Assembly: GCF_050875635.1 (NCBI RefSeq)
Contig: NZ_JBPAOH010000006.1
Coordinates: 49,729 to 113,728 of the forward strand
Direction of reading: 5' to 3'
From: Tolypothrix sp. VBCCA 56010
GTDB lineage: Bacteria > Cyanobacteriota > Cyanobacteriia > Cyanobacteriales > Nostocaceae
Length of the DNA: 64,000 nucleotides
In this document: positions 1 to 64,000 of the stretch, piece after piece
Layout: each line of letters starts with the position of its first letter
Position numbering within the stretch: position 1 is the stretch's first letter
The notes under the pieces: model-generated
What the model was told of the DNA's origin: nothing
What the model saw: only the letters and a program-made list of their open reading frames with translations
Databases searched by the model: none
Translations under genes and position numbers: made by a program

Positions 1-362
1 GTCCTTGGGGTTCTTTCACGGTTTTGGAAGAAGGGCGCGGATACAAAATCAAGCGCATCGAAGTTAAGCCGGGACACCGCCTTAGCTTGCAAATGCACCA
101 TCACCGCAGCGAACACTGGATTGTCGTTTCTGGTACAGCTAAGGTAGTTTGTGGCGATCGCGAAGTGGTACTAAGCAATAATCAGTCAACCTACGTACCT
201 CAATGTACAACTCACCGTCTAGAAAATCCTGGTGTCATTCCTTTGGTGTTGATTGAAGTCCAAAATGGAGAATACTTAGGCGAAGATGATATTGTGCGCT
301 ACCAAGATGACTACGCCCGTACTAATGATGAAAACTCAAAGACCGCTGTCAAAAGTAGATAA
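1..362 (+). CDS. C-terminal cupin domain of a mannose-1-phosphate guanylyltransferase/mannose-6-phosphate isomerase; 5' end lies outside the window
   Basis: The reading frame is open from base 1. The translation has the cupin-like HxH...E motif characteristic of type II PMI C-terminal domains (HHHRSEHWIVVSGTAKV). Confidence 0.55.
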   Translation, partial: PWGSFTVLEEGRGYKIKRIEVKPGHRLSLQMHHHRSEHWIVVSGTAKVVCGDREVVLSNNQSTYVPQCTTHRLENPGVIPLVLIEVQNGEYLGEDDIVRYQDDYARTNDENSKTAVKSR

Positions 363-595
363 TTCGCCTTTGTGTTTCTATCATATCTCGCAGGTCGCCC
401 CGATCGGCTTGGAAGCCTGGACGCGGCTGTGCGTAAGTGTCGGCGTTCATAGCGGATTTTGGTGAGTAAAAAACGTCTTTGCTAACTGGGCGTGTCAATC
501 GCGATTGAAAATATCAAAGGTTTGCAAAGCAGCCTTAAATACTAACCCCATCTGTAATATGAAGATGGGGTTTTCAACTTAAGAACGTAAATTTT

Positions 596-925
596 ATGAT
601 TGAACTGAGTCAAGCAGCCGTCAGCGAAATTGGGCGATTAAAATCAAAGCAGCTGCTGTCAAATATTTTCGTTCGCTTGGCAGTCAAACCCGGTGGTTGT
701 TCGGGGTGGTTTTATGATATTTCTTTTGATGATGCGGTGAAAGATGACGATCGCCTCTTTGATTCTCACGGCATCCGAATACTCATAGACCCTGCCAGCT
801 TAGATTATATCAATGGTTTAATACTCGATTATTCAGAGGATCTTATGGGCGGTGGTTTTCGCTTTCATAATCAAAGAGCGATCGCTACCTGTGGCTGCGG
901 CAATTCTTTCTCTATCAGTCAGTAG
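596..925 (+). CDS. HesB/IscA-family iron-sulfur cluster insertion protein
   Basis: 109 aa. It carries the conserved Cys in GGCSGW and the C-terminal CGCGxSF motif typical of IscA/SufA/HesB A-type carriers. Confidence 0.8.
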   Translation: MIELSQAAVSEIGRLKSKQLLSNIFVRLAVKPGGCSGWFYDISFDDAVKDDDRLFDSHGIRILIDPASLDYINGLILDYSEDLMGGGFRFHNQRAIATCGCGNSFSISQ

Positions 926-1112
926 ATAGTGGATAGTGGGGCATAGGGCATAGGGCATGGGGACAAGGGGACAAAAAGACAAAAAGACAAGGAAAAATTT
1001 ATCCGATTCCCATTACCCATTACCGATTACCCATTACCAATGACGGCAGGTGCCTCAACGGAGGGAACCTCCGCACGGCACTGCCTACCCAATGCCCCAT
1101 GCCCCATGCCCT
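926..1112. repeat. Heptamer tandem arrays (GGGCATA/GGGCATG ... CCAATGCCCCATGCCCCATGCCC) in inverted arrangement around a short unique core
   Basis: Read directly from the sequence. The G-rich array follows the hesB-like stop and the complementary C-rich array lies upstream of rpsL. Confidence 0.75.
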
Positions 1113-1127
1113 ACAACCAACAAATAT

Positions 1128-1158
1128 TTGACACAAAACCCCCAGAAAACGATATAAT
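1128..1158 (+). promoter_or_regulatory. Candidate sigma70-type promoter for rpsL (TTGACA, 19-nt spacer, TATAAT)
   Basis: Exact TTGACA at 1128-1133 and TATAAT at 1153-1158. The spacer is 19 nt, which is slightly long, so confidence is low. Confidence 0.3.
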
Positions 1159-1209
1159 AAGGATTTGTTGAAAACTTAGACCTTAAAGCAGCTTCACGCG
1201 CTGTAACTC

Positions 1210-1593
1210 ATGCCAACCATACAGCAGCTCATCCGAACTGAACGCGAAAAAGCGCGTCAGAAAACCAAGTCCCCAGCTCTGAAGCAATGCCCTCAACGTC
1301 GAGGCGTTTGTACAAGAGTATACACAACTACACCGAAAAAACCGAACTCAGCTCTACGTAAAGTAGCACGGGTACGACTGACTTCGGGATTTGAAGTCAC
1401 AGCTTACATTCCCGGAATTGGTCACAACCTGCAAGAGCATTCCGTTGTGATGATTCGTGGCGGTCGGGTCAAGGACTTACCAGGCGTGAGATACCACATA
1501 ATTCGTGGCACCTTAGATACAGCCGGAGTCAAAGACCGCAAGCAAGGTCGTTCCAAATACGGAACCAAGCGTCCGAAAGAAGCGAAAAAATAG
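1210..1593 (+). CDS. rpsL: 30S ribosomal protein S12
   Basis: 127 aa. The [10 protein letters not shown]-terminus and the rest of the sequence are highly conserved S12, and the gene sits in the str operon. Confidence 0.97.
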
Positions 1594-1991
1594 AATGATA
1601 GTTAATTAATCGCATTAAATAGCGATTAATTGCTTCAGCTTTGTGTATAGCGCCAAAAAACGGTTAACGTTAGTGTAGACGTAAAGCAGCTTCCCCAAGG
1701 GTATGCTTGTTTGCCGGAGGCTTGCTCAGAAACGGCAGCCATCAGAGATGGTAGCTAGTTTAGGTGAAATCAAGTTAAATTGGTAAAGCTTCCACCTACA
1801 CCCGGTGCGTGCAGGATTTTTTAGAATGCTGAAGAGCGACAGCAGCATTTTAATTTTGTTTGATATTAAGGTATATAATATTGTCGCCTTGTTGTGTCAA
1901 GTTTTGGGCAACAAGTTAAGTTGAGAGAGCGTCGCAGCGATCGCATGTAACGCATATAATCTGGTTCGCAAATCCGAAGTAAGGGTAAAGT

Positions 1992-2462
1992 ATGTCTCGT
2001 CGTGGTGTTATTAAAAAGCGCCCAGTTCCGTCTGACTCCGTGTATAACAGTCGTCTTGTTAGCATGATAATTCGGCGGATAATGCGTCATGGCAAGAAAT
2101 CACTTGCCGCCCGGATTGTTTATGATGCTTTAAAAACAATTGAGGAACGCACTGGAGCGAATGCCTTAGAAACCTTTGAAAGAGCAGTGCGAAATGCAAC
2201 GCCTTTAGTAGAAGTAAAAGCTCGTCGGGTTGGTGGAGCAACCTATCAAGTACCGATGGAAGTACGTAATGATCGCGGTACCACCCTAGCATTGCGCTGG
2301 CTGGTGCAGTTTTCAAGGGCTAGACCCGGACGCACAATGGCAAGCAGACTGGCAAATGAATTAATGGATGCTGCCAACGAAACCGGAAACGCCATTCGCA
2401 AACGCGAAGAAACGCACCGGATGGCTGAAGCTAACAAAGCTTTTGCTCACTATCGTTACTAA
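1992..2462 (+). CDS. rpsG: 30S ribosomal protein S7
   Basis: 156 aa with the MSRRG...KKRPV start typical of S7. It follows rpsL and precedes fusA. Confidence 0.97.
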
Positions 2463-2644
2463 CTGGCATTCTTACCTGTGTTACATAACAGGATGCCTAA
2501 ACTACGTAGAGAACCGATATATCGCTAGTAAAAAAGCGGTATATCGTGGATTTCTATAAAAAAAGGCGGTTTTCCGTAAAAGTATACAAACTTAACAAAG
2601 TGTAATATACAAGATATCATGAGGCGAAAACTTAGGAGGCAGCT

Positions 2645-4723
2645 GTGGCACGTACGATCCCACTAGAGAAAGTACGCAACATTGGGATTGCGGCGCATAT
2701 AGATGCGGGCAAGACAACAACAACAGAGAGAATATTATTTTACTCTGGCATTATTCACAAAATCGGTGAAGTCCACGAGGGAACAGCCGTAACAGACTGG
2801 ATGGAACAAGAGCGGGAGCGGGGAATTACCATCACTGCCGCTGCGATTACAACCAGTTGGAAAGATCATCAAATTAACATTATCGATACACCGGGTCACG
2901 TTGACTTCACGATTGAAGTTGAACGTTCGATGCGGGTGTTGGATGGTGTAATTGCAGTATTTTGTTCAGTGGGCGGCGTGCAACCGCAGTCAGAGACAGT
3001 GTGGCGGCAAGCAGACCGTTACAAAGTGCCTCGGATCGCCTTTATTAACAAAATGGATCGCACAGGGGCGAACTTTTATCGAGTTCACGATCAGATGCGC
3101 GATCGCCTGCGGGCAAATGCGATCGCCATTCAGCTGCCCATCGGTGCCGAAAACGACTTCAAAGGCATTGTTGACTTAGTGCAGATGCGTGCATACATCT
3201 ACAACAATGACCAGGGAACAGATATCCAAGAAACGGATATCCCCGCCGACATGCAAGAAAAAGCGGAAGAATACCGCGTCAAGTTAGTAGAAGCAGTGTC
3301 AGAAACCGATGACGATCTGATGACCAAGTACTTCGAGGGCGAAGAACTAACAACAGAAGAAATCAGTACTGCTCTGCGTAAAGGCACCATTGCAGGTACG
3401 ATTGTCCCAGTACTATGCGGTTCCGCCTTTAAAAATAAAGGCGTGCAATTGATGTTAGATGCAGTTGTAGATTACCTGCCAGCACCAACTGAAGTACCGC
3501 CAATTCAAGGCACGCTGCTGAATGGTGATACCGTTGAGCGTCGCGCTGATGACAACGAACCTCTATCGGCTTTGGCATTCAAAATTATGGCTGACCCTTA
3601 CGGTCGCCTTACCTTTGTCCGTGTTTATTCTGGGGTTCTCAAAAAGGGTAGCTACGTCCTCAACGCCACCAAGAATAAAAAAGAGCGGATTTCCCGTTTG
3701 GTGGTTTTGAAAGCAGATGAGCGGCAAGATGTCGAGGAACTGCGTGCAGGTGATTTAGGAGCCGCGTTGGGATTAAAAGATACCTTGACAGGTGACACCC
3801 TTTGTGATGACGGCTCACCAGTTATTCTGGAATCGCTGTTTATTCCTGAACCTGTCATCTCGGTAGCGGTTGAACCCAAAACCAAGAACGACATGGATAA
3901 ATTATCCAAGGCGTTGCAATCACTTTCGGAAGAAGACCCCACCTTCCGTGTCAGTGTTGACCAAGAAACAAACCAAACCGTGATTGCAGGGATGGGAGAG
4001 TTACACCTAGAAATTCTTGTAGACCGCATGTTGCGAGAATTTAAGGTAGAAGCGAATGTTGGTGCGCCACAAGTAGCTTACCGCGAAACCATTCGTAAAG
4101 GTGTCAACAGAGTAGAAGGCAAATTTATCCGTCAGAGTGGTGGTAAAGGTCAATACGGTCATGTTGTCATCAATTTAGAACCCGGAGAACCAGGAACTGG
4201 CTTTGAATTTGTTTCCAAGATTGTCGGTGGTATCGTACCGAAAGAGTACATCGGACCTGCCGAACAAGGAATGAAAGAAAGCTGTGAAAGCGGTGTTCTC
4301 GCTGGATATCCATTAATTGATGTCAAAGCAACGTTGGTTGATGGTTCTTACCACGATGTAGACTCGTCGGAAATGGCTTTCAAAATCGCTGGCTCAATGG
4401 CGATGAAAGAGGCTGTCATGAAAGCCTCACCTGTCCTGTTAGAGCCTATGATGAAAGTTGAGGTAGAAGTTCCCGAAAACTTCCTTGGAGATGTTATGGG
4501 CGACCTCAATTCCCGTCGTGGGCAAATTGAGGGGATGGGATCTGAGCAGGGAATTGCCAAAGTAACTGCTAAAGTACCATTGGCAGAAATGTTTGGCTAC
4601 GCTACTGACATCCGGTCTAAAACCCAAGGTCGGGGCATCTTCTCAATGGAGTTTAGCAACTACGACGAAGTGCCTCGTAACGTGGCAGAGGCAATCATTG
4701 CTAAAAGCAAAGGGAACGCTTAA
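2645..4723 (+). CDS. fusA: Elongation factor G (GTG start)
   Basis: 692 aa with the G-domain motifs AHIDAGKTT and DTPGHVDF and full EF-G length. It sits in str operon order. Confidence 0.97.
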
Positions 4724-4746
4724 TTAGATAAAGGAAACGAGGATTA

Positions 4747-5976
4747 ATGGCACGCGCAAAGTTTGAAAGGAATAAACCCCACATAAATATCGGTACTGTT
4801 GGGCACGTTGACCACGGTAAAACTACTTTAACAGCAGCTATCACGATGACCTTAGCTGCTTTGGGTCAAGCTGTGGCTAAGGGTTACGATCAAATCGATA
4901 ACGCACCCGAAGAAAAGGCACGGGGTATTACAATTAATACCGCTCACGTTGAGTACGAAACCGAAAATCGTCACTATGCTCACGTAGACTGTCCCGGACA
5001 CGCTGACTATGTGAAGAACATGATCACCGGTGCAGCACAAATGGATGGAGGCATCCTTGTAGTAGCTGCTACCGATGGTCCCATGCCCCAAACTCGCGAA
5101 CACATTTTGTTAGCAAAGCAGGTGGGTGTACCCAGCTTGGTTGTCTTCTTGAACAAAGAAGACTTGATGGATGACCCAGAACTATTGGAACTAGTAGAAC
5201 TAGAACTGAGAGAATTGCTTTCTAGCTACGATTTCCCTGGTGACGACATCCCCATTATCAAAGGTTCTGGTCTGCAAGCTCTGGAAGCTATGACCAAGAA
5301 TCCTAAGACCCAACGCGGTGAAAATGAGTGGGTAGATAAAATCTATGAGTTGATGGACTCTGTAGATTCGTTTATCCCCACTCCTGAGCGAGATGTCGAT
5401 AAGCCTTTCTTAATGGCGATTGAAGACGTATTCTCCATCACAGGTCGTGGTACTGTTGCCACAGGTCGGATTGAGCGGGGTATAGTCAAAGTAGGCGATA
5501 ACGTTGAACTAGTGGGTATCAGAAACACTCGCGCCACTACCGTAACTGGTATTGAGATGTTCAAGAAGAGTCTTGACCAGGGTATGGCTGGGGATAACGC
5601 CGGTGTACTATTGCGCGGTATTCAGAAAACTGATATTGAACGCGGTATGGTGCTAGCAAAACCCGGTTCGATTACTCCCCACACCCAATTTGAAGGTGAA
5701 GTGTACGTGCTGACAGAAAAAGAAGGTGGTCGCAAGACTCCATTTTTCTCTGGCTATCGTCCTCAGTTTTATGTGCGGACAACAGACGTAACAGGCACGA
5801 TTACAGCATTCACTTCCGATGATGGCAAAGAGGCAGAAATGGTGATGCCTGGAGACCGGATTAAAATGAGTGTGGAATTAATCAACCCGATCGCTATTGA
5901 ACAAGGTATGCGCTTCGCTATTCGTGAAGGTGGTCGCACCATCGGTGCGGGTGTCGTATCCAAAATCCTGAAGTAA
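4747..5976 (+). CDS. tuf: Elongation factor Tu
   Basis: 409 aa with [18 protein letters not shown] and NKED motifs. It lies 24 bp downstream of fusA. Confidence 0.97.
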
Positions 5977-6001
5977 CACTTCTGTAATTTAATCAAAATA
6001 T

Positions 6002-6040
6002 GGAGCAGAGATGGTATAATGCCTCTCTGCTCCTTTCTCT
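6002..6040 (+). terminator. Rho-independent terminator after tuf
   Basis: Stem GGAGCAGAG...CTCTGCTCC followed by TTTCTCT, read directly from the sequence. Confidence 0.6.
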
Positions 6041-6051
6041 GACCTCAAATT

Positions 6052-6139
6052 TAGGGAGTGGGGAATAGGCAGTAGGGAATAGGGTAAAAAAAGAAATTAC
6101 CACTCACTACTCCCTACTCCCCACTCCCCAGTCCCCTAA
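6052..6139. repeat. G-rich heptamer array (GGGAGTG/GGGAATA) and a complementary C-rich array flanking an A-rich core
   Basis: TAGGGAGTGGGGAATAGGCAGTAGGGAATAGGG ... CCACTCACTACTCCCTACTCCCCACTCCCCAGTCCCC, an approximate inverted complement. Confidence 0.7.
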
Positions 6140-6164
6140 TTAATCAGAACCTGGACAATTAAAG

Positions 6165-6482
6165 ATGGCAACTCTACAACAGCAGAAAATTAGAATTCGC
6201 TTACAGGCTTTTGACCGCCGCTTACTGGATACATCTTGCGAGAAGATTGTAGACACAGCTAACCGGACTAACGCTACAGCCATAGGACCGATTCCTTTAC
6301 CAACAAAACGCAGAATTTATTGCGTACTGCGATCGCCTCACGTCGATAAAGACTCACGAGAACACTTTGAAACTCGCACCCATCGCCGCATTATTGACAT
6401 CTATCAGCCTTCTTCTAAAACTATTGATGCTTTGATGAAACTTGATTTGCCATCTGGTGTGGATATTGAAGTGAAATTGTAA
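6165..6482 (+). CDS. rpsJ: 30S ribosomal protein S10
   Basis: 105 aa. The S10 sequence is conserved and the gene follows tuf, as in the cyanobacterial str cluster. Confidence 0.95.
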
Positions 6483-6483
6483 A

Positions 6484-6586
6484 TGGATAGTGGGGCATGG
6501 GGCATAGGGCATGGGGCATAGGGCATGGAAAAAATCTCCCATTGCCCATTGCCCATTGCCCATTGCCCATTGCCCAACATCCTTAG
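6484..6586. repeat. Heptamer arrays: GGGGCAT/GGGCATA (five units) facing CCCATTG (five units)
   Basis: Read directly from the sequence. The arrays start immediately after the rpsJ stop. Confidence 0.8.
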
Positions 6587-6599
6587 TATGAATATTTAC

Positions 6600-6638
6600 A
6601 AAGCCCTGAAGAAATATGTCTCAGGGCTTTTTATTTAG
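6600..6638 (+). terminator. Rho-independent terminator (AAAGCCCTGA...TCAGGGCTTTTTATTT)
   Basis: A 10-bp stem followed by a T-run, read directly from the sequence. It lies downstream of rpsJ and the repeat. Confidence 0.6.
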
Positions 6639-6725
6639 CCGGAAAACAAATGGTAGAATGTAAGCAATAAACGGGAAAAGCAAAAAATAATATCTTTTAA
6701 AGATTAAATTTATACCAAGGCAACA

Positions 6726-7373
6726 ATGGCATCTTCTTCTAAAATTGCGGTTCGCGAACTACCTCTGTTCCCGTTACCCGAAGTAGTTCTATTTCCTACC
6801 AGACCATTACCACTACATATTTTTGAATTTCGCTACAGAATCATGATGAACACGATTCTGGAGAGCGATCGCAGGTTTGGTGTTTTGATGTACGATCAAG
6901 CAAAAGGCACAATTTCCAACGTTGGCTGCTGTGCGGAAATTATTCATTACCAACGCCTGCCAGATGACCGCATGAAGATGCTAACTTTAGGACAACAAAG
7001 ATTTCGCGTCCTAGAATATGTCAGAGAAAAGCCATATCGTGTTGGTTTAGTTGAGTGGATTGAAGACCACCCACCAAGCAAAGATTTACGACCTTTAGCA
7101 ACAGATGTAGAACAACTGCTGCGAGATGTTGTGCGTCTATCATCTAAGTTGACCGAACAAAATATCGAACTACCAGAAGATTTGCCAGACTTGCCGATAG
7201 AATTATCTTACTGGGTAGCGAGTAACCTTTATGGTGTAGCCCCAGAGCAACAGTTATTGTTAGAAATGCAAGACACCGCAGCTCGCTTAGAACGCGAAGC
7301 AGAAATTTTGACTTCTACTCGCAATCATTTGGCAGCTCGGACTGTTCTCAAAGACACCTTTAATGATAAATAA
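6726..7373 (+). CDS. LON N-terminal (substrate-binding) domain protein
   Basis: 215 aa. The LPLFPL...VLFP start is typical of standalone Lon N-domain proteins. Confidence 0.7.
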   Translation: MASSSKIAVRELPLFPLPEVVLFPTRPLPLHIFEFRYRIMMNTILESDRRFGVLMYDQAKGTISNVGCCAEIIHYQRLPDDRMKMLTLGQQRFRVLEYVREKPYRVGLVEWIEDHPPSKDLRPLATDVEQLLRDVVRLSSKLTEQNIELPEDLPDLPIELSYWVASNLYGVAPEQQLLLEMQDTAARLEREAEILTSTRNHLAARTVLKDTFNDK

Positions 7374-7429
7374 TGAGTTAATAGTCAACAGTCAACAGTT
7401 AAAGTATCTTTAGACTTTAGACTGTTAAC

Positions 7430-8302
7430 TTATAGAGCGTTGGCTGGTAGAACATTGTAACTACCAAAAATTTTTAATACTTCTGTGTGAGTGCTTAATT
7501 CAGCCAAAGCAGATTGCATTTTTTGCTCGGTGGAATCTGCTTCTAAATCAATAAAAAACAAGTATTCTCCGAGCGATCGCTTTGTCGGGCGAGACTGAAT
7601 TTTGCTAAGGTTAATATCAAGTTCGGCAAATATTTGTAACGGTTTAACCAAAGAACCCGGTGTATTTGCAGGCATACTGAAAGCCAAAGAAGTATGACTA
7701 GCACTTGCTGAAGCTATTCGATAAGCTGTGTCTACTTCAGTTTGACTTACCACCAAAAAGCGAGTACAGTTTTCTGGATAGTCGTTAATTCCCCTAGCTA
7801 GTATTGGCAAGTTGTACAATTGCGCCGCCCTACTAGATGAAATCACTGCTGCCGTTTTGTCGTGTTCTAAGCGTTGTAGCGGCTCGGTTGTAGAATTAGT
7901 GGGAATCAGCTGCACGCTAGGCAGATATTTTTCCAACCATCGCTGACATTGCGCTAAAGCTTGCGGATGAGAAGAAACTGTTTTAATGTTATCTAAGCTA
8001 CTAGCGCCGGAAATTAACGCATGAGCGATCGGCATTACCAACGCCATCTGAATTCGCAAAGTTTCCAGTTGCCATAGCCAATCCAGCGTCATTGTCACGC
8101 TTCCTTCTATAGAATTTTCCACAGGCACAACAGCCAACTGTGCATTACTTTGAGCAACAGCTTGGAGTGACTGGGCAATGCTGGGATAAGGACACAAGTT
8201 AGCTTCAATTCCCTTGTTTTTCGCCAGCCAGTTGAGATAAAAAACAGCCGCTTGTTCTGCGTAAGTGCCAGGAGGTCCTAAATGTGCAATCGATTGATTC
8301 AT
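7430..8302 (-). CDS. pheA: Prephenate dehydratase
   Basis: 290 aa. An N-terminal PDT domain (IAHLGPPGTYAEQAA) is followed by a C-terminal ACT domain. Confidence 0.85.
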   Translation of the reverse strand: MNQSIAHLGPPGTYAEQAAVFYLNWLAKNKGIEANLCPYPSIAQSLQAVAQSNAQLAVVPVENSIEGSVTMTLDWLWQLETLRIQMALVMPIAHALISGASSLDNIKTVSSHPQALAQCQRWLEKYLPSVQLIPTNSTTEPLQRLEHDKTAAVISSSRAAQLYNLPILARGINDYPENCTRFLVVSQTEVDTAYRIASASASHTSLAFSMPANTPGSLVKPLQIFAELDINLSKIQSRPTKRSLGEYLFFIDLEADSTEQKMQSALAELSTHTEVLKIFGSYNVLPANAL

Positions 8303-8401
8303 CGTTTTTAGCCTTTAATTACCGTTTATATTCATAACAGATAACAAGAGCGGCTGAAACTATCGGATCGCAAAAAGCTGAAAATAATCCAAAAATGATT
8401 T

Positions 8402-9031
8402 ATGACTCAAGCCCAAGTCGAACCCAAACTATACAGCTTCGATGAATTTATAAGTTGGTATCCCGAAAATTCATTCAACCGGTACGAACTGCACGACGGA
8501 GTAATTATCGAAATGCCCAAGCCAAAGGGAAAACATTCAAATCTAACAGGTTCCCTTATCGAGCAACTATTGATAATTATCAGGCAGAGTGGCTCTGGCG
8601 GCATCTGGACTATTCCCAGAGAAGCGATCGCCAAACCCAAACGGGAAAAATCAGGTTATGAGCCGGATATCATCGTTTTGAACAAAGAAGTTCTTGGGGC
8701 AGAACCCCGGTGGGAAAGCGAATCGATTATCCAAAATCCTGATTCGGTCAAATTAATCGTCGAGGTTGTTTCAACTAATTGGCGTGACGATTACTACGAT
8801 AAACTTCGGGATTATGAAGAAATGGGCATCCAGGAATATTGGATTATCGATTATGCAGCACTGGGGGCAAGAAAGTTTATCGGCAACCCCAAGCAACCGA
8901 CAATTTTTGTTTGTAACTTGGTTGATGGAGAATATCAGATGACTTCATTTACAGGAAACACTTTAATTGTTTCCCCGACCTTCCCCCAATTCAACTTGAC
9001 CGCACAGCAGATTTTCGATTTGGCTTCGTAG
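8402..9031 (+). CDS. Uma2-family (DUF820) restriction-endonuclease-like protein
   Basis: 209 aa. It has the conserved YELHDGVII and EYWIID segments typical of cyanobacterial Uma2 proteins. Confidence 0.75.
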   Translation: MTQAQVEPKLYSFDEFISWYPENSFNRYELHDGVIIEMPKPKGKHSNLTGSLIEQLLIIIRQSGSGGIWTIPREAIAKPKREKSGYEPDIIVLNKEVLGAEPRWESESIIQNPDSVKLIVEVVSTNWRDDYYDKLRDYEEMGIQEYWIIDYAALGARKFIGNPKQPTIFVCNLVDGEYQMTSFTGNTLIVSPTFPQFNLTAQQIFDLAS

Positions 9032-9276
9032 GTGGTTGAAAATAAAATTTAAATTCTTTGTATGAATAAAGCTCAGTATTTGGCGAAAAAATCGATAACT
9101 ATAACTGAGGTTAGATGTTGAGAGACAACACTGAAGGATATACTAAAATAACATTTTGCTACGCAATTGCACGTAAAGTTAACAGTATTAAGGAGTTAAA
9201 AGTTCATCAAGTAACTTTATAATTAGTAATTTATTGGCAAAAAAATTTAAAATTATTTTACTATACGCAATTTCGT

Positions 9277-9870
9277 TTGCTCATGGCTACCAGGTTTACT
9301 GCCTCTTTATCGGTTGAAATCGCTGTTCCAGAGCAGCCGATTCCCATTCAGCATTACTTGCGTCAACCGCAACGCCTAGTTAATGCTTTAGTTGACCCCA
9401 CTCGCATTCAGCAACTTTCGGAAGAAGTATTTCGCTTAAAAATGCGTCCGCTGACTTTTATGACACTCAGTATTCAGCCAACTGTAGACATGAGAGTTTG
9501 GGCAGAATCAAATGGAACTATTTGTTTGCGATCGGTGGGTTGTGAAATTCTTGGTGTTGAATATATTAACCAACGTTTTGCTCTAAATTTAAAAGGGTAT
9601 TTATCTCCCCACGAGCGATCGGCTGACACTCTCTTAAAAGGAAAAGCTGATTTAGAGGTGCAGGTTGAGTTACCACCGCCATTTTCCTTCATGCCAACAT
9701 CGATTTTAGAAACTACCGGCAATGGTTTGCTAAAAAGTGTTTTGATGACAGTTAAGCAAAGATTGTTACATCAACTATTGGCAGATTATCGTCGTTGGGT
9801 AATATCGCAAACTAAGGAAATAGAAGTTGATGATAACAGTACTAAATTACCTATCCTCGGTACAGAGTAA
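9277..9870 (+). CDS. Conserved cyanobacterial hypothetical protein (DUF1997-like)
   Basis: 197 aa. The family assignment is from memory of conserved cyanobacterial ORFs and is not certain. Confidence 0.5.
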   Translation: MLMATRFTASLSVEIAVPEQPIPIQHYLRQPQRLVNALVDPTRIQQLSEEVFRLKMRPLTFMTLSIQPTVDMRVWAESNGTICLRSVGCEILGVEYINQRFALNLKGYLSPHERSADTLLKGKADLEVQVELPPPFSFMPTSILETTGNGLLKSVLMTVKQRLLHQLLADYRRWVISQTKEIEVDDNSTKLPILGTE

Positions 9871-10008
9871 TTGTTGCTAGTTGACTTTTGATCGTCAACA
9901 TAATTCATAATTACAATCGGTGGGGGCTTTGACACGAAGTAATTATGAATTATGAATTATGAATTAATAATTATTTGGTCAACTAACAACCAACAATTAA
10001 CTCTTTAC

Positions 10009-10680
10009 TCAAAGCTGAATTTGGCAAGGACGAAATGAGCGACGATGCAGCGGGGAAGCACCGTAGTGTTGCAGCGCGGTTAGATGTCGCTGGCTACCAT
10101 AACCTTTGTTTTGTTCTAGGTCATACATAGGGTATTTTGATGCCAGACGCATCACCAAATCGTCACGCCACACTTTCGCAACAATACTAGCAGAGGCAAT
10201 GGTAAGCGATCGCTCGTCACCTTTGACTATTGTTTGTTGCGGCATTAACAAGCCTTTCACCAATTGATTGCCATCAATTAAGCAAAGTGCAGGCTGTACC
10301 TTCAGCTTCAGCACGGAACGCTTCATTGCTAAAAGTGTTGCCTGCAAAATGTTTATAGAGTCAATTTCGGCAGTTGAAGCAAAACCGATTTTCCAGTCTA
10401 TCGCCAATGCACAAATTTGCTGCGCTAACTGAATTCTTCGAGAACTAGACAGCTTTTTACTATCTTTAATTTTAGCCGCCATCAGAACGGGTATTGCGCT
10501 TTCTGGTAGGATAACTGCTGCCGCAACTACAGGACCAAATAGCGCACCCCGCCCCACTTCATCTACACCTGCAATCAACCCTTGTTGAATATCTGAATAG
10601 CCAGACAATTCCAGCCAAATCGATTCTCCGGGAGATGTTTTTGATCCTAAAGAAACGACAGCTTGCTTTTTCTGTACCAT
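10009..10680 (-). CDS. rnhB: Ribonuclease HII
   Basis: 223 aa with the catalytic DEVGRGALFGPVV motif. It sits immediately downstream of rne, as in the conserved cyanobacterial rne-rnhB operon. Confidence 0.9.
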   Translation of the reverse strand: MVQKKQAVVSLGSKTSPGESIWLELSGYSDIQQGLIAGVDEVGRGALFGPVVAAAVILPESAIPVLMAAKIKDSKKLSSSRRIQLAQQICALAIDWKIGFASTAEIDSINILQATLLAMKRSVLKLKVQPALCLIDGNQLVKGLLMPQQTIVKGDERSLTIASASIVAKVWRDDLVMRLASKYPMYDLEQNKGYGSQRHLTALQHYGASPLHRRSFRPCQIQL

Positions 10681-10695
10681 TACAAAACTTAACTT

Positions 10696-12828
10696 TTAGG
10701 CATCAAGATCCATAGAACCCCGACGGCGACGACGACGTTTGTCAACAGGGGGGCTGTTAGCTTCAGTTTCATCGACAATCGCGGCAAAACCCGATGGTTG
10801 AGTTACATTCTCAGTAAACAATTCCGGTTGTGGTTGTGGTTCTGGTTGTGGTTGTGGTTCTACTTTTGGCTCAACCTTCTTAATTGGAGTTAGTCCAATA
10901 TTTACTCTTTCGGGAATATTTACTCTTTCCGGAGCAGTTGATTCGGAAGTACTTACTCTTTCGGGAGTGCTGACTTCTGAGGTAAATTCAGGCGGTGTAG
11001 TTGGAGTTTGTCCTGGTGGAGTGACGTTAATAATCACAGACTTGGGATTTTTGACTTCCCGATTCAAGCGCACCAAAGGAGAAATTCCCATTAAAGCGAA
11101 AACATCCTGCTCTTGTGGTGTCATTTCTACAGAAACAATTTCCGGTGGTTCTACCACTGGTTTAACTGGCTCTGCCTTAGTAATTTTTATCCGCTCTGTT
11201 CTATCAGTCCAAGGAGCTTTGTTAATACTGGGTAAGGATATTTCTGGAGTTCCTGGTGGTTCCGGTTCGCTATCAATTTCTAAGTCTGGGTCGTTGACAA
11301 AAGACAGCGGATTGGCGATAACTCGTGGCTCTTCTTTGCCGTTGCCTCCATTTATACTAATTCGACGACGCCTGCGAACACCACCACCACGCTTGTTATC
11401 TCCTATCTCTTGATAGCTGGGATGATTTAGATTCATCGGATTCAATTCCGAGTCAGTATCTAATCCTTCATTAAATCCTTCATAGCTTTCCCGTCGTTCT
11501 GTTATGCTGGTTGCTGGTAAACGCGGTTCTCTATGCGGCATAGATACAAAACGCTCTGGTAATTCTGCTGGTGTTGGTAATCTGTTTTCAGTTTCTCCCG
11601 GCAGATGTATTATATGCCCTAAACCGCCACAGGTAGGACAAGTTTGACCAAACAATTCGTAGATGTTTTGCCCTTGACGTTTGCGGGTAAGTTCTACTAA
11701 GCCTAGTTCGGTTAGTTGAGCAATTTGAGGACGAGCTTTGTCTGCTTTGAGAGCTTTGTTAAAATGTTCTAAGACTTGCAATTGATCGCGGCGCGATTCC
11801 ATATCGATAAAATCGACGACTATCACCCCAGCAACATTTCGCAGACGTAGCTGGCGAGCAATTTCGGTTGCGGCTTCGCAGTTCGTCCACAAAACGGTTT
11901 CTCTAGCTGTTGCCGATCGCGTAAATGAACCTGAGTTGACATCTATCACCGTTAATGCTTCGGTTGGCTCGATGATGATGTAACCTCCAGAAGGCAAATC
12001 TACTCTTGGTTTGAGTGCTTCGCGAATTGCGGCATTAATCCGGAAGTATTCTAATATTCCAGAGCGATCGCGGTGATGGTCAATCAACAATCCTTGTGGT
12101 GTCTGCCCACCACTCCAATTTTGCAAGTACTGCTTTACTCGCTTCAAACCAGTACTCGAATCTACCACAATCCGATTGACATCCGCGCCATACATATCTC
12201 GCAGCACGCGCTGAATAAAATCATCGTCTCGATTCAGTAGTGCTGGTGCGCGGGTAGATTGAGCTTCTTGTTGAATTGCTTCCCACTGCTTTTGCAGCAC
12301 TTCTAAATCTTCGATAATCGCTTCTTCTGGCTTGCCTTCGGCTTCGGTGCGAACTAACAAACCCATTCCGGCAGGTTTAATCAAAATCGCCAGTGCCCGC
12401 AAGCGGTTGCGCTCGCTTTCACTTTTAATCCGACGGGATAAATTTACGCCTCGTCCATAAGGCATCAGCACTACATACCGTCCGGGCATGGTGATATTAC
12501 CTGTGAGCCTCGGTCCTTTAGTACCTGTTGGCTCTTTCATTACTTGCACTAACACTTTTTGCTGCGGTGTCAGTAGTTCTGTAATTGCCGCTGCGGTACG
12601 CTTCAGCTTTAATGGTCCTAAATCTGTTACATGAATAAAGCCGTTTCGCTCTGGATCTCCTATATTAACAAAAGCCGCATCTATCCCAGGTAATACATTT
12701 TCTACGACCCCTAAATAAATATCACCTATTTGGTGATGACCGGTGGCTACTACTAGTTCTTGTATTTGATCTTCGGAAAATACCGCAGCAATCTGATGCT
12801 GTTCCGCGATTATAATTTGTTTTGGCAT
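10696..12828 (-). CDS. rne: Ribonuclease E
   Basis: 710 aa. It has an N-terminal S1/catalytic core and the CPTCGG zinc link. The C-terminal tail carries PQPQPEPQPQPE repeats and an Arg-rich RRRRRRGS end, which is the cyanobacterial PNPase-binding motif. Confidence 0.92.
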   Translation of the reverse strand: MPKQIIIAEQHQIAAVFSEDQIQELVVATGHHQIGDIYLGVVENVLPGIDAAFVNIGDPERNGFIHVTDLGPLKLKRTAAAITELLTPQQKVLVQVMKEPTGTKGPRLTGNITMPGRYVVLMPYGRGVNLSRRIKSESERNRLRALAILIKPAGMGLLVRTEAEGKPEEAIIEDLEVLQKQWEAIQQEAQSTRAPALLNRDDDFIQRVLRDMYGADVNRIVVDSSTGLKRVKQYLQNWSGGQTPQGLLIDHHRDRSGILEYFRINAAIREALKPRVDLPSGGYIIIEPTEALTVIDVNSGSFTRSATARETVLWTNCEAATEIARQLRLRNVAGVIVVDFIDMESRRDQLQVLEHFNKALKADKARPQIAQLTELGLVELTRKRQGQNIYELFGQTCPTCGGLGHIIHLPGETENRLPTPAELPERFVSMPHREPRLPATSITERRESYEGFNEGLDTDSELNPMNLNHPSYQEIGDNKRGGGVRRRRRISINGGNGKEEPRVIANPLSFVNDPDLEIDSEPEPPGTPEISLPSINKAPWTDRTERIKITKAEPVKPVVEPPEIVSVEMTPQEQDVFALMGISPLVRLNREVKNPKSVIINVTPPGQTPTTPPEFTSEVSTPERVSTSESTAPERVNIPERVNIGLTPIKKVEPKVEPQPQPEPQPQPELFTENVTQPSGFAAIVDETEANSPPVDKRRRRRRGSMDLDA

Positions 12829-13384
12829 TCAATTTCCTCGAAAATTGGCAGCACAAATAGTTCTGGAGTCGGGTTATACCTCTCGCCTCTGCCAGCCCAA
12901 AAATGCGCTGCTGATAATAAATATTGCGAATTTCGGCTCAAAGTTAAAGAGCGATTGACTAGGGAGTTGCGTTTACACGCCTGATTATTCCAGAACGAAT
13001 GCATATTGTTGTAAGCAATTAAATCAACCGTCCGTGGTTGATTTTTGATGCATCGCCATTACCACCTGGGGATTAGGCATTCAGCAATTGTTTGAAAAAG
13101 CATAGAGTCATTGCTGACAAAGGCTGTTATTGATTGCTGATTCGACCGCGAATAGCTATAAAAGAGTGTGTTCTTTAATCTGCCTCAGCAAGTCTAGGAT
13201 AAAATCCTAGAAGTTGCACTTCTTTTATCTTCGGTTTCGCCCCCGGATTATCAGGGTAGTGAACCAGATCGCTCAATGCAGCGCCAGAAATTCTCTTCAT
13301 CTAATTCTAACGCAACCTTGCTAAAAATCAATTCCCACGATCTACTGTTTGAGGACAACTACTAGCAAGTTGCCCTCATAGGGA

Positions 13385-16102
13385 TTATACTCCCAGAATT
13401 AGTCGATTTCGGTGGATGTGCAGCAATTGAAATTCTACATTCGCCACTTGTTCTAGCATAAACAGGATTTGTTCAGGACGCAACAGCGTACCATCATTCC
13501 GACAGCTACCCACATAACGCAGGATACCTGTAGATTCTGCGAGTTGCGTTTTAGTTTCTAATAATTCTATATCGAATAGGCGATCGCGCAGATTTATCAC
13601 ATGAGTCTTGCCTGACTTAGTTTTTTGCTCGTACCAAATCTCATCTGTTGTTTTGATTGTATCAATTGATTCTTGCCATTTGGCCGATGGCATCTCTTCC
13701 AATGCAGCCACGGTAATCAAATACTCCGCAGCCTCCAAAAGTTGGGTAGCAGCACTTGCTTTTAAATCTAGTTCTTCCACATTATATATTGGTATGTCTG
13801 TGGGTAAAGCATCAGCTAACTGTTGGCGGAAAGCCTCTACTTCAACTACTTGATTTAACTCAAAATCGACAATTTCACCACTACTGCTAGCTCCCAATGC
13901 CAAGGCATTTGCTAAAGAAATGCGTGGCATCGGATGAAAACCACCAGTAAAAGAAATCGGCAATCCCGCACGTCGCAAGGCTCTATCAAACAAACGAAGT
14001 AAATCCAAGTGACTTACTAAAGCCATATCACCCTGCTTGCCAAACCGAACCCGCAGCCGTTGTGCCTTAGTGGTGTTGGGAACAAACTCCCCAGCAAATT
14101 CCGGGATTTGCAGTGGAGCTATTACAATATTATGTCCGAAATCGGTGCCGCAAACACCACAATGAGAACAACCATCAAAAGAACAGTCAGGGACGGTTGC
14201 TGCTGACAAAGCGCGTTGCAAATCTTCCTTCAGCCACTTTTTGTCAATTCCCGTGTCGATGTGGTCCCAAGGTAGGGGGGTGTCGAGGGAGTGGGGGAGG
14301 GGGAGAGGGGGGGAGGGGGGGGACAAGGGAGACAAGGGAGAGGGGGGAGATGAGGGAGATGAGGAAGCAGATTCTCCCTTGTCCTCCTTGTCCTCCAAGG
14401 AGTCCCCCTTGTCCTCCTTGTCCTCCAAGGAGTCCCCAAACAAATTCCATTCGCCATTTTCGATTTGGCGGTATTTCCAATTTAGACCGACTTGGGCGAT
14501 CGCAATTCCCCAAGCTTGATAAGCTTGCTCTACATTGTCATACCAGGAATCCATTCCTGCACCCAATTCCCAAGCACGACGCACTACTTTGGATAAAGTG
14601 CGATCGCCTCGTCCAATAAAGTCCTCCATTGCCGAAATTCGCACATCGGTGAAGTTCACCTTTACTGCTTTCATTCGGCGAAATTCTTGGCGTAGTAAAT
14701 TTTGCTTGCGCTTAAATTCAGCAGTAGAAACTGAATGCCATTGAAACGGCGTATGCGGCTTAGGGGTAAAGTTAGAAATTGTCAAGTTAAAATTTAAAGT
14801 TTTTCTCCCCTTAGCCCAACATTCTCGCTTTAGCCAGCTTACTGTTTCCGCTATGCCTATAACATCGGCATCGGTTTCACCCGGTAAGCCAATCATAAAG
14901 TATAACTTGATTTTATCCCAACCTTGCTCGCTCGCTGTTTTTACACCGCGCAGCAATTCTTCATTTGTCAAACCTTTATTTACAATATCCCGCATTCGCT
15001 GGGTTCCCGCTTCTGGGGCAAAGGTTAGACCACCTTGGCGGGTACCACCTAAGATGTTGGCGATATTTTCATCAAATCTGTCTACTCGTTGACTTGGTAG
15101 AGTTAAAGAAATATTCTCATTTTTTAAACGGTTTTTGATTTCCATCCCTACTGCTGGCAGGGACAAATAATCGGAACAACTCAAGGATAAAAGAGAAAAC
15201 TCATTATAACCAGTTTCCCGCATTCCCTTGGTTATTGCTTCTACCACTTTTTCTGGTTCTACATCCCGTGCTGGTCGGGTAAGCATTCCGGGTTGACAAA
15301 AGCGACAACCGCGAGTACAACCGCGCCGAATTTCAATTGTTAGGCGATCGTGTACTGTTTCCATATAAGGAACCAGCCCGGTAGAATATGCGGGTATGGG
15401 AGTCGCTACTCTTCGCAAAATTCGTTTTGGCACATCTGGGCGCGAAGGATGAACTGAGCCATCCTCTGCCATATTGTAAAATTGGGGTACGTATACGCCA
15501 GGTATCTGCGCCAAGTCTAGCAATAACTCTTGTCGGCTTAAGCCAGATGCTTTACCTTCTGCCAACACCAAGTTAATTTCTGGTAGTAATTCCTCGCCAT
15601 CGCCCAGGGCAATAAAATCGAAGAAATCGGCGTAAGGTTCCGGATTCGATGTTGCCGTTTGTCCCCCGGCGAAAATTAAAGGATAATTTCCCTCTAATCT
15701 TTCAAGCCATGTGAGGGGAATCCCAGCCAAATCCAACATTTCTAGGATATTGGTTGCACCCAGTTCATAACTGAGGCTAAAACCAAGAATGTCGAATTCA
15801 GTTAGCGATCGCTTTGATTCTACTGCAAACAGCGGTGTATGCGTTGCCCGTAGTTTAGCTGCCAGGTCTGGTGCTGGTAGGTAAGCGCGATCGCATAACG
15901 AGCGCGGCTGGGCATTCAAAATGTTATAGAGAATGATATGCCCTAAGTTAGATGCGCCGACTTCATATACTTCTGGATAAGTTAATACCCAACGTGTTGT
16001 CGCCGTATCCCAAGGTTTATGTACTGCACCCAGTTCGTTACCGAGATAACGAGCTGGCTTTAAAATATCCGATGTAATTAAATTTTCAACTGGAACAGCC
16101 AC
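13385..16102 (-). CDS. Fused radical SAM/B12-binding protein (TIGR03960-like) with a C-terminal DUF2344-like domain; carries an in-frame low-complexity insertion
   Basis: 905 aa. It has a CxxxCxxC-type radical SAM region (CTRGCRFC) and a C-terminal domain (LVSHLDLLRLFDRALRRAG) resembling DUF2344. The linker DSLEDKEDKGDSLEDKEDKG...SPPSPLSPLSPPSPP is encoded by a G-rich repeat element. Confidence 0.8.
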   Translation of the reverse strand: MAVPVENLITSDILKPARYLGNELGAVHKPWDTATTRWVLTYPEVYEVGASNLGHIILYNILNAQPRSLCDRAYLPAPDLAAKLRATHTPLFAVESKRSLTEFDILGFSLSYELGATNILEMLDLAGIPLTWLERLEGNYPLIFAGGQTATSNPEPYADFFDFIALGDGEELLPEINLVLAEGKASGLSRQELLLDLAQIPGVYVPQFYNMAEDGSVHPSRPDVPKRILRRVATPIPAYSTGLVPYMETVHDRLTIEIRRGCTRGCRFCQPGMLTRPARDVEPEKVVEAITKGMRETGYNEFSLLSLSCSDYLSLPAVGMEIKNRLKNENISLTLPSQRVDRFDENIANILGGTRQGGLTFAPEAGTQRMRDIVNKGLTNEELLRGVKTASEQGWDKIKLYFMIGLPGETDADVIGIAETVSWLKRECWAKGRKTLNFNLTISNFTPKPHTPFQWHSVSTAEFKRKQNLLRQEFRRMKAVKVNFTDVRISAMEDFIGRGDRTLSKVVRRAWELGAGMDSWYDNVEQAYQAWGIAIAQVGLNWKYRQIENGEWNLFGDSLEDKEDKGDSLEDKEDKGESASSSPSSPPSPLSPLSPPSPPLPLPHSLDTPLPWDHIDTGIDKKWLKEDLQRALSAATVPDCSFDGCSHCGVCGTDFGHNIVIAPLQIPEFAGEFVPNTTKAQRLRVRFGKQGDMALVSHLDLLRLFDRALRRAGLPISFTGGFHPMPRISLANALALGASSSGEIVDFELNQVVEVEAFRQQLADALPTDIPIYNVEELDLKASAATQLLEAAEYLITVAALEEMPSAKWQESIDTIKTTDEIWYEQKTKSGKTHVINLRDRLFDIELLETKTQLAESTGILRYVGSCRNDGTLLRPEQILFMLEQVANVEFQLLHIHRNRLILGV
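14272..14447. repeat. G-rich/C-rich palindromic repeat element (GGGGAGn, GACAAGG units) lying inside the radical SAM coding sequence
   Basis: It belongs to the same family as the elements at 25493, 30277 and 49287. The reading frame is maintained through it. Confidence 0.75.
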
Positions 16103-16608
16103 TGTGCTATCTTCTAGCTACTTAAATTCTTATGATGCTACACAAAACTTGGTTAAACTTATCTAAGCCTTACCATTCAATCAAGATTGCTCCTGAAGGG
16201 TCTGCTTCCTGTTTCACCCAAGGGAGTCGGCTCCTTCTTGTCCACAGGCGTAAATTCGGGTGTAGCCCACCCTAATCAAGATTAAATATGGTTGTTGAGC
16301 CACGTCGAAGCACTGGTTGAAGCTTTTAGCCATGAGTCACCCACTATTTTCAACCAATTTAACGAAACGTGGACTTCCCGTTCGACCTTGTAACAGGCTG
16401 GTCAGTTTTGACAGAACTGCGGTTTACAAACCGAATAATTAAGCCTTGATTTTCGGCATTAAGGCGATTATACCACCGATCGTACTTCAGCTGAATGACG
16501 ATTTGGCGTGATAATTTTGGTCAATAATTTTACGATTAAGTCTAGCTCTCACCTCCAACCTTAGCATTGATTAGGTTTGTCAACATCGCTTGAAATAAAT
16601 TAAAACTT

Positions 16609-16644
16609 TAGAAACCCGGTTTCGCAGGAGTTACCGGGTTTCTA
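16609..16644 (-). terminator. Rho-independent terminator for the STAS gene (GAAACCCGGT...ACCGGGTTTC, then a T-rich run on the minus strand)
   Basis: A 10-bp perfect inverted repeat located just 3' of the minus-strand gene ending at 16677. Confidence 0.5.
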
Positions 16645-16676
16645 GGCATCAAATCATATATGATTGCTATATGTTG

Positions 16677-17006
16677 TCAGACTGCTGGCAACTGTGCCGT
16701 ACCTTCAATTATTTCAAAAACTTCATCAAGTTGCGTTAATTCAAATATAATTTTTATTGCCGGTGATACAGCGCAAAGGCTAAAACGCCGTCCTAAACTT
16801 TGAGCTAGCTTCAGCGCGGAAACTAAAGCCATCAAACCGGCGCTGTCTAAAGATTCTACTGCTGCCAAATCTACAACCAAGATAGAAATATCATTTTGCG
16901 TCAAGGCTGCTGTCAAGTCTCGCTCAAATTCTAAGGCGTTTGCGGCATTTAAACAGCTTTGGGGACGAAAAACAGCAATTTTTGCAGATTCTAGTACGGC
17001 TTGCAT
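16677..17006 (-). CDS. STAS-domain anti-sigma-factor antagonist
   Basis: 109 aa. It has a SpoIIAA-like fold signature (SLDSAGLMALV) around the phosphorylatable Ser. Confidence 0.8.
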   Translation of the reverse strand: MQAVLESAKIAVFRPQSCLNAANALEFERDLTAALTQNDISILVVDLAAVESLDSAGLMALVSALKLAQSLGRRFSLCAVSPAIKIIFELTQLDEVFEIIEGTAQLPAV

Positions 17007-17431
17007 TTTAGATCCTATTAAAATTATTCAACTGTAAAGATAGATGTATTTGACCATAATCTCTTTTCTCTTACATCGACCATTCGTATTACGTCTCTTT
17101 GCAGAATCTTTATTACCAGAGCCTATATATTTAAAGATTTTCATAACTGTCTAAAAAACAGTATTTAAATATACAAAATTTTTCCTTTACTTAAAAAACA
17201 ATCAATATATACAACCCTAGGGTAGATGACTCATCTGTGGTTATGTCTATATACCTTTGTCAACCAATGAGTCAAGCTGATTGAAGCAAGATTCAAGTAT
17301 CTCTGTGTGTCTCTCTTCCCATTGGCAGATGCCTGATTAATGGCAAATTATCTAACCGATAATATTGTGATTTAGATCACAGGTATATATAGATCTGGAT
17401 CACTCTCTATACCAGACAATACCTTGGATAA

Positions 17432-17656
17432 TTGGTAACAATTGTAATTGCTTTATTGTATATGAGAACTCAGTACGCTATTCGTCAATTAGTAGAAAGA
17501 GCGCTTTTTATTAAAAAATTAACTCCAGAAATTGAAAACGAAATCAATTCAGAATTGACTCAAATGGGTTACATTTCTGATGTTGATTATGAAGCTTTAG
17601 AACTCTTAATGGCAGAGATGGATGCAGGTAGAATTAAGTTGGTTTCTAGCCTTTAA
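17432..17656 (+). CDS. Hypothetical small protein
   Basis: This is an ORF only and I recognise no domain. It lies in an AT-rich intergenic context. Confidence 0.2.
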   Translation: MVTIVIALLYMRTQYAIRQLVERALFIKKLTPEIENEINSELTQMGYISDVDYEALELLMAEMDAGRIKLVSSL

Positions 17657-17932
17657 TCGTAATTTTGATTGAGAAGTTTAAATAATTGTTGAAGACATTA
17701 AGTTAATTTGCATTTTGTAACGAAATTACCAAATTTATAAATACTTTTGTAGTAGAAGCAGTGCAGGAATAGTGGCAATACCACTACTGGGATTTTTCTA
17801 CTAAGTAGACCTTTGGTTTTTTGGCATAACGATATTTTCATGATTTCAGTAGTTAATTGCCATGCATTCCTATTACTCGCTTCTAGGCGCACGCCCAAAG
17901 CAGAGAATTATACAACGCGATAAAAAATTCCT

Positions 17933-18292
17933 TTAGTCTTTATTTTCTGGTTTTTCTTTGTGCGCTTGCCAAAAAAAGTGCAAAAATTGATTGAGTTGCT
18001 GTTTAGCATCACAATCAAGCTCGTGTTTTGGTTCTTTGGCAAAAATTTGACTTAACAACGTAATAACTTCTGTGTCTAAGGCGGGTTGAAATAAATTTAT
18101 CGACCAAAGCAGGTCAGAAGCATCTCGCAGGTCAGTTATTATCGGCGGTTCTTCAATGAAAGCAACTAACATCAAAGGACGCACCCAGCACAACTGACGG
18201 GAAACGACAACTTGAATGACTTCTGCATACAGGCGTTTTGCGTCATGTTCTAAAGACACAATTTGTCCTGGCTGAAATTGGTTAATGTCCAT
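17933..18292 (-). CDS. Hypothetical protein
   Basis: A 119-aa ORF divergent from clpS. I recognise no domain. Confidence 0.4.
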   Translation of the reverse strand: MDINQFQPGQIVSLEHDAKRLYAEVIQVVVSRQLCWVRPLMLVAFIEEPPIITDLRDASDLLWSINLFQPALDTEVITLLSQIFAKEPKHELDCDAKQQLNQFLHFFWQAHKEKPENKD

Positions 18293-18558
18293 AATTAGGC
18301 GAGAAAGGTTGCGGCAACGATTCTATTGCTGCTTTCTTCATTTTAAGAGCACAGAAAGTGTGGTATCCTGGGAAGATGCTGCGAACCATGTGAATTATCA
18401 GGGTTGACGAAAAGTAGATGCAATTATCAAACCTAAGCAGCAAAAGTTTTTCATGAGCATTTATTTGCGTTTGTATAAGATAGAATAGGTAAATAACTGT
18501 TAAGCGATCGCGCTTGCAGACAATCTGTAGTAGATAAACCAGAAAAGAGCAAATAGCC

Positions 18559-18840
18559 GTGTCAGTCGAAACCATTGAGAAGCGTTCAACAACCCGTAAG
18601 CTTGCGCCTCGGTATCGCGTTTTGCTCCATAACGATGACTTCAACCCGATGGAGCATGTGGTGCAGGTGCTAATGACCACAGTGCCGAACCTCACCCAGC
18701 CCCAGGCTGTTAGTATTATGATGGAAGCTCATACGAATGGGCTAGCTTTAGTTATAACTTGCGCTCAGGAACACGCTGAATTCTATTGTGAAACCTTGAA
18801 AAATCACGGTTTGACTAGCACAATTGAACCTGACGAATAA
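18559..18840 (+). CDS. clpS: ATP-dependent Clp protease adaptor ClpS (GTG start)
   Basis: 93 aa. It has the conserved ClpS core (YRVLLHNDDFNPMEHVVQVL). Confidence 0.9.
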   Translation: MSVETIEKRSTTRKLAPRYRVLLHNDDFNPMEHVVQVLMTTVPNLTQPQAVSIMMEAHTNGLALVITCAQEHAEFYCETLKNHGLTSTIEPDE

Positions 18841-18860
18841 CAATCAACAGGCAAAGGTTT

Positions 18861-19697
18861 TTGAAAGTTAATTATCTTCGCGTGTCTCAATACCCTGCCC
18901 CTGTTCGGCTGGGTATATTTATTTTGGCATTGTTGTTGCTGTGGTTGCCTTTAGCTGCACCAATTCGCTTATTAGTGCAAGATGACAATTTAGTAACTAT
19001 TTTGACAATGCCATTGCTGTATGTAGAGTTTATCTTGCTACTGCGGCTTTGGGGCAAAAAACTTTACAAGCAACCTCAGATACTGAGACATTATGGTTTA
19101 GAAAGAACACCGCAAAATGCGATCGATTTGCTGCGTGGCTTGGCAATTGGGCTAATTAATATTTTGATTTTGTTTGGGCTAGAAGGATTGCTGGGTTGGC
19201 TGGTATGGCAAAAACCGAGTATTTTTTTACTGAGAGTTATTGTAGAGGGGTTGATTGTTGCCTTGGTTTATGGATTTGCCGAGGAGTTAATATTTCGCGG
19301 ATGGCTGTTTGATGAGTTGCAGCGCGATTACAATCTGCGTGTGGTAGTTTGGGCAACTGCGGTTATTTTTGCTGTCACCCACTTTATTAAACCACTGTCA
19401 GAAATTATTCGCACATCGCCGCAATTTTTCGGTTTACTGCTGCTGGCGTTATTTTTGGTGTGGGCAAAACGCTGGCGCAGAGGGCGTTTGGGCTTATCGA
19501 TAGGACTTCACGCTGGTTTAATTTGGGGTTATTACATTATCAATGTTGGGCAATTAACTAAATATTCTGGTGCGGTTCCGGATTGGGTTACAGGTGTGAA
19601 TCAAAATCCCTTAGCTGGGTTGATGGGGTTGGTGTTGTTGAGTGTGCTGGCTTTGTGGATGCAGAGGAAATCGAGAGCGATCGCTCTCATAAGATAA
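18861..19697 (+). CDS. CPBP-family (CAAX/Abi) intramembrane metalloprotease
   Basis: 278 aa and polytopic. It has the EELIFRGWL motif 1 and downstream His motifs. Confidence 0.8.
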   Translation: MKVNYLRVSQYPAPVRLGIFILALLLLWLPLAAPIRLLVQDDNLVTILTMPLLYVEFILLLRLWGKKLYKQPQILRHYGLERTPQNAIDLLRGLAIGLINILILFGLEGLLGWLVWQKPSIFLLRVIVEGLIVALVYGFAEELIFRGWLFDELQRDYNLRVVVWATAVIFAVTHFIKPLSEIIRTSPQFFGLLLLALFLVWAKRWRRGRLGLSIGLHAGLIWGYYIINVGQLTKYSGAVPDWVTGVNQNPLAGLMGLVLLSVLALWMQRKSRAIALIR

Positions 19698-20070
19698 TAA
19701 ACACAGCTACAAATTTACATGTCCTTCTCTACCCAAAGACAGATTCTGATTTACATTAAATCTTACGTGTAGCAAAAACCTTTCAGCAAACAGCCAGGAT
19801 GCTTATCACAAAGGCTTTTTACCACTTTGAATCTTCACTGATTGCCTGAGCAACTTGCATAGCAATTTACTCCCTTTAGCGTAGCTAAAAAAAGGATATT
19901 AGATATAATTGAAGCTTTTAATTCCTCCGATCGCATGAGGCGTTGAATTCGGGAATCGGTAATACTGACCTTGTAGAAGTTAAGTAAGCGGTTGCAAATC
20001 AAAGTATGTGTTTAGGATTTGTGCCAAATACTTATTAAATAGCTTCTAAAAATTTGGGAGGGAATTAACT

Positions 20071-20511
20071 ATGAGAATTCAATCTTTAGCTGCGGTAGCT
20101 TTATTAAGCGCAATATCTCTGGGTGCTTCCGTTCCCGCAAAAGCAGCAAACCCCGCTCATGTTCAGCGTTTGTTAAAAACCGGAGAATGTCTCAAGTGTG
20201 ATTTAAGCGGTGCAAACCTTAAAGGTGCTCACTTGATTGGTGCAGATTTGCGGAGTGCTAATTTGAAGGGTGCTAATTTACAAAATGCTAATTTAGAAGG
20301 TGCTGATTTAACTGGCGCGAATTTGAAGGGTGCTAATTTAAAACAAGCATTTGTAAATAGTACAACCTTAAATAATGCCGATCTCAGCAATGCTAATCTC
20401 AGCAATGCTAAATTGTATAGTGCCGAGTTAGAAGGCGCTACTTTAATAGGCGCTAATTTGAATGGTACTGATGTATTTAATACCAATATCGGCGTAGGTG
20501 GCGGTGAATAA
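20071..20511 (+). CDS. Secreted pentapeptide-repeat protein
   Basis: A signal peptide followed by consecutive A(D/N)LxG pentapeptide repeats. Confidence 0.85.
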   Translation: MRIQSLAAVALLSAISLGASVPAKAANPAHVQRLLKTGECLKCDLSGANLKGAHLIGADLRSANLKGANLQNANLEGADLTGANLKGANLKQAFVNSTTLNNADLSNANLSNAKLYSAELEGATLIGANLNGTDVFNTNIGVGGGE

Positions 20512-20540
20512 TGCTAATTTGGGTGATTAGCGACAACTTA

Positions 20541-20584
20541 AGAGTGATGAGTTAAGAATTCAATTCAACTCTTAACTCATCACT
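20541..20584. terminator. Bidirectional terminator hairpin between the convergent pentapeptide gene and pmbA
   Basis: GAGTGATGAGTTAAGA-loop-CTCTTAACTCATCACTC, a perfect 16-bp stem. Confidence 0.6.
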
Positions 20585-20599
20585 CCTAACTCCTAACTG

Positions 20600-21940
20600 T
20601 TACTCACCGGTAATCGACAGTTCATCAATCCAAATTCTCGGACAAACACCTCCGGGTGTTAATTCTGGTTCTTTGTCAACATAAATAATTGACTTGAGAA
20701 CTTGTAGGAAATCGCCTGCAACTGTTGCTGATTCGATACTGGTTTTCACGCCCTTATTGACTAACCAACCATCAAATGGTAGTGAAAAGGAGCCTTGTAA
20801 AGCTTTTACTCCCGCGTGTAAAGCTTGTAGGTCATCAATGAGAATTACATTTTCCGCAGTTTCTAAGCTGTATTCTTCCTCAGAATTTGTACTTGCAAAT
20901 ACATGATAAAAGTTAGGACTGACGCTAACTTTTGCACCAATGCTTGCGTTACCTGTAAGATTGGCGTTCATTCTTTTCGCAGTACCAGCACTGTGGAGAA
21001 AGCCTGTTAAAACACCATTTTCGATTAGCGAAACTCGACGTGTAGGAGTTCCTTCGCCATCAAAAGCTTCCGCACCGATATTAGCTGGATGCAGCGCATC
21101 ATCGCATACAGAAAGTAGAGGGGAGGCTATTTGATTTCCGAGAGAATCAGGGGTAGATAAACTTTGTTTGTCAAGGATACTTTGAGCGTTGAACAAGTTA
21201 GAAAAAGCACTTAGCAAACTCAAGAAAGCTTCTGGTGAGAAAACTACTCGATATTTACCAGTTGTGACTTTTTCATAGTTCAAATGGCTAATTGTTTTAT
21301 CTGCTGTTTCTTTGATGCAACCATTGATGTCTAGGTTATCTAAATTATGGTTGATTCTAAAAGCACCAGCACTACGCGGTTTTTTACCTTCTTCTTCGGT
21401 TTTGCTGTAAAGATATATCGATGCTAAAGAGTGAGATTCGGTTCTAATTGCACCGTTGCTGTTGAGATAGAACCTGTCAATATCTCTTTGCGCTAAACCG
21501 TTATAAGGTACTCCTTTAATAGCCGAATGAACTGATAAAAGTTCTTTTTCAGCTTTGACTAGGCTTTCTATTAGTTGGGAAACTGGTGCTTGATTTGCTT
21601 TCTCGCTCTTATTATTCTCGATGTTGACAGTCGCTTCTGGACTAAAATCGGGGACGTTTTCCCTAACACCGAAGAAACTAGCTTCGTAAGCGGTTTTTAA
21701 AGCTAATTCCAGTCCTTTTGGATCTACATCTGTGGTGCTGGTGACACCCATTGTGTTGTCTTCGTTCCACACTCGAACGGTGACACCAGAGCGATTTGAA
21801 GCTTTAACTTGTTTTGGCTCACCTTGATCTACTTGTACGCTGGTTTCATCTACAGTTGAGCCGTAAATGTCAAATTTATTAATGCCAAGTTTGTTAGCAG
21901 TTTCCTTGGCAGATGTTGCAATTTCGTTGATATTCGGCAT
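20600..21940 (-). CDS. pmbA: PmbA/TldE-family metalloprotease modulator
   Basis: 446 aa paired with the adjacent TldD gene. It has the PmbA-like fold and lacks the HExxxH motif. Confidence 0.8.
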   Translation of the reverse strand: MPNINEIATSAKETANKLGINKFDIYGSTVDETSVQVDQGEPKQVKASNRSGVTVRVWNEDNTMGVTSTTDVDPKGLELALKTAYEASFFGVRENVPDFSPEATVNIENNKSEKANQAPVSQLIESLVKAEKELLSVHSAIKGVPYNGLAQRDIDRFYLNSNGAIRTESHSLASIYLYSKTEEEGKKPRSAGAFRINHNLDNLDINGCIKETADKTISHLNYEKVTTGKYRVVFSPEAFLSLLSAFSNLFNAQSILDKQSLSTPDSLGNQIASPLLSVCDDALHPANIGAEAFDGEGTPTRRVSLIENGVLTGFLHSAGTAKRMNANLTGNASIGAKVSVSPNFYHVFASTNSEEEYSLETAENVILIDDLQALHAGVKALQGSFSLPFDGWLVNKGVKTSIESATVAGDFLQVLKSIIYVDKEPELTPGGVCPRIWIDELSITGE

Positions 21941-22045
21941 AGTCGATTTCTACTTCAAAATTCCATTTGATTTATTTTGAATATTTTGTAGTGAGCGCTT
22001 TAGCGCTTAATAAAGCACTAAAGTGCTTACTACGAGTTAGAGAGG

Positions 22046-23518
22046 TTAGCGTCCGCCTACGGTGATAGAATCTACTTTGATGTGGGGTTGTCCGACTGTG
22101 GTGTAAATGCTGCCACTGACCGAGCCACAAAAACCTGCGGCTAATGATAAATCTTGGGAACACATGGAAATTTTATTCATAATTTCCTTTGCTTCGCCGA
22201 TGAGGATGGCTCCTTTTAATGGCTTGGTAATTTTGCCATTTTCTATTAAATAAGCTTCGTCTACACCAAAGTTAAATTGTCCTGTGGCACCGACGCTACC
22301 ACCACCCATTTTTTTACAGTAAATGCCTTTGTCAATTGAGGCAAATAAATCTTCTGTGCTGTATTCACCAGTCGCGATATAAGTATTTCGCATCCGACTA
22401 GCGGCAGCATAGGTGTAATTTTGGCGGCGTCCGCTGCCGGTTCTGGGGTGTCCGGTGCGCGATGAACCTGTTCTGTCTGCTAAGAAGTTCTTTAAAACGC
22501 CTTTTTCAATTAATAGCGTTCTTTGAGCGGGCATTCCTTCGTCGTCCATGTCAATTGTGCCGAAGGCGTTTTCTGAACGTCCTTCATCCCATGCTGTAAG
22601 ACTTTCGTGGGCAATTTTTTCGCCTTTTTTGTCAGCAAAGGGTGTGGTGTTGCGTTCAATTTGCGTGGTTTCTAAAAGGTGTCCGCAAGCTTCGTGGAAA
22701 ATTACCCCGCCAAAGTGATTGGCCATGATAATGGGGTATGTGCCAGATTCTACGTAATCGGCGTAAAGCATTTTACCTGCTGATTCGGCTATCTGCTCGG
22801 CGGATTGTTGATAATCCCAGGTTCTCAAGAAGTTGGCATCGCTAGTATTACCAGCACGTTCGGCAATGGAGGTACGATTTGCACCATCAGCACACAAAAG
22901 GTTAAAGCCGACAGATTGAGTGAGGCGAATGTCACGGGCAAATGTGCCATCACTAGCAGCGACTAAAACTTCTTGCCAATCGCGGAAGTAAGTGGCGCGG
23001 CGAGATTGAATGTGGTTGGCTTTTCGTTGCAAGTAGGCGGTACTATCAAGGAGGACTTCTCCCATTTCGCGGATGGAACTACATAAAGGTAGCCATTTGT
23101 CTTTGCCTCTTTTGGTGGCGTAGTCTCTGAGTAGTTCGAGGTTGATTTCGGGGATGAAAGCGTTAGCTGCTGGTAGTTGCAATCCTAAGATGGAAAGTCC
23201 TTTTTCTAATGCGGCTTTCAAACCGATAAATGAAAGGTTGTTGGTGCTTACGTAGCAGTCGGCTTTGCCACGAAATACTCTCACTCCTGCACCAGTAGCA
23301 AGACTGGGTGAAATGCTGGTGATAGAATCGTCTTCTGCAAGGCAACTAATATAGTTACGACGTTCTAAGAAGAATTCGATGAAGTCCGCGCCGGCAGCGC
23401 GTCCTAGTCCCAGGAGGATTGCCAGGGGTGCTTCCCAGGTTTCATCGAATCGCTCTGGTGTGGAGGTGTATTGTAAGGTGGGGAGTTGATTGGAGAGAAG
23501 TAGGGTGTTTGTTAGCAT
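22046..23518 (-). CDS. tldD: TldD-family metalloprotease
   Basis: 490 aa with the HEACGHLLE zinc-binding motif. Confidence 0.88.
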
Positions 23519-23707
23519 GGGTTGCCTTAAAATGCTGGCATTATCAGAGGTTTAACTGAAATATCCTGGTGTGTGTACTCTAGCAAATTTAAGAAAATGT
23601 CTGTGTGAGGTAAGTAAGTAGGTGTAGGTAGGGATGGTACTACCGCCGAACAAGTGGAAGGATATTATTGGTCAATTTGTGTGGGGTTTAGTCCGTTGCC
23701 CTTTAGG

Positions 23708-23842
23708 TAGGGTGTGTTAACGAAGTAACGCACCCGAATTTACTACTGCCTAACTTTACGTAGGGTGTGTTAACGAAGTAACGCACTTGAATTTAGTATT
23801 TAAGTTGGTGCGTTAGGACTATCGTCCGTAACGCACCCTACG
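23708..23842. repeat. MITE-like element with TAGGGTG(T/C)GTTAAC...GTAACGCACCCTA termini and an internal duplication
   Basis: There are two about 29-bp copies of GTAGGGTGTGTTAACGAAGTAACGCAC plus a terminal inverted copy. Related elements are at 56539 and 63248. Confidence 0.55.
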
Positions 23843-23984
23843 TTTATTTACTAAATGTTGTTAGTAATTACGCAAGTGTCACAACGAATCTGAATTAAGC
23901 GTCTTTGCGCTTACTACGTTAGAAAATCACTAGGATTAATAAGGGTATCTATTTAAAATTTTAAAGAAAAAATCTGAAATTAAT

Positions 23985-25448
23985 ATGAATTCGACGTTGC
24001 CTTTGCCCGATCCTCATGAAAGTGATTCTTCTAGTTGGGAGGAAGAACTTGATAAGGCTATTTTCAGTTTTGAAGATATTCAGGCGGAACTTAATTATAA
24101 GCAGGCACAAACGGCATTAAGAAGTTTGGTAACTAAACTTGATTTGACTCCCCAAGAAAAACGCGGACTGGAAGAGGAAATTGGCGATTTAGAAGTTATG
24201 TTGGGCAAGTTAGACCGCATGGTGGTGCAAATTGCGGCTTTTGGAATGGTGGGACGTGGGAAGTCTTCGTTATTGAATGCTTTGGTTGGACAATCGGTGT
24301 TTGAAACGGGTCCTTTGCATGGTGTGACTCGTGCTGCACAGCGAGTTAATTGGAGTATTAGTTCCGAAGCGATCGCTTCTTCAAATCGCGCTTTACGTGT
24401 AACTTTACCTGGAATCGGTCAATCTCAGGTGGAATTGATTGATACTCCGGGTTTAGATGAAGTAGATGGGGAAACTCGCACTGCTTTAGCTGAACAAGTT
24501 GCAAAACAAGCAGATTTAATTCTGTTTGTTATTTCTGGGGACATGACGAAATTAGAACATGAGGCTCTTTCTCAGTTGCGCGAAGCTGGTAAACCAATAA
24601 TTTTGGTGTTTAACAAGGTTGACCAGTATCCAGAAGCCGATCGCATGGCAGTTTACCACAAAGTCCGCGATGAAAGGGTGCGGGAATTACTCTCACCCCT
24701 AGAAATTGTCATGGCAGCAGCATCACCTTTAGTAAAGACTGCGGTTCAACGTGCCGATGGTACTAGGGGAATACAATTGCGTGCAGGTAATGCCCAAGTT
24801 GAAGAACTAAAGCTGAAAATATTAGAGATTTTACACCGCGAGGGCAAAGCTTTGGTGGCTTTGAACACGATGATTTACGCGGATAATGTGAATGAGCAGT
24901 TGGTGCAGCGCAAGTTGATGATTCGCGATCGCGCTGCGAATCAGTTGATTTGGAAAGCTGTCATGACTAAAGCTTTAGCGATCGCTCTCAATCCCGTTAC
25001 AGTGGTGGATATACTGAGCGGTGTAGTTATTGATATTGCTTTAATTCTCGGCTTATCCAAACTCTACGGCATCCCCATGACGGAAACTGGAGCCGTACAA
25101 TTATTACAAAAAATCGCCCTGAGTATGGGCGGTATCGGTGCGAGCGAACTGTTAGCAACTCTCGGTTTAAGCGGGTTAAAAACTTTACTTGGTATCTCTG
25201 CACCCGTTACAGGTGGCGCTTCTTTCGCTCCTTACGTAACAGTTGCGATAACTCAAGCGGGTGTAACTGGTGTTGCTTCTTACGGAATCGGACAAGTCAC
25301 CAAAGCTTATTTGGCTAATGGGGCAACTTGGGGTTCTGATGGACCGAAAGCGGTAATTGGGAAGATTTTGGCAAGTCTTGATGAGACTTCGATTCTCAAC
25401 CGCATCAAGGATGAGTTGCAAGAGAAGATCAAGAGGGGGAAAGGGTAA
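23985..25448 (+). CDS. GTPase-domain protein with a C-terminal DUF697-like membrane-associated domain
   Basis: 487 aa with a P-loop (GRGKSSLLNAL), DTPG and NKVD motifs. The C-terminal half is glycine-rich and hydrophobic. Confidence 0.65.
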   Translation: MNSTLPLPDPHESDSSSWEEELDKAIFSFEDIQAELNYKQAQTALRSLVTKLDLTPQEKRGLEEEIGDLEVMLGKLDRMVVQIAAFGMVGRGKSSLLNALVGQSVFETGPLHGVTRAAQRVNWSISSEAIASSNRALRVTLPGIGQSQVELIDTPGLDEVDGETRTALAEQVAKQADLILFVISGDMTKLEHEALSQLREAGKPIILVFNKVDQYPEADRMAVYHKVRDERVRELLSPLEIVMAAASPLVKTAVQRADGTRGIQLRAGNAQVEELKLKILEILHREGKALVALNTMIYADNVNEQLVQRKLMIRDRAANQLIWKAVMTKALAIALNPVTVVDILSGVVIDIALILGLSKLYGIPMTETGAVQLLQKIALSMGGIGASELLATLGLSGLKTLLGISAPVTGGASFAPYVTVAITQAGVTGVASYGIGQVTKAYLANGATWGSDGPKAVIGKILASLDETSILNRIKDELQEKIKRGKG

Positions 25449-25492
25449 TACCGTTTCACTTGAAAGTTGATACAAATAGACCGCACTCTAGT

Positions 25493-25621
25493 AGGGGACA
25501 AGGAGACAAGGAGACAAGGGGACAGGGGGACAGGGGGACAGGGGGAGTTTGTCTTTTCGTCTTCCTTGTCTCCCCCCTCTCCCCCATCCCCCCATCCCCC
25601 CCTCTCCCCCTCTCCCCCTCT
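25493..25621. repeat. G-rich (GGGGACAAGGAGACAAGG...) / C-rich palindromic repeat element in the convergent intergenic region
   Basis: The two arms are reverse-complementary and fill the gap between the GTPase stop and the multicopper oxidase stop. Confidence 0.75.
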
Positions 25622-25624
25622 TTT

Positions 25625-27142
25625 TCATAACGCTGGTGCTGGAAGTGGTTTTGCTGGTGCTGACAGCGGATCTATCCCATTTTGCGCGACTTCAAACTGA
25701 CTCATCATGTCGTGGTCTTCGTGAACCATGTTATGGCAGTGGTACATGTACTTGCCTATGTTTGGTCTAAACTTGCCAATTATTCTTACCGTTTCGTTTT
25801 CACCAACGTAGAAGACATCTTTCATACCACGTTCATAAGCGAAAGGTGGCTGACCGTTACGGTCAAGAATTTGAGCATCAATTAGGTGAAGGTGAACCGG
25901 ATGAAACCAAAGACCGGAGTTGTTATGCAGTGTCCAAATCTCGATTTGTTCTAATTGGGGATTGGCATCAACTCGGTTTATGTCCCAAACATTGCCGTTG
26001 ATTACCCACAATCGATTACTTTGCTCAAATGTAAAGTCACGCGATCGCACTGCTGAAGATTCTGGGAAAAATTCAATATTGCGTAACGTGCTAGGAATGA
26101 AACTGTTATCGCTCTCTTCACGTACCACATCAAAGCGCATAATCTTATTGGTATCCCCAGTATTATCATTGTTGGGAAGTCCCAAATTTTGCAATACTAC
26201 CTGGGTTCCTATCGGATATTTAGAAAAATCGATTATCAAATCGTAGCGCTCTGCCATCCCGATACGCATCTCTTTGGTATTTACTGGTGCAGGCTTTAAC
26301 CCCGCATCAGTACCGATCGCAATCAAGTCGTCACCCGTACTCAGAGCAAGTTTGTAAGAGCGGGAAATTGATGCGTTTAACACCCGGAAGCGGTACTTGC
26401 GGTTTGCTACCTCCATCCGGGGATAAGGTACACCGTTAACTGTAATCACATCCCCCATCAAACTGTGTTCGGCTTGGTCATCAAAAATTAACGAACCATC
26501 AGCCGCGAATTTTTTATCATGAATGATTAAGGGAATATCATAATCATCCTTGGGAAGTGGCAGATTAAGTTCATTTTCATCTTCGACAATATACATTCCC
26601 ACCAGCCCCATGTACACGTTTCGTGAAGTTTGATGAACTGCGTGGTCGTGATACCACATAGTGGCGGCGTTGATGTTGGGATAGATATAGTCCTTGTAGT
26701 ATCCTTGAGGAATTAAATCTTCTGCGTAGCCATCGTACTGCGGTAGCGATGCCATCCCATGCAGATGAACCACGGTAGGTGTATTAACATCGTTGATAAA
26801 GCGTACAACTGAGGAGCGATTTTTACGTTGTTTAATTGTCGGACCCGGAAATGTACCGTTATAGCCCCAAATTTCTGTCGTTCGCCCTGGTAATATTTCT
26901 ACAATAGCTTTCTGTATTGTTATCTGGTAATAATCAGTTGTGGAATCGCTACGTACAGGATTTAACACTGGTGGGGTGCGAAAGGCAAGTGTAAACGGCT
27001 CGACTTTCTCATCGGTTCTCTGAGCATATCCTCGATGCGGAAAGATTACGGGTAGCAATATAGAACCACCCGCGAAAGCTGCAAACATCAAGGCTTCACG
27101 TCTGCTGATTTTATTCATGGTAGTGTCCCCTGTCTCAAACAC
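25625..27142 (-). CDS. Multicopper oxidase with a Tat signal (true start probably at the internal Met, MNKISRREALMF)
   Basis: It has copper-binding motifs HLHG, WYHDH, HPVHLH and HCHNMVHEDHDMM. The twin-arginine motif is SRREALMFAAFAG. Confidence 0.88.
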   Translation of the reverse strand: MFETGDTTMNKISRREALMFAAFAGGSILLPVIFPHRGYAQRTDEKVEPFTLAFRTPPVLNPVRSDSTTDYYQITIQKAIVEILPGRTTEIWGYNGTFPGPTIKQRKNRSSVVRFINDVNTPTVVHLHGMASLPQYDGYAEDLIPQGYYKDYIYPNINAATMWYHDHAVHQTSRNVYMGLVGMYIVEDENELNLPLPKDDYDIPLIIHDKKFAADGSLIFDDQAEHSLMGDVITVNGVPYPRMEVANRKYRFRVLNASISRSYKLALSTGDDLIAIGTDAGLKPAPVNTKEMRIGMAERYDLIIDFSKYPIGTQVVLQNLGLPNNDNTGDTNKIMRFDVVREESDNSFIPSTLRNIEFFPESSAVRSRDFTFEQSNRLWVINGNVWDINRVDANPQLEQIEIWTLHNNSGLWFHPVHLHLIDAQILDRNGQPPFAYERGMKDVFYVGENETVRIIGKFRPNIGKYMYHCHNMVHEDHDMMSQFEVAQNGIDPLSAPAKPLPAPAL

Positions 27143-27417
27143 TATCTAAACTTTGCTTGTTTGAAAGCAGTCAAAAAATTTTTATCTCAAAAAATAATAT
27201 CAAAAGATATATCAAAAAATGCTAAAGTTTATTCAACTAATAATACTAAGTGTTAACTAGACTTTTTGGAAAGTAGGGAAAGGGGTAGGAAAAAAGCTTT
27301 CTCACGACAGTGGCAAAAAGAATGAGTGCTCATAGGTCTAGTGTTGACTTTTATATTCGTTTTTCTGAGCAAACAGAATTGTTTTATCGGTAAAAGAAAA
27401 GCGATACCTACGGTAAG

Positions 27418-27690
27418 CTACGAAGATCGCTCTTAAAACTCGGAACTTCGTGTTCGGAACTCGGAACTTCGTGTTCAGAACTCGGAACTTCGTGTTCGGA
27501 ACTCGGAATGTCGTGTTCGGAACTCGGAATGTCGTGTTCAGAACTCGGAACTTCGTGTTCCGAACTCGGAATGTCGTGTTCAGAACTCGAAAGTTCGTGT
27601 TCCGAACTTGAAACTTCGTGTTCCGAACTCGGAACTTCGTGTTCAGAACTCGAAAGTTCGTGCTTTGAACTCCAAATGTCAAGTTCTAAA
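27418..27690. repeat. Tandem array of about 13 copies of a 21-bp unit (GAACTCGGAACTTCGTGTTCG and variants)
   Basis: Directly visible. The units are contiguous with no unique spacers, and each contains an internal imperfect palindrome. Confidence 0.9.
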
Positions 27691-27747
27691 CTCAAACACT
27701 AAGTTCAAAGCTCTAAAGTTCAACTTTTGAGATAGAAGTTCCGAGAT

Positions 27748-27822
27748 TTAGGGTTAGGGGTTAGGGGTTAGGGAATAACTTTCGTGCCTTAGTCCCCAGT
27801 CCCTAGTCCCCAGTCCCTAGTA
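27748..27822. repeat. Heptamer arrays GGGGTTA x3 and AGTCCCC/AGTCCCT x4
   Basis: Read directly from the sequence. Confidence 0.7.
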
Positions 27823-27823
27823 T

Positions 27824-29464
27824 TTACCCTTTACTTTTAAAAGAGTTTAACCATTGTTGAACTTGATCGCGGGCAATTTCGCGACCACCGAGACCGAAAG
27901 ATAAGGCAGTAGCAACAGCGATCGCACCGAGTAAAAGTCCAAAGGCTAAGTTGACAATATCACTAGCAACACCAATCTGTTGCAGTGCCATTGCCGAAAC
28001 CAAAGCAATAATCGCAATCCGCGCTACTTGAGCCAAAATCCGTGCTTGGGCATTTCCCGAACTGGCAATGATGCTAAAAGCCAGATTTGCTAAGAACAAA
28101 CCGATGGCAAATACAATCAATCCCGCCAAAATGCGCCCGAATATGACGACTATGCCACTTACCAGTAGCGTGAGTGCGGGAATATTCAAAATATTCACTG
28201 CCGCGACTGTGGCAAATAGCATGATGCCAACTAAAACAACGATACCAACAATTTCCGATGGAGTTCGGGCTGGGGGAAGTGCTTCTGTGTCTGCTGGATA
28301 TGTGGTGCGTCTGACGGGAGTTGGCAGACCTAAGACAGAGAAGATGTTGTTAAAGCCGATACTTGTGAGGATGTTGGTAACAAGTTCGCCCACAAATCGC
28401 CCGACGAAATAAGCAATAATCAAAATGGCGATCGCGGTGAAGATCGCAGGTAAGGCATTCAGAATTTGCTGCAACATGGCGATCGCCGGTAAGGAAATCG
28501 CGTCAATTCGCAAAGCATTCAGGGAGGCGATCGCAACCGGAATCAAAATCAACACATAGACAATCGTGCCGATAATCGACGATAAAGATTGCGCTCCGGC
28601 AGTAGACGAAAGTCCAAAGCGTCTCCCCAAATCATCAATTCCAGTTGCTGCCAGTAAGTTGCTGACAATCCGTCGCACTATATTAGCCACAAACCAGCCG
28701 ACAACACCAATCAACACCGCCGCTAAAATATTCGGCAGAATTGAGATAATCTGCGTTACCAGACTTTGTACTGGTTGTAAAGCCTGCTGTAACCCCAAAG
28801 TATCCAAAATTGGAATGAGAAACAGCAAAAAGATGAACCAATATAAAGCGTTGCCAATCGTCTCACTCAGAGACAATTGATTGAGATTTGGGACGGCATC
28901 TTGTGTTTCCGGTGGATTCAAACGCTCATCTAGCCGCAAAGCGCTGAGTCCGCGTATGGTTATCAGCTTAACGAGGCTAGCGACTAACCAAGCTATTAAA
29001 AGGATGACTCCCGCAGCTACTAACCTGGGTAAGAACTCACCAATTTGTTCGAGAAAAGAATTAAGCGGTTGAGAAGCGACTCTCAACTCTAAAGTATCTA
29101 ATACAGCAACTATGGTTAACAGCAGGATAGACCAAAAGACCAAGCCGGCGACAAATTTCTCCACTTGGACTGTATCGCTACCAGTCAAACCAGCGGCAAT
29201 ACGGTTATCTATTTTAGTGCGATTGAGAATGCCGCGTACTAATGCCGCAGCTCCTGCCGCAATCAGCCAGCCAAGCAGTAAAATTACTGCTGCCCCCAGC
29301 AACCTAGGTAGAAATAGAACTACCTGCTGGACACTTCCTTGCACATAATTGACTGCATTTGATTGATCTGGTGATAGGGTTGGCGACTGTGCCAAAAAAT
29401 CTTGCACCCTCATCAACAAACCAAGTTCCATCACCTGGGTTATTCCTTGCCAAGTTGTATTCAT
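27824..29464 (-). CDS. Integral membrane protein built from five internal TM-helix repeats (conserved-TM-helix / MscS-associated type)
   Basis: 546 aa with five repeated segments of the form LPxL(L/V)aA(v)ILLiGW(l/f)vA. Confidence 0.6.
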   Translation of the reverse strand: MNTTWQGITQVMELGLLMRVQDFLAQSPTLSPDQSNAVNYVQGSVQQVVLFLPRLLGAAVILLLGWLIAAGAAALVRGILNRTKIDNRIAAGLTGSDTVQVEKFVAGLVFWSILLLTIVAVLDTLELRVASQPLNSFLEQIGEFLPRLVAAGVILLIAWLVASLVKLITIRGLSALRLDERLNPPETQDAVPNLNQLSLSETIGNALYWFIFLLFLIPILDTLGLQQALQPVQSLVTQIISILPNILAAVLIGVVGWFVANIVRRIVSNLLAATGIDDLGRRFGLSSTAGAQSLSSIIGTIVYVLILIPVAIASLNALRIDAISLPAIAMLQQILNALPAIFTAIAILIIAYFVGRFVGELVTNILTSIGFNNIFSVLGLPTPVRRTTYPADTEALPPARTPSEIVGIVVLVGIMLFATVAAVNILNIPALTLLVSGIVVIFGRILAGLIVFAIGLFLANLAFSIIASSGNAQARILAQVARIAIIALVSAMALQQIGVASDIVNLAFGLLLGAIAVATALSFGLGGREIARDQVQQWLNSFKSKG

Positions 29465-29811
29465 AGTTTTCCCAAATTAAGGTAAACTGTTATTTCCAAA
29501 ACACGTCAGATTCTTCTGGCGTGTATTGTATAGCACAAATATACATGCCAGTTAAGTTACCAGTGTTTTGCCTATAAATCTACCAGTAAAATCATATATA
29601 GAGTTGACATCAAGAGTATTTTTTTTATCTGCTTGGTTGACAACTCGTTTTGTGAAATTACTAGTGCCAAAACAGTAAAATATCACTGATTTTGGCGTCG
29701 TTGTATATATTTTTATTTCTAAAGCTGAGTTGGCTTTAGGATTGATTTAGTGTGTTGGCAGCGCTAAATATAGCGTTATTGTAAGTGCAGCAATAGCTTC
29801 AAAGATGTAAA

Positions 29812-30267
29812 ATGTCTTCTGTTTTTGAACAATCAATTCAAATTAATGCTACAGCGACGGTGGTTGAGAGATGTATTACTGATTTAACTCTCATGCACCG
29901 TTGGCTTAATCCTGCCCTGCGTTGCGAACCTGTGGGGGAAACTTGGAGTAGCGATAATGGTAGTAAAAGCAAGTTTGTGATTCAAATACCGATAATAAAA
30001 CCGACATTAAATAGCACAGTTGTCGAAAGACAACCGGGTTTGGTAGTGTGGGAGTTTGACGGTTTTTTCACCGGACGCGATCGCTGGGAATGTCAACCAG
30101 TCGAACAAGGAACGCGTCTAGTTAACCGCTTTGAATTTGAGATTCCCAACCCGATAATTAGCTGGGGCTTCAAAACTTTCGCCGAACCCTGGACAAAAAA
30201 AGACATGCAAGAACAACTGCAACGACTTAAAAGAGTCGCGCAAGAAGTACAGCAAGGCTTTCGGTAA
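29812..30267 (+). CDS. SRPBCC (START/Bet v1-like, polyketide cyclase-like) family protein
   Basis: 151 aa. The size and secondary-structure pattern fit the family, but I see no catalytic motif. Confidence 0.55.
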   Translation: MSSVFEQSIQINATATVVERCITDLTLMHRWLNPALRCEPVGETWSSDNGSKSKFVIQIPIIKPTLNSTVVERQPGLVVWEFDGFFTGRDRWECQPVEQGTRLVNRFEFEIPNPIISWGFKTFAEPWTKKDMQEQLQRLKRVAQEVQQGFR

Positions 30268-30276
30268 GAGTAGAAA

Positions 30277-30441
30277 GTGGGGAGATGAGGGAATGGGGGG
30301 AGTGGGGGAGTGGGGGAGTGGGGGATGGAAAGACAAGGGGACAAAAAGACTTGGAGACAAAAAGACTTGGAGAATAATTCTTCTTTCCCCCTATCCCCCA
30401 TCTCAAGAACTCTCCCCACTCCCCCACTCCCCCACTCTCCC
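30277..30441. repeat. G-rich (GGGGAGT x4) / C-rich (CCCCACT x3) palindromic repeat element
   Basis: It belongs to the same family as 25493 and 49287 and abuts the stop of the minus-strand gene at 30442. Confidence 0.75.
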
Positions 30442-31263
30442 TCATCCTCTCGCCATCTCAGCCAGCAACCGTCGAATCACCGACGCATCTTCAGCATCGG
30501 GAACTCTTGTTAAATAACTTTGCAAGTCTTGAGTAGCTTGGGTGTAAAGACCGAGTTGATAGTAGAGCAAACCGCGATCGCGCAATTCTAAAATCGTATC
30601 AGGCAACAACAGCAAAATTCTCTCAACTGCTGCTAAAGCTTTTTCTATATCCTGCTGTTTCAGATAAATATATTTCAGATTCGTCAGCATCCTCACCAAA
30701 AATTGCCGATGATTCACTGCGGCTAAAAATTCCGGTTGTAGCGTCACGCTTTGTTGATATATTTGCGAAAGCCTTTCTTGGCAATCTTCGACGAACATCA
30801 CTTCACCGTTATTAAACGCATCAACAAAAATCTCCATATCGGGAATATCTGGACGGATTAAGAAATGTAATGGCATTCCTACCCCCACCATCGGGAAATC
30901 AACTCTTCGGGCAACTTCTAGGTAAACTAGCGCCAAACTAATCGGAATTCCCAATCGGCGATCGATCGCATCATTCAAAAAGCTGTTGCGGGGGTCGTAA
31001 TAGTCTTTTTTATTGCCTGCAAATCCCAAATCATCGTAAAGATACTGATTAATACTTTGAATTACCCGCAAAGGATAACGTCCGATTGGCAAGCGTTTTT
31101 TAGCTTCCGCTGCCATTGTATCGAGGACGTTGAGGTAGTGTTCAACATCCAGGTCGGGATATTCTTCTTGGGCAATATATAATGCCGCCTTTGCCAAATC
31201 GATATTTCCGTCAGGCTGTTGAATCTCCTGGTAAAAATTTTGTCGCGCTGACGAGAAATTCAT
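30442..31263 (-). CDS. Transglutaminase-like/TPR protein of the SirB1 (UPF0162) family
   Basis: 273 aa. The assignment is from memory of the conserved family architecture. Confidence 0.55.
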   Translation of the reverse strand: MNFSSARQNFYQEIQQPDGNIDLAKAALYIAQEEYPDLDVEHYLNVLDTMAAEAKKRLPIGRYPLRVIQSINQYLYDDLGFAGNKKDYYDPRNSFLNDAIDRRLGIPISLALVYLEVARRVDFPMVGVGMPLHFLIRPDIPDMEIFVDAFNNGEVMFVEDCQERLSQIYQQSVTLQPEFLAAVNHRQFLVRMLTNLKYIYLKQQDIEKALAAVERILLLLPDTILELRDRGLLYYQLGLYTQATQDLQSYLTRVPDAEDASVIRRLLAEMARG

Positions 31264-31917
31264 ATATCTTATGCTGTGTCGATGTGTTGCTTACCCTTAT
31301 CTTAAAGACAATCAGAAGATTTGGACATCTATTCACACAGCTTTCATCGAAGGTAAATACCCAATGTAGTAAAGTTGACTTGTATATCTTTCTAAATAAT
31401 TTATTACATTTATCGGAATGAACGCACGCGAATTCAAGTCTTGTAGGGGCAATTCATGAATTGCCCCTACGTGAAATCAATTGGTAAGACGAAGGAAGTG
31501 CGTAAGTCCTAATTTAGATTAATCAGGTTTTGCGAAATGTCATTGGCATCGCGTGTATTAGATATTCAGAGTGAAATGGTATAGAACTGCTGCCTAAGTG
31601 CGCGATCGCGCTTTGGCGGCAGCTTTTTTCTTTTCGGCGTAGGATAGGATAATTTCTCACAGCTATGTTGAGCGCATACAAAGCAAGCGTGCGAATATCA
31701 GCCACGAAGAGCGAGCGATCGCGGTTTGCTCTATGCCAAATCAAAACACTTTTTTGCTCTCTAGTCTGACCCAAAGCCTTTAGGATCATAGTCTGCTGCC
31801 TACTTGAGGACATCAGTCTTAAGAATCAATTTATGGCGAAGATAGGAGTCGTTCGGTGATAACCTGGAAGATGAAACGTTAATCTTAAGTCGCCGACGAC
31901 CCTATCACCAAATATAG

Positions 31918-33387
<1,470 letters not shown>

Positions 33388-33399
33388 TTAGTTAATAGG

Positions 33400-33552
33400 T
33401 AATGGGGCATGGGGCATGGGGCATGGGGCATGGGGGAGGCAGTGCGTTGGAAAGGCTAGAAGCGACAGTCACGCATGTGGCATCATGGGGCATCGAAAGA
33501 ATCTCTTATTCCCCTTGCCCAATGCCCATTGCCCATTGCCCATTGCCCAATT
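33400..33552. repeat. Heptamer arrays GGGGCAT x5 and CCCATTG x4 flanking a 75-bp core between atpD and atpC
   Basis: Read directly from the sequence. Confidence 0.8.
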
Positions 33553-33573
33553 ACCAATCATCATTTACCAGAT

Positions 33574-33987
33574 ATGACCCTAACTGTTCGTGTAATTTCT
33601 CCAGATAAAACAGTGTGGGATGCCGCAGCTGAAGAAGTGGTGTTGCCCAGTACTACTGGTCAGCTAGGTATTCTCACAGGACATGCGCCACTCTTGACCG
33701 CTTTGGATACAGGTGTGATGCGAGTACGTGCAAATAAAAATCAGAATTGGACAGCGATCGCTCTCATGGGTGGTTTTGCCGAAGTCGAAGAAAACGAAAT
33801 TACAATTCTGGTTAACGGTGCGGAAAAAGGCGACTCAATTAACCTTGAAGAAGCCCGTGCTGCTTTCAATCAAGCAGAAACCCGCGTGAATCAAGTGCAA
33901 GCAGAAGACCGCCAAGCCCAAATCCAAGCAACACAAGCTTACAAACGCGCTCGCGCACGCTTTCAAGCTGCCGGCGGTATGGTATAA
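33574..33987 (+). CDS. atpC: ATP synthase F1 epsilon subunit (start at [16 protein letters not shown]; the longer ORF-track start lies inside the repeat)
   Basis: The conserved epsilon N-terminus begins at 33574. The upstream extension would translate the repeat array. Confidence 0.9.
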
Positions 33988-34043
33988 ACATCCAATCTGC
34001 CCAAACTTAAGTTAGGGAATAATATTCTTCCCAACAAATAAGA

Positions 34044-34080
34044 ACTCCTCCTAGCAACTTTCTATGAGGAGTTTTTATTC
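34044..34080 (+). terminator. Rho-independent terminator after atpC (ACTCCTC-loop-GAGGAGTTTTTATT)
   Basis: Read directly from the sequence. Confidence 0.6.
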
Positions 34081-34291
34081 TCATAAAGCGAGATTTTTTT
34101 ATGAAAAAGTAGTAAGCGATTCATCGCTTAATTCAGCCACTTAAGTGCCTACTACGAGATTAAATTTACATTTTTATTATGATAGCATTTCACGAAAATT
34201 ACGAAAATCTCGGTAGTAATAAATTTTTGTATACAAGTGCAACAAGTTTAAGAAATGTGGGGAACTCTTGGTGAAGTAATAGTTTAGATAA

Positions 34292-36406
34292 TTGTTGCCC
34301 AGAGGGGCAAGTTTTATGCAAAGCCGTAAAAATTCCTTTGATAGCCGTCAGCCAAATAAAATATTTCGTTTTGCAACATCGCTCTTTGCTTCTTTGGCGA
34401 TCGCTACTACAATTCAAGCAGCAAGCGCCGCTCCCACAAAAATTTCCACCACACAAGAAACTACCGACCCATCAGTCCAGGTAAGTCAAGTCAAGCCGAT
34501 TGCCCAACTTAAAATTGATAGCAGCAAATATCAGGCAATGCAGCTTAATCCGTGGGGACTGATTCCCATCGTTATTGTCGGCGGTTTAGTCGTATTTGTC
34601 CCCCTCTTCTTTGGCGGACTGGTGGTAATTGGCGAACGTGAAGTTGGCATTGTCATCAAAAAATTTGACATTTCTGGACGCAAACTCCCCGCAGGACGGC
34701 TAATAGCCCTAAATGGCGAAGCAGGCTTGCAAGCCGATACCCTTGCTCCTGGGTGGCACTGGGGCTATTTACCTTGGCAGTACTCAGTCAAAAAAGAACC
34801 GGTAGTAGTTGTCCCCCAAGGTGAAATCGCTCTCATCGTTGCCGCAGATGGCGCACCCATCCCCCCAGAACGCATTTTAGGCAAAATCGTCAATTGCGAC
34901 GATTACCAAGATGCGCGGAAATTCTTGACCCAAGGGGGAGAAAGAGGTCGGCAAATGGGTTTTCTCACCGCTGGTACTTACCGCATCAACACCGCTTTAT
35001 TTAAAATAATTACGGCGGCAAATGCTAACGCACATGGCATGAGTGCTGAACAGTTGCGGGTGTACAGTCTTGCCGCAGATAAAGTTGGCATCGTCACCAC
35101 TTTAGATGGTATTCCTATTCCCGCCGGTGAAATGGCTGGACCTGTAATTGACGGACACGACAATTTCCAAAATACTCAGAAATTTGTCGATGCTGGTGGA
35201 AGACGCGGTTTGCAAGAGCAAATTCTGCTTTCTGGTTCTTGGAATCTCAATCCTTGGTTTGTCCAAGTTGAGCAAGTAGCGATGACGGAAATTCCTATCG
35301 GCTATGTAGGTGTGGTAATTTCCTATGTGGGTAAGGCACATCAAGATGTCAGTGGAGCAGCATTTACTCACGGTAATTTGGTAAATGTGGGACACAAAGG
35401 TGTCTGGGTGGAACCGTTGTATCCGGGTAAGCATCCAATTAATAGCCGCATCATGAAGATTGAATTGGTGCCAACGACTAATATAGTTTTAAATTGGTCT
35501 GGTCGCACCGAACGTCACAGTTATGATGCCAAATTAGCTTCTTTGACGGTGCGTTCTCAAGATGGGTTTGCTTTCGATTTGGAAGTAGCGCAAATTATTC
35601 ATGTGGGTGCTTTGGATGCGCCAAAAGTGATTTCCCGCGTCGGCTCGATGCAAAATCTGGTAGATCATGTGTTGGAACCGACTATCGGTAATTACTTCCG
35701 CAACTCGGCGCAAGATTACAGTGTACTTGACTTTTTGACGGCACGCAGCGAACGGCAGGCGGAAGCGGCTGAGTATATTAAGGCTGCGTTACGCTGTTAT
35801 GATGTGCAGGCGATTGATACTTTGATTGGTGATATTCTCCCGCCAGCAGCTTTAATGCAAACACAGACAGACCGTAAAATTGCGGAGGAACAACGCAAGA
35901 CTTATCAAGTGCAAGAATTCGCTCAAACCCAGCGCCAACAATTAGTTCGGGAAACGGCGTTGGCGGAGATTCAGCAAGAAATGGTGAAGTCCGAGCAGAG
36001 TGTTAAAATTGCTGAATTGAAGGCAAACGCGCAGATTAAACAAGCTACCGGTCAAGCGGAAGCAACTCGCTTGCAAGCTGTGGGTGAAGCTGAAGGTATT
36101 CGGGCTGTTGGTAATGCGAAAGCGGAAACTTACAGCGCTGGTGTGGAAGCTTTGGGAACGCAAGGATATACGGCGATGCAATTAATGCAAATTATAGGCG
36201 ATCGCAATGTTCGTCTTATCCCAGATGTTCTCGTCGGTGGTAGCAATGGCACCAGTAACGGCTTGGTAGATGGGCTATTGTCGATGATTTTATGGAATCA
36301 ACAAACTGCAAAGCCGGGTGATGTGAAGTCGCCTTTGGAGGTAAAATCACACAACGGTAATTCGCCGTTGGTTGTTGATTTTTCCGCAAATAAATCAAAT
36401 CAGTAG
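34292..36406 (+). CDS. Flotillin-like SPFH/band-7 domain protein with an N-terminal signal/TM region and a C-terminal coiled-coil
   Basis: 704 aa. It has an SPFH core and a flotillin-type EA-rich coiled-coil (QAEATRLQAVGEAEGIRAVGNAKAE). Confidence 0.7.
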   Translation: MLPRGASFMQSRKNSFDSRQPNKIFRFATSLFASLAIATTIQAASAAPTKISTTQETTDPSVQVSQVKPIAQLKIDSSKYQAMQLNPWGLIPIVIVGGLVVFVPLFFGGLVVIGEREVGIVIKKFDISGRKLPAGRLIALNGEAGLQADTLAPGWHWGYLPWQYSVKKEPVVVVPQGEIALIVAADGAPIPPERILGKIVNCDDYQDARKFLTQGGERGRQMGFLTAGTYRINTALFKIITAANANAHGMSAEQLRVYSLAADKVGIVTTLDGIPIPAGEMAGPVIDGHDNFQNTQKFVDAGGRRGLQEQILLSGSWNLNPWFVQVEQVAMTEIPIGYVGVVISYVGKAHQDVSGAAFTHGNLVNVGHKGVWVEPLYPGKHPINSRIMKIELVPTTNIVLNWSGRTERHSYDAKLASLTVRSQDGFAFDLEVAQIIHVGALDAPKVISRVGSMQNLVDHVLEPTIGNYFRNSAQDYSVLDFLTARSERQAEAAEYIKAALRCYDVQAIDTLIGDILPPAALMQTQTDRKIAEEQRKTYQVQEFAQTQRQQLVRETALAEIQQEMVKSEQSVKIAELKANAQIKQATGQAEATRLQAVGEAEGIRAVGNAKAETYSAGVEALGTQGYTAMQLMQIIGDRNVRLIPDVLVGGSNGTSNGLVDGLLSMILWNQQTAKPGDVKSPLEVKSHNGNSPLVVDFSANKSNQ

Positions 36407-36413
36407 TTTATTG

Positions 36414-36440
36414 TAGAGACGTTCCGGTGGAACGTCTCTA
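36414..36440 (+). terminator. Palindromic hairpin TAGAGACGTTCC-GGTG-GAACGTCTCTA followed by AAAATT; a second copy is at 51968
   Basis: Perfect 12-bp arms, 8 bp after the flotillin stop. Confidence 0.5.
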
Positions 36441-36573
36441 AAATTAATTAGGGATTTTATAACGCAAAATTAGGAAAAAACGAACCGCAGAGGACGCAGA
36501 GTACACAACGAGTAGGAGTTGTAGAGGGTTTTTGCGTAATGCTGAAGTTTGAATTTATCGTGTTTAAATTTCT

Positions 36574-38331
36574 TTGAAGGGTATTTTGAGTTTTTTACAA
36601 GAACGTTACCGTTTACTTAAGTTGATAAGTCAAGGGGAATTTTACAAGGTTTTTCTTGCCGTGGATGAAAGTCGATTTCCTGTAGTTCGTTGTGTGGTTG
36701 AAGAATTCTCGCTGCAAATTGTCGGTTTTGAGCGAAGAAGGCAACTTTTAGAAGAAATTGGTAAGCATCCGCAAATTCCCGCAATTATAGCATATTTTCA
36801 GCAGGAAGGGTATTTTTATTTGGTACAGGAGTTTATTGAGGGTAGCAATTTAGCTGAGGTGCTTGAGGATGAGGGTGTTTTTAGTGAAAGTCAGATTTGG
36901 CAACTTTTAGAAAATTTGTTGCCTGTTCTCAAGTTTATTAGCGATCGCCATATCATTCACGGCAATATTAAACCCGAAAATATCATCCGCACAAAAGCGG
37001 GGGATTTGGTTTTAGTCAATTTTGCTACAGCTAAATTTGTGCCGAAAATCGACTTTTTTACAGAGCATGGCAATATCGGCAGTCCAGAGTATGCGGCTCC
37101 TGAGCAAATTAAGGGTAAATGCGTGTTTGCAAGTGACCTTTATAGCTTAGGTGTAACTTGCATTTACTTGCTTACGCATATTCCGCCGTTTGATTTATTT
37201 GATGTCGCTAATAATTGCTGGGCTTGGCGAGATTATCTTACCACCAAAGTAAGCGATCGCTTGGCGAAAATCCTTGACAAGTTGCTGTCCAACGCTGTTA
37301 ACCGTCGCTTTCAAAATGCTGACGAAGTTATGGAAGCAATGGGTATTAAATCCCCACTCGAAAATCTCCAATCCAAAATCTCCAATCCAAAATCCAAAAT
37401 CCAAAATCCTCCGTGGCAATGTTTGCACACTTTGACTGGATATGATGTATTAAGTAATGTAAATTCAATTGCGATTAGCCCTGATGGTAATATTTTGGCT
37501 AGTGGCAATGATGACAAAAGCATTATATTCTGGGATTTAAATACATTTGAAGCGATCGCCAATCTTGGGGGACATTCCCAAGCAGTAACATCAGTTGCTT
37601 TCAATTACGATGGAAAGCTTTTGGCGACAGGTAGCGATGATAAAACTATCAAAATTTGGGATGTTCGCAACTTCCAAGAGATTTTCACGTTAAGAGGACA
37701 TTCCCACGCTGTTAAATCAGTTGCCTTTAGCCCAGATGGAAAGCTGCTAGCTAGTGGTAGCTGGGATAAAACAGTCAAAATCTGGGATGTTTATTCTGGC
37801 GAAGAAATTTGCACTTTGACTGGACATAAATTACAGATCGGTGCAGTTGCGTTTAGTCCGCAATCAAAGCTTTTGGCAAGTGCTAGTTTTGACAGAACTA
37901 TTCGCTTGTGGAAGTTGTCTGCTGAATTGCAAAATGAATTGAAAAACCGCCCTTATCAAACACTTATAGGTCATGCAAGAGCGGTTTTAACAGTCGCTTT
38001 CAGTCCGGATGGTCAAATTTTGGCGACGGGTAGCGATGATAACACTATTAAATTGTGGGAGGTGAACACTGGTAAGTTAATTCGTACACTTTCCAGTCAT
38101 TCCTGGTCGGTGGTGACACTAGCTTTCAGTGCCGATGGGGAAACATTGATTAGTGGAAGTTGGGACAAGACGATTAAGCTTTCTGGGGTAAACACAACAG
38201 CAGAAATTGCTACTTTATCTGGTCATGTAGACTCAGTGTTTACCGTTGCTGTCAGCCCTGTTGCACTGATTGCTAGTGGCAGCAGGGACAAGACAATCAA
38301 ACTTTGGCAGCTTGTATCGCAATCAACTTAA
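36574..38331 (+). CDS. Ser/Thr protein kinase fused to a WD40 repeat domain
   Basis: 585 aa. It has Hanks kinase motifs (HGNIKPENII, DLYSLG) followed by multiple WD repeats (GHS...WD). Confidence 0.85.
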   Translation: MKGILSFLQERYRLLKLISQGEFYKVFLAVDESRFPVVRCVVEEFSLQIVGFERRRQLLEEIGKHPQIPAIIAYFQQEGYFYLVQEFIEGSNLAEVLEDEGVFSESQIWQLLENLLPVLKFISDRHIIHGNIKPENIIRTKAGDLVLVNFATAKFVPKIDFFTEHGNIGSPEYAAPEQIKGKCVFASDLYSLGVTCIYLLTHIPPFDLFDVANNCWAWRDYLTTKVSDRLAKILDKLLSNAVNRRFQNADEVMEAMGIKSPLENLQSKISNPKSKIQNPPWQCLHTLTGYDVLSNVNSIAISPDGNILASGNDDKSIIFWDLNTFEAIANLGGHSQAVTSVAFNYDGKLLATGSDDKTIKIWDVRNFQEIFTLRGHSHAVKSVAFSPDGKLLASGSWDKTVKIWDVYSGEEICTLTGHKLQIGAVAFSPQSKLLASASFDRTIRLWKLSAELQNELKNRPYQTLIGHARAVLTVAFSPDGQILATGSDDNTIKLWEVNTGKLIRTLSSHSWSVVTLAFSADGETLISGSWDKTIKLSGVNTTAEIATLSGHVDSVFTVAVSPVALIASGSRDKTIKLWQLVSQST

Positions 38332-38364
38332 TTATGCGATACTAGGCGCTGTTTTCAAACTGCC

Positions 38365-38482
38365 TAACACCCTAAAGGGTGCAGCTATACGAACCAAGTC
38401 CGCCTACGCGGACTACGGAAAAATAGCGTTCTTAGCCTGCGTAGGCAGGCTTTGTTCGTATAGCTCCAGGCTTCCAGCCTGA
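38365..38482. repeat. Structured intergenic element: CACCCTaaAGGGTG palindrome, a 12-bp long-range inverted repeat AGCTATACGAAC...GTTCGTATAGCT enclosing GCCTACGC/GCGTAGGC, then CAGGCTtccAGCCTG
   Basis: Read directly from the sequence. It lies between the convergent kinase and PSRP-3 genes. Confidence 0.45.
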
Positions 38483-38508
38483 AAGATAATAGGAATTGAA
38501 AACACGCA

Positions 38509-38808
38509 CTAAGCGCTACCTGTGAAGGTAACTTCCGGAAATTTCAGTTGAGCCTCAGCCATTGGACGGTTTCTGCCTTCTTCTTGCCAGTAGTTGATTA
38601 CTTCTGTTCCTTTGTTGAGCAACTCAACGCGATCGACATCACTAATCCAGTGTTTTGACTCAAGCTCTTTTTTTAACTCTTCCCAGGCATCATTTCTGGG
38701 CCAGAAAAAGTACTTAGTCAAGGGACTTGTGCCTTTGCCGACAACTTGATCGACCGCCAAGGCGACGTTTTCATCCAACCACAAAATCTTCAAAATAAAC
38801 TTGGTCAA
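38509..38808 (-). CDS. Plastid-specific 30S ribosomal protein 3 homolog (PSRP-3/Ycf65)
   Basis: 99 aa with the conserved [18 protein letters not shown] and [21 protein letters not shown] segments. Confidence 0.85.
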
Positions 38809-38972
38809 TCATACCTCCGCTAATTTGTGTGTTTTAAGGAATTAACTCATGCGATCGCTTATTTTAACGCAATACCTCACTAAATGGGCAATCGGGTATT
38901 ATAAGCAATTCAAGAAGGAGAAATCCATTTTTCTAGAAAGGCTACTATAAAGTGTAGTCGGCGCTTTCAGAG

Positions 38973-39449
38973 ATGTTTATGACTGCCCAACTGCCTCAAT
39001 CTCAAACGACATCTTGTTCAGAGTTATACGAGCAAGACTTTTACTTGTGGATTCAAGCAACTATAGAATTGCTCAAGCAAGGTCGGCTCACAGAACTGGA
39101 CTTAGAAAATTTGATTGAAGAAATTGAAACAATCGGCAGGAGTGAAAACAAAGCACTCAGAAGCAATTTGTCAGTGGTGCTGATGCATCTATTAAAATAT
39201 AAGTATCAAGCTGATAAGCGCTGTGGTAGTTGGCGAGCCACGATTCGGGAACATCGCAAACGCCTTAGACAAGCTCTAGAAGAGAGTCCTAGCCTCAAAC
39301 CTTTTTTATCTGAGGTTTTCGCCCAGTGTTATGACGATGCGAGGCTGTTGGCTGCCGATGAAACTGAATTGGATTTGATTATCTTAAGCGAACAATCTCC
39401 CTTTACACCAGAAGAAGTCCTCAACCCTGATTTTTTACCTGAGTCATGA
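38973..39449 (+). CDS. DUF29-family protein
   Basis: 158 aa. LYEQDFYLWIQ is the typical DUF29 N-terminal motif found in cyanobacteria. Confidence 0.65.
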   Translation: MFMTAQLPQSQTTSCSELYEQDFYLWIQATIELLKQGRLTELDLENLIEEIETIGRSENKALRSNLSVVLMHLLKYKYQADKRCGSWRATIREHRKRLRQALEESPSLKPFLSEVFAQCYDDARLLAADETELDLIILSEQSPFTPEEVLNPDFLPES

Positions 39450-39494
39450 TATCACGCTTTATTATGAGGTAAAACTCTTTTGCTATAAGCGCCC

Positions 39495-40283
39495 ATGACT
39501 CAAGAAACTTCTGCAAAAGCCATCGTAGTCTTTGATATTGACGGTGTGATCCGCGATGTTGGCGGTTCTTACAGACGAGCGATCGCCGATACTGTAGAGC
39601 ATTTTACGGCAAATGCGTATCGCCCGACATCATTAGATATCGACCAGCTCAAGTCTGAAGGCGTTTGGAATAACGATTGGGAAGCATCCCAAGAGTTAAT
39701 TTACCGCTATTTTCAAACTCAAGCTATACCCCGCGAGCAATTGCAACTGAACTACAACACGATTGTCGCCTTTTTTCAATCGCGTTACCGAGGACCCAAC
39801 CCGGACAATTGGACGGGATATATCTGCGATGAGCCGTTATTGTTAGAGTCTAGCTATTTAGAGCAACTAACATCAGCTGGGATTGGCTGGGGATTTTTTA
39901 GCGGTGCAACTCGCGCTTCCGCTAATTATATTTTGCAAAAACGCTTGGGTTTAAAGTCGCCTATACTAGTGGCGATGGAAGATGCACCAAGTAAACCAGA
40001 CCCTACCGGACTTTTCGCTACTATTCGTCTGTTGGCTATTGACAAATTACAGCCAGTGATATATGTGGGAGATACGGTAGCAGATATGTACACGGTGGAG
40101 AAGGCGCGAAGTGTTGAACCTGACCGCACTTGGATTGGTGTAGGTATTTTACCGCCGCATGTGCAGGAGACGGTAGCGCGTCGTGAAGCTTATGCCGAGA
40201 CATTGCGAGAAGCGGGAGCGGCGATAGTTTTGAGCAATGTGCAAGAATTAACATCAGTGCAGATTCAGGAATTGTTGCGGTAA
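39495..40283 (+). CDS. HAD-superfamily hydrolase (TIGR01548-like)
   Basis: It has HAD motif I (FDIDGV) and a downstream conserved Lys/Asp pair (GD...D). Confidence 0.7.
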   Translation: MTQETSAKAIVVFDIDGVIRDVGGSYRRAIADTVEHFTANAYRPTSLDIDQLKSEGVWNNDWEASQELIYRYFQTQAIPREQLQLNYNTIVAFFQSRYRGPNPDNWTGYICDEPLLLESSYLEQLTSAGIGWGFFSGATRASANYILQKRLGLKSPILVAMEDAPSKPDPTGLFATIRLLAIDKLQPVIYVGDTVADMYTVEKARSVEPDRTWIGVGILPPHVQETVARREAYAETLREAGAAIVLSNVQELTSVQIQELLR

Positions 40284-40371
40284 CGCAAACCTAAATAAAT
40301 TCTGGAGATGTTTGGATGCGTGACAAAAAAGACTTAGGCTAACACGAAAGATTCTGAATTAAGGCGATCGC

Positions 40372-41829
40372 ATGACCAACGGCGTAATAATGCAATATTT
40401 CCATTGGTACATCCCCGATGATGGTAGCCTATGGAATCAACTGAACAAAACGGCTCACGAGTTAAAGAGTGCAGGCTTCACAGCTTTATGGCTACCCCCA
40501 GCTTACAAGGGTAGTGGTGGCGGTAGAGATGTCGGCTACGGAGTCTACGATTTATTTGATTTGGGTGAGTTCGATCAAAAAGGCAGTGTCCGCACAAAAT
40601 ACGGAACACGCGATCAATATCTGACAGCAATTAAAACCGCTCAAAATGCGGGTATTCAAATCTACGCCGATGTCGTTTTCAACCATAAAGATGGTGGAGA
40701 TGAAACAGAACGCATCTGGGCAGAGGAAATGGATTGGAATGATCGCAACCGTCCAGTCAGCGATTGGTATGAAATTGAAGCTTATACCAAGTTCAATTTT
40801 TCTAATCGTGGAGATAAATACTCCAGCATGAAGTGGCATTGGTGGTGCTTTGATACATTATCCTACAATGCAGCCACCCAACGAGGTGATAAACTCTACC
40901 GTATCAAGAACAATAACTTTGAGACAGAAGTTAGTCACGAACACGGTAACTATGACTATTTGATGGCGAACGACTTGGATATGGGTAACGAGTTCGTGCG
41001 CGGTGAATTGATGTATTGGGGACGTTGGTTTGTTGATACCACAGGTGTAGATGGCTTCCGGATTGATGCTGTCAAACATATTCGTTCCAGCTTTTTCCGC
41101 GATTGGTTGAACCACCTACGAGTGCATTTTGGCGGGCGAGAATTATTTAGTGTGGGGGAGTACTGGTCACAGGATATCGATGCGCTACACGGCTATATTG
41201 CTGCTAGCGATGGGCGGTTATCGTTATTTGATGCGCCACTGCATTTTAAGTTTCATCAAGCAAGCCGCCAAGGTAATAGTTTCGATATGCGATCGCTTTT
41301 TGACAGAACTTTAGTTAAAGAACAACCAAGCAAAGCTGTCACTTTTGTCGAAAATCACGATACCCAACCGTGTCAATCGTTAGAATCCCCAGTTGAACCT
41401 TGGTTTAAACCTTTAGCGTATGCATTAATTTTGCTACGTCGCGAAGGTTATCCTTGCGTTTTTTATGCAGACTATTACGGAGCGCAATATCATGATAAGG
41501 GACGTGATGCAACTCTTTATTCTCACCGTTTCTTGATTGATAAGTTTTTGAAAGCGCGTAATGAATACGGTTTTGGCGACCAACACGATTACTTTGACCA
41601 TCCGAATACTATCGGTTGGACGCGCTTGGGTAATAGCGAACATCCGGGGGCAATGGCTGTAGTGTTGACCAACGGTGAATCTGGCAGCAAGTGGATGAAT
41701 ATGTTTCGAGCAAATGCAGCTTTCTACGATTCCACCGGACATATCCAAGAAATTGTTTATACTAACAGTGACGGATGGGGAAATTTCTCTTGTCCGGGTG
41801 GTTCTGTGTCAGTTTGGTTGCAAAAGTAG
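40372..41829 (+). CDS. amyA: Cytoplasmic GH13 alpha-amylase (E. coli AmyA / Bacillus type)
   Basis: 485 aa with no signal peptide. It has the MQYFHWY start and the GH13 catalytic regions (GFRIDAVKHI, EYWS, FVENHD). Confidence 0.88.
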   Translation: MTNGVIMQYFHWYIPDDGSLWNQLNKTAHELKSAGFTALWLPPAYKGSGGGRDVGYGVYDLFDLGEFDQKGSVRTKYGTRDQYLTAIKTAQNAGIQIYADVVFNHKDGGDETERIWAEEMDWNDRNRPVSDWYEIEAYTKFNFSNRGDKYSSMKWHWWCFDTLSYNAATQRGDKLYRIKNNNFETEVSHEHGNYDYLMANDLDMGNEFVRGELMYWGRWFVDTTGVDGFRIDAVKHIRSSFFRDWLNHLRVHFGGRELFSVGEYWSQDIDALHGYIAASDGRLSLFDAPLHFKFHQASRQGNSFDMRSLFDRTLVKEQPSKAVTFVENHDTQPCQSLESPVEPWFKPLAYALILLRREGYPCVFYADYYGAQYHDKGRDATLYSHRFLIDKFLKARNEYGFGDQHDYFDHPNTIGWTRLGNSEHPGAMAVVLTNGESGSKWMNMFRANAAFYDSTGHIQEIVYTNSDGWGNFSCPGGSVSVWLQK

Positions 41830-41896
41830 TAAGGACTTTAGTCCTTCATTATATGAGGACTGAAGTCCTCACTACGAACTTACGAGGAAGTGAAAA

Positions 41897-43285
41897 ATGC
41901 CTACATTTAAACTGCCTGATGGTCCTCAGACTCACCCTTGGATACAGACATTTCAGTGGCTGACTCGTCCTTTAGAATATATGGAAGAGTGTACTAAACG
42001 CTATGGTGATATCTTCACCCTGAATTTTAGACAAAATTCTGCTCCTCAAGTATTCATTAGCAACCCCCAAGTGATTCAGCAGATTTTTACTACTGATCCA
42101 AAATTATTAGACTCCGGTGAGCCAGCAGGTATAAAATCCCCTTTATTAGGACAATACTCACTGATAGCGCTAGATGGAAAGCCCCACCAACGGCAAAGAA
42201 AGCTGTTGACACCGCCGTTGCATGGAGAACGGATGCAGGCTTATGGTCAGTTAATTAGTGATATTACCGAACAAGTAACTAGTCAATGGCAGGTTGGGGA
42301 AACTTTTGCAGTGCGACCGTCCATGCAAGCAATCTCTTTTCAAGTGATTTTAAAAGCTGTATTTGGTTTAGAAGATGGACCGCGCTATGAGAAACTTAAG
42401 GAACTTCTGATTGAAATCCTCAATCCCAAAGTACCTATCCTTAGAACACTGCTGTTGATTTTTCCAGCATTGCGGCAAGATTTAGGAGCGTGGAGTCCTT
42501 GGGCAAAGTACCTGCGTCTACGCTCCTCAATTAACGAACTTATCTACGCGGAAATTCGGGAACGCAAAGAAAAACTTGATTCATCTCAAACTGATATTCT
42601 ATCTTTGATGATGGCTGCTCGTGATGAAGCAGGAGAGCCAATGACAGAGGTAGAATTACGTGATGAGTTGATGACTTTGTTGGTAGCAGGTCACGAAACT
42701 ACTGCAAATACTTTATCATGGGCGCTGTACTGGATTCATCATCTGCCGCAGGTGCGTGAAAAACTTTTGCAAGAACTGGATAATTTAGGTGAACAGCCCG
42801 ATCCTAACGTTATTTTGCGCTTACCCTATTTAAATGCTGTCTGCTCGGAAACACTGCGGATTTACCCAGTCGCGATGTCAGCTTTAAATCGACTGGTAAA
42901 ATCACCATTACAAATCGGGGGATACACATTTGAGCCTGGTACTCTACTGGTTCCCTCTATTTATTTAACTCATCATCGAGAAGATTTGTATCCTCAACCA
43001 AAGCAGTTTAAGCCAGAGCGTTTTTTAGAACGTCAATTTACCCCCTATGAATACTTACCCTTTGGTGGTGGTAATCGTCGCTGTATTGGGATGGCGTTTG
43101 CCTTGTTTGAGATGAAACTGGTTTTAGCGACAATTCTGTCTGATTGGCAAATGGAACTGGCTGATAGCAAACCTGTGCAAGCAGTGCGTCATGGTCTTTT
43201 ATTTGTGCCAGCAGGAGGTGTGAAGATGGTAGTAAAGGGTAAGCGTCCTCAAAATGAGCGTGTTTTGGAGACTAGCTTGAGTTGA
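41897..43285 (+). CDS. Cytochrome P450
   Basis: It has the heme-binding loop FGGGNRRCIG, the ETLR K-helix and the AGHETT I-helix. Confidence 0.9.
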   Translation: MPTFKLPDGPQTHPWIQTFQWLTRPLEYMEECTKRYGDIFTLNFRQNSAPQVFISNPQVIQQIFTTDPKLLDSGEPAGIKSPLLGQYSLIALDGKPHQRQRKLLTPPLHGERMQAYGQLISDITEQVTSQWQVGETFAVRPSMQAISFQVILKAVFGLEDGPRYEKLKELLIEILNPKVPILRTLLLIFPALRQDLGAWSPWAKYLRLRSSINELIYAEIRERKEKLDSSQTDILSLMMAARDEAGEPMTEVELRDELMTLLVAGHETTANTLSWALYWIHHLPQVREKLLQELDNLGEQPDPNVILRLPYLNAVCSETLRIYPVAMSALNRLVKSPLQIGGYTFEPGTLLVPSIYLTHHREDLYPQPKQFKPERFLERQFTPYEYLPFGGGNRRCIGMAFALFEMKLVLATILSDWQMELADSKPVQAVRHGLLFVPAGGVKMVVKGKRPQNERVLETSLS

Positions 43286-43460
43286 TATTGAAGAGTATAA
43301 AGAGGATTTCTACTAGAAAATGTTGGAACCCTTTTAAAGGGGTTCCTGCTCTGCTTGTCCAATTCCTCACTCAGAGCGATCAAGAATACATCAGCGCTTA
43401 GAATTCAGTTTGGGCTTTCATACAAAATAATTCTCTCATTCCCAAGGACTGACTTTTTAA

Positions 43461-44228
43461 CTAAGACACAGCTTTTTTCTTCACATAAAAGGCATCTCCC
43501 CAGGATGGATGAAATGGTGTTGTTGTTGCGACACGCTTAAAGCCATGCATTTCTAGAAATTCGTCAATTTGGTAAATTATTGCACATCCCTCATATAGTT
43601 CTCTATAATTGACTTCTGTGTTGATAGCTTCAATATACTTCAAGGTGTTTATTGCTCCCTGAAAAGCTATAAGTTCAGCGCCTTGAATGTCAATGTTTAT
43701 AATATTGAAATCCGATGGTTCTAGTTGCTCTTCTTGGAGTAGGCTATCAAGTGTTTTCGACGGAACTATGACTTGATGAGTCTCTACAATAGATGGGTAA
43801 ATTTGTTTGTGATATTTCAATGGCAAAATTGAACTACTTAAATCATTTGAAGTCACATATAAAGTTGTTTTTCCATCTGAGTTAGTGATAGCACAATTGG
43901 CTGATAGAATATTACTATTATCTTTGATATTTTCTTTCATTTTATCGAATACAACAGGGTTAGCCTCAATAAAAAAAATGTTTTTGATACCCATTTCTCT
44001 ATACAAATTTATTTCTCGACCTTCATGTGCACCAATATGAATCACACCACGTGGAATCACAGAATGCTTATTACAAAGATATTTCATATCAAGCATCAAT
44101 TGTTTTCTAGTTTGTCGCCCTATCATTGGGCCAACCTGTATCTTGATAATTTTTAAGATAGTTAGTAAAAAGACAGATGGAAACAATAATAATCTGGCTA
44201 TTCTTTCTAAACGATACTTGTTTACCAT
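43461..44228 (-). CDS. FkbM-family SAM-dependent methyltransferase
   Basis: 255 aa with the FkbM core (GAHEG...FFIEANP). Confidence 0.75.
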   Translation of the reverse strand: MVNKYRLERIARLLLFPSVFLLTILKIIKIQVGPMIGRQTRKQLMLDMKYLCNKHSVIPRGVIHIGAHEGREINLYREMGIKNIFFIEANPVVFDKMKENIKDNSNILSANCAITNSDGKTTLYVTSNDLSSSILPLKYHKQIYPSIVETHQVIVPSKTLDSLLQEEQLEPSDFNIINIDIQGAELIAFQGAINTLKYIEAINTEVNYRELYEGCAIIYQIDEFLEMHGFKRVATTTPFHPSWGDAFYVKKKAVS

Positions 44229-44295
44229 TTTTTCTTGATTGATATGATTATTTTTGTCCTAAAAAACTTTCTACTTTGATTGTTTTGAAATTACT

Positions 44296-45543
44296 TCAAT
44301 TGGCAGAATCAGGAGTTTTCCATACAGAACGCCAGCCTAATGTATACAATAAGCTTTTAACAACACCAACAATGCCATCAATTTGGTAGCCCAGGTATGC
44401 CCGACTCGCCCAAATTTTGATAAAGCTTTTAGGAATATAAATACATGCACATCTGAGCATAACCCAAAGACCTTGGGTGACAAATGTAACATACAAAGCA
44501 TCACTAAAGCTCTTGAGAAACTTGGAACGTTCAGCTCCTAAATGCAAGAGCGGTTCACTGTTCCAAGGGTCAAAAACCGTGAACTTTGTGGAGAAATCTC
44601 TGTGTGGACGGACAAACATCTTTGCGTGCTCATTCAGCAGGCAAGCTGTGAAGCTGAAACTGCTGTTGCTAATACCGACCACATCACAGTTACTTAACAT
44701 AAAGAAGTCGATGTAAAATTCTATGTTTAAATTTTTCATCCTTTCTGGGAGCTTCACGTTCAAGTCTTGTGATGTCACAGGGGAAAATTTATCAAAATCG
44801 TGAATAATGCTGTCAATATCGTCACTGCACAAAAACAGAACTGGATTTTCTAATTCACTCCATATGCTGTCTAGCCAGTTGCACCACCATTTTGAGGGAA
44901 CTACAAGCGTGTACCTGGCAAGAGGCTCTCTAATAAAATCGCCTCGTCGAATGTGAATCCCAATTATCGTTTTGCCTTTAGAGTGCAGAAGATTTAGCCC
45001 ATCCTCCAACGGTGATTTCAGATCACTCACAGGTTGAAATAGTGAGCGAAAGAATTCTTTGTGTGGTCTCAAAAATCGTGTGTGTACTTGGAAGAAACCC
45101 CACATATCAACGTTGACGAGTTCTTTATCTAGAGCTTCTAATCCCACACGAGAACTTTTTGCACCTGCCAATTTTTCAATGTAAGGGATGAATTCTGGAA
45201 TCAGATCAAACATATTTTTTCCAAATTCCCAACGCTCAATCGCGGGAGGTAAATGTTTGGAGATTGGTGCATCGTCATGTCCAAAGAGAGTCTGACCAAT
45301 CCAGGGGGGACACTCCACTGTTGCTCCACTCTTCTGAGCGCATATCCGCAAGAAAGCATACTGAAAAATCTGGTTGCCGAATCGTCCTAACTGACCGAGA
45401 GAGGATATTGTCAGAACTGGCTGGCTGGATTTTGCCTCGTTTACTGAGGAGGTGTTGATGTCTTCAGCGTCTTTTTTAAAAGTATCAAACACGCTGAACA
45501 CCCTATTTGTCTCGCTATTGGTAGTATATTTCGATTTTTCCAT
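44296..45543 (-). CDS. Glycosyltransferase family 11 (alpha-1,2-fucosyltransferase-like)
   Basis: GT11 motifs: N-terminal GRFGNQIFQYAF and HIRRGD (HxRRxD). Confidence 0.7.
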   Translation of the reverse strand: MEKSKYTTNSETNRVFSVFDTFKKDAEDINTSSVNEAKSSQPVLTISSLGQLGRFGNQIFQYAFLRICAQKSGATVECPPWIGQTLFGHDDAPISKHLPPAIERWEFGKNMFDLIPEFIPYIEKLAGAKSSRVGLEALDKELVNVDMWGFFQVHTRFLRPHKEFFRSLFQPVSDLKSPLEDGLNLLHSKGKTIIGIHIRRGDFIREPLARYTLVVPSKWWCNWLDSIWSELENPVLFLCSDDIDSIIHDFDKFSPVTSQDLNVKLPERMKNLNIEFYIDFFMLSNCDVVGISNSSFSFTACLLNEHAKMFVRPHRDFSTKFTVFDPWNSEPLLHLGAERSKFLKSFSDALYVTFVTQGLWVMLRCACIYIPKSFIKIWASRAYLGYQIDGIVGVVKSLLYTLGWRSVWKTPDSAN

Positions 45544-45585
45544 TGCTTACCCTGAATTATCATGAACTACTGCCAAACACAAAAT

Positions 45586-46905
45586 TTACCCTACAGAGCT
45601 AGATACCTCATGGCTGATTTTTTCAACGAGCGTAGTTTCCACAATATCCGCAGCTTTATCTAACCCTCCAGTGCTTTTAAGTAAGACTGACATCCGATGT
45701 GCAGCTTCAGAGTAGCTTATGTTACTCAGTAGGTAATTGATTTTTCGGCGAACCTCACCACTGTCAAAATGTTGTTTGTCCAGCTTTAAAGCAGCACCTA
45801 AGTCCACAACGCGTGCGGCAAAATAGTGCTGATCTCCAAAGAAGGGTAACGCTAGAATTGGCTTTCCCCAATACAGAGCTTCGTTAATGCTGTTCATACC
45901 ACAATGACTAACAAAGGCACGAATGGTTGGATGAGAGAGAACTGCTTGTTGCGGAACAAAATCTTCAATGCGGAAAGAGGATGGTAGTGCAGGCAGAATG
46001 TGCTGTTGGTTCTTGGGTAAAGACCACAGTACCCGAAATTTATTATCGGCAAGTCCTTTTATCAATGCTTCAGCCTGCCAGGTTTCAACAGTAGCAAGAG
46101 TGCCAAAAGCAATATACACGACTCCCTCACTTTCTTTTCCTTCTTCCAACCATTTACTTAAAGAAGCGCTCAGAGGCTTAATTGTTTTTGGGAAAATTGG
46201 TCCGACTAGGTGTACAAAGGGAGGTAGTGGGCGTGGAATTTCAATGCCAAAAGCTGTCCCTACAATCATGGGATGTTGGCTAAAAGGATCGTTCAATTTT
46301 TTTTGGTTGGAACACTGGCTGCGAACCTGATTAAGCTTTCTCATAACAGGCAAAAAGTGCAACAGCAGCCAATAGGGTCTGAAGAAATTCAGACAGCGCT
46401 GCCACAGATTCATATGTACAGAATAAGATGTTCCGAAGCGAGGATATTTAGAACTAGCTGGGACAAAGTTACCCAAAAATCGAGTTTGAATTATGTAAGG
46501 CAGATTCATCTGCTGGGCTAAGTCCATCGCTGGAATAACAGCGCGATCAATGACTAGAAGATCCGGGCTATACTGCTGAAAAATAGGTTTCAGCGTTTTG
46601 TACATAGAAACATACGAATCAACAAGCCCATTTAACATGATTTTTTCACCACGCCAGATGCTGGGTTCCTGAGAACTCTTTTGCCAAATATTCTCTTTGT
46701 TGTCATCAATTCCTTCATCAGTTTTTTCCAGTCTTGGCTCCCAGGGAATAAAATGAGCGTTGGTGTTAGCGATCCATTCCCTAGCTTCTTCGGCAATAAC
46801 AAAACTGACTTGGTATCCTCTGCATACTAACTCTTGAGCTAGTGCAATCATTTGATTGACATGACCAAGTAGAGGAAGTGAAACAAACATGACATGTTTT
46901 TTCAT
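45586..46905 (-). CDS. GT1-family UDP-glycosyltransferase (MGT/CrtX-like)
   Basis: 439 aa. It has an N-terminal GT-B half with a His acceptor-binding residue (LPLLGHVNQ) and a C-terminal UDP-sugar motif (FVSHCGMNSINEAL). Confidence 0.8.
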   Translation of the reverse strand: MKKHVMFVSLPLLGHVNQMIALAQELVCRGYQVSFVIAEEAREWIANTNAHFIPWEPRLEKTDEGIDDNKENIWQKSSQEPSIWRGEKIMLNGLVDSYVSMYKTLKPIFQQYSPDLLVIDRAVIPAMDLAQQMNLPYIIQTRFLGNFVPASSKYPRFGTSYSVHMNLWQRCLNFFRPYWLLLHFLPVMRKLNQVRSQCSNQKKLNDPFSQHPMIVGTAFGIEIPRPLPPFVHLVGPIFPKTIKPLSASLSKWLEEGKESEGVVYIAFGTLATVETWQAEALIKGLADNKFRVLWSLPKNQQHILPALPSSFRIEDFVPQQAVLSHPTIRAFVSHCGMNSINEALYWGKPILALPFFGDQHYFAARVVDLGAALKLDKQHFDSGEVRRKINYLLSNISYSEAAHRMSVLLKSTGGLDKAADIVETTLVEKISHEVSSSVG

Positions 46906-47000
46906 AATTCTGTCGTTTTTTGCTTATGACTAATGCCTAAGAACAATTGACAATTAGGAATTTAAGTTAACCAAGGCATAAACAACTTTTGTTGCTGCGT

Positions 47001-48272
47001 TTAAGCCAAGACGGGCTGTCCTGTAGATACCGCCTGTTCGACTATATCAACAGCACGACTCGCTCCCCCAGCTTGACGAATAGATTCTTGCAACCTTAGA
47101 GCATTCTGCTTGTAAGATTCTTGCGTTAATACCCGCTTTATAGCCTCTCGCAGTTTAGAAACACTCAATTTGTTGACGGGGACAACTTCACCCGCCCCAG
47201 CCCAAGCGATACGCGCTGCTATCCCCGGTTGATCGTTGGCAATGGGAATGGCAACCATTGGCACACCGTTAGTTAAGCATTCTAGAGTGGTATTCATTCC
47301 TGCATGAGTAATCACCAGGGTGGTTTTTTTCAGCAATTCCAACTGGGGTGCATATTTGACAACTAAAGGCTCACCAGGTAATTTTGGCAGTGCTTCTGGT
47401 TCAAGTGAACCTCCCAAAGACATCACCAATTGAACATCCAATCCCTCACATGCTTGGGCAATATCACGGAAAACATACTGTAGTCGATTTTGTACTGTTC
47501 CCAGTGAGGCATAAATCAAGGGTTGTCCCGTCAACTTTTCATATGGAAAAGCAACAGAGTCCCGACCAACTGGACTATGATAAGGTCCTGTAAAATGAAA
47601 CCACTTGGGTAAGTGCTGTCTTGGAAATTCTAGTTCAGCAGGCTGTTGACTGATTTGAGCAAGTTGAGAGAAGCCATCACTGGAACCAGAGGGTATGGGT
47701 AAGTTCCACTCTTGGCGATACTCTGCTATCACCTGTGTGATTGGTTTGGCAATGGTTGTGAGCAACTTGTAACCGGCTTGATTGCGAAAACGCGCCCACC
47801 AAGCAGGATGATAGCGCCAGTTAGTGAAATGAGGTGGAATACTCTCTTCTCTGTTAAGAACTACAGCACTGCATACAGTAATGAAGGGAATATCGAGAAA
47901 TTCTGCAACAGCTGCTCCCCCTGGTGAAACTTGGTCTATTAACACTGCTTCCACACCTGCTGCTTTGATGGCTTTTGGTGCATCTCGAAGCATAACAACC
48001 GCTGACTCCTTAAACAGACTGATGGTATACTTCATTGCTGCTATTCCGCTCAGTTTACCAAGATTTGTCAAAGATTGTGCGATCGCCCCACTCGGAAATT
48101 CAGCTTCGCCTATCGCCCAGAATTCCAATCCTGCTGCTAGTATCTTAGGTTTAGCATCAAGCGCTCCGATGAAAGTCACACGATGACCGCGCTTTTGAAG
48201 TTCGTACCCCAAGGGGAGCATTGTGTTGAGGTGACCAGTTGATGCAGGACAGATTAACCCAAAATGAGTCAT
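47001..48272 (-). CDS. GT1-family UDP-glycosyltransferase (second copy; start chosen at MTHFGLI with an upstream AGGT)
   Basis: It has STGHLNTMLPL and the C-terminal THAGMNTTLECL motif. The ORF-track start 54 nt upstream is less likely. Confidence 0.8.
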   Translation of the reverse strand: MTHFGLICPASTGHLNTMLPLGYELQKRGHRVTFIGALDAKPKILAAGLEFWAIGEAEFPSGAIAQSLTNLGKLSGIAAMKYTISLFKESAVVMLRDAPKAIKAAGVEAVLIDQVSPGGAAVAEFLDIPFITVCSAVVLNREESIPPHFTNWRYHPAWWARFRNQAGYKLLTTIAKPITQVIAEYRQEWNLPIPSGSSDGFSQLAQISQQPAELEFPRQHLPKWFHFTGPYHSPVGRDSVAFPYEKLTGQPLIYASLGTVQNRLQYVFRDIAQACEGLDVQLVMSLGGSLEPEALPKLPGEPLVVKYAPQLELLKKTTLVITHAGMNTTLECLTNGVPMVAIPIANDQPGIAARIAWAGAGEVVPVNKLSVSKLREAIKRVLTQESYKQNALRLQESIRQAGGASRAVDIVEQAVSTGQPVLA

Positions 48273-48447
48273 AGTTACCTGAGCTTTCCCGTAATCTTTT
48301 GATAAAGTGATTAGTTCAATTATCACTACCTCATTTCTAATGGGTGTGACAGATTGTGACTTATGCAGTCTTACTTCGTCGTTATCTATCTTGAAAATCG
48401 AAACTAGCCGCCAGTAACTTTGAAAATAAGCCGATAAAAATCAGCTT

Positions 48448-49254
48448 CTACTGTAATTTCAAAAATTTATCTAAAGCTGATATCATACTGGGGGGCCATC
48501 TGCGGATATTTTTCACCCAATTAATATCTTTGTAGCGTCTATCAAGTCCTTCAGCTGCTACCCAGTTACTTTCGGCTTCACCTTGTTGTCCCTTTACCCA
48601 GTAAGCTGCGGTAAGCGCTGCACGCATATCAGCAAATTTCGGATATTTGCGGATGATGTTTTTCATCTCGCGGATCGCTTTATCTGTTTGACCGATTTGG
48701 TAGAGAGCGAGAGCGTAATTAGCACGAGCAAAGGCAAAATTTGGAGCGATTTCAGTTGACTTTTGATAATCAGCGATCGCCTCTTCCCATTCTCCTTTAC
48801 CGGCTTTCGCATTTCCGCGATTATTATACGCCATCGCATCCTTCGGGTCAAGCTCTAACAAATGATTGTAGTCAGCTAAAGCATCATCCCATCTTCCCAA
48901 GCCTTCCAACGCTGTACCGCGATTCAAATAAGGATCGGTGGCATTTGGTGCAAGTTCTATCGCTTTGTTATAATCGGCGATCGCTTCAACCAACTTATTC
49001 TGACTTACTCTCGAATTTCCTCGGTTACTCCATATTGCCGGATTCTGAGGAAATTGCTCGATAATTTCTGTCCAGTACTTTTCAGCAGTAACAAAATCAC
49101 CTTTATCAGTAGCAGCAAAAGCCTTCTTCGCTAACTCATCGCCTTTTTGTAACTGTTCTTCCGTAAATTGGGGCTGTTGAGATTCTGCCATGACTGGTTT
49201 ACCCAGTCCAAACACAAGCAACAAACTTAACAAAATAGCAATTAATTTAATCAT
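48448..49254 (-). CDS. Secreted/lipoprotein-like TPR-repeat protein
   Basis: A signal peptide is followed by five or more TPR units (AxxYNxxGxA patterns). Confidence 0.8.
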   Translation of the reverse strand: MIKLIAILLSLLLVFGLGKPVMAESQQPQFTEEQLQKGDELAKKAFAATDKGDFVTAEKYWTEIIEQFPQNPAIWSNRGNSRVSQNKLVEAIADYNKAIELAPNATDPYLNRGTALEGLGRWDDALADYNHLLELDPKDAMAYNNRGNAKAGKGEWEEAIADYQKSTEIAPNFAFARANYALALYQIGQTDKAIREMKNIIRKYPKFADMRAALTAAYWVKGQQGEAESNWVAAEGLDRRYKDINWVKNIRRWPPSMISALDKFLKLQ

Positions 49255-49286
49255 CTGCGGTTAAAATCCACAATTTATCATGACAA

Positions 49287-49414
49287 CGGGGAGGGGAGGA
49301 GTGGGGGAGGGGGAGAGGGGGGAGACAAGGGAGACAAGGGAGATGGGGGAGACAAGGAAGACAAAAAGACAAACTCCCCCTTGTCCTCCTTGTCCTCCTT
49401 GTCCTCCTTGTCCC
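49287..49414. repeat. G-rich (GGGGAGG, GAGACAAGG) / C-rich (CCTTGTCCTCCTTGTCC) palindromic repeat element
   Basis: It belongs to the same family as 14272, 25493 and 30277 and lies directly 3' of ruvB. Confidence 0.75.
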
Positions 49415-50517
49415 TACAGCAAAGACATCTGCTCATTCGGTGGTGTGAAGCCCAAATGCTTGTATGCTGCTTTTGTAGCAGTTCTACCACGGGGAGTGCG
49501 GCTTAAATAGCCAATTTGCATCAAATACGGTTCGTACACTTCTTCTATTGTTTGCGTATCTTCACCTGTTGCTGCGGCAATCGTTTCTAAACCTACAGGA
49601 CCACCATTAAATTGTTCAATTATCACACTCAACATTTTCCGGTCTGTCCAATCCAAACCGCAGGGATCTACTTGGAATAGTTGCAATGCTTCGGCGGCTA
49701 CGGTTTCGGTTATCTCACCAGATTTTTTTACTTCCGCATAATCACGCACTCGCCTTAGTAGCCTATTTCCAATTCTCGGTGTTCCTCGCGAACGACGGGC
49801 AATTTCTGTGGCACCATCTATAGTCATAGGGGTTTGGAGTAATTGAGCGGTGCGTTGTATAATCTGGGTCATTTCCTCGACTTCGTAAAATCGCAGTTTT
49901 TGCACCAAGCCGAAGCGATCGCGCAATGGTGAAGTTAAAGCACCGACACGAGTTGTTGCTCCCACCAATGTAAATTTAGAAAGTGGTATACTGCGAGTTT
50001 TCGCGCTGGAACCCTTCCCAACGGTAATATCTAAGCGATAATCTTCCATCGCTGGATAGAGAATTTCCTCAGTCATCCGCGAAAGGCGATGAATTTCGTC
50101 AATAAACAGAACATCGCCAGGTTTAAGATTCACTAATAGCCCAACAATATCTCTGGGACGTTCTAGCGCAGGCGCACTCGTGATTTTATAATTTACCCCC
50201 ATCTCTGATGCTAAAATCATTGCCATTGTGGTTTTACCCAATCCTGGCGGACCGTATAGAAGTAAGTGATCTAACACTTCACTTCTAGATTGCGCTGCTT
50301 TAATGGCAATTTCTAGCACATCTTTTAAGTCTTTTTGCCCAATGTAATCAGCAAATCGGTGTGGACGAATGCTTTCTTCTTGCTTACCTTCATCAACAGC
50401 AGCTTCGGGTTGCAAAATGTCTGGTTTTGCAGTATGCGTCTCGTGAGATTTTGGTTGTTTGTTGGGTTCTTGAGGCTGTTTTTTAGAGGAAATAATCGCC
50501 ATAATTGCTGCTATCAA
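49414..50517 (-). CDS. ruvB: Holliday junction branch-migration helicase RuvB
   Basis: It has Walker A (GPPGLGKTT), sensor motifs and a winged-helix C-terminus, plus an N-terminal low-complexity extension. Confidence 0.93.
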
Positions 50518-50656
50518 CTTTTACTGCACGACTTCTGAGCGCCACCCACCTGTAATATGAGTATAAATACGGGTGATAAAATACGGGTTCTGAAATCAAC
50601 TCATAAGCTTTAAAATTTAATTTCCGAACAATTAAGGAAAAATTGGCAAACTTGCT

Positions 50657-51427
50657 ATGTTATCTAAAAGAATCTTACCGTGCCTTGATGTCAAGGCGGG
50701 ACGGGTTGTAAAAGGAGTTAACTTTGTCAATCTGAAGGATGCAGGCGATCCCGTAGAATTGGCAAAGGTTTACAACTCTGCTGGTGCAGATGAGTTAGTG
50801 TTTCTCGATATTACGGCGACTCATGAAGACAGAGGCATTATTCTTGATGTAGTGTATCGCACGGCTGAACAGGTGTTTATTCCTCTGACTGTGGGTGGAG
50901 GAATTCAAACCTTAGAAAATGTTAAAGCTTTGTTACGAGCGGGGGCAGACAAAGTTAGTATTAATTCTGCGGCGGTACGCGACCCAGATTTAATTAATCG
51001 GGCAAGCGATCGCTTCGGTAATCAATGCATTGTGGTTGCTATTGATGCTAGAAGCCGAAAAGACCCTGATAATCCTGGCTGGGATGTCTATGTACGAGGA
51101 GGAAGGGAAAATACGGGTAAGGATGCTCTACTTTGGGCACAAGAAGTCGAAAAACGAGGAGCAGGTGAGTTGCTGGTAACAAGTATGGATGCTGATGGTA
51201 CTCAAGCCGGATATGACCTAGATTTAACAAGCGCGATCGCCCAAACCGTCCAAATTCCAGTAATTGCATCTGGTGGCGCGGGAACATGCGAACATATTTA
51301 CGATGCTCTCACAAAAGGTAAAGCAGAAGCCGCACTACTGGCATCACTTTTACATTACGGACAATTAAGTGTAGCGGAAATTAAAAATTATTTGCGCGAT
51401 CGCTCTCTACCAGTGAGAATAGTATAG
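50657..51427 (+). CDS. hisF: Imidazole glycerol phosphate synthase cyclase subunit
   Basis: 256 aa with the conserved RILPCLDV start and a (beta/alpha)8 signature. Confidence 0.93.
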
Positions 51428-51529
51428 TCATCATTTGTTTTTCTCATAACCACATCTATCTAGGGTTAGACACAGTACCTCAAAACAGTGTTAAGATTAA
51501 TAAACAAGTATTAATAAATATTAAAAAAA

Positions 51530-51721
51530 ATGTTGATTCCTATTTTAGTATTTGATGTGGCGCTGGTGGCATGGTCACTGCACCTAATGGAAAAAGCTTT
51601 TCAGCATAAAGAATTTTCTTTAATGTTGGCGGGTACATTGGTTGCTTTAGCTGCTGGGGCAATGTTAGTAGTTTATTTCCTTATGGGACACTGTATGAGC
51701 TATCTGTTGCAAGTATCTTAA
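51530..51721 (+). CDS. Hypothetical small membrane protein
   Basis: A 63-aa ORF with two hydrophobic segments. It is an ORF only. Confidence 0.25.
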   Translation: MLIPILVFDVALVAWSLHLMEKAFQHKEFSLMLAGTLVALAAGAMLVVYFLMGHCMSYLLQVS

Positions 51722-51821
51722 GATAGTCTTTCTTGCCTTTGTGTGTTTTGTGAGGTTGACATATTTACAATAATCTTGACAAAGCCGCAATTGTTAAGAT
51801 AAAATCGGAAACGCATGACAA

Positions 51822-51894
51822 GGGGGTATAGCTCAGTTGGTAGAGCGCTGCAATGGCATTGCAGAGGTCAGCGGTTCGAACCCGCTTACCTCCA
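51822..51894 (+). tRNA. tRNA-Ala (anticodon GGC)
   Basis: Manually folded cloverleaf. The acceptor stem GGGGGUA/UACCUCC includes the G3:U70 Ala identity pair. The D-arm is GCUC-AGUUGGUA-GAGC, the anticodon stem-loop is CUGCA-AUGGCAU-UGCAG, and the T-arm is AGCGG-TTCGAAC-CCGCT. CCA is not encoded. Confidence 0.9.
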
Positions 51895-51967
51895 TGAACC
51901 TCACACCCTATGTCTCTGGTTTTTATTAACAGAGAGGGTAAGGAAATTCTACAAAAATCACATATAT

Positions 51968-51997
51968 TATAGAGACGTTCCGACGGAACGTCTCTAT
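51968..51997. repeat. Palindrome TATAGAGACGTTCC-GACG-GAACGTCTCTATA; the second copy of the element at 36414
   Basis: Perfect inverted arms, about 70 bp downstream of the tRNA. Confidence 0.5.
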
Positions 51998-52110
51998 AAT
52001 ATGCATCAATGATGTAAGCGATCGCTTTTACTGATGTTGTTTTTTGTTAATTAGGAATAAGTGCAAAAAACAAGATTCCCGACTTGTTGAATAAGTCAGG
52101 AATCTGACTG

Positions 52111-52608
52111 CTACCTACATCCTAAAGACTCGCGAGTTTTTACACCAGTCTTAGAATTTACACCACTTGCTTGAGCGCAGAGTTTTTTCACTTGAATACC
52201 ATCAAGAATAGTATTGGTGAAGTCAGCACCGGTAATGTCAACGTCACTAAAAGTAGAACGCAACATCATTGCATCTGTCAAAATCGCATCACTTAAATCA
52301 GCACCTTTGAAGTCTACTAGATAAGCTATTCCTTCACTAAAATCTGCACCATGCAAATTTGCCCCTTGCAATACCGAACCATTAAAAACGCCACCGCGTA
52401 AATCAGCGTTACTAAAATTTGCTTTTTCTAGATTGACATTGGTATACTCAACCCCGATTAAACTTTGACCAGAAAAATCCTTGCCCTTGAATTCTGCATC
52501 ACCAACAGAACGGGTGATACTAGAAGAACTTGCTGCTTGTGCAGACAAGGGAAACACAAACAAAACCATAGCTAAGACAAAGCTAACTAGCAGTCGCGAA
52601 AACTTCAT
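52111..52608 (-). CDS. Secreted pentapeptide-repeat protein
   Basis: A signal peptide is followed by A(D/N)LxG-type pentapeptide repeats. Confidence 0.8.
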   Translation of the reverse strand: MKFSRLLVSFVLAMVLFVFPLSAQAASSSSITRSVGDAEFKGKDFSGQSLIGVEYTNVNLEKANFSNADLRGGVFNGSVLQGANLHGADFSEGIAYLVDFKGADLSDAILTDAMMLRSTFSDVDITGADFTNTILDGIQVKKLCAQASGVNSKTGVKTRESLGCR

Positions 52609-52707
52609 AATGCGCTCTTAATAAATCTCAACACTTCTACAATTAACTATTAAACCTTACTGAGGAATGAAAAGTGGTGAGGCGATCGCCTGTCATAGCG
52701 TTTTAGT

Positions 52708-54981
52708 TTAAGGTTGATACAAATGGGCAGCGCTTGGGTTGCAAGCAAGAGGAGGAAATTGCCATTTCTTCACTTGCTGTTTAAGTTCCTCCATATCTAG
52801 ATAATCGCTAATCATAGCTTTTCTTAAAATTGAGTGAGGAATAAAGCGATCGTACTTTTGAATTTCTGGCGCTTCCGCATCAGCTAATAAATCCTCAGCA
52901 GTAATTCTTTGTTCACACAACGATACAATTTCATCGTAAAGATATCTAAATTTATCTTTACCTAATTTAATCGTCAAAAAATAAGGATTAACACCACCAA
53001 TACTTTTAATTTCTAAAGATTCCCGACACCAAGAATTAACCAATCTTTCTAAAGTGCGGTAAGCAACCGTACCCATCCAAGGAAAAATGCAACATTTATT
53101 ATTTTCTAAAAGCAGAATATTTTGCTTATCTAAGCCAGAATTTCGCGCTACTTCTCGAACTTTCTGCAAACGTTTCAGCGCATTTTTTTGCAAATAGCTA
53201 TATTCAACATCTTCTAGCAAAACCTGCCGCATTCGTTGCAAAATTCTTGTGTGGATATTTCCGCTACCACCGCGCCAAAAAATACTAGCTTTACCTTCTA
53301 CTTGCTTAACCAAAATAATTTTTTTTCTAAAATCAACTTCTAAAACTTCCCAAGCTTTTCCAGCCAAAGCGAATTGATTACCGATTGGGGGAGGCATAAT
53401 AATACTACCAATTTCCGTAGTTGCCTGCTTAACAACATATTCCTCATTGTCAGGAAAAACAGCATAAAATTGAAATTTACGTACTACCTTTTCCCCAGCC
53501 AAACCGAGAATTAACTTATTTTCTTCAGTTAGCTGAACATGGTTAATATCAATTAAATAGCGAAGCAACAGCCGAAAATCTTCGAGTGCGATCGCAGCAA
53601 AACTTGGTAAACTTAAAACCTGTTTAGCAAGCGCCGCAGGCGAAACTTCACCCGCAGCTGCTAAAATACTCATTGTCTGATGATAAAGCAAACTCAAAGG
53701 ATATTTAACAGGCTTAATCGGCTCAATCCAACGTTCCTCCAAATAAAGTTGAATAATCCCAATACACTGTAAAAGTTGCCAAGGAATTTGTTCCTCCAAA
53801 GAAGCTGACGCCGATACTTTTTCCTCAGTACAAACAAACCGCATATCAGCAGCAGCACCTCTTCTACCACTGCGTCCCAAACGCTGTAAAAAACTAGCTA
53901 CAGAAAAAGGCGATTCTAACTGAATAACCCTCTCCAAATGACCAATATCAACCCCCACCTCCAAAGTCAAAGTTGCCGCAATCACAGCCGACTTATCGAC
54001 CTCACGCATCGCATTTTCAGCCGCTTGCCGCAAACTAGCAGAAATACTACCATGATGCACATGATAAATATCCGGCAATCCCTCACTCGCAGCAAATTCT
54101 CGCAAAGAAGCAATAATAGATTCAGTTTGCCTTTTATTATTAGCAAAAATCAAACACTTACGAGACTTACTAACATTAAAAACATATTCCTCATACCCAC
54201 CTCCATCTCTCTCCCCTCTTCCCTTCGCGTCCTTTACGTCTTTGCGGTTCGTTTCTCCTAAAACCCCATCACCAACATAAAAATGTTCCAAAGCAAGCTT
54301 AATTTGCCTTTTCCCCCCCTCAATTTCCGGAGTAATCACCAACTTATCACTTCCAGAACCTAACCATTCTTCAGCCATCGAATAATCACCAAGAGTAGCC
54401 GACAAACCAACTCTTCGGGGTTGCGTTTGCGTCAAACTTTGCAAACGTGATAACTGACAAAGAATTTGACAACCGCGTTCAGAACCCATAAAAGCGTGAA
54501 CTTCATCGATTATCACAAACCGTAAATCACCGAACAAACGCATCAAATCATTATTTCTATTAATTAATAAGCTTTCTAAAGATTCCGGCGTAATTTGCAA
54601 AATACCCTTAGGATTCTTTAAAAGCTGTTTTTTCCGACTTTGCGAAACATCCCCATGCCAGTGACAAACGGGAATATCCGCTTCTTTTAGCAAATCATTA
54701 AGACGTGCAAATTGGTCATTAATTAAAGCCTTAATCGGACCAATATATAATGCGCCGATAGTTTCCGGCGGATTTTCATATAATAAAGTTAAAATCGGCA
54801 GAAACGCAGCTTCTGTTTTGCCCGAAGCTGTGCCGGCTGCAACTAGCAAATGAGCATCAGTGTCAAAAATGACTTTGCAAGCAGCAATTTGAACTGGTCG
54901 CAATTCACTCCAGTTGTGATGATAAATATATTCTTGGATAAAAGGCGCAAGTCTGGAAAAAGTATGTAAAACTTCGCTCAT
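52708..54981 (-). CDS. Lhr-like (Lhr-core) DEVH-box superfamily-2 helicase; BrxHI-like
   Basis: 757 aa. It has motif I AAGTASGKTEAAF, motif II VIIDEVH, motif III LSATLGD and motif VI QRLGRSGRRG. The N-terminus W-x-L-RPVQ is like Lhr, and the C-terminal about 300 aa form an Lhr-core-like domain. Confidence 0.8.
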   Translation of the reverse strand: MSEVLHTFSRLAPFIQEYIYHHNWSELRPVQIAACKVIFDTDAHLLVAAGTASGKTEAAFLPILTLLYENPPETIGALYIGPIKALINDQFARLNDLLKEADIPVCHWHGDVSQSRKKQLLKNPKGILQITPESLESLLINRNNDLMRLFGDLRFVIIDEVHAFMGSERGCQILCQLSRLQSLTQTQPRRVGLSATLGDYSMAEEWLGSGSDKLVITPEIEGGKRQIKLALEHFYVGDGVLGETNRKDVKDAKGRGERDGGGYEEYVFNVSKSRKCLIFANNKRQTESIIASLREFAASEGLPDIYHVHHGSISASLRQAAENAMREVDKSAVIAATLTLEVGVDIGHLERVIQLESPFSVASFLQRLGRSGRRGAAADMRFVCTEEKVSASASLEEQIPWQLLQCIGIIQLYLEERWIEPIKPVKYPLSLLYHQTMSILAAAGEVSPAALAKQVLSLPSFAAIALEDFRLLLRYLIDINHVQLTEENKLILGLAGEKVVRKFQFYAVFPDNEEYVVKQATTEIGSIIMPPPIGNQFALAGKAWEVLEVDFRKKIILVKQVEGKASIFWRGGSGNIHTRILQRMRQVLLEDVEYSYLQKNALKRLQKVREVARNSGLDKQNILLLENNKCCIFPWMGTVAYRTLERLVNSWCRESLEIKSIGGVNPYFLTIKLGKDKFRYLYDEIVSLCEQRITAEDLLADAEAPEIQKYDRFIPHSILRKAMISDYLDMEELKQQVKKWQFPPLACNPSAAHLYQP

Positions 54982-55004
54982 ATATTTATTTAATTTTCTA
55001 CAGC

Positions 55005-56327
55005 TTACAAACTAAATTCTGCTGCATCGTCATCAACATCTGTATTTTTACCCACAGCAGTTAACTGAAAATCCGAACCATGAATCAATTTACTAAAAGA
55101 AATTTCGGGATTTTGGTACAGGATATTCAACACACTAATAAAATCCCGGACAATTTCGCCCGGAGTCAATAATGCTTCTGCACCCAAACGATTGACAATT
55201 TCGTTTATAAAGTCCTTCAAATCGCTATTTGTTAAAGCCTTATTATAACCAAAATTCAGAGCGTGAATCTCAACCAAACCTTGCAAAAGCGTTAATATTT
55301 CATCTTCAGTCAACGGATTTAGCCGCATCACCGGTCCCAAATATTCTTGAACACCAGCTTGAACAAAACGGCTTTCTTTAGTGCGTCTTCGCCAAGCTGG
55401 GTCGGCAAAAAGTCCGCGATTTGGGTCTTCTAAAAATTTTGTAGTTCCACCGATCACAATACCAAGATGTTCTGCTTTGCATTGCATGGTATCGTTAAAC
55501 ATTGCTAAAAGTCTGTTATAGTTCTTTTCGCGAGTAACTGTAGTGGATATTTGGTATATATGCACAACTTCATCAAGCAAAACTAAAAGTCCTTTATAGC
55601 CAATTTCCGCCACAAATTTAGCGATTAACTTAATATAGTCATACCAACTATCATCATCAATAATTACGCGCACTCCCAAAGCAGCTTTTGCTTCAGTTTT
55701 GGTGTTAAATTCGCCTCGCAACCACCGCAATGCAGCATTTTTCAAATCATCATCATCAAGCCTGTAACCGCGCCAATAAGCAACAATAACGCTACCAAAA
55801 TCAAAGCCGTGAACTAAGTCCTCAATATACTGAACTACTTCTCTAATTTTCGTTTCAACTTTATCATCAAAACCTTCATCATTAGGACGTATTCCGCTAT
55901 CTTTAGCTACTTCTTGTTGAATTTTATTAATCCAACCTTCTAAAATTGAGACTAAAGCACCACCATCCGGACGAGTTTTTGTCGCCAGACGGCTCATTAA
56001 TTCTCGATAAGTTGCCAAACCTTCGTTGTTTGTTCCTGCAAGTCTACGTTCGGAAGATAAATCAGCATCAGCTACTACAAAATTTTGCTCCATAGCACGG
56101 TTGCGAATCATTTGTAGGATGAAGCTTTTACCGGAACCGTAGTTACCAATTATAAAGCGAAATGCGGCTACACCTTCTCCAATATCGTCGAGATTTTGTA
56201 ATAGGCTTTTTAATTCTTTTTCTCGACCTACTGCTATATGTTCCAGTCCAAATCTTGGTACTACTCCCGCACTCAAAGAGTTGATTAAAGCAGTAGATAT
56301 TTTTTTGGAGATTTTAAGTTTTGCCAT
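55005..56327 (-). CDS. P-loop NTPase resembling BREX BrxD (DUF2791-like)
   Basis: 440 aa with Walker A (IIGNYGSGKSFIL) and Walker B (LLVLLDEVVH). Its size and its tight 23-bp coupling to an Lhr-like helicase match the brxD-brxHI pair. The family assignment is from memory. Confidence 0.55.
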   Translation of the reverse strand: MAKLKISKKISTALINSLSAGVVPRFGLEHIAVGREKELKSLLQNLDDIGEGVAAFRFIIGNYGSGKSFILQMIRNRAMEQNFVVADADLSSERRLAGTNNEGLATYRELMSRLATKTRPDGGALVSILEGWINKIQQEVAKDSGIRPNDEGFDDKVETKIREVVQYIEDLVHGFDFGSVIVAYWRGYRLDDDDLKNAALRWLRGEFNTKTEAKAALGVRVIIDDDSWYDYIKLIAKFVAEIGYKGLLVLLDEVVHIYQISTTVTREKNYNRLLAMFNDTMQCKAEHLGIVIGGTTKFLEDPNRGLFADPAWRRRTKESRFVQAGVQEYLGPVMRLNPLTEDEILTLLQGLVEIHALNFGYNKALTNSDLKDFINEIVNRLGAEALLTPGEIVRDFISVLNILYQNPEISFSKLIHGSDFQLTAVGKNTDVDDDAAEFSL

Positions 56328-56538
56328 CTACTTCACCTCATTTTATTTTTTAGCGGTTCTCAGCCGATTCAAGTACATATATTTGTTTATGTGTAGTTCA
56401 TTAATTTTTTGATGTATTGCACCCAATTTTAAACCGCTATAAACTCACAGGCACGCTGCCAGTAGGTAATATGTAATTGTACGATGGCAATAAGTAAGCC
56501 GGCGCTAATATTTCAACCTATGTTAAGAAATTTTAATC

Positions 56539-56651
56539 TAGGGTGCGTTGCGCGACAACATACGTTGAATTTAATATGGTGCGTTGCGCTGCGCGACAAC
56601 ATACGTTGAATTTAATATGGTGCGTTGCGCTGCGCGACAACACACCCTACG
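56539..56651. repeat. MITE-like element (termini TAGGGTGCGTT...ACACCCTACG) containing about 2.5 tandem copies of a 37-41-bp unit (GGTGCGTTGCGCTGCGCGACAACATACGTTGAATTTAATAT)
   Basis: Read directly from the sequence. It sits in the 350-bp gap between the BrxD-like and coiled-coil genes. Confidence 0.6.
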
Positions 56652-56677
56652 AAGCCGACTTATTTAATAAATTAATT

Positions 56678-57970
56678 TTATGAGGGTTGTCTAGTCGTTA
56701 ATTCATACATTGCAATCAATTTTTTGACGTTTGTTATATGCTCTTGATAAATTTCTGGAGTTTCCAAGTTTGGATTTATTATTAATTCTTCAATTGTATC
56801 ATTAGCGTGTTCATTTATAGAATCAATTAACAAATTTGGCATAGTAATATTTGTTTCGGCAATGTGTTTAATAGCAGCTTTGGGATTTTCTTGCTCTACT
56901 ATGGCTTTTAATACTTGTATTTCATAAGCTGGTAGCTGTTCTAATAATTTAGCCCATTCTTGGGGTAAATCAGATGTATTTTCAGATATTGTTTCTAAAT
57001 CTATTAAGTCAGAAAAAGGAAATAAATCTACATCTTCTTCATGCTCGTTTTCTGGAAATAATTGCTGATTGTATGTTTCGGATTGTTGGAGTAATTCCCA
57101 TACTTGATTTTGTAATAAATCGCGTTCTTGTTGCAATAATGAAATTTGCTCTTGTAAGTGATTTAATTCCTTTTTTTGTTCTGTTATTTGGGTTTGTAAT
57201 AAATTTAGGCTGGCTTCTGTATTTTCTCTTTCGGATTTTTTATTTAAAATTAATTCATTGTGCTGAGTTACCTGATTTTCTAAATCTTGCAGTTCAACTC
57301 GCAATTCGTAGAGTCTTTCTTCTAGTTGAGGTTTGAGTCTGTCTAGCAAAGTTAAATTGCTTTCAGTTTCTTGCTTTTGTTGTTGGAGCTCGCTAATTTC
57401 AGTTTGTAATTTAGTTATTTCCGCTCGCGATACGTTGGAATTTAATTCTAGACGACGTTTTTCTGCTGTGAGAGCCGAAAATGAATTATTTAGCTCGGCT
57501 TTAGTTTTGTCCAGCTTAGTAAGCTCTGTTTGTAGTAAGTTTATTTCGGCTTCTAACTGCTTTTTATGTCCGATAAAACTGCTTAATTCTCGATTTAAAC
57601 TATCTCTTTGGTTGCGGCGTTCTGATACTTGATTTTGCAGTTGATTTGACTCTGTATATAATAAGGCGCGATGCTCTTCAATTTGGTTGATTTCTCTGAC
57701 AAGACGAGATTTCAAGCCCTCAAGCTCTTTTATTCGCTTGTAGAGAGAACCTAAAACGAGCATTTCATGATTTCTGCGGATGTTATCGACAAATAATGCT
57801 GCTGCGTAACTAGCTATTACTGTAATTGCACCTGTGAGAAAGGCTTTACTAAAATCCCAAGTTGGGACGAGGCTTAGACCAAAACTCACACTAAAGGCAA
57901 CTATACCTAAAAGCAAAAATCGATTATTTCCCATTGCTGATTGCATATTGCTTGTTTTTAGTTTAGTCAA
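56678..57970 (-). CDS. Membrane-anchored coiled-coil protein (two N-terminal TM helices, about 230-aa coiled-coil, acidic C-terminal domain possibly TerB-C-like)
   Basis: 430 aa. The hydrophobic segments are FLLLGIVAFSVSFGLSLV and ITVIASYAAALFV. A long heptad-rich Q/E/L region follows. The C-terminal IDSINEHANDTIEELIIN is reminiscent of the acidic TerB-C motif, which is uncertain. Confidence 0.55.
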   Translation of the reverse strand: MTKLKTSNMQSAMGNNRFLLLGIVAFSVSFGLSLVPTWDFSKAFLTGAITVIASYAAALFVDNIRRNHEMLVLGSLYKRIKELEGLKSRLVREINQIEEHRALLYTESNQLQNQVSERRNQRDSLNRELSSFIGHKKQLEAEINLLQTELTKLDKTKAELNNSFSALTAEKRRLELNSNVSRAEITKLQTEISELQQQKQETESNLTLLDRLKPQLEERLYELRVELQDLENQVTQHNELILNKKSERENTEASLNLLQTQITEQKKELNHLQEQISLLQQERDLLQNQVWELLQQSETYNQQLFPENEHEEDVDLFPFSDLIDLETISENTSDLPQEWAKLLEQLPAYEIQVLKAIVEQENPKAAIKHIAETNITMPNLLIDSINEHANDTIEELIINPNLETPEIYQEHITNVKKLIAMYELTTRQPS

Positions 57971-58063
57971 TTTTTCAGAATAGGTATTTCTGGGGAAGGG
58001 GAAAGGAGAAAGGGGAAGAATAAATTTTAATGCCTCCTACTGTACGCTGTTTATGTAAGCTAC

Positions 58064-59398
58064 TTATGTTTGGTTTTTTGAAGCCGAAAGTGCCAAATCT
58101 GCTTTCAAAAAATCAACAAACTGTCGTGCTGTTCTTCCAGATCGACCGTTGTGACGAGTTGCCCATTGCAAAGCTTGATATTCTAAATCTTCTGAGTCAA
58201 TGTTAATTGCTGCTTGTGTGGCTAAATGTCGGACAATGTTTAAATAAGTTTTCTGATCGGCAGGCTCGAAGGTTAAGGTTAGACCAAAGCGATCGCTAAA
58301 CGAAAGCTTCTCCTGCATCGTATCCCAAGCATGAATTTCATCATTATCTTTAGGTGCAGGTCTATCAGCAAAAAACTCGCGAATTAAGTGCCGACGATTA
58401 GAAGTAGCATACACGACTACGTTTTGCGATCGCGCAGTTAAATTCCCCTCTAATACTACTTTCAGCGCTTTAAAAGCGTCGTCATCTTCCTCAAAAGAAA
58501 GGTCATCGACAAAAATAATAAATTTATGTGGCACAGAGCGCAACTGTTCCACAATTTGTGGTAGGTGTTTCAAATCTGATTTTGCTACTTCCAGCAAGCG
58601 CAGGTGATGCTTGCTGTACTCATTCAACAAAGCTTTCACCAAAGAGGATTTCCCCGAACCGCGACTACCGTAAAGTAATACGTGCAGCGCTACCTCTCCT
58701 GCTAGCAAAAATTCTGTATTTTTTAATAAAGCGTCTCGCTGAGACTCATAACCCACTAATTCGCTTAACTTTACCGGATCGGCATATTTGATGCCAATAA
58801 ATTGTCCGTCGCAATAGCGCAATGCACTATATTCTGCAAATAAACCCGTACCAAATTGCCGATAATAAGCAGCTACATCTTCTACTGCATCAGCCCAATC
58901 TTCGATGTGGTGCAGTTTCTCTATTAGCAGTGATTCGTTCGTTTCTTCCAAAAGAGTAAGTTCCTCGTCATACCACACTACTGGTGAAACAGCTAGACCT
59001 GCCACAGCTTGTACCCATTCGCTCAAAAACGCGCTACTACATTCATAAAGACTTTGCAACGCTTGTAAATCATGCTGAGTCGCTGCAATTAAAGCTGAAG
59101 GCAAATTTTCAAATTCTCGCTGCCCTGCAAGCTGAGAAAATGGATTCTCATCTCTGAGAATTTGCGTAATTAAATAGTCCTCCCAGTTTTGATTTCTAGC
59201 AGCCAAGCACTTAAAGTAGTTGCCGTAAGCTTGAAGACAACTGCGTGCATCCGCTTCGGCATATCGTATACTTTGCAACAATTCCATAAATGCTCTACTG
59301 ACTTCGCCTTGGAGGACGGATTGGTAGATTAATAAAGATGCTGCTTGACGCTGGAGGAACTGAACTTTTGTCTGGAACGAATTACTTGCCGTGGACAT
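58064..59398 (-). CDS. AAA-type ATPase of the DUF815 (COG2607) family with an about 190-aa N-terminal extension
   Basis: 444 aa with Walker A (LLYGSRGSGKSSLVKAL) and Walker B (FIIFVDDLSFEE). The core of about 250 aa is typical of DUF815. Confidence 0.65.
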   Translation of the reverse strand: MSTASNSFQTKVQFLQRQAASLLIYQSVLQGEVSRAFMELLQSIRYAEADARSCLQAYGNYFKCLAARNQNWEDYLITQILRDENPFSQLAGQREFENLPSALIAATQHDLQALQSLYECSSAFLSEWVQAVAGLAVSPVVWYDEELTLLEETNESLLIEKLHHIEDWADAVEDVAAYYRQFGTGLFAEYSALRYCDGQFIGIKYADPVKLSELVGYESQRDALLKNTEFLLAGEVALHVLLYGSRGSGKSSLVKALLNEYSKHHLRLLEVAKSDLKHLPQIVEQLRSVPHKFIIFVDDLSFEEDDDAFKALKVVLEGNLTARSQNVVVYATSNRRHLIREFFADRPAPKDNDEIHAWDTMQEKLSFSDRFGLTLTFEPADQKTYLNIVRHLATQAAINIDSEDLEYQALQWATRHNGRSGRTARQFVDFLKADLALSASKNQT

Positions 59399-59501
59399 TG
59401 CTTAATTATCCATCAGTTAACAGGTTTCGGTAGCTAAACAGCTATGGTAAATTGTCTGCCGAGGTTTGCAGCACGCATGAAAATCTACATAGGTTTTAAC
59501 A

Positions 59502-59831
59502 ATGAATTTAGGTATTATTGCTTCTCTTGGCTACGGCTTTTTAGCGATTGCCGGTGGCATCATTGGTTACATTTTTTCTACTAGCAATGTTTCGCTCCTC
59601 AGTGGCTGCATTAGTGGTGTATTATTACTTTTTGCCGCTTACCTCCAATTTCAAGGTATAATCTGGGGTTTGATTTTAGCAGCTTTAGTCACTGCTGTTT
59701 TAGTAGTTGTTTTTGCATTGCGACTGGCTAAAACACGCAAGTTTATGCCGGCGGGATTGATGCTGTTTTTCGGTGTGCTGACGTTGGCGGTGATAGTGAA
59801 TCAACTTATGGCATCAATAATAAGCCAGTAG
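59502..59831 (+). CDS. TMEM14-family small membrane protein
   Basis: 109 aa with four predicted TM helices and a glycine-rich first helix (GYGFLAIAGGIIGY). Confidence 0.55.
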   Translation: MNLGIIASLGYGFLAIAGGIIGYIFSTSNVSLLSGCISGVLLLFAAYLQFQGIIWGLILAALVTAVLVVVFALRLAKTRKFMPAGLMLFFGVLTLAVIVNQLMASIISQ

Positions 59832-60868
59832 TTGATCCCTACTATTTTTTCACCTCCATGATTCTTTTTAGTTAGTATACCTTTATTAGTACATTTATAT
59901 TACCGAATCAGGGTAAAGGGTAAAGAAAATGAAGGGTGCATATTTCAATAATTCTTTATTTTCCTTTTCCCAATCATAGGCGGGTGACGGCAGTTGCTCA
60001 TGGGGGGAACCCCCGCTCCCCGCACTGCCTCCTCCACGCAGGTGAACCCCGCTCCCCACACTGCCTCCCCTTTCCCTGTAGCTAGATACGTAAGTACTTC
60101 AAGATTGCCGATTGTAAATTTAAATTGATTAGATTTATATTGGCTATGCTCTGCATAACACAATTAAAACTTATCACTTGATTTATGTGACGGAAATATC
60201 TTATTGTAAATGAATATAAATGGCAGCATAATATCAATCAATATTTACCATGACTCAGTTTTGTTTGCTTGTGATTCAGTTCATGAGCAAATGTTTGTTT
60301 TTTTGGGAATTAGTTAAAAACCGTAGCTCAATCGTTATTTGGGGATGATGAAAAAATATGGCTGAAAAAAATCATTTTCAAAAAAAGAGGAAAACGAAGC
60401 GATCGCATATACGCACGCAAACGGCATGAATGACCCGCCCTATCTAAGTTAGAGCGATTTTGTTGAATGATTGCGCGGCGAAAATCTGAAGATACTAATA
60501 ATATTGCGAAATCATCTCAGAAACAGTTGATTTCGCACTTGCTTTTATTGCGAAGTGAAAAATTAATGCGTGAATTTTTCTTAAGCGCCCAGAAAGCCGG
60601 AAAGTGAACAACAAAAAGCTTAACCACAAAATTAAATATCAATTCAAGTAAAAATGCTTAGTTAGGTAAAGAATTTACTTTAAAGGAATAGTAAAGACAG
60701 AATTGCCATTTTGGCAGGTTTTTCTTTTGAGGATCGGATATTAGTAGATTGTAATCATCGTAATTAATATTCCCAGTGTTATTGCTGTCTAGCACGAGCT
60801 ATAAAAGTTAAGCCAATCTGGATCTAAGTGATTTACGCTCTTTCATTTTACGAATTAGGAAATAATAC

Positions 60869-62104
60869 ATGGTAGTTTCACTGTCTTCTCATAACGTTAT
60901 CCAGTATCTGCGTTCCTCAGGTCTGTGTAGCTCAGAAGATGGCGCATCCTCTAATTCTGAGTTACCTGAAAGTAAGAAAAACTTAAATTTACTGGTTACT
61001 CTGGCAGATAATCGCAAACTGCTAGTTAAACAAAAACGTAGCATTGACCTTTGGGATGGAAAAGAGCAATTTTTCAATGAGTGGCTGTTTGACCAATTGC
61101 TTGAGCAATTTCCAGTCATTGGTAACATCGGAGCGATCGCCTCATCAGTACTGCACTTCGATGAAGAAAACTCGATCCTGATCCGTAACTACTTAAGTGA
61201 ATATCAGGAACTAGGGAATTATTATCAACAAAACGATATTTTCCCGGAAGCGATCGCCAGTACGATTGGTGACACCTTAGGAGCGCTGCATCGTGCTACC
61301 TTCAACCGTCGCGAGTATCGCGATTTTATGGCAACTGCTCCCGCAGGACAGTTTCGCTATCACTTCAACAATCCAGCACAAGGAATCGAGTCAATTGCAC
61401 CTGAGATTTTTGGCATGGTTCCCACTCCTGCGCTGAAATTTTATGCTTACTACCAGGGTCACGACAATTTAGAATCAGCAATTGGAGACTTAGCAAACGA
61501 TTGGCAACCTTGCTGCTTGACTCATAACGACCTGAAATTAGACAACATTTTGATCCATTCCAGGTGGGAACATTTAGATAATGCGATCGTCCGTCTGATT
61601 GACTGGGAAGCATGTGCCTGGGGTGATCCAGCCTTTGATTTAGGAACTTTACTGGCAAGCTATTTAAAAATTTGGCTAGACAGCCTGGTGGTAGATCCCA
61701 CCATCGAATTAGAAGAATCTTTGCAATTAGCGGTGACACCATTAGAGACTCTTCAACCTTCAATGCTTGCCCTGACTCAAGCTTATCTCAAAGCCTTCCC
61801 CAACATTTTAGAGTACCGTAATGATTTTCTCTTGCGTGTTATTCAGTTTGCGGGTTTGGCACTGATGCATCAAATTGAGGCAGCGATTAAGTACGATAAA
61901 TACTTTGATAATATCAGCATTTCAATGCTTCAATTCGCCAAAAATTTACTCACCATGCCACAGCTTGCTGTGCTAACTGTTTTCGGTATTTCTGAATCGG
62001 AAATACTCAAACCCGTTACCAAATTAGAAAAGTTGCCTCAACCAGAAAGCAAGCAGAATTTAGTTCCTCTTTATTACCCAAAAACTCGTTTGCGTGGATG
62101 TTAA
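60869..62104 (+). CDS. Aminoglycoside phosphotransferase (APH)/choline-kinase-fold protein kinase-like enzyme
   Basis: It has the Brenner catalytic motif LTHNDLKLDNILI and the DWE metal-binding motif (RLIDWEACAWGDPAFDLG). Confidence 0.75.
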   Translation: MVVSLSSHNVIQYLRSSGLCSSEDGASSNSELPESKKNLNLLVTLADNRKLLVKQKRSIDLWDGKEQFFNEWLFDQLLEQFPVIGNIGAIASSVLHFDEENSILIRNYLSEYQELGNYYQQNDIFPEAIASTIGDTLGALHRATFNRREYRDFMATAPAGQFRYHFNNPAQGIESIAPEIFGMVPTPALKFYAYYQGHDNLESAIGDLANDWQPCCLTHNDLKLDNILIHSRWEHLDNAIVRLIDWEACAWGDPAFDLGTLLASYLKIWLDSLVVDPTIELEESLQLAVTPLETLQPSMLALTQAYLKAFPNILEYRNDFLLRVIQFAGLALMHQIEAAIKYDKYFDNISISMLQFAKNLLTMPQLAVLTVFGISESEILKPVTKLEKLPQPESKQNLVPLYYPKTRLRGC

Positions 62105-62167
62105 ATTCCTAGTGAGCGGTTTACCGCTCATCTATTTAAGCGCAAAGAGCGCTTACTACATTTTAAA

Positions 62168-64000: not shown

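Follow-up and report, generated by a model that had tools for sequence, protein, structure and literature searches.

How does the gene of a conserved enzyme come to carry, in frame, a palindromic G-rich repeat of a kind that otherwise lies between genes, and what does the repeat do there? The question is posed by an ORF (13385..16102, minus strand) in the 64,000-nucleotide stretch of Tolypothrix sp. VBCCA 56010 DNA that was analysed as a whole (hereafter the window). The first-pass annotation had left a choice between a protein tolerating a repeat-derived disordered linker, the mark of a repeat-driven domain fusion, and an assembly or frameshift error hiding two genes. We consider it likely, with good confidence, that the insert is a tolerated, repeat-derived disordered surface loop in a radical-SAM/DUF2344 protein whose fusion is ancient, and that it lies in the C-terminal part of the TIGR03960 module.

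Domain architecture of the host protein

The 905-aa ORF is uninterrupted across 14272-14447, as had been annotated. Its product has a 100% match in a protein of Tolypothrix sp. VBCCA 56010 (P0001, one contig), which is not independent support because it most likely stems from the same assembly. Profile and homolog searches characterize it as a B12-binding radical-SAM protein of the TIGR03960 family fused to a TIGR03936/DUF2344 domain: the one polypeptide scores above the curated cut-offs of both models (580 bits against a cut-off of 462 for TIGR03960; 213 bits against 72 for TIGR03936), and Pfam recognizes Radical_SAM_N2, Radical_SAM (aa 257-419) and DUF2344 (aa 682-875). By these narrow Pfam matches the insert does sit between the radical-SAM and DUF2344 domains, where it had been placed "exactly", but TIGR03960 spans the insert in two stretches, the first of which stops at aa 544 (position 546 in the 605-position profile). 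The insert interrupts the C-terminal part of that module, about 50 aa ahead of its cysteine motif DCSFDGCSHCGVCG (aa 639-652; 14147..14188, minus strand), which forms the C-terminal end of the module downstream of the insert. The true inter-domain linker comprises aa ~653-681 (14060..14146, minus strand), from the cysteine motif up to where DUF2344/TIGR03936 begins; the predicted structure shows it as ordered (pLDDT 83-92), and it is conserved as well. The DUF2344/TIGR03936 domain (aa 682-905; 13388..14059, minus strand) has a pseudouridine-synthase-like fold. Directly downstream of the ORF lies rne, the gene of RNase E (10696..12828, minus strand). A sequence search of solved structures returned nothing beyond a generic radical-SAM core match, and a literature search found no functional study of TIGR03960, TIGR03936 or DUF2344.

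Anatomy of the in-frame repeat and its relatives in the window

In agreement with the first reading, the segment is more repetitive and more palindromic than chance would make it: Tandem Repeats Finder (TRF) gives periods of 8, 9 and 30 nt within 14285-14437, with a 30-nt unit present 2.1 times at 100% identity (score 124) and 9-nt units in both arms, and inverted repeats are up to 24 nt long, with 88% complementarity. The extent first given, 14272-14447, can be narrowed to a repeat-derived core at 14294-14437, the sequences on either side being conserved codons. All parts are read from the minus strand. The 5' flank (14438..14461) codes for ENGEWNLF (aa 548-555), which is kept in nearly all of 120 homologs, a few reading ENGEYNLF, NVF or NLS. 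It is followed by a purine-rich mRNA arm (14375..14437; C-rich on the plus strand) of two exact 30-nt units made of GGAGGACAA 9-mers, coding for (GDSLEDKEDK)x2 plus G; by the spacer GAATCTGCTTCCTCATCT at the hairpin apex (14357..14374), which codes for ESASSS and is common to the Tolypothrix, Hassallia and T. brevis orthologs; and by a pyrimidine-rich mRNA arm (14294..14356; G-rich on the plus strand) coding for PSSPPSPLSPLSPPSPPLPLP. The peptides originally quoted are right, GDSLEDKEDKGDSLEDKEDKG-ESASSS-PSSPPSPLSPLSPPSPPLPLP being aa 556-603. The 3' flank (14249..14293) codes for HSLDTPLPWDHIDTG; its first codons (CCCCACTCCCTCGAC) are heptamer-like, and in Nostoc CCCCACT arrays extend from that edge. 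Five of the six frames of the element are free of stop codons, and all three coding-strand frames are open. Open reading through it is unremarkable because the repeat is almost stop-free, so that length modulo three alone matters. A regular-expression match also marks a putative G-quadruplex motif, with at least four G-tracts, on the plus (template) strand at 14275-14356.

The three further copies, annotated at 25493, 30277 and 49287, are indeed intergenic, and all abut stop codons. The closest sibling (49288..49413) lies between two minus-strand ORFs, right against the upstream ORF's stop codon; in a search within the window the coding copy aligns collinearly with 49289-49398 over 110 nt (82.7% identity, E 1e-24). 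The claimed kinship holds; with the copies at 25493 and 30277 the coding copy shares repeat units only. The latter are G-arm/C-arm hairpins between convergent ORFs, one (25493..25621) composed of 8-nt units and the other (30279..30441), which fills the gap between its neighbors, of 8- and 16-nt units. The copies at 25493 and 49288 are stop-free in all six frames, and a promoter/terminator scan found nothing at the 25493 copy. In all, the window holds four G-arm/C-arm copies, at least five other inverted heptamer arrays and many 7-nt arrays, often as inverted pairs; within it, arrays occur in long ORFs only as the coding copy and at 37348-37409. A MITE-like mobile element was considered and seems unlikely. 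The arms are indeed inverted, but no flanking direct repeat or target-site duplication was detected, identity to the best sibling is no higher than 82.7% (over 110 nt), and the clade shares the insert by descent.

A hypervariable loop in a conserved enzyme

The site is a fixed 10-residue turn in the family that is lengthened in cyanobacteria. Of 139 distant fused representatives, about 120 have a loop of 10 aa, which is also the median; in other cyanobacteria the loop has 27-37 aa, in minimal Nostoc versions 30 aa, and in the protein studied here 59 aa. In Nostocales it is hypervariable and built from simple repeats that also litter intergenic DNA. The 81 orthologous Nostocales loci have 79 distinct loop sequences; their cores range from 60 to 228 nt, every one a multiple of three, and cluster at 63, 84 and 105 nt, i.e. 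in 21-nt steps equivalent to three heptamers. CCCCACT arrays make up the loop DNA in 55 of the 81 loci, the Tolypothrix clade has purine/pyrimidine arms, and one locus (L027) has a different inverted heptamer pair. An 18-nt palindrome, GACGCGATTAATCGCGTC, is set within the heptamer arrays of the loop in 20 of the 81 loci and is read there in two frames; across 843 kb of loci, 24 of its 25 exact occurrences fall within the loop, and it is absent from the window. Unit copy number varies even between orthologs whose best tblastn segment is 96% identical (92-96% overall), the T. carrinoi loop having EDK about seven times as against the (GDSLEDKEDK)x2 of the 905-aa protein, and the peptide changes with the frame of the 8-nt units, e.g. 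to GDKETRRQ in L002. Across the ortholog loops the median purine fraction is 0.67 in the 5' half versus 0.34 in the 3' half, a widespread purine-first, pyrimidine-second polarity behind which there could be a constraint.

An AlphaFold model of the 905-aa protein, computed with a 133-sequence alignment (a shallow 29-sequence Nostocales alignment gave a pLDDT of 41), has a mean pLDDT of 88.9 and a pTM of 0.89, and falls below a pLDDT of 50 only at residues 548-603. This bears out the earlier suggestion that the protein tolerates a repeat-derived disordered segment.

Alternative explanations

Could the insert have created, or does it bridge, the junction of two once-separate genes? Pfam taken alone, with the insert between Radical_SAM and DUF2344, would permit such a repeat-driven fusion, but we give it practically no credence. 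The fused architecture is present in 120 of the 120 closest homologs (869-957 aa) and in almost every one of the 150 best-matching 50%-identity representatives, and insert-free fused proteins span many phyla, with matches named from KSB1, Bacillota, Desulfuromonadales, Nitrospirota and Latescibacteria. The fusion is ancient, as fused proteins of 820-1000 aa across many phyla indicate, and hence was not driven by the repeat. The insert is also away from the junction, inside the TIGR03960 model: radical-SAM-module sequence continues after it in the form of an LPWDHI...DCxxxxCxxCGxC block, which recurs even in stand-alone, unfused radical-SAM homologs such as P0194, and the actual linker is the ordered and conserved segment described above. 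The suspicion of an assembly error, with an indel in a G-run of the true sequence and two separate ORFs, is highly improbable for this window. Homopolymers are error-prone, and such a shift is seen in one relative (L081, a 5.73-Mb JGI metagenome contig), where a 1-nt shift in CCCCCCCC-T-CCCCCCC accompanies a call of two genes, of 627 and 278 aa. Against this, conserved sequence on either side of the insert is in a single frame, the model is that of one compact protein, and frame is kept in 21 independent relatives, the proteins, out of 24 in the Tolypothrix/Hassallia/Scytonema/Spirirestis clade, that read through with differing in-frame repeat numbers. The full-length fused call is correct. 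The earlier worry over a frameshift has some ground at this very spot in L081, the shift there being either a sequencing error or phase variation. Two more truncated protein calls end in or just past the element: P0273, which is annotated as partial, and P0278, which comes from a short 6.9-kb contig and diverges into unrelated sequence. The site breaks or frameshifts the assemblies of relatives, and split or "partial" calls of the gene in Tolypothrix, Scytonema and Hassallia should therefore be treated as suspect.

Phase variation offers another reading of the homopolymers, in which frequent slippage in G/C runs of 7-8 nt would switch the gene between the complete fusion enzyme and a truncated radical-SAM protein, the DUF2344 part then being translated on its own or not at all. 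The G runs of 6, 7, 8 and 6 in the coding copy, the C runs of 7-8 in relatives, the openness of all three coding-strand frames and the C-run shift of L081 are consistent with such a contingency locus, yet we judge it unlikely: shifted members amount to one in 24 of the clade, the other truncated calls are the two protein-level ones just named, homopolymer indels are typical of assembly error, long homopolymers are absent from Nostoc orthologs, and a break would sever the LPWDH...CxxCGxC block from the radical-SAM module, unlike natural two-gene arrangements. That the repeat-borne homopolymers serve the Tolypothrix clade as a reversible switch, a 1-nt slip splitting the radical-SAM/pseudouridine-synthase-like enzyme in two, seems very unlikely; if true, a presumed RNA-modifying activity, encoded just upstream of RNase E in a cyanobacterium that is free-living and multicellular, would be under phase-variable control. 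Quite unlikely, too, is a functional nucleic-acid structure, whereby an mRNA hairpin or a template-strand G-quadruplex would tune translation, transcription or RNase processing of the operon running into rne. The location of rne and the G-quadruplex-type motif would suit this reading, the G-rich heptamer repeats of Nostoc fold into G-quadruplexes in vitro (PMC4692102), and the local hairpin has a very high absolute stability (-77 kcal/mol over 196 nt), but it folds no better than composition-matched dinucleotide shuffles (z = -1.1). Over the 81 orthologs the median folding z-score is -1.2, and the idea of a conserved RNA hairpin at the loop was rejected; strong scores are confined to loops with the 18-nt palindrome or inverted arrays, the loops of most orthologs do not fold, and minimal Nostoc loops barely do so. 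The scan placed no terminators or promoters inside the insert, three terminator-like sites at 13900-14800 all lying outside 14272-14447, and an Rfam scan with permissive E-values brought no family up to threshold, its hits being below-threshold resemblances to microRNA precursor hairpins.

A model for the evolution of the loop

Under the tolerated-loop interpretation, the purine/pyrimidine arrays, together with a heptamer-like seed (CCCCACTCCC) at the loop's 3' edge, would grow and shrink through slipped-strand mispairing, further change may come from exchange with copies elsewhere in the genome, and small palindromic elements would insert into the arrays. Selection would remove only variants with a length not divisible by three; it could act on frame alone because the repeats are stop-free in almost every frame. 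The peptide, with its acidic EDK-type arm and Pro/Ser-rich arm, would be a read-out of the DNA repeat for which a function of its own is unnecessary, and the hairpin and G-quadruplex potential are likewise best seen as probable properties of the repeat rather than conserved features of the gene. We infer that the loop is neutral. The extended loop nevertheless persists across all Nostocales, and some length or flexibility may therefore be useful. As a counterpoint to the passenger-loop reading, the frameshifted L081 leaves room for a switching role.

Comparison with known repeat systems

The locus reveals neither a new mechanism nor a fusion event and is an ordinary case of an already known phenomenon. 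It is a natural illustration of stop-free purine/pyrimidine repeats colonizing a permissive loop of a conserved enzyme, whereby a fixed 10-residue turn becomes a disordered segment of 30-76 residues that differs in almost every species.

Heterocystous cyanobacteria are reported to carry STRR (short tandemly repeated repetitive) heptamer sequences, said to have been described by Mazel et al. in 1990. The repeats studied here resemble these in their short G/C-rich tandem units, their many dispersed and mostly intergenic copies and their Nostocales host, a heterocystous one, the orthologous loci being all from Nostocales; moreover, true CCCCACT heptamer arrays occupy the same site in Nostoc orthologs. 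The coding copy differs in having units of 8, 9 and 30 nt instead of 7 nt and in its arrangement as purine arm, spacer and pyrimidine arm inside a conserved enzyme gene. The GACGCGATTAATCGCGTC palindrome set within heptamer arrays of the orthologous loops recalls the small dispersed repeats, or very small mobile elements, of Nostoc that Elhai et al. reportedly described in 2008. Simple-sequence contingency loci, e.g. those of Haemophilus and Neisseria, undergo phase variation by homopolymer slippage; the present locus is like them in that its ORF contains G/C homopolymers of 7-8 nt and that one relative is out of frame there, but it encodes a housekeeping-type enzyme, not a surface structure, and most relatives are in frame.

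The GGGGA(C/T)T repeat arrays of Nostoc sp. PCC 7120, of which 32% are intragenic, provide a further comparison, few inverted repeat pairs having been found in Nostoc in that study (Rehm et al. 2015, PMC4692102). As in those arrays, the repeats are G-tract repeats of variable copy number that lie near stop codons when intergenic and have G-quadruplex potential, here putative from a motif match. In contrast to them, the coding strand of the element has GGGGACT only twice, 30 nt apart and not in tandem, and the units are GGGAGGGG and GGGAGACAA in place of tandem GGGGAYT, built as inverted arms.

Host gene and position of the insert

The G-rich/C-rich repeat (core 14294-14437) is real, and the ORF that contains it (13385..16102, minus strand) stays open throughout the flagged segment, as the first-pass annotation had described. 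In homolog searches its 905-aa product is 100% identical to the Tolypothrix sp. VBCCA 56010 'TIGR03960 family B12-binding radical SAM protein'. Pfam domains recovered are Radical_SAM_N2 (aa 54-206), Radical_SAM (aa 257-419) and DUF2344 (aa 682-875); among the NCBIfam profiles, TIGR03960 matches in two stretches (580 bits), the first spanning aa 11-544 (profile positions 5-546 of 605), and TIGR03936 covers aa 682-901.

The insert had been placed in the fusion linker, but the blocks PLPWDHIDTGIDKKWL...DCSFDGCSHCGVCG, which follow it and are conserved family-wide, recur in P0194, a 623-aa radical-SAM homolog that stands alone, devoid of DUF2344. Thus, the insert falls within the radical-SAM module, splitting its C-terminal part, and the real inter-domain linker is aa ~653-681. 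In an AlphaFold model built from a 133-sequence alignment (mean pLDDT 88.9, pTM 0.89), values fall below 50 solely at aa 548-603: the disorder suspected for the insert is borne out, whereas the true linker is ordered (pLDDT 83-92).

Foldseek searches with this model match the DUF2344 part (window 13388-14059, aa 682-905) to the pseudouridine synthases Pus1, TruA, Pus3 and Cbf5 (E down to 3e-8), and the N-terminal part to B12-dependent radical-SAM methylases and MiaB. DUF2344 is already in the pseudouridine-synthase clan of Pfam (PMC7955657). Together with the RNase E gene rne directly downstream on the same strand (10696..12828), these fold matches suggest a putative RNA-modifying enzyme. The RNase E C-terminal tail has 6- and 18-nt tandem repeats of the GGTTGT type (window 10822-10933) coding PQPQPE, a further in-frame simple repeat in what is probably a disordered region.

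Anatomy of the repeat and its relatives in the window

Read in the mRNA sense (minus strand), the insert comprises a purine-rich arm (14375-14437), in which a 30-nt unit occurs twice without a mismatch and codes (GDSLEDKEDK)x2; an 18-nt spacer coding ESASSS (14357-14374); and a pyrimidine-rich arm (14294-14356), which codes PSSPPSPLSPLSPPSPPLPLP. This last arm presents, on the plus strand, G runs of 6, 7, 8 and 6 and fits a G-quadruplex-type sequence pattern. The coding copy is open in five of the six frames and the copies at 25493 and 49288 in all six; as such purine/pyrimidine copies are nearly without stops in any frame, an open frame is expected whenever the element length is a multiple of three.

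The proposed relationship to the copies at 25493, 30277 and 49287, all intergenic and adjoining stop codons, is borne out: over 110 nt the coding copy is collinear with 49289-49398 and 82.7% identical to it (within-window E 1e-24), and with the other two it has the repeat units alone in common. These intergenic elements (25493-25621, 30279-30441, 49288-49413) begin right after stops (25625; 30267 and 30442; 49414) and occupy the entire intergenic gap, looking as if the arrays grow until they reach coding sequence.

The window is crowded with arrays, mostly of 7-nt units as inverted pairs, in keeping with the abundance of repeats in genomes of heterocystous cyanobacteria. Inverted heptamer pairs (TGGGGCA/CCCATTG and similar) lie at 921-1111, 6491-6576 and 33402-33549; this same pair of units also occurs in frame in the radical-SAM loop of another species (locus L027, GIGQGASG...FPMPNAQ). 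A second intragenic array, of 7/14-nt AAATCCCCAATCCA type (37348-37409, in the plus-strand ORF 36574..38331), codes KSPLENLQSKISNPKSKIQNP, the linker between the Ser/Thr-kinase-like N-terminal half and the WD40-type repeats of a 585-aa protein. Outside long ORFs, two tandem arrays of greater length are found at 27437-27662 (21-nt unit x10.8, 89% identity) and 56544-56642 (41-nt unit x2.4, 98% identity).

A variable loop in an ancient fusion

The repeat had been considered a possible driver of the domain fusion. This reading is rejected, as the fusion is old: every one of the 120 best homologs has both domains in one protein (869-957 aa), nearly all of the best 150 representatives at 35-45% identity have 820-1000 aa, and a profile search recovers fused proteins named from KSB1, Bacillota, Desulfuromonadales, Nitrospirota, Latescibacteria and others. 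None of the 139 distant representatives aligned has an insert at this site. Measured between the conserved W of ENGEW and PW of LPWD, their loop is exactly 10 residues in about 120 cases (median 10), against 27-37 in other cyanobacterial representatives, 30 in minimal Nostoc and 59 here.

The loop site is a long-standing hot spot. Among 80 orthologous genomic loci and the window, 79 different loop sequences are seen; their cores measure 60-228 nt, always a multiple of three, and lengths peak at 63, 84 and 105 nt, i.e. steps of three heptamers. Their content is diverse: CCCCACT arrays extend from the conserved edge ACTCCCCACTCCCTCGA to give PHSPLPT/TPNSPLP peptides; L027 has a distinct inverted pair (GGGCAAT.../CCCAATG...); and the Tolypothrix clade has purine/pyrimidine arms. 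The 18-nt palindrome GACGCGATTAATCGCGTC, which codes QTRLIAS in one frame and TDAINRVS in another, occurs in 20 loci (L003, L014-L016, L022, L028, L029, L037, L038, L041, L044, L048, L049, L055, L061, L064, L069, L070, L072, L075), at about 5750-5820 in most; its exact form is absent from the window. The orthologous loci (843 kb) contain 25 exact copies of it, 24 of them within this gene's loop and sometimes two per loop; it looks like a small mobile palindrome targeting heptamer arrays.

Both the arm-spacer-arm layout and the spacer sequence are common to orthologs from Tolypothrix, Hassallia and T. brevis, among which the unit copy number differs; in T. carrinoi, the closest relative (96% identity in the best segment), GAGGACAAG is repeated about seven times in place of the window's 30-nt duplication. 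The loops of the 21 clade proteins (of 24) that read through (27-54 aa, counted NLF to PLPWD) differ among nearly all species. Arrays of 8-nt units are translated in each of the three frames in turn (e.g. GDKETRRQ in L002); hence, the amino-acid sequence is a by-product of the DNA repeat.

Slippage, assembly error or a selected hairpin

The suspicion of a frameshift or assembly problem in the G runs has some ground among the orthologs. In L081 (4600-4960; JGI metagenome 3300059095, Ga0573900_001, a 5.73-Mb contig) a 1-nt shift inside CCCCCCCC-T-CCCCCCC, whether from a sequencing error or from true slippage, leaves the ortholog called as a 627-aa radical-SAM and a 278-aa DUF2344 gene. Two other clade proteins stop short at the element or directly behind it: P0273, annotated as partial, and P0278, from a contig of 6.9 kb, whose sequence gives way to an unrelated one. 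Thus, the region is error-prone for assemblies or genuinely slipping. In the window, however, both conserved flanks share one frame, and we reject the artefact reading. A break at the insert would cut the radical-SAM core off from its Cys motif, which is not how the natural two-gene form is divided, making such a split unlikely as a functional state.

A selected RNA hairpin was likewise rejected. The computed folding energy of the mRNA segment, -77 kcal/mol, is no better than that of dinucleotide shuffles (z = -1.1); ortholog loops have a median z-score of -1.2, with minimal Nostoc loops barely folding; a terminator scan found no terminator-like site inside the insert and Rfam no family at its threshold. 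Hence, the hairpin is a repeat property rather than a conserved gene feature. The insert is probably best read as a disordered loop, driven by slippage and tolerated at a site that has been permissive since ancient times.

Relationship to known cyanobacterial repeats

The closest named classes are the STRR sequences (Mazel et al. 1990) and the Nostoc small dispersed repeats (Elhai et al. 2008). Since the coding copy fails both the strict heptamer definition of STRRs and the tandem-GGGGAYT definition of the GGGGA(C/T)T repeats of Nostoc PCC 7120 (PMC4692102), we call it STRR-like. G-rich heptamer repeats inside genes are documented for that strain: of its 89 GGGGA(C/T)T arrays, 32% are intragenic, and G-quadruplex formation by its G-rich repeats has been observed in vitro (PMC4692102).

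Follow-up and report, generated by a model that had tools for sequence, protein, structure and literature searches.

Related glycosylation systems

GT1 enzymes of the macrolide type (OleD/OleI, Mgt, Bacillus YjiC/YojK) glycosylate small hydrophobic molecules with UDP-glucose. Pantoea CrtX, the zeaxanthin glucosyltransferase of the crtEXYIBZ cluster, is a GT1 UDP-sugar enzyme that acts on a hydroxyl of a lipophilic isoprenoid. In the sophorolipid cluster of Starmerella bombicola (CYP52M1, UgtA1, UgtB1, an acetyltransferase and a transporter) a P450 hydroxylates a common fatty acid and two different GT1 UGTs add sugars in turn, with an optional acyltransferase and an exporter. The mycobacterial phenolic glycolipid and glycopeptidolipid loci encode GT1-type Gtf/rhamnosyl- and fucosyltransferases, sugar O-methyltransferases and PapA5; the lipid core bears O-methylated 6-deoxyhexoses including fucose, a PapA5-type acyltransferase is involved, and strains or serovars differ because the tailoring genes at one locus vary.

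The stretch of Tolypothrix DNA analysed here (64,000 nucleotides, the window) contains a cassette of four genes coding for two GT1 enzymes (GT1a and GT1b), a GT11-like fucosyltransferase and an FkbM methyltransferase. No published characterisation of the cassette was found in the literature. It resembles the sophorolipid cluster in combining a P450 with two GT1s, in its PapA5-like variants and in its exporter neighbours; that cluster, however, is fungal, has neither fucosyltransferase nor O-methyltransferase and is not an established sequence orthologue, and the acceptor here is only proposed. The likeness to the mycobacterial loci (slot variation, GT1s, PapA5-like genes) is by analogy only: the cyanobacterial loci do not have the dedicated PKS core of mycobacteria, and the fucosyltransferase here is GT11-like.

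GT1a and GT1b share the Pfam/NCBIfam neighbourhood of the macrolide-type enzymes, which are also the closest solved structures by sequence (for GT1a, YjiC/OleD-type small-molecule GTs), but both stay under the TIGR01426 MGT cut-off of 260 bits (207.8 and 154.4 bits, respectively) and far under the resistance-specific models, and plasmid-borne MGTs are ~25% identical to GT1a. Among plasmid records, the protein outside cyanobacteria that comes closest to GT1a is CrtX, 35.7% identical along the whole sequence, and this match to a carotenoid enzyme counts against a lipid acceptor. Unlike CrtX, GT1a has no crt genes nearby and is paired with a P450 and further GTs; the identity is too low to transfer the CrtX acceptor to GT1a. 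With the CAZy GT11 alpha-1,2-fucosyltransferases (H. pylori FutC, E. coli O-antigen WbsJ/WbgL, Thermosynechococcus Te2FT) the GT11-like protein has in common a Pfam match above the gathering score, three signature blocks and the fold, but the match is weak, the protein is ~110 aa longer, with an N-terminal extension and a hydrophobic C-terminal helical tail, and its gene lies among GT1/P450 genes rather than in an O-antigen or LOS locus.

Genes of the cassette and their flanks

The features of the locus are as follows.

41897..43285, plus strand: cytochrome P450, convergent to the cassette, 462 aa (Pfam p450, 281 bits)
43325..43346, no strand: GC-rich palindrome where the FkbM and P450 genes converge, between their stop codons, candidate bidirectional terminator
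43461..44228, minus strand: FkbM SAM methyltransferase, 255 aa (Pfam PF05050, 67.4 bits; TIGR01444, 69 bits, cut-off 37.7)
44296..45543, minus strand: GT11-like fucosyltransferase, 415 aa (Pfam PF01531 Glyco_transf_11, 41.7 bits, cut-off 23.9)
45586..46905, minus strand: GT1b, second GT1 UDP-glycosyltransferase, 439 aa (Pfam UDPGT, 131 bits)
47001..48272, minus strand: GT1a, GT1-family UDP-glycosyltransferase, 423 aa (Pfam UDPGT, 99 bits)
48273..48447, minus strand: spacer of 175 bp from the TPR stop codon to the GT1a start, upstream edge of the slot
48448..49254, minus strand: TPR protein with many TPR Pfam family matches, conserved left flank of the slot

A first-pass annotation had described four co-directional minus-strand genes with 42-95-bp gaps, and both the ORF listing (43461-44228, 44296-45543, 45586-46905 and 47001-48326) and the gaps (95, 42 and 67 bp in the order GT1a, GT1b, GT11, FkbM) agree with this. 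Its end coordinate for GT1a, the ATG at 48272, is right, because homologues open with MTHFG... and a 423-aa NCBI protein of Tolypothrix sp. VBCCA 56010 is 100% identical. All four family assignments were borne out by Pfam/NCBIfam matches, and HMM scores of this size in four neighbouring ORFs far exceed what chance would give. As had been stated, the Pfam/NCBIfam scan of ORFs of at least 120 aa (nearly all) detected no PKS, NRPS or terpene synthase in the window; neither an acceptor-forming enzyme nor the GDP-fucose genes gmd and fcl were found there.

The two GT1s, previously grouped as macrolide/carotenoid type, do belong to the GT1 family, but they are only 24% identical and represent two different subfamilies, both under the NCBIfam MGT cut-off. 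GT1b has a eukaryote-like UGT signature, with PDB matches including human UGT2B and plant UGTs, and its family is small (126 homologues); 4977 homologues of GT1a were found. Nucleotide-sugar signatures are present in the enzyme sequences. In the GT11-like protein both expected motifs, GRFGNQIFQYAF and HIRRGD, were located, together with a third block, ISNSSFSF. Its N-terminal extension is conserved, and its C-terminal tail is helical and moderately hydrophobic, with a hydrophobic segment at residues 352-370. A profile search against PDB sequences gave no match, and the AF2 model is of moderate confidence only (pLDDT 66.9); its fold matches the GDP-fucose fucosyltransferase superfamily, which supports a fucose-type transfer step. 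FkbM has an N-terminal hydrophobic anchor (residues 10-28, Kyte-Doolittle 2.15). The hydrophobic segments of these two proteins were counted toward a lipid acceptor.

The genes had also been called markedly more AT-rich than rne and ruvB (45.3% and 44.1% GC). This is true of FkbM only (33.5% GC, z = -2.8; GC3 27%); GT11 (41.9%), GT1b (42.4%) and GT1a (46.6%) are ordinary relative to the window gene mean of 43.3 +/- 3.5%. Horizontal acquisition as deduced from AT-richness does not hold for the three GT genes, and the locus lies within conserved Nostocales synteny. Acquisition in another sense is favoured by three observations: slot content varies among close relatives, the closest cassette match is in more distant genomes (close relatives have a divergent cassette or none), and in the two genomes with a separate FkbM gene its composition is foreign (34% GC in Stigonema L007).

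The terminator-like site at 43325..43346 reads GGAACCCCTTTAAAAGGGTTCC and then a T-rich tail on the minus strand, and the scan found no minus-strand terminator-like site in the gaps of the cassette; terminator-like sites are no more numerous in the region than shuffling predicts, and the same holds for the promoter scan. Since no consensus sigma-70 promoter was detected by the scan in the 48273..48447 spacer, the GT1a promoter is only presumed to lie there.

Variation of the slot among genomes

The cassette fills a variable slot between the conserved TPR gene and the convergent P450, in the old Nostocales synteny hisF-ruvB-TPR ... P450/HAD (wider neighbourhood hisF-ruvB...HAD-atpBE). Whatever the slot contains, Nostocales keep the TPR gene in synteny with ruvB, and this includes the empty slot of the relative L091, where 113 bp correspond to 5.2 kb in the window between flanks of ~90-94% nucleotide identity; the edge of this presence/absence difference maps to 48446. 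The TPR protein, whose N-terminus is signal-peptide-like (hydrophobic residues 1-25, Kyte-Doolittle 2.28), is probably outside the pathway.

Beside the P450, the slot holds GT1a only (L087), GT1a-GT11 (L001, L002, L012), GT1a-GT1b (L168), GT1a-COND-GT1 (L092, L093) or GT1a-GT4 (L088). Other fills are GT1a-GT1b-GT11 (L005, L061), GT1a-GT1a-GT11-FkbM (L007) and, in Rivularia/Calothrix, (GT1a)-GT11 beside a PapA5-like acyltransferase; such acyltransferases, with the HHxxxD motif, recur among the loci, and GT1a combined with one of them is a further fill. GT1a, present almost throughout, anchors the slot. GT1b adjoins GT1a and/or GT11 in varied arrangements (L005, L061, L006, L010, L058, L054, L168, L169, L171), and on an alphaproteobacterial contig GT1b and a GT11-like gene lie behind MATE and MacB-type exporters.

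Homologues of the GT11-like protein at 60-93% identity number 477, with 265 genome loci. A GT1 gene is immediately upstream of and co-directional with GT11 in 33 of 58 loci (median gap 86 bp). About 40% of the GT11-like loci lack a neighbouring GT1; GT11 therefore does not necessarily act on the GT1a product. FkbM is 79% identical to the gene after GT11 in L007 and 57-63% identical to the FkbM domain of Oscillatoriales giant ORFs, in which this domain is immediately N-terminal to, and overlaps, GT11-like domains (Pfam content confirmed on one protein). Among the loci surveyed, this FkbM subfamily occurs only beside or fused to GT11-like domains, and coupling of the methyltransferase to the fucose-type transfer step is supported.

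The P450, only hinted at in the first-pass annotation, belongs to the system. Its orthologues (at least 61% identity) are adjacent to GT1a in 12 of 25 loci, compared with 2 of 55 for paralogues (at most 60%; Fisher p = 5e-6); as in the other linkage counts, the loci are phylogenetically non-independent, and many are on MAG or metagenome contigs. The link is seen in at least three architectures. In Crocosphaera, Chamaesiphon and Gloeobacterales bins the P450 likewise has GT1a or GT11 as a neighbour, in differing orientations. The protein is eukaryote-like, with CYP3A, CYP120A1, CYP4B1 and CYP97A3 as PDB neighbours, and its genomic context makes it a candidate CYP110-type enzyme. The membrane-associated CYP110A1 binds long-chain fatty acids (PMC1079853), which leans toward a lipid acceptor, and CYP110E1 is a promiscuous hydroxylase (PMC3411444).

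Proposed pathway and acceptor

We consider the chances about even that the enzymes of the slot modify a lipophilic, membrane-associated acceptor whose genes lie elsewhere, likeliest a hydroxylated fatty-acyl or phenolic lipid, to give a glycolipid. The P450 would introduce a hydroxyl group and thereby make the glycosylation site; GT1a, the proposed first sugar transferase, would add a hexose, probably from UDP-glucose, and GT1b, an optional module, a second sugar. The membrane-tethered GT11-like enzyme, also optional, would then transfer fucose or a related GDP-6-deoxyhexose, and the membrane-anchored FkbM, the rarest module, would O-methylate the fucosylated end. This order is suggested by the near-constant presence of GT1a, the GT1 genes upstream of GT11 and the restriction of FkbM to GT11-like partners. 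The genes may be co-transcribed, and the product may have a surface or export role. As to donors, a GalU-like gene adjoins GT1a in Okeania, and a GDP-fucose-synthase-like gene adjoins a distant GT11-like homologue in Paenibacillus. Lipid contexts were seen at a few loci, with homologues ~62-66% identical whose acceptors may differ: GT1a/GT11 stand alongside KS, ACP, PapA-like and ABC transporter genes in Microcoleus L003, they adjoin type I/III PKS, O-methyltransferase and sulfotransferase genes in Moorena L004, and on a Nostoc plasmid a 63.5% GT1a homologue is clustered with fatty-acid desaturase, acyl-ACP dehydrogenase and DevBCA exporter genes. The recurring PapA5-like acyltransferases and the exporters on the alphaproteobacterial contig lean the same way.

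It is rather unlikely that the product is a carotenoid or terpenoid glycoside, in which the P450 would hydroxylate a carotenoid, apocarotenoid or hopanoid, GT1a would glycosylate it and the remaining enzymes would extend and methylate the sugar; the O-methyl-methylpentoside decorations of cyanobacterial xanthophylls, which are unassigned, might for instance come from such a pathway. The full-length similarity of GT1a to CrtX, whose gene was confirmed between crtE and crtY, points in this direction, as do the only ~25% identity to Bacillus/Priestia macrolide GTs, the JGI auto-annotation of many GT1a homologues as 'zeaxanthin glucosyltransferase' and the presence of CYP120A1 and the carotenoid hydroxylase CYP97A3 among the P450 neighbours, a likeness no higher, however, than that to CYP3A. 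The enzymes of the myxol methylpentoside end group are incompletely known according to reviews, which was counted in favour, but CruG is the assigned myxol glycosyltransferase, which was counted against (PMC11857680). No carotenoid gene is in the window or the surveyed loci, the cassette is wholly missing from a close relative, and the nearer homologues (62-66% identity) are in lipid or polyketide clusters. To our knowledge, cyanobacterial carotenoid glycosides are monoglycosides, whereas the cassette has three GTs.

Detoxification or antibiotic inactivation, with a phase-I P450 and phase-II transferases (UGT-like, sulfotransferase, methyltransferase) acting on foreign hydrophobics such as macrolides or allelochemicals, is quite improbable. 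Strain variation would then mirror differing chemical threats, and the slot is hypervariable among relatives. The leading PDB matches of the P450 are the xenobiotic CYP3A7, 3A5 and 3A4, CYP110E1 is promiscuous, GT1b resembles UGT2B enzymes, and sulfotransferases recur beside GT1a. The top NCBIfam matches are macrolide-family and OleI/Mgt-type GTs, and the third GT1 in L092 has its best score with the rifamycin-inactivating Rgt, but every resistance-type model is far under its cut-off (133.7 bits against 800 for Rgt). Inactivation enzymes do not typically assemble a di- or trisaccharide that carries fucose and an O-methyl cap, the KS/ACP, PKS, PapA5-like and Dev-type exporter neighbours point to biosynthesis, and the membrane anchors on GT11 and FkbM fit an endogenous membrane acceptor.

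To the same degree we doubt that GT11 and FkbM fucosylate and methyl-cap a polysaccharide, LPS or glycoprotein, with the GT1s and P450 as neighbours of separate role. Canonical GT11 enzymes act on glycans, and distant homologues (42-45% identity) are found in polysaccharide-type settings: in Paenibacillus with GT4, GT61 and DUF4214 besides the GDP-fucose-synthase-like gene, in the giant protein L072 with TPR, GT17 and three FkbM domains (confirmed), and in similar FkbM-GT11 fusions at four other Oscillatoriales loci. A GT set that varies while its locus stays fixed is reminiscent of O-antigen and capsule loci, and the GT11-like loci without adjacent GT1 also fit. However, the window has no flippase, polymerase, chain-length regulator, initiating phosphoglycosyltransferase or sugar-nucleotide genes, and none of these types recurs flanking the GT block in the Pfam tally of 38 non-syntenic GT11 loci. 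The co-directional GT1 directly upstream of GT11 in most of the 58 loci argues the same way, and the membrane-tail extension is found in the close GT11-like subfamily but is missing from polysaccharide-context homologues. UDPGT-type GT1s are characteristically small-molecule enzymes, in agreement with the PDB neighbours of GT1a and GT1b.

The initial prediction of a methyl-fucose-containing saccharide on a hydrophobic acceptor stands as to the families, the fucose-type step and the coupled methyltransferase, and a lipophilic small-molecule acceptor fits best; no known pathway was matched. The four genes make up this strain's version of a modular, mix-and-match tailoring slot; they are not an isolated island and probably build a methylated, fucose-containing sugar chain on a fatty or pigment-like molecule.

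Gene set and enzyme families

The cassette and its convergent neighbour were delimited in the window as follows.

47001-48272 (open reading frame to 48326 with GTG), minus strand: GT1a, UDPGT domain
45586-46905, minus strand: GT1b, UDPGT domain
44296-45543, minus strand: GT11-like protein, Glyco_transf_11 domain
43461-44228, minus strand: FkbM methyltransferase, FkbM domain
41897-43285, convergent to the cassette: P450, Pfam match of 281 bits

The true start of GT1a is almost certainly the ATG at 48272, because homologues start with MTHFG and a 423-aa NCBI protein of Tolypothrix sp. VBCCA 56010 is 100% identical. The four genes are co-directional with gaps of 95, 42 and 67 bp, which bears out the first-pass description of a minus-strand run spaced by 42-95 bp. 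No minus-strand terminator-like site was found between the cassette genes and a palindrome follows FkbM, in scans that did not rise above shuffle expectation. No Rfam family was detected in the cassette or beside it.

The family calls made at first reading (GT1, GT1, GT11, FkbM) were upheld by Pfam matches that all exceed the cut-offs. GT1a and GT1b scored 99 and 131 bits with UDPGT PF00201 (cut-off 19.5), and both also match the EryCIII-like_C and Glyco_tran_28_C domains. The N-terminal catalytic histidine with its G-H motif lies in STGHLNT of GT1a and LLGHVNQ of GT1b, and the C-terminal donor-binding signature sought, H-x-G-x-N-(S/T) ... D-Q, corresponds to THAGMNTTLE...ANDQ and SHCGMNSINE...FGDQ, respectively. 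Judged by these features, both proteins can be assigned to CAZy GT1 / Pfam UDPGT. With the NCBIfam model TIGR01426 (MGT) they reached 207.8 (GT1a) and 154.4 bits (GT1b), under the curated cut-off of 260, and by NCBI's cut-off they would be relatives rather than members of the MGT subfamily. The two are only 24% identical and thus belong to different subfamilies rather than being duplicates. The homologue search with GT1a gave 4977 matches; the GT1b family is small (126 matches).

The GT11-like protein matched Pfam PF01531 with 41.7 bits (cut-off 23.9), a precomputed match to the same family is present in all 120 homologues listed, and no NCBIfam model matches the protein. The signature blocks sought were an N-terminal G-x-x-G-N-Q-x-F-Q-Y, H-x-R-R-G-D and S-N-S-x-F-S; the translation contains GRFGNQIFQYAF and HIRRGD, both of them already quoted in the first-pass annotation, and SNSSFSF. 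Across 25 homologues there is no variation at G53, R54, F55, G56, N57, Q58, Q61, Y62, H197, R199, D202, S292, N293, S294, F296 and S297. A search of PDB sequences with the GT11 profile returned no match, so fold comparison was used instead, and in this comparison the protein agreed with the GDP-fucose-dependent inverting fucosyltransferases. By these family tests the third cassette enzyme is classed as a divergent GT11, and the predicted fucose-type transfer is well supported. Homologues of 60-93% identity number 477 (Nostoc, Scytonema, Moorena, Microcoleus and others), and at least 265 loci were found in the species-representative genome set, including Leptolyngbya, Pseudanabaena, Chamaesiphon, Gloeobacterales bins and a few Verrucomicrobia bins. 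A more distant branch (42-45% identity) occurs in Oscillatoriales and Firmicutes. In the alignment both an N-terminal extension and a C-terminal tail are conserved, the latter with a moderately hydrophobic segment (residues 352-370).

The fourth enzyme is placed in the FkbM family by its HMM scores (PF05050, 67.4 with a cut-off of 22.7; TIGR01444, 69 with a cut-off of 37.7). It has a strong N-terminal hydrophobic segment (residues 10-28) which, together with the tail of the GT11-like protein, suggests action at the membrane. Wherever this FkbM subfamily was seen (9 loci), it neighbours a GT11-like domain or is fused to one: it follows GT11 in the Stigonema locus L007, in giant ORFs of five Oscillatoriales loci the best tblastn match to it (57-63% identity) borders directly on a GT11-like match, and in Paenibacillus and Brevibacillus it lies within 1-2 kb of a distant GT11-like homologue. 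From this exclusive adjacency or fusion we infer that FkbM would O-methylate a sugar hydroxyl.

The giant ORFs, of 1249-1833 aa, are located at L072:5315-10816 and in L066, L067, L070 and L082 (Oscillatoriales, Pseudanabaenales). Pfam resolves the 1833-aa protein of L072 into TPR repeats, a GT17-like domain and three FkbM domains, with a GT11-like domain at the C-terminus.

Slot content and base composition

Synteny was surveyed by tblastn of the window proteins combined with ORF clustering at 84 loci. The conserved Nostocales order, kept in Nostoc, Scytonema, Calothrix and Rivularia, is hisF< ruvB> TPR> (slot) <P450 or <acyltransferase, <HAD, ycf65 ... atpE atpB. The window has this order with the addition of an alpha-amylase gene and a DUF29 gene. 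In the interval from the ruvB stop to the TPR start (~49300-49415), the heptamer GGACAAG and its complement recur in runs that make up a long hairpin (-53 kcal/mol, z-score only -2.2), to which spurious sub-threshold miRNA matches in Rfam are due; the hairpin may represent a terminator of repeat origin or else a cyanobacterial repeat element.

Slot variants at homologous loci (L numbers denote loci in other genomes, MAGs or metagenome contigs; parentheses as in the survey)
GT1a only: N. edaphicum L087
GT1a-GT11: Nostoc L001, L002, L012
GT1a-GT1b: Nostoc L168 (P450 83%, found by tblastn)
GT1a-GT1b-GT11: Scytonema hyalinum L005, L061
GT1a-GT1a-GT11-FkbM: Stigonema L007
GT1a-GT11-GT1a: Scytonema NUACC26 L011
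GT1a-PapA5-like-(third GT1): L092, L093, L102
GT1a-GT4-like: L088
(GT1a)-GT11, with a PapA5-like gene replacing P450: Rivularia/Calothrix, 14 loci

The slot is variable between relatives and combinatorial in content, which is a new point. In the close relatives L091 and L088, both metagenome contigs, the flanks share ~90-94% nucleotide identity with the window and RuvB is 98-99% identical in protein. All four cassette genes are absent from L091 (like L009 a MAG or metagenome contig, whose gene absences may reflect assembly error), where 113 bp (L091:8388-8500) separate the P450 and TPR stops, compared with 43284-48445 in the window. L088 has a GT1a allele 66% identical in protein and a GT4-like gene. 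The cassette genes closest to those of the window were found in the Scytonema hyalinum loci (GT1a 85-91%, GT1b 88-89%, GT11 77-80%), the flanks of which are more distant. Conserved flanks and closest cassettes in distant genomes together indicate that the neighbourhood was vertically inherited and that the slot content was exchanged or sorted. Another relative, L009 (L009:3859-4722), is further rearranged at the slot: the P450 is missing there, as is the alpha-amylase gene's 3' part.

At first reading the whole cassette had been judged by eye to be markedly more AT-rich than rne and ruvB, which was taken to suggest horizontal acquisition. The GC check showed this to be mostly wrong. GT1a (46.6% GC), GT1b (42.4%) and GT11 (41.9%) are near the mean of the window genes (43.3 ± 3.5%; rne 45.3%, ruvB 44.1%), and only FkbM deviates (33.5%, z = -2.8; GC3 27%). 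The orthologous FkbM in the Stigonema bin has 34% GC among neighbours of 44-48%. Taking into account that its GC is low in both places, FkbM alone looks compositionally foreign, and the argument for horizontal acquisition from base composition fails, though the slot, flanked by 90-94% identical sequence, is patchy in presence and content among relatives. The slot edges bear no flanking direct or inverted repeats, no tRNA and no integrase, and no alignment was obtained between the junction spacers of the window, L091 and L088; a simple insertion mechanism could not be shown.

Gene partners, acceptor and proposed pathway

By the P450 nomenclature rule, a protein belongs to a family when its identity to a named member exceeds 40%. 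The window P450 has the conserved motifs FGGGNRRCIG (heme Cys loop) and AGHETT and hundreds of cyanobacterial relatives at 45-60% identity, and it is on these relatives and motifs that it is provisionally called CYP110-type; CYP110 is the dominant cyanobacterial P450 family (PMC7014017). Its linkage to the cassette was evaluated in a metagenome scan with the P450 alignment (80 phylogenetically non-independent loci). GT1a was adjacent in 12 of the 25 loci with P450s at least 61% identical to that of the window, and any cassette gene in 14, whereas among paralogues of 60% identity or less GT1a adjoined only 2 of 55 (Fisher p = 5e-6, with the loci non-independent). P450s of 67% and 62% occur with GT1a (69%) and a sulfotransferase in Crocosphaera, and in Chamaesiphon and Gloeobacterales bins the P450 lies beside GT11 in other orientations. 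The LpxD beside GT1a in Crocosphaera is the bona fide housekeeping enzyme and was discounted as evidence.

In 33 of the 58 loci with enough flank, the gene immediately preceding GT11 on the same strand was GT1a or GT1b (median gap 86 bp). GT1b stands beside GT1a and/or GT11 in several arrangements. In one of them, on an alphaproteobacterial contig, a GT11-like gene of 46% identity (over a stretch that takes in the tail) comes after GT1b, and the two stand behind genes for MATE and MacB-type exporters. New points are the conserved GT1a-P450 core and a large GT11-like branch that has a membrane tail and is coupled to FkbM. Among 107 genes bordering the GT block at 38 non-syntenic GT11 loci, tallied by Pfam family, the only recurrent partner was P450 (5 loci), so that a conserved aglycone synthase beside GT11 can be ruled out. 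As a functional partner, considered on account of the TPR-FkbM-GT11 fusions, the TPR gene was rejected as unlikely, since it has a signal-peptide-like N-terminus, stays by ruvB at the empty slot and is unlinked outside Nostocales; it is probably flank only.

Scanning of the ORFs of the window detected no aglycone- or GDP-fucose-making gene, the rest of the window being occupied by housekeeping genes (fusA, tuf, rne, rnhB, atpBE and others) and a defence island. This and the lack of a recurrent flank partner make a common cellular lipophile the likely acceptor. Several contexts hint at a fatty or phenolic lipid: in Microcoleus, GT1a (in two copies) and GT11 accompanied by KS, ACP, PapA-like acyltransferase and ABC transporter genes; type I and type III PKS, O-methyltransferase and sulfotransferase genes beside GT1a-GT11 in Moorena; a 63.5% GT1a homologue on a Nostoc plasmid among fatty-acid desaturase, acyl-ACP dehydrogenase, aminotransferase and DevBCA exporter genes; and the PapA5-like acyltransferases recurrent among the loci. 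CYP110A1, which is membrane-associated and binds long-chain fatty acids (PMC1079853), was counted with them. As to donors, a GalU-like gene adjoins GT1a in Okeania. A GT11 enzyme would be expected to use GDP-L-fucose and to form an alpha-1,2 linkage to a galactoside-type acceptor; the sole indirect hint here comes from a distant GT11-like homologue, which has a GDP-fucose-synthase-like gene at its side.

A detoxification role is hinted at by the cassette GT1s neighbouring the MGT, Rgt and OleI models, by the P450 neighbouring CYP3A enzymes and by sulfotransferases recurring beside GT1a. The hint of a carotenoid acceptor comes from Pantoea CrtX, the best non-cyanobacterial match of GT1a among plasmid records (35.7% identity over the full length; macrolide GTs ~25%). 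The Pantoea gene is located between crtE and crtY; no crt genes or crt cluster occur in the window or the surveyed loci, and by this context GT1a was rejected as a CrtX. Myxol fucosylation was set aside by gene context alone.

With a lipophilic acceptor, the P450 would introduce a hydroxyl group, to which GT1a would attach the first hexose and GT1b a second sugar; the membrane-tethered GT11-like enzyme would then add fucose and FkbM would methylate the fucosylated end. We infer this order from the hierarchy of presence, in which GT1a is near-constant, GT1b and GT11 may each be present or absent, and FkbM is confined to loci with GT11. The general prediction of the first-pass annotation, a methyl-fucose-containing di- or trisaccharide on a small hydrophobic acceptor, stands. 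In operation the cassette may resemble natural-product or glycolipid tailoring. Its closest analogues, neither of which it belongs to, are the sophorolipid cluster (P450 and two UGTs) and the mycobacterial PGL/GPL loci (GT1 enzymes, methylated fucose/rhamnose, PapA5, serovar-variable tailoring). No paper describing these genes as a set emerged from literature searches on GT11, fucosyltransferase, P450, UGT and glycolipid in cyanobacteria, and papers on CYP110 do not mention glycosyltransferase neighbours.

Other features recorded in the window are listed here.

13385-16102, minus strand: radical-SAM protein with DUF2344 domain, 905 aa, adjoining rne
16103-18281: ~2.2 kb without an ORF of at least 120 aa, GC down to 32% at 17-18 kb, no Rfam family at gathering score
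52708-57970, minus strand: complete Shango-type anti-phage system, its genes AT-rich (34-39% GC)
52708-54981, minus strand: SngC helicase of this system, PADLOC 824 bits
55005-56327, minus strand: SngB, PADLOC 591 bits
56678-57970, minus strand: TerB-C protein, weak SngA match (67 bits)
58064-59398: DUF815 AAA ATPase, after the Shango-type system
60869-62104, plus strand: phosphotransferase/choline-kinase-like protein
62168-63235, plus strand, after the choline-kinase-like gene: HopA1 type III effector-family domain (200 bits), unusual in a cyanobacterium

Possible significance of the cassette

The genes form a real accessory glycosylation cassette of ordinary enzyme families. A more far-reaching reading, which we regard as speculative and rather unlikely, is that they mark an undescribed, strain-variable class of glycolipids made by many cyanobacteria. 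The CYP110-type P450 and GT1a would be its invariant core, and the slot a recombination-prone site for interchangeable head-group modules (GT1b, membrane-tethered GT11-like fucosyltransferase, FkbM O-methyltransferase, PapA5-like acyltransferase, GT4, sulfotransferase). In that case the slot would behave as a serotype locus that shapes a lipid of the surface or envelope, much as for mycobacterial PGL/GPL, and would play a part in phage, grazer or symbiont recognition. If this reading is wrong, the cassette is an ordinary accessory glycosylation operon.

If it is true, a product class would be gained for a widespread cyanobacterial P450-GT1 pair, as judged from the number of GT1a matches, and for the large GT11-like fucosyltransferase branch. 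With its two UGT types, fucosyltransferase, sugar O-methyltransferase and acyltransferase, the slot would amount to a combinatorial library assembled by nature, and the specificities of these enzymes could be read from the metabolomes of closely related strains. The cassette is open to direct testing by comparative metabolomics. Envelope glycolipids of Nostocales are relevant to nitrogen fixation, symbiosis and biomarker geochemistry, and the slot would flag in this order a variable, possibly surface-exposed lipid.

Follow-up and report, generated by a model that had tools for sequence, protein, structure and literature searches.

Four co-oriented genes lie on the minus strand between positions 52708 and 59398 of the 64,000-nucleotide stretch of Tolypothrix DNA analysed here (the window), separated in the ORF list by gaps of 93, 350 and 23 bp. 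Read in the direction of transcription, they code for a DUF815-family AAA+ ATPase (gene 1; 58064..59398, 444 aa), a SngA-like protein, SngA' (gene 2; 56678..57970, 430 aa, with a TTG start), SngB, a P-loop ATPase of the DUF2791 / BrxC_BrxD family (gene 3; 55005..56327, 440 aa), and SngC, an Lhr-core-like SF2 DEVH helicase (gene 4; 52708..54981, 757 aa). Comparison with orthologues gave dN/dS values of 0.07-0.31 for all four genes, a signature of purifying selection which indicates that the ORFs are real genes. An earlier note on this DNA had described four co-oriented minus-strand genes with these sizes, gaps and motifs, a description that the ORF list bears out, and all of the motifs it quoted (GNYGSGKSF, DEVH, GSRGSGKS and INEHANDTIEELIIN) are present in the ORF translations.

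The spacer between SngA' and SngB (56328..56677; 350 bp) holds a 41-bp tandem repeat in 2.4 copies (56544-56642; TRF score 191). The part of the window containing this repeat (~56445-56665) has no aligned counterpart in the closest relative (L001), and orthologous spacers measure 95-150 bp in L001, L003 and L005 and from -4 to 145 bp in other orders; the 350-bp gap has probably been inflated by a local insertion. Beyond the helicase gene lie a gene whose 165-aa product has pentapeptide repeats and an N-terminus resembling a signal peptide (52111-52608) and, on the plus strand, tRNA-Ala(GGC) (51822-51894). The remaining window, as judged from the large ORFs scanned, is ordinary chromosome, coding for example for EF-G and RNase E.

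Gene 3 matches the PADLOC model of SngB along its full length (E 4.3e-178, 591 bits; positions 1-440 against 1-439 of 439), as gene 4 does that of SngC (E 3.8e-248, 824 bits; positions 7-738 against 5-718 of 720). In Pfam searches, gene 3 contains a BrxC_BrxD domain (PF10923; 557 bits), while gene 4 contains DEAD and Helicase_C domains together with a weak WH_Lhr match. SngB carries the Walker A motif GNYGSGKS and the Walker B motif LLVLLDE, and is the most constrained of the four genes (dN/dS 0.07-0.10). SngC carries helicase motifs I (GTASGKT), II (DEVH) and VI (QRLGRSGRR); its best solved relatives are the Lhr structures 5v9x and 7lhl, and its orthologues across Nostocales share 74-94% identity. 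The BREX proteins BrxD and BrxHI belong to the same two superfamilies (PF10923 ATPase and Lhr-like SF2 helicase), but were rejected as the identities of genes 3 and 4: the PADLOC models for BrxD and BrxHI yield 175 and 436 bits, respectively 3.4-fold and 1.9-fold below SngB and SngC, and the NCBIfam BREX_BrxD model gives gene 3 only 177 bits, under its cut-off of 350. The domain calls of the earlier note (DUF815, TerB_C, BrxC_BrxD and an Lhr-type helicase) were all recovered by Pfam, and the profile scores support the likeness it had drawn to Shango and, at the superfamily level, to BrxD/BrxHI. Its proposal of an undescribed defence system does not survive the full-length SngB and SngC matches. 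Judged by these profiles, genes 2-4 are homologues of SngA, SngB and SngC of the described anti-phage system Shango (Millman et al. 2022; Johnson et al. 2023).

For gene 2, the match to the PADLOC SngA model (E 5e-19) covers model positions 230-527 of 528 only, and an hhalign comparison of SngA' with canonical SngA (probability 97.8%, E 9e-13) covers only the last 82 residues. Pfam identified a TerB_C domain (PF15615; 67 bits against a cut-off of 26.3), and neither TerB_N nor TerB at E<=0.01. Hydropathy analysis revealed two hydrophobic segments, at aa ~17-36 and ~43-62, which are predicted to form a two-helix membrane hairpin with an N-in/C-in topology. The residues that follow (63-300) are 67% E/Q/L/K/R/N, include only 4 Pro+Gly, and have a hydrophobic autocorrelation that peaks at lags 7 and 14, which is a heptad signal. 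The order of elements in SngA' is hairpin, coiled coil of ~240 aa (aa 63-300), acidic linker and TerB-C (core aa 334-426), and this architecture is seen in a family alignment across cyanobacteria. Whereas canonical SngA consists of TerB_N(+TerB)+TerB_C, SngA' is homologous to it in its TerB-C end, and the TerB-N and TerB part is, on the predicted architecture, replaced by the membrane hairpin and long coiled coil. The two hydrophobic segments and the heptad signal thus support the earlier description of an unusual membrane and coiled-coil protein; the accompanying suggestion that the locus swaps its TerB-like partner holds for the TerB-N/TerB portion, but TerB-C itself has been kept. An AlphaFold 2 model of the TerB-C core (pLDDT >90) is winged-helix-like, yet the core has a net charge of -7, and this acidity argues against direct DNA binding.

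The DUF815 match in gene 1 (PF05673) spans aa 195-433 (E 2.4e-95; 318.9 bits against a cut-off of 23.8) and includes Walker A (GSRGSGKS, aa 244-251) and Walker B (FIIFVDD) motifs. It is preceded by a helical N-terminal extension (aa 1-190), so that both the extra AAA ATPase and its ~190-aa extension, as noted earlier, are confirmed. DUF815 proteins of Acinetobacter, Neisseria, Burkholderia and Azospirillum have an AAA+ core 40-50% identical to that of gene 1, but no counterpart of its N-terminal 190 aa; non-cyanobacterial homologues align to aa ~180-435 only, and among the homologues compared the N-terminal domain was seen in cyanobacteria only. Between cyanobacterial orders, identity is 60-67%, with the N-terminal part conserved too and blocks of the AAA core near-identical from order to order. 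The gene has a dN/dS of 0.11-0.12, and in the closest relative (L001, L002) it carries a 1-bp frameshift, with the other three genes intact. We found no solved structure or characterised function for the DUF815 family (PF05673). In Synechocystis, slr0930 is a 49-kDa (~430-aa) DUF815 protein that co-purified with an RNA-binding protein (PMC11622646).

Linkage of these genes was counted over loci in species-representative genomes, with SngC scored as near when it lay within 3.5 kb. In Nostocales, DUF815 and SngA' were both found upstream in 26/26 loci, DUF815 sitting directly upstream of the SngA-like gene each time, and SngC was near in 6/25. The corresponding figures for other cyanobacteria were 4/9 for DUF815, 5/9 for SngA' and 6/8 for SngC. 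Outside cyanobacteria, DUF815 and SngA' were absent from upstream positions (0/27 each), SngC was near in 29/30 loci and canonical SngA was present in 28/29. DUF815-SngA'-type clusters with tight or overlapping junctions occur in Nostocales, Gloeocapsa/Chroococcidiopsidaceae, Coleofasciculus and another cyanobacterial lineage, including compact four-gene clusters with 4-bp overlaps or 5-27 bp gaps (L038, L039, L041, L045). Named genera with orthologues number more than 30, from Nostocales and related orders, and from locus to locus the four proteins diverge in step (r 0.84-0.96 between their pairwise divergences). In two Nostoc genomes the helicase was located at a separate locus, where the common downstream neighbours are a metal repressor, LptC, NYN and Met-tRNA synthetase; it lies outside the cluster in most Nostoc genomes.

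Cyanobacterial metagenome loci extend this picture. In 38/57 of those with DUF815 there is no SngB nearby, an observation that tells against DUF815 being part of a Shango variant. Six of these metagenome loci (L135, L143, L149, L152-154) have DUF815-SngA' pairs without SngB, with the two ORFs overlapping in L143 and L152, and in L125 the protein encoded after DUF815 is 1076 aa long and combines two TM helices with a long coiled coil and TerB_C. In nine others, DUF815 is followed by a TerB protein of 137-164 aa, with no SngA'.

Tolypothrix-like, Cylindrospermum and Scytonema genomes keep the cluster in synteny with its upstream neighbours (Tmemb_14, APH kinase, HopA1 and 4HBT), and this shared gene order extends to 26/26 Nostocales loci. 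The locus is also collinear with L001 on both sides, through the tRNA side. On these grounds of gene order, it is a chromosomally fixed core locus of cyanobacteria that has been inherited vertically. Vertical core-genome inheritance without defence neighbours is atypical of defence systems; no specific PADLOC match was obtained among the neighbouring genes.

The setting bears directly on the earlier proposal of a four-gene, BrxD/BrxHI-related defence system, undescribed and carried on an accessory island at tRNA-Ala, which we regard as highly improbable. The BrxD and BrxHI models do match genes 3 and 4, the tRNA gene lies 814 bp away from the cluster and its orientation would allow 3'-end integration, and GC content is lower in the cluster (38.4%) than in the window as a whole (42.5%). 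The SngB and SngC models, however, score far higher and over the full length, with NCBIfam BrxD below its cut-off, and the GC dip stems mainly from the coiled-coil gene (33.8%). No repeat of the tRNA-Ala 3' end and no direct repeats flanking the locus were found; nor was there an integrase among the annotated ORFs (the shorter ORFs of the first 47 kb lying outside the scan). PglX, PglZ, BrxA, BrxB and BrxC are likewise missing from the ORFs annotated in the window, in line with the earlier remark that a BREX methyltransferase and PglZ are absent. The collinearity on both sides and the synteny across genera contradict an island, and the helicase is largely what that note had allowed would undo its case: a syntenic gene conserved in related genomes.

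Set beside canonical Shango, the cyanobacterial locus has the same A-B-C order and orientation, full-length SngB and SngC and, like Shango, no recognisable nuclease effector. Canonical loci ordered A-B-C are found on plasmids of Paenibacillus, E. coli and Roseovarius. They differ in lacking DUF815 (0/27 loci outside cyanobacteria), which is fixed upstream in the cyanobacterial variant; in their spacing, from 4-bp overlaps to 5-bp gaps, compared with 350 and 23 bp here; in residing on mobile islands or plasmids rather than in a vertically inherited, syntenic locus; and in keeping the helicase linked, unlike most Nostoc genomes. The 350-bp gap and the displaced helicase sit less easily with a Shango variant. 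Canonical Shango gives anti-phage protection, which has been demonstrated only in systems from E. coli and P. aeruginosa, and it has been proposed to act in membrane surveillance (bioRxiv 10.1101/2022.05.11.491447, 10.1101/2022.11.11.516204). Membrane surveillance has also been proposed for TerB proteins and for Bunzi (BnzA) and Dionysus (DinB), in which, as here, a Ter domain is coupled to a membrane and to phage-defence partners. Bunzi/Dionysus-type systems use pore-forming or other effectors; by contrast, the Ter element here is TerB-C only, mounted on a coiled-coil stalk and paired with a DUF815 AAA+ protein, an ATPase and a helicase.

We favour, with moderate confidence, the reading of the cluster as a lineage-specific, chromosomally fixed Shango variant with a functionally linked DUF815 AAA+ ATPase in front of it. 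The link to DUF815 could nevertheless be positional, since DUF815 occurs without Sng genes both in the 38/57 metagenome loci, where it has the same N-terminal extension, and in Synechocystis (slr0930). This would leave a plain three-gene Shango that inserted by ancestral chance beside an unrelated housekeeping gene and kept its place by descent, which seems unlikely. The lack of DUF815 beside all 27 non-cyanobacterial Shango loci and the 93-bp gap, without overlap, between DUF815 and SngA' here agree with such an insertion; so does the frameshift of DUF815 beside an intact SngA'BC in L001 and L002, which also weighs against a four-gene Shango variant. On the other hand, the DUF815-SngA' junction in Nostocales is steadier than that of SngB and SngC (26/26 versus 6/25), it is overlapping or 5-27 bp in several orders, and the pair persists where SngB is gone. 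Moreover, the occupation of the SngA' slot by another Ter-family protein, TerB, in the nine loci described above points to a functional DUF815-Ter partnership.

It is also conceivable, though somewhat unlikely, that phage defence has been lost and that the Shango-derived genes and DUF815 now form a domesticated housekeeping machine, a membrane-associated nucleic-acid or stress apparatus with candidate roles in membrane-proximal DNA/RNA processing, repair or the handling of incoming DNA. The synteny of a core locus across orders, strong purifying selection with correlated divergence, neighbours free of mobile elements and defence genes (among annotated ORFs) and the very high conservation of DUF815 between orders would all suit such a machine, as would the separate housekeeping locus of the Nostoc helicase and the co-purification of slr0930 with an RNA-binding protein (PMC11622646). 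Yet SngB and SngC still match, over their full length, models that derive from validated defence systems, and core chromosomal defence loci do exist, as in P. aeruginosa, where Shango is found in a conserved chromosomal hotspot. In addition, the intergenic insertions, the DUF815 frameshift and the lost adjacency look more like the marks of a dispensable accessory function than of an essential one.

For the favoured Shango variant, we infer a role in membrane-tethered ATPase-helicase surveillance, whether as defence or in a domesticated, housekeeping capacity; the cluster could provide constitutive 'core' immunity, or domestication could have turned it to a housekeeping task. SngA' would dimerise via its coiled coil and be anchored in the cytoplasmic or thylakoid membrane, with its stalk and TerB-C domain facing the cytoplasm. 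TerB-C, as the sole part of canonical SngA to be retained, could be the docking module for the SngB ATPase, which in turn might control SngC, a putative 3'-5' helicase, or load it onto membrane-proximal nucleic acid, such as foreign DNA that is entering the cell or replicating. DUF815 would be the AAA+ partner of membrane-tethered Ter-domain proteins and would remodel or regulate SngA'. Since the cluster codes for no recognisable nuclease or other effector, its output may be helicase-driven disruption or the recruitment of host factors.

While Shango itself is already known, a fixed chromosomal cyanobacterial form with a membrane-anchored SngA' and a linked DUF815 is new. More tentatively, the cluster may have grown out of a conserved and hitherto undescribed partnership in cyanobacteria between DUF815 and membrane-tethered Ter proteins, in which TerB was displaced by SngA' to give a domesticated core machine. 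If so, several cyanobacterial orders would maintain a vertically inherited, four-component core-genome machine, a domesticated defence system providing constitutive, possibly housekeeping, membrane-linked nucleic-acid surveillance, and the DUF815 family would gain its first functional context. On the line that led to Nostocales, Chroococcidiopsidales and Coleofasciculaceae, a TM-coiled-coil-TerB-C protein would have taken the place of the small TerB protein at the same site and introduced the Shango ATPase-helicase pair. The ancestral arrangement would then have been Tmemb_14 <- -> DUF815-TerB; the same divergent Tmemb_14 neighbour is present in 8/9 of the DUF815-TerB loci.

Four co-oriented genes on the minus strand make up the cluster: a DUF815 AAA+ gene (59398..58064, 444 aa), the gene for a SngA-like protein that we call SngA' (57970..56678, 430 aa, TTG start), SngB (56327..55005, 440 aa) and SngC (54981..52708, 757 aa). 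The gaps between them are, in this order, 93, 350 and 23 bp, and the sizes, strand and gaps are exactly as an earlier note on this DNA had described them. The domain calls of that note were likewise all borne out by profile matches (DUF815, TerB_C, BrxC_BrxD, DEAD/Helicase_C): the DUF815 match of gene 1 (E 2.4e-95) is confined to aa 195-433, gene 2 matches TerB_C with 67 bits against a cut-off of 26.3, gene 3 matches BrxC_BrxD with 557 bits, and gene 4 contains DEAD and Helicase_C together with a weak WH_Lhr match, its nearest solved structures being Lhr. Purifying selection acts on each of the four genes, with dN/dS values of 0.07-0.31 relative to orthologues.

The core of this locus is already known. 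While the genes had been proposed to form an undescribed defence system, genes 3 and 4 match the PADLOC SngB and SngC models over their full length (591 and 824 bits, respectively), identifying them as Shango, a published and experimentally validated anti-phage system for which membrane surveillance has been put forward (bioRxiv 10.1101/2022.05.11.491447, 10.1101/2022.11.11.516204). A BREX remnant was ruled out by the scores of the PADLOC BrxD and BrxHI models on the same two genes (175 and 436 bits) and by the missing core genes, none of the annotated ORFs in the window being a BREX gene; the NCBIfam BrxD equivalog also scored 177 on gene 3, below its cut-off of 350. The appropriate annotation is Shango-like, neither novel nor BREX. 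Sequence and profile searches of the PDB with SngB and DUF815 returned nothing, or generic P-loop matches only.

In the canonical loci (Paenibacillus, E. coli and Roseovarius plasmid loci), SngA consists of TerB_N, in some cases TerB, and TerB_C, and is followed by SngB and SngC in genes that overlap or nearly abut. In contrast, gene 2 matches the PADLOC SngA model over its C-terminal 56% only, and profile-profile comparison (hhalign) limits its homology with canonical SngA to the last 82 residues, the TerB-C core (97.8% probability, E 9e-13). The locus is thus homologous to Shango, with a membrane hairpin and a coiled-coil stalk in place of the N-terminal TerB-N/TerB half of SngA, so that the suggested swap of a TerB-like partner is correct for this half and wrong for TerB-C, which was kept. 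Hydropathy places the two hydrophobic helices at aa ~17-36 and ~43-62, and the positive charge on either flank implies an N-in/C-in hairpin. The 238 residues that follow are 67% E/Q/L/K/R/N, include four Pro+Gly and show hydrophobic periodicity at lags 7 and 14. The TerB-C core was modelled by AF2 with pLDDT >90 at aa 334-426, and the top Foldseek matches of this model were LysR/MarR winged-helix DNA-binding domains, at non-significant E values of 0.08-0.5, a predicted likeness that we treat as a lead only; since the domain is also acidic (net charge -7), a protein-protein role is favoured over DNA binding.

Among plasmids, no SngB was found at 60% identity (top match Paenibacillus, 54.5%) and no real homologue of SngA', a coiled-coil match being the only one. 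An 855-aa coiled-coil protein with 29% identity to SngA' aa 8-262 is encoded on the 46.8-kb plasmid08 of Fremyella diplosiphon (AP018241.1; L092), where the flanking genes code for a phage integrase, for an SNF2 protein and for a helicase-like protein of the DEAD/DEAH type that is very large. The element also occurs in Tolypothrix PCC 7712 and 7601, and these plasmid genes may represent a mobile module of their own, combining helicase and coiled coil.

The named Nostocales genera with orthologues of DUF815, SngA' and SngC (65-98% identity) number more than 30. When species-representative genomes were scanned with a SngB alignment, 80 loci emerged, over which SngB identity forms a gradient from Nostocales (78-86%) through other cyanobacteria (55-67%) to Firmicutes and others (47-58%). 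Among the loci whose flanks were long enough to be counted, DUF815 and SngA' each lie upstream in 26/26 Nostocales loci, with SngC within 3.5 kb in 6/25; the corresponding figures are 4/9, 5/9 and 6/8 in other cyanobacteria, and 0/27, 0/27 and 29/30 outside the cyanobacteria, where a canonical TerB_N SngA is present in 28/29. Nostoc has kept the helicase, as a 76%-identical SngC orthologue standing alone at another locus, followed in two genomes alike by genes for a metal repressor, LptC, NYN and Met-tRNA synthetase. In Gloeocapsa, Coleofasciculus, Chroococcidiopsidaceae and one unclassified cyanobacterium, the genes, three or all four of them, are compactly clustered, with junctions that are mostly 4-bp overlaps or 5-63-bp gaps (widest 145 bp), and SngA' again combines two N-terminal TM helices with TerB_C. 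Pairwise divergence of the four proteins is correlated across loci (r 0.84-0.96), which is consistent with their co-inheritance.

Individual loci carry additional genes. In both assemblies of the nearest relative (L001, L002), SngB and SngC are separated by an inserted TPR gene on the opposite strand (L001 12884-14512), and a 693-aa AAA_16 gene follows SngC (L001 17229-19310), as does a similar 708-aa AAA_16 gene in L041 (7904-10030). In Microseira wollei (L043), an IS605 OrfB/TnpB gene (Cas12f-like TNB, 5391-6656) occupies the DUF815 position directly upstream of SngA'-SngB-SngC. Several cyanobacterial loci have Uma2-family (putative restriction-endonuclease-like) genes adjoining DUF815 or the cluster; these were confirmed by Pfam in L106 and L114 (the ORF after DUF815), L001 (20154-20717) and L003 (3317-4685), and are probable, from similar ORF size and position, after DUF815 in L115, L118 and L119.

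The earlier note had placed the cluster on an accessory island beside tRNA-Ala(GGC) (51822-51894, plus strand) and a pentapeptide-repeat protein with a signal-peptide-like N-terminus (52111-52608), a setting that is contradicted by synteny of the locus with its relatives. Between the window and the nearest relative (L001, 92-95% nucleotide identity), collinearity extends from the 4HBT gene to the tRNA side, and the order 4HBT-HopA1-APH-Tmemb_14 / DUF815-SngA'-SngB-SngC is common to Cylindrospermum PCC 7417 and Scytonema HK-05. Across Nostocales, the cluster is syntenic with genes for Tmemb_14 (59502-59831), an APH-type kinase (60869-62104), a HopA1-effector-family protein (62168-63235) and a 4HBT thioesterase (63359-63805). 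Because no att-like repeat of the tRNA end was found and no integrase among the annotated window ORFs, a tRNA-integrated island was dropped. A novel four-gene system on an island now seems very improbable. The annotated neighbouring genes gave no specific defence-system match, and the remaining window is ordinary chromosome (EF-G, RNase E, a radical-SAM protein, P450, glycosyltransferases). GC content is 38.4% in the cluster versus 42.5% in the window, a dip due mostly to the coiled-coil gene (33.8%).

Whether DUF815 is a partner or a neighbour was addressed by scanning metagenomes with a cyanobacterial DUF815 alignment. Of the loci recovered, 57 extend 2.9 kb or more downstream; among these, SngB is present in 19 and a SngA'-like gene in 26. 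The cyanobacterial subfamily, including an N-terminal extension that non-cyanobacterial homologues lack, thus also occurs without Sng genes, and Synechocystis slr0930 is a 49-kDa (~430-aa) DUF815 protein (PMC11622646), which implies that DUF815 predates the Shango-like genes and has a wider distribution. The slot directly after DUF815 repeatedly holds a Ter-family protein: SngA', including a class without SngB in which the ORFs overlap at two loci (L143, L152); in L125, a 1076-aa protein with two TM helices, a long coiled coil and TerB_C; and, in nine loci from lineages without SngA' (L111, L131, L140, L155, L161, L164, L166, L167, L169), a small TerB (PF05099, 137-164 aa), with an N-terminal hydrophobic segment in 6/9 and a divergent Tmemb_14 neighbour, as in the window, in 8/9. 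Because of this recurrence, we read the arrangement as a functional partnership of DUF815 with Ter proteins, to which the ATPase and helicase of Shango would have been recruited. The alternative, that DUF815 is an unrelated neighbour whose adjacency was inherited by position, is supported by a 1-bp insertion that splits DUF815 by frameshift at the boundary of its N- and AAA domains in both assemblies of the nearest relative (L001 8524-9859); we consider this alternative rather unlikely. The N-terminal extension was ruled out as a cryptic TerB-N (hhalign probability 0.2%), and an AF2 model of DUF815 from a shallow Nostocales alignment (mean pLDDT 51.6) was too poor for a fold search.

On balance we favour, with some reserve, a Shango variant with a DUF815 partner, a reading that is neutral between phage defence and housekeeping. 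SngA' would be a membrane-anchored, probably dimeric coiled-coil stalk displaying a cytoplasmic TerB-C, which, as the only part conserved with canonical SngA, is the likeliest docking site for SngB. SngB, a BrxC/BrxD-family P-loop ATPase, would then regulate or load the Lhr-like helicase SngC, Lhr enzymes being 3'-5' translocases, and the AAA+ protein DUF815 would remodel or regulate the Ter-domain protein. No effector nuclease is recognisable in the cluster. Overlapping with this model is domestication as the primary role, a tentative and less probable reading. The locus may be such a case, being a defence-type cassette that entire cyanobacterial orders inherit vertically in their core genome, and this is testable in genetically tractable strains such as Anabaena PCC 7120 and Nostoc punctiforme.

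The retention of TerB-C alone suggests that this domain couples to the SngB/SngC motor and that the N-terminal half of SngA is an exchangeable localisation or sensing module, which in SngA' takes the form of a hard-wired membrane anchor. The fixed DUF815 neighbour and the recurrent DUF815-TerB pairs offer a testable functional context for a widespread family. In the literature searched, we found no paper linking DUF815 with Shango, TerB-C or cyanobacteria. Nor did we find a description of the SngA' architecture, the cyanobacteria-specific DUF815 linkage, the DUF815-TerB pairs or a vertically inherited core-genome locus whose helicase can be detached in this literature, which was without Anantharaman et al. 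2012, where TerB-N/TerB-C gene neighbourhoods were reportedly first described and which may hold relevant observations.

The unusual 350-bp gap between SngA' and SngB is accounted for in large part by a 41-bp tandem repeat (2.4 copies, 98% identical, 56544-56642) with a GC-rich, near-palindromic core, GTTGTCGCGCAGCGCAACGCACC, which occurs nowhere else in the window; the repeat-bearing stretch has no aligned counterpart in L001. Promoter and terminator scans of the spacer were not above shuffled expectation. A regulatory RNA in the spacer was dropped, as Rfam detected only the tRNA across the whole window and the tandem repeat is unaligned in the nearest relative.

Elsewhere in the window, a 585-aa Ser/Thr protein kinase fused to a WD40 beta-propeller (36574-38331) is typical of filamentous cyanobacteria and bears no relation to the Shango-like cluster. 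The HopA1-family and kinase pair is conserved in free-living cyanobacteria. Between tRNA-Ala and the pentapeptide-repeat gene lies a perfect palindrome, tatagagacgttccgacggaacgtctctata (51963-52003), and a strong terminator-like hairpin follows the pentapeptide gene (52105-52073).
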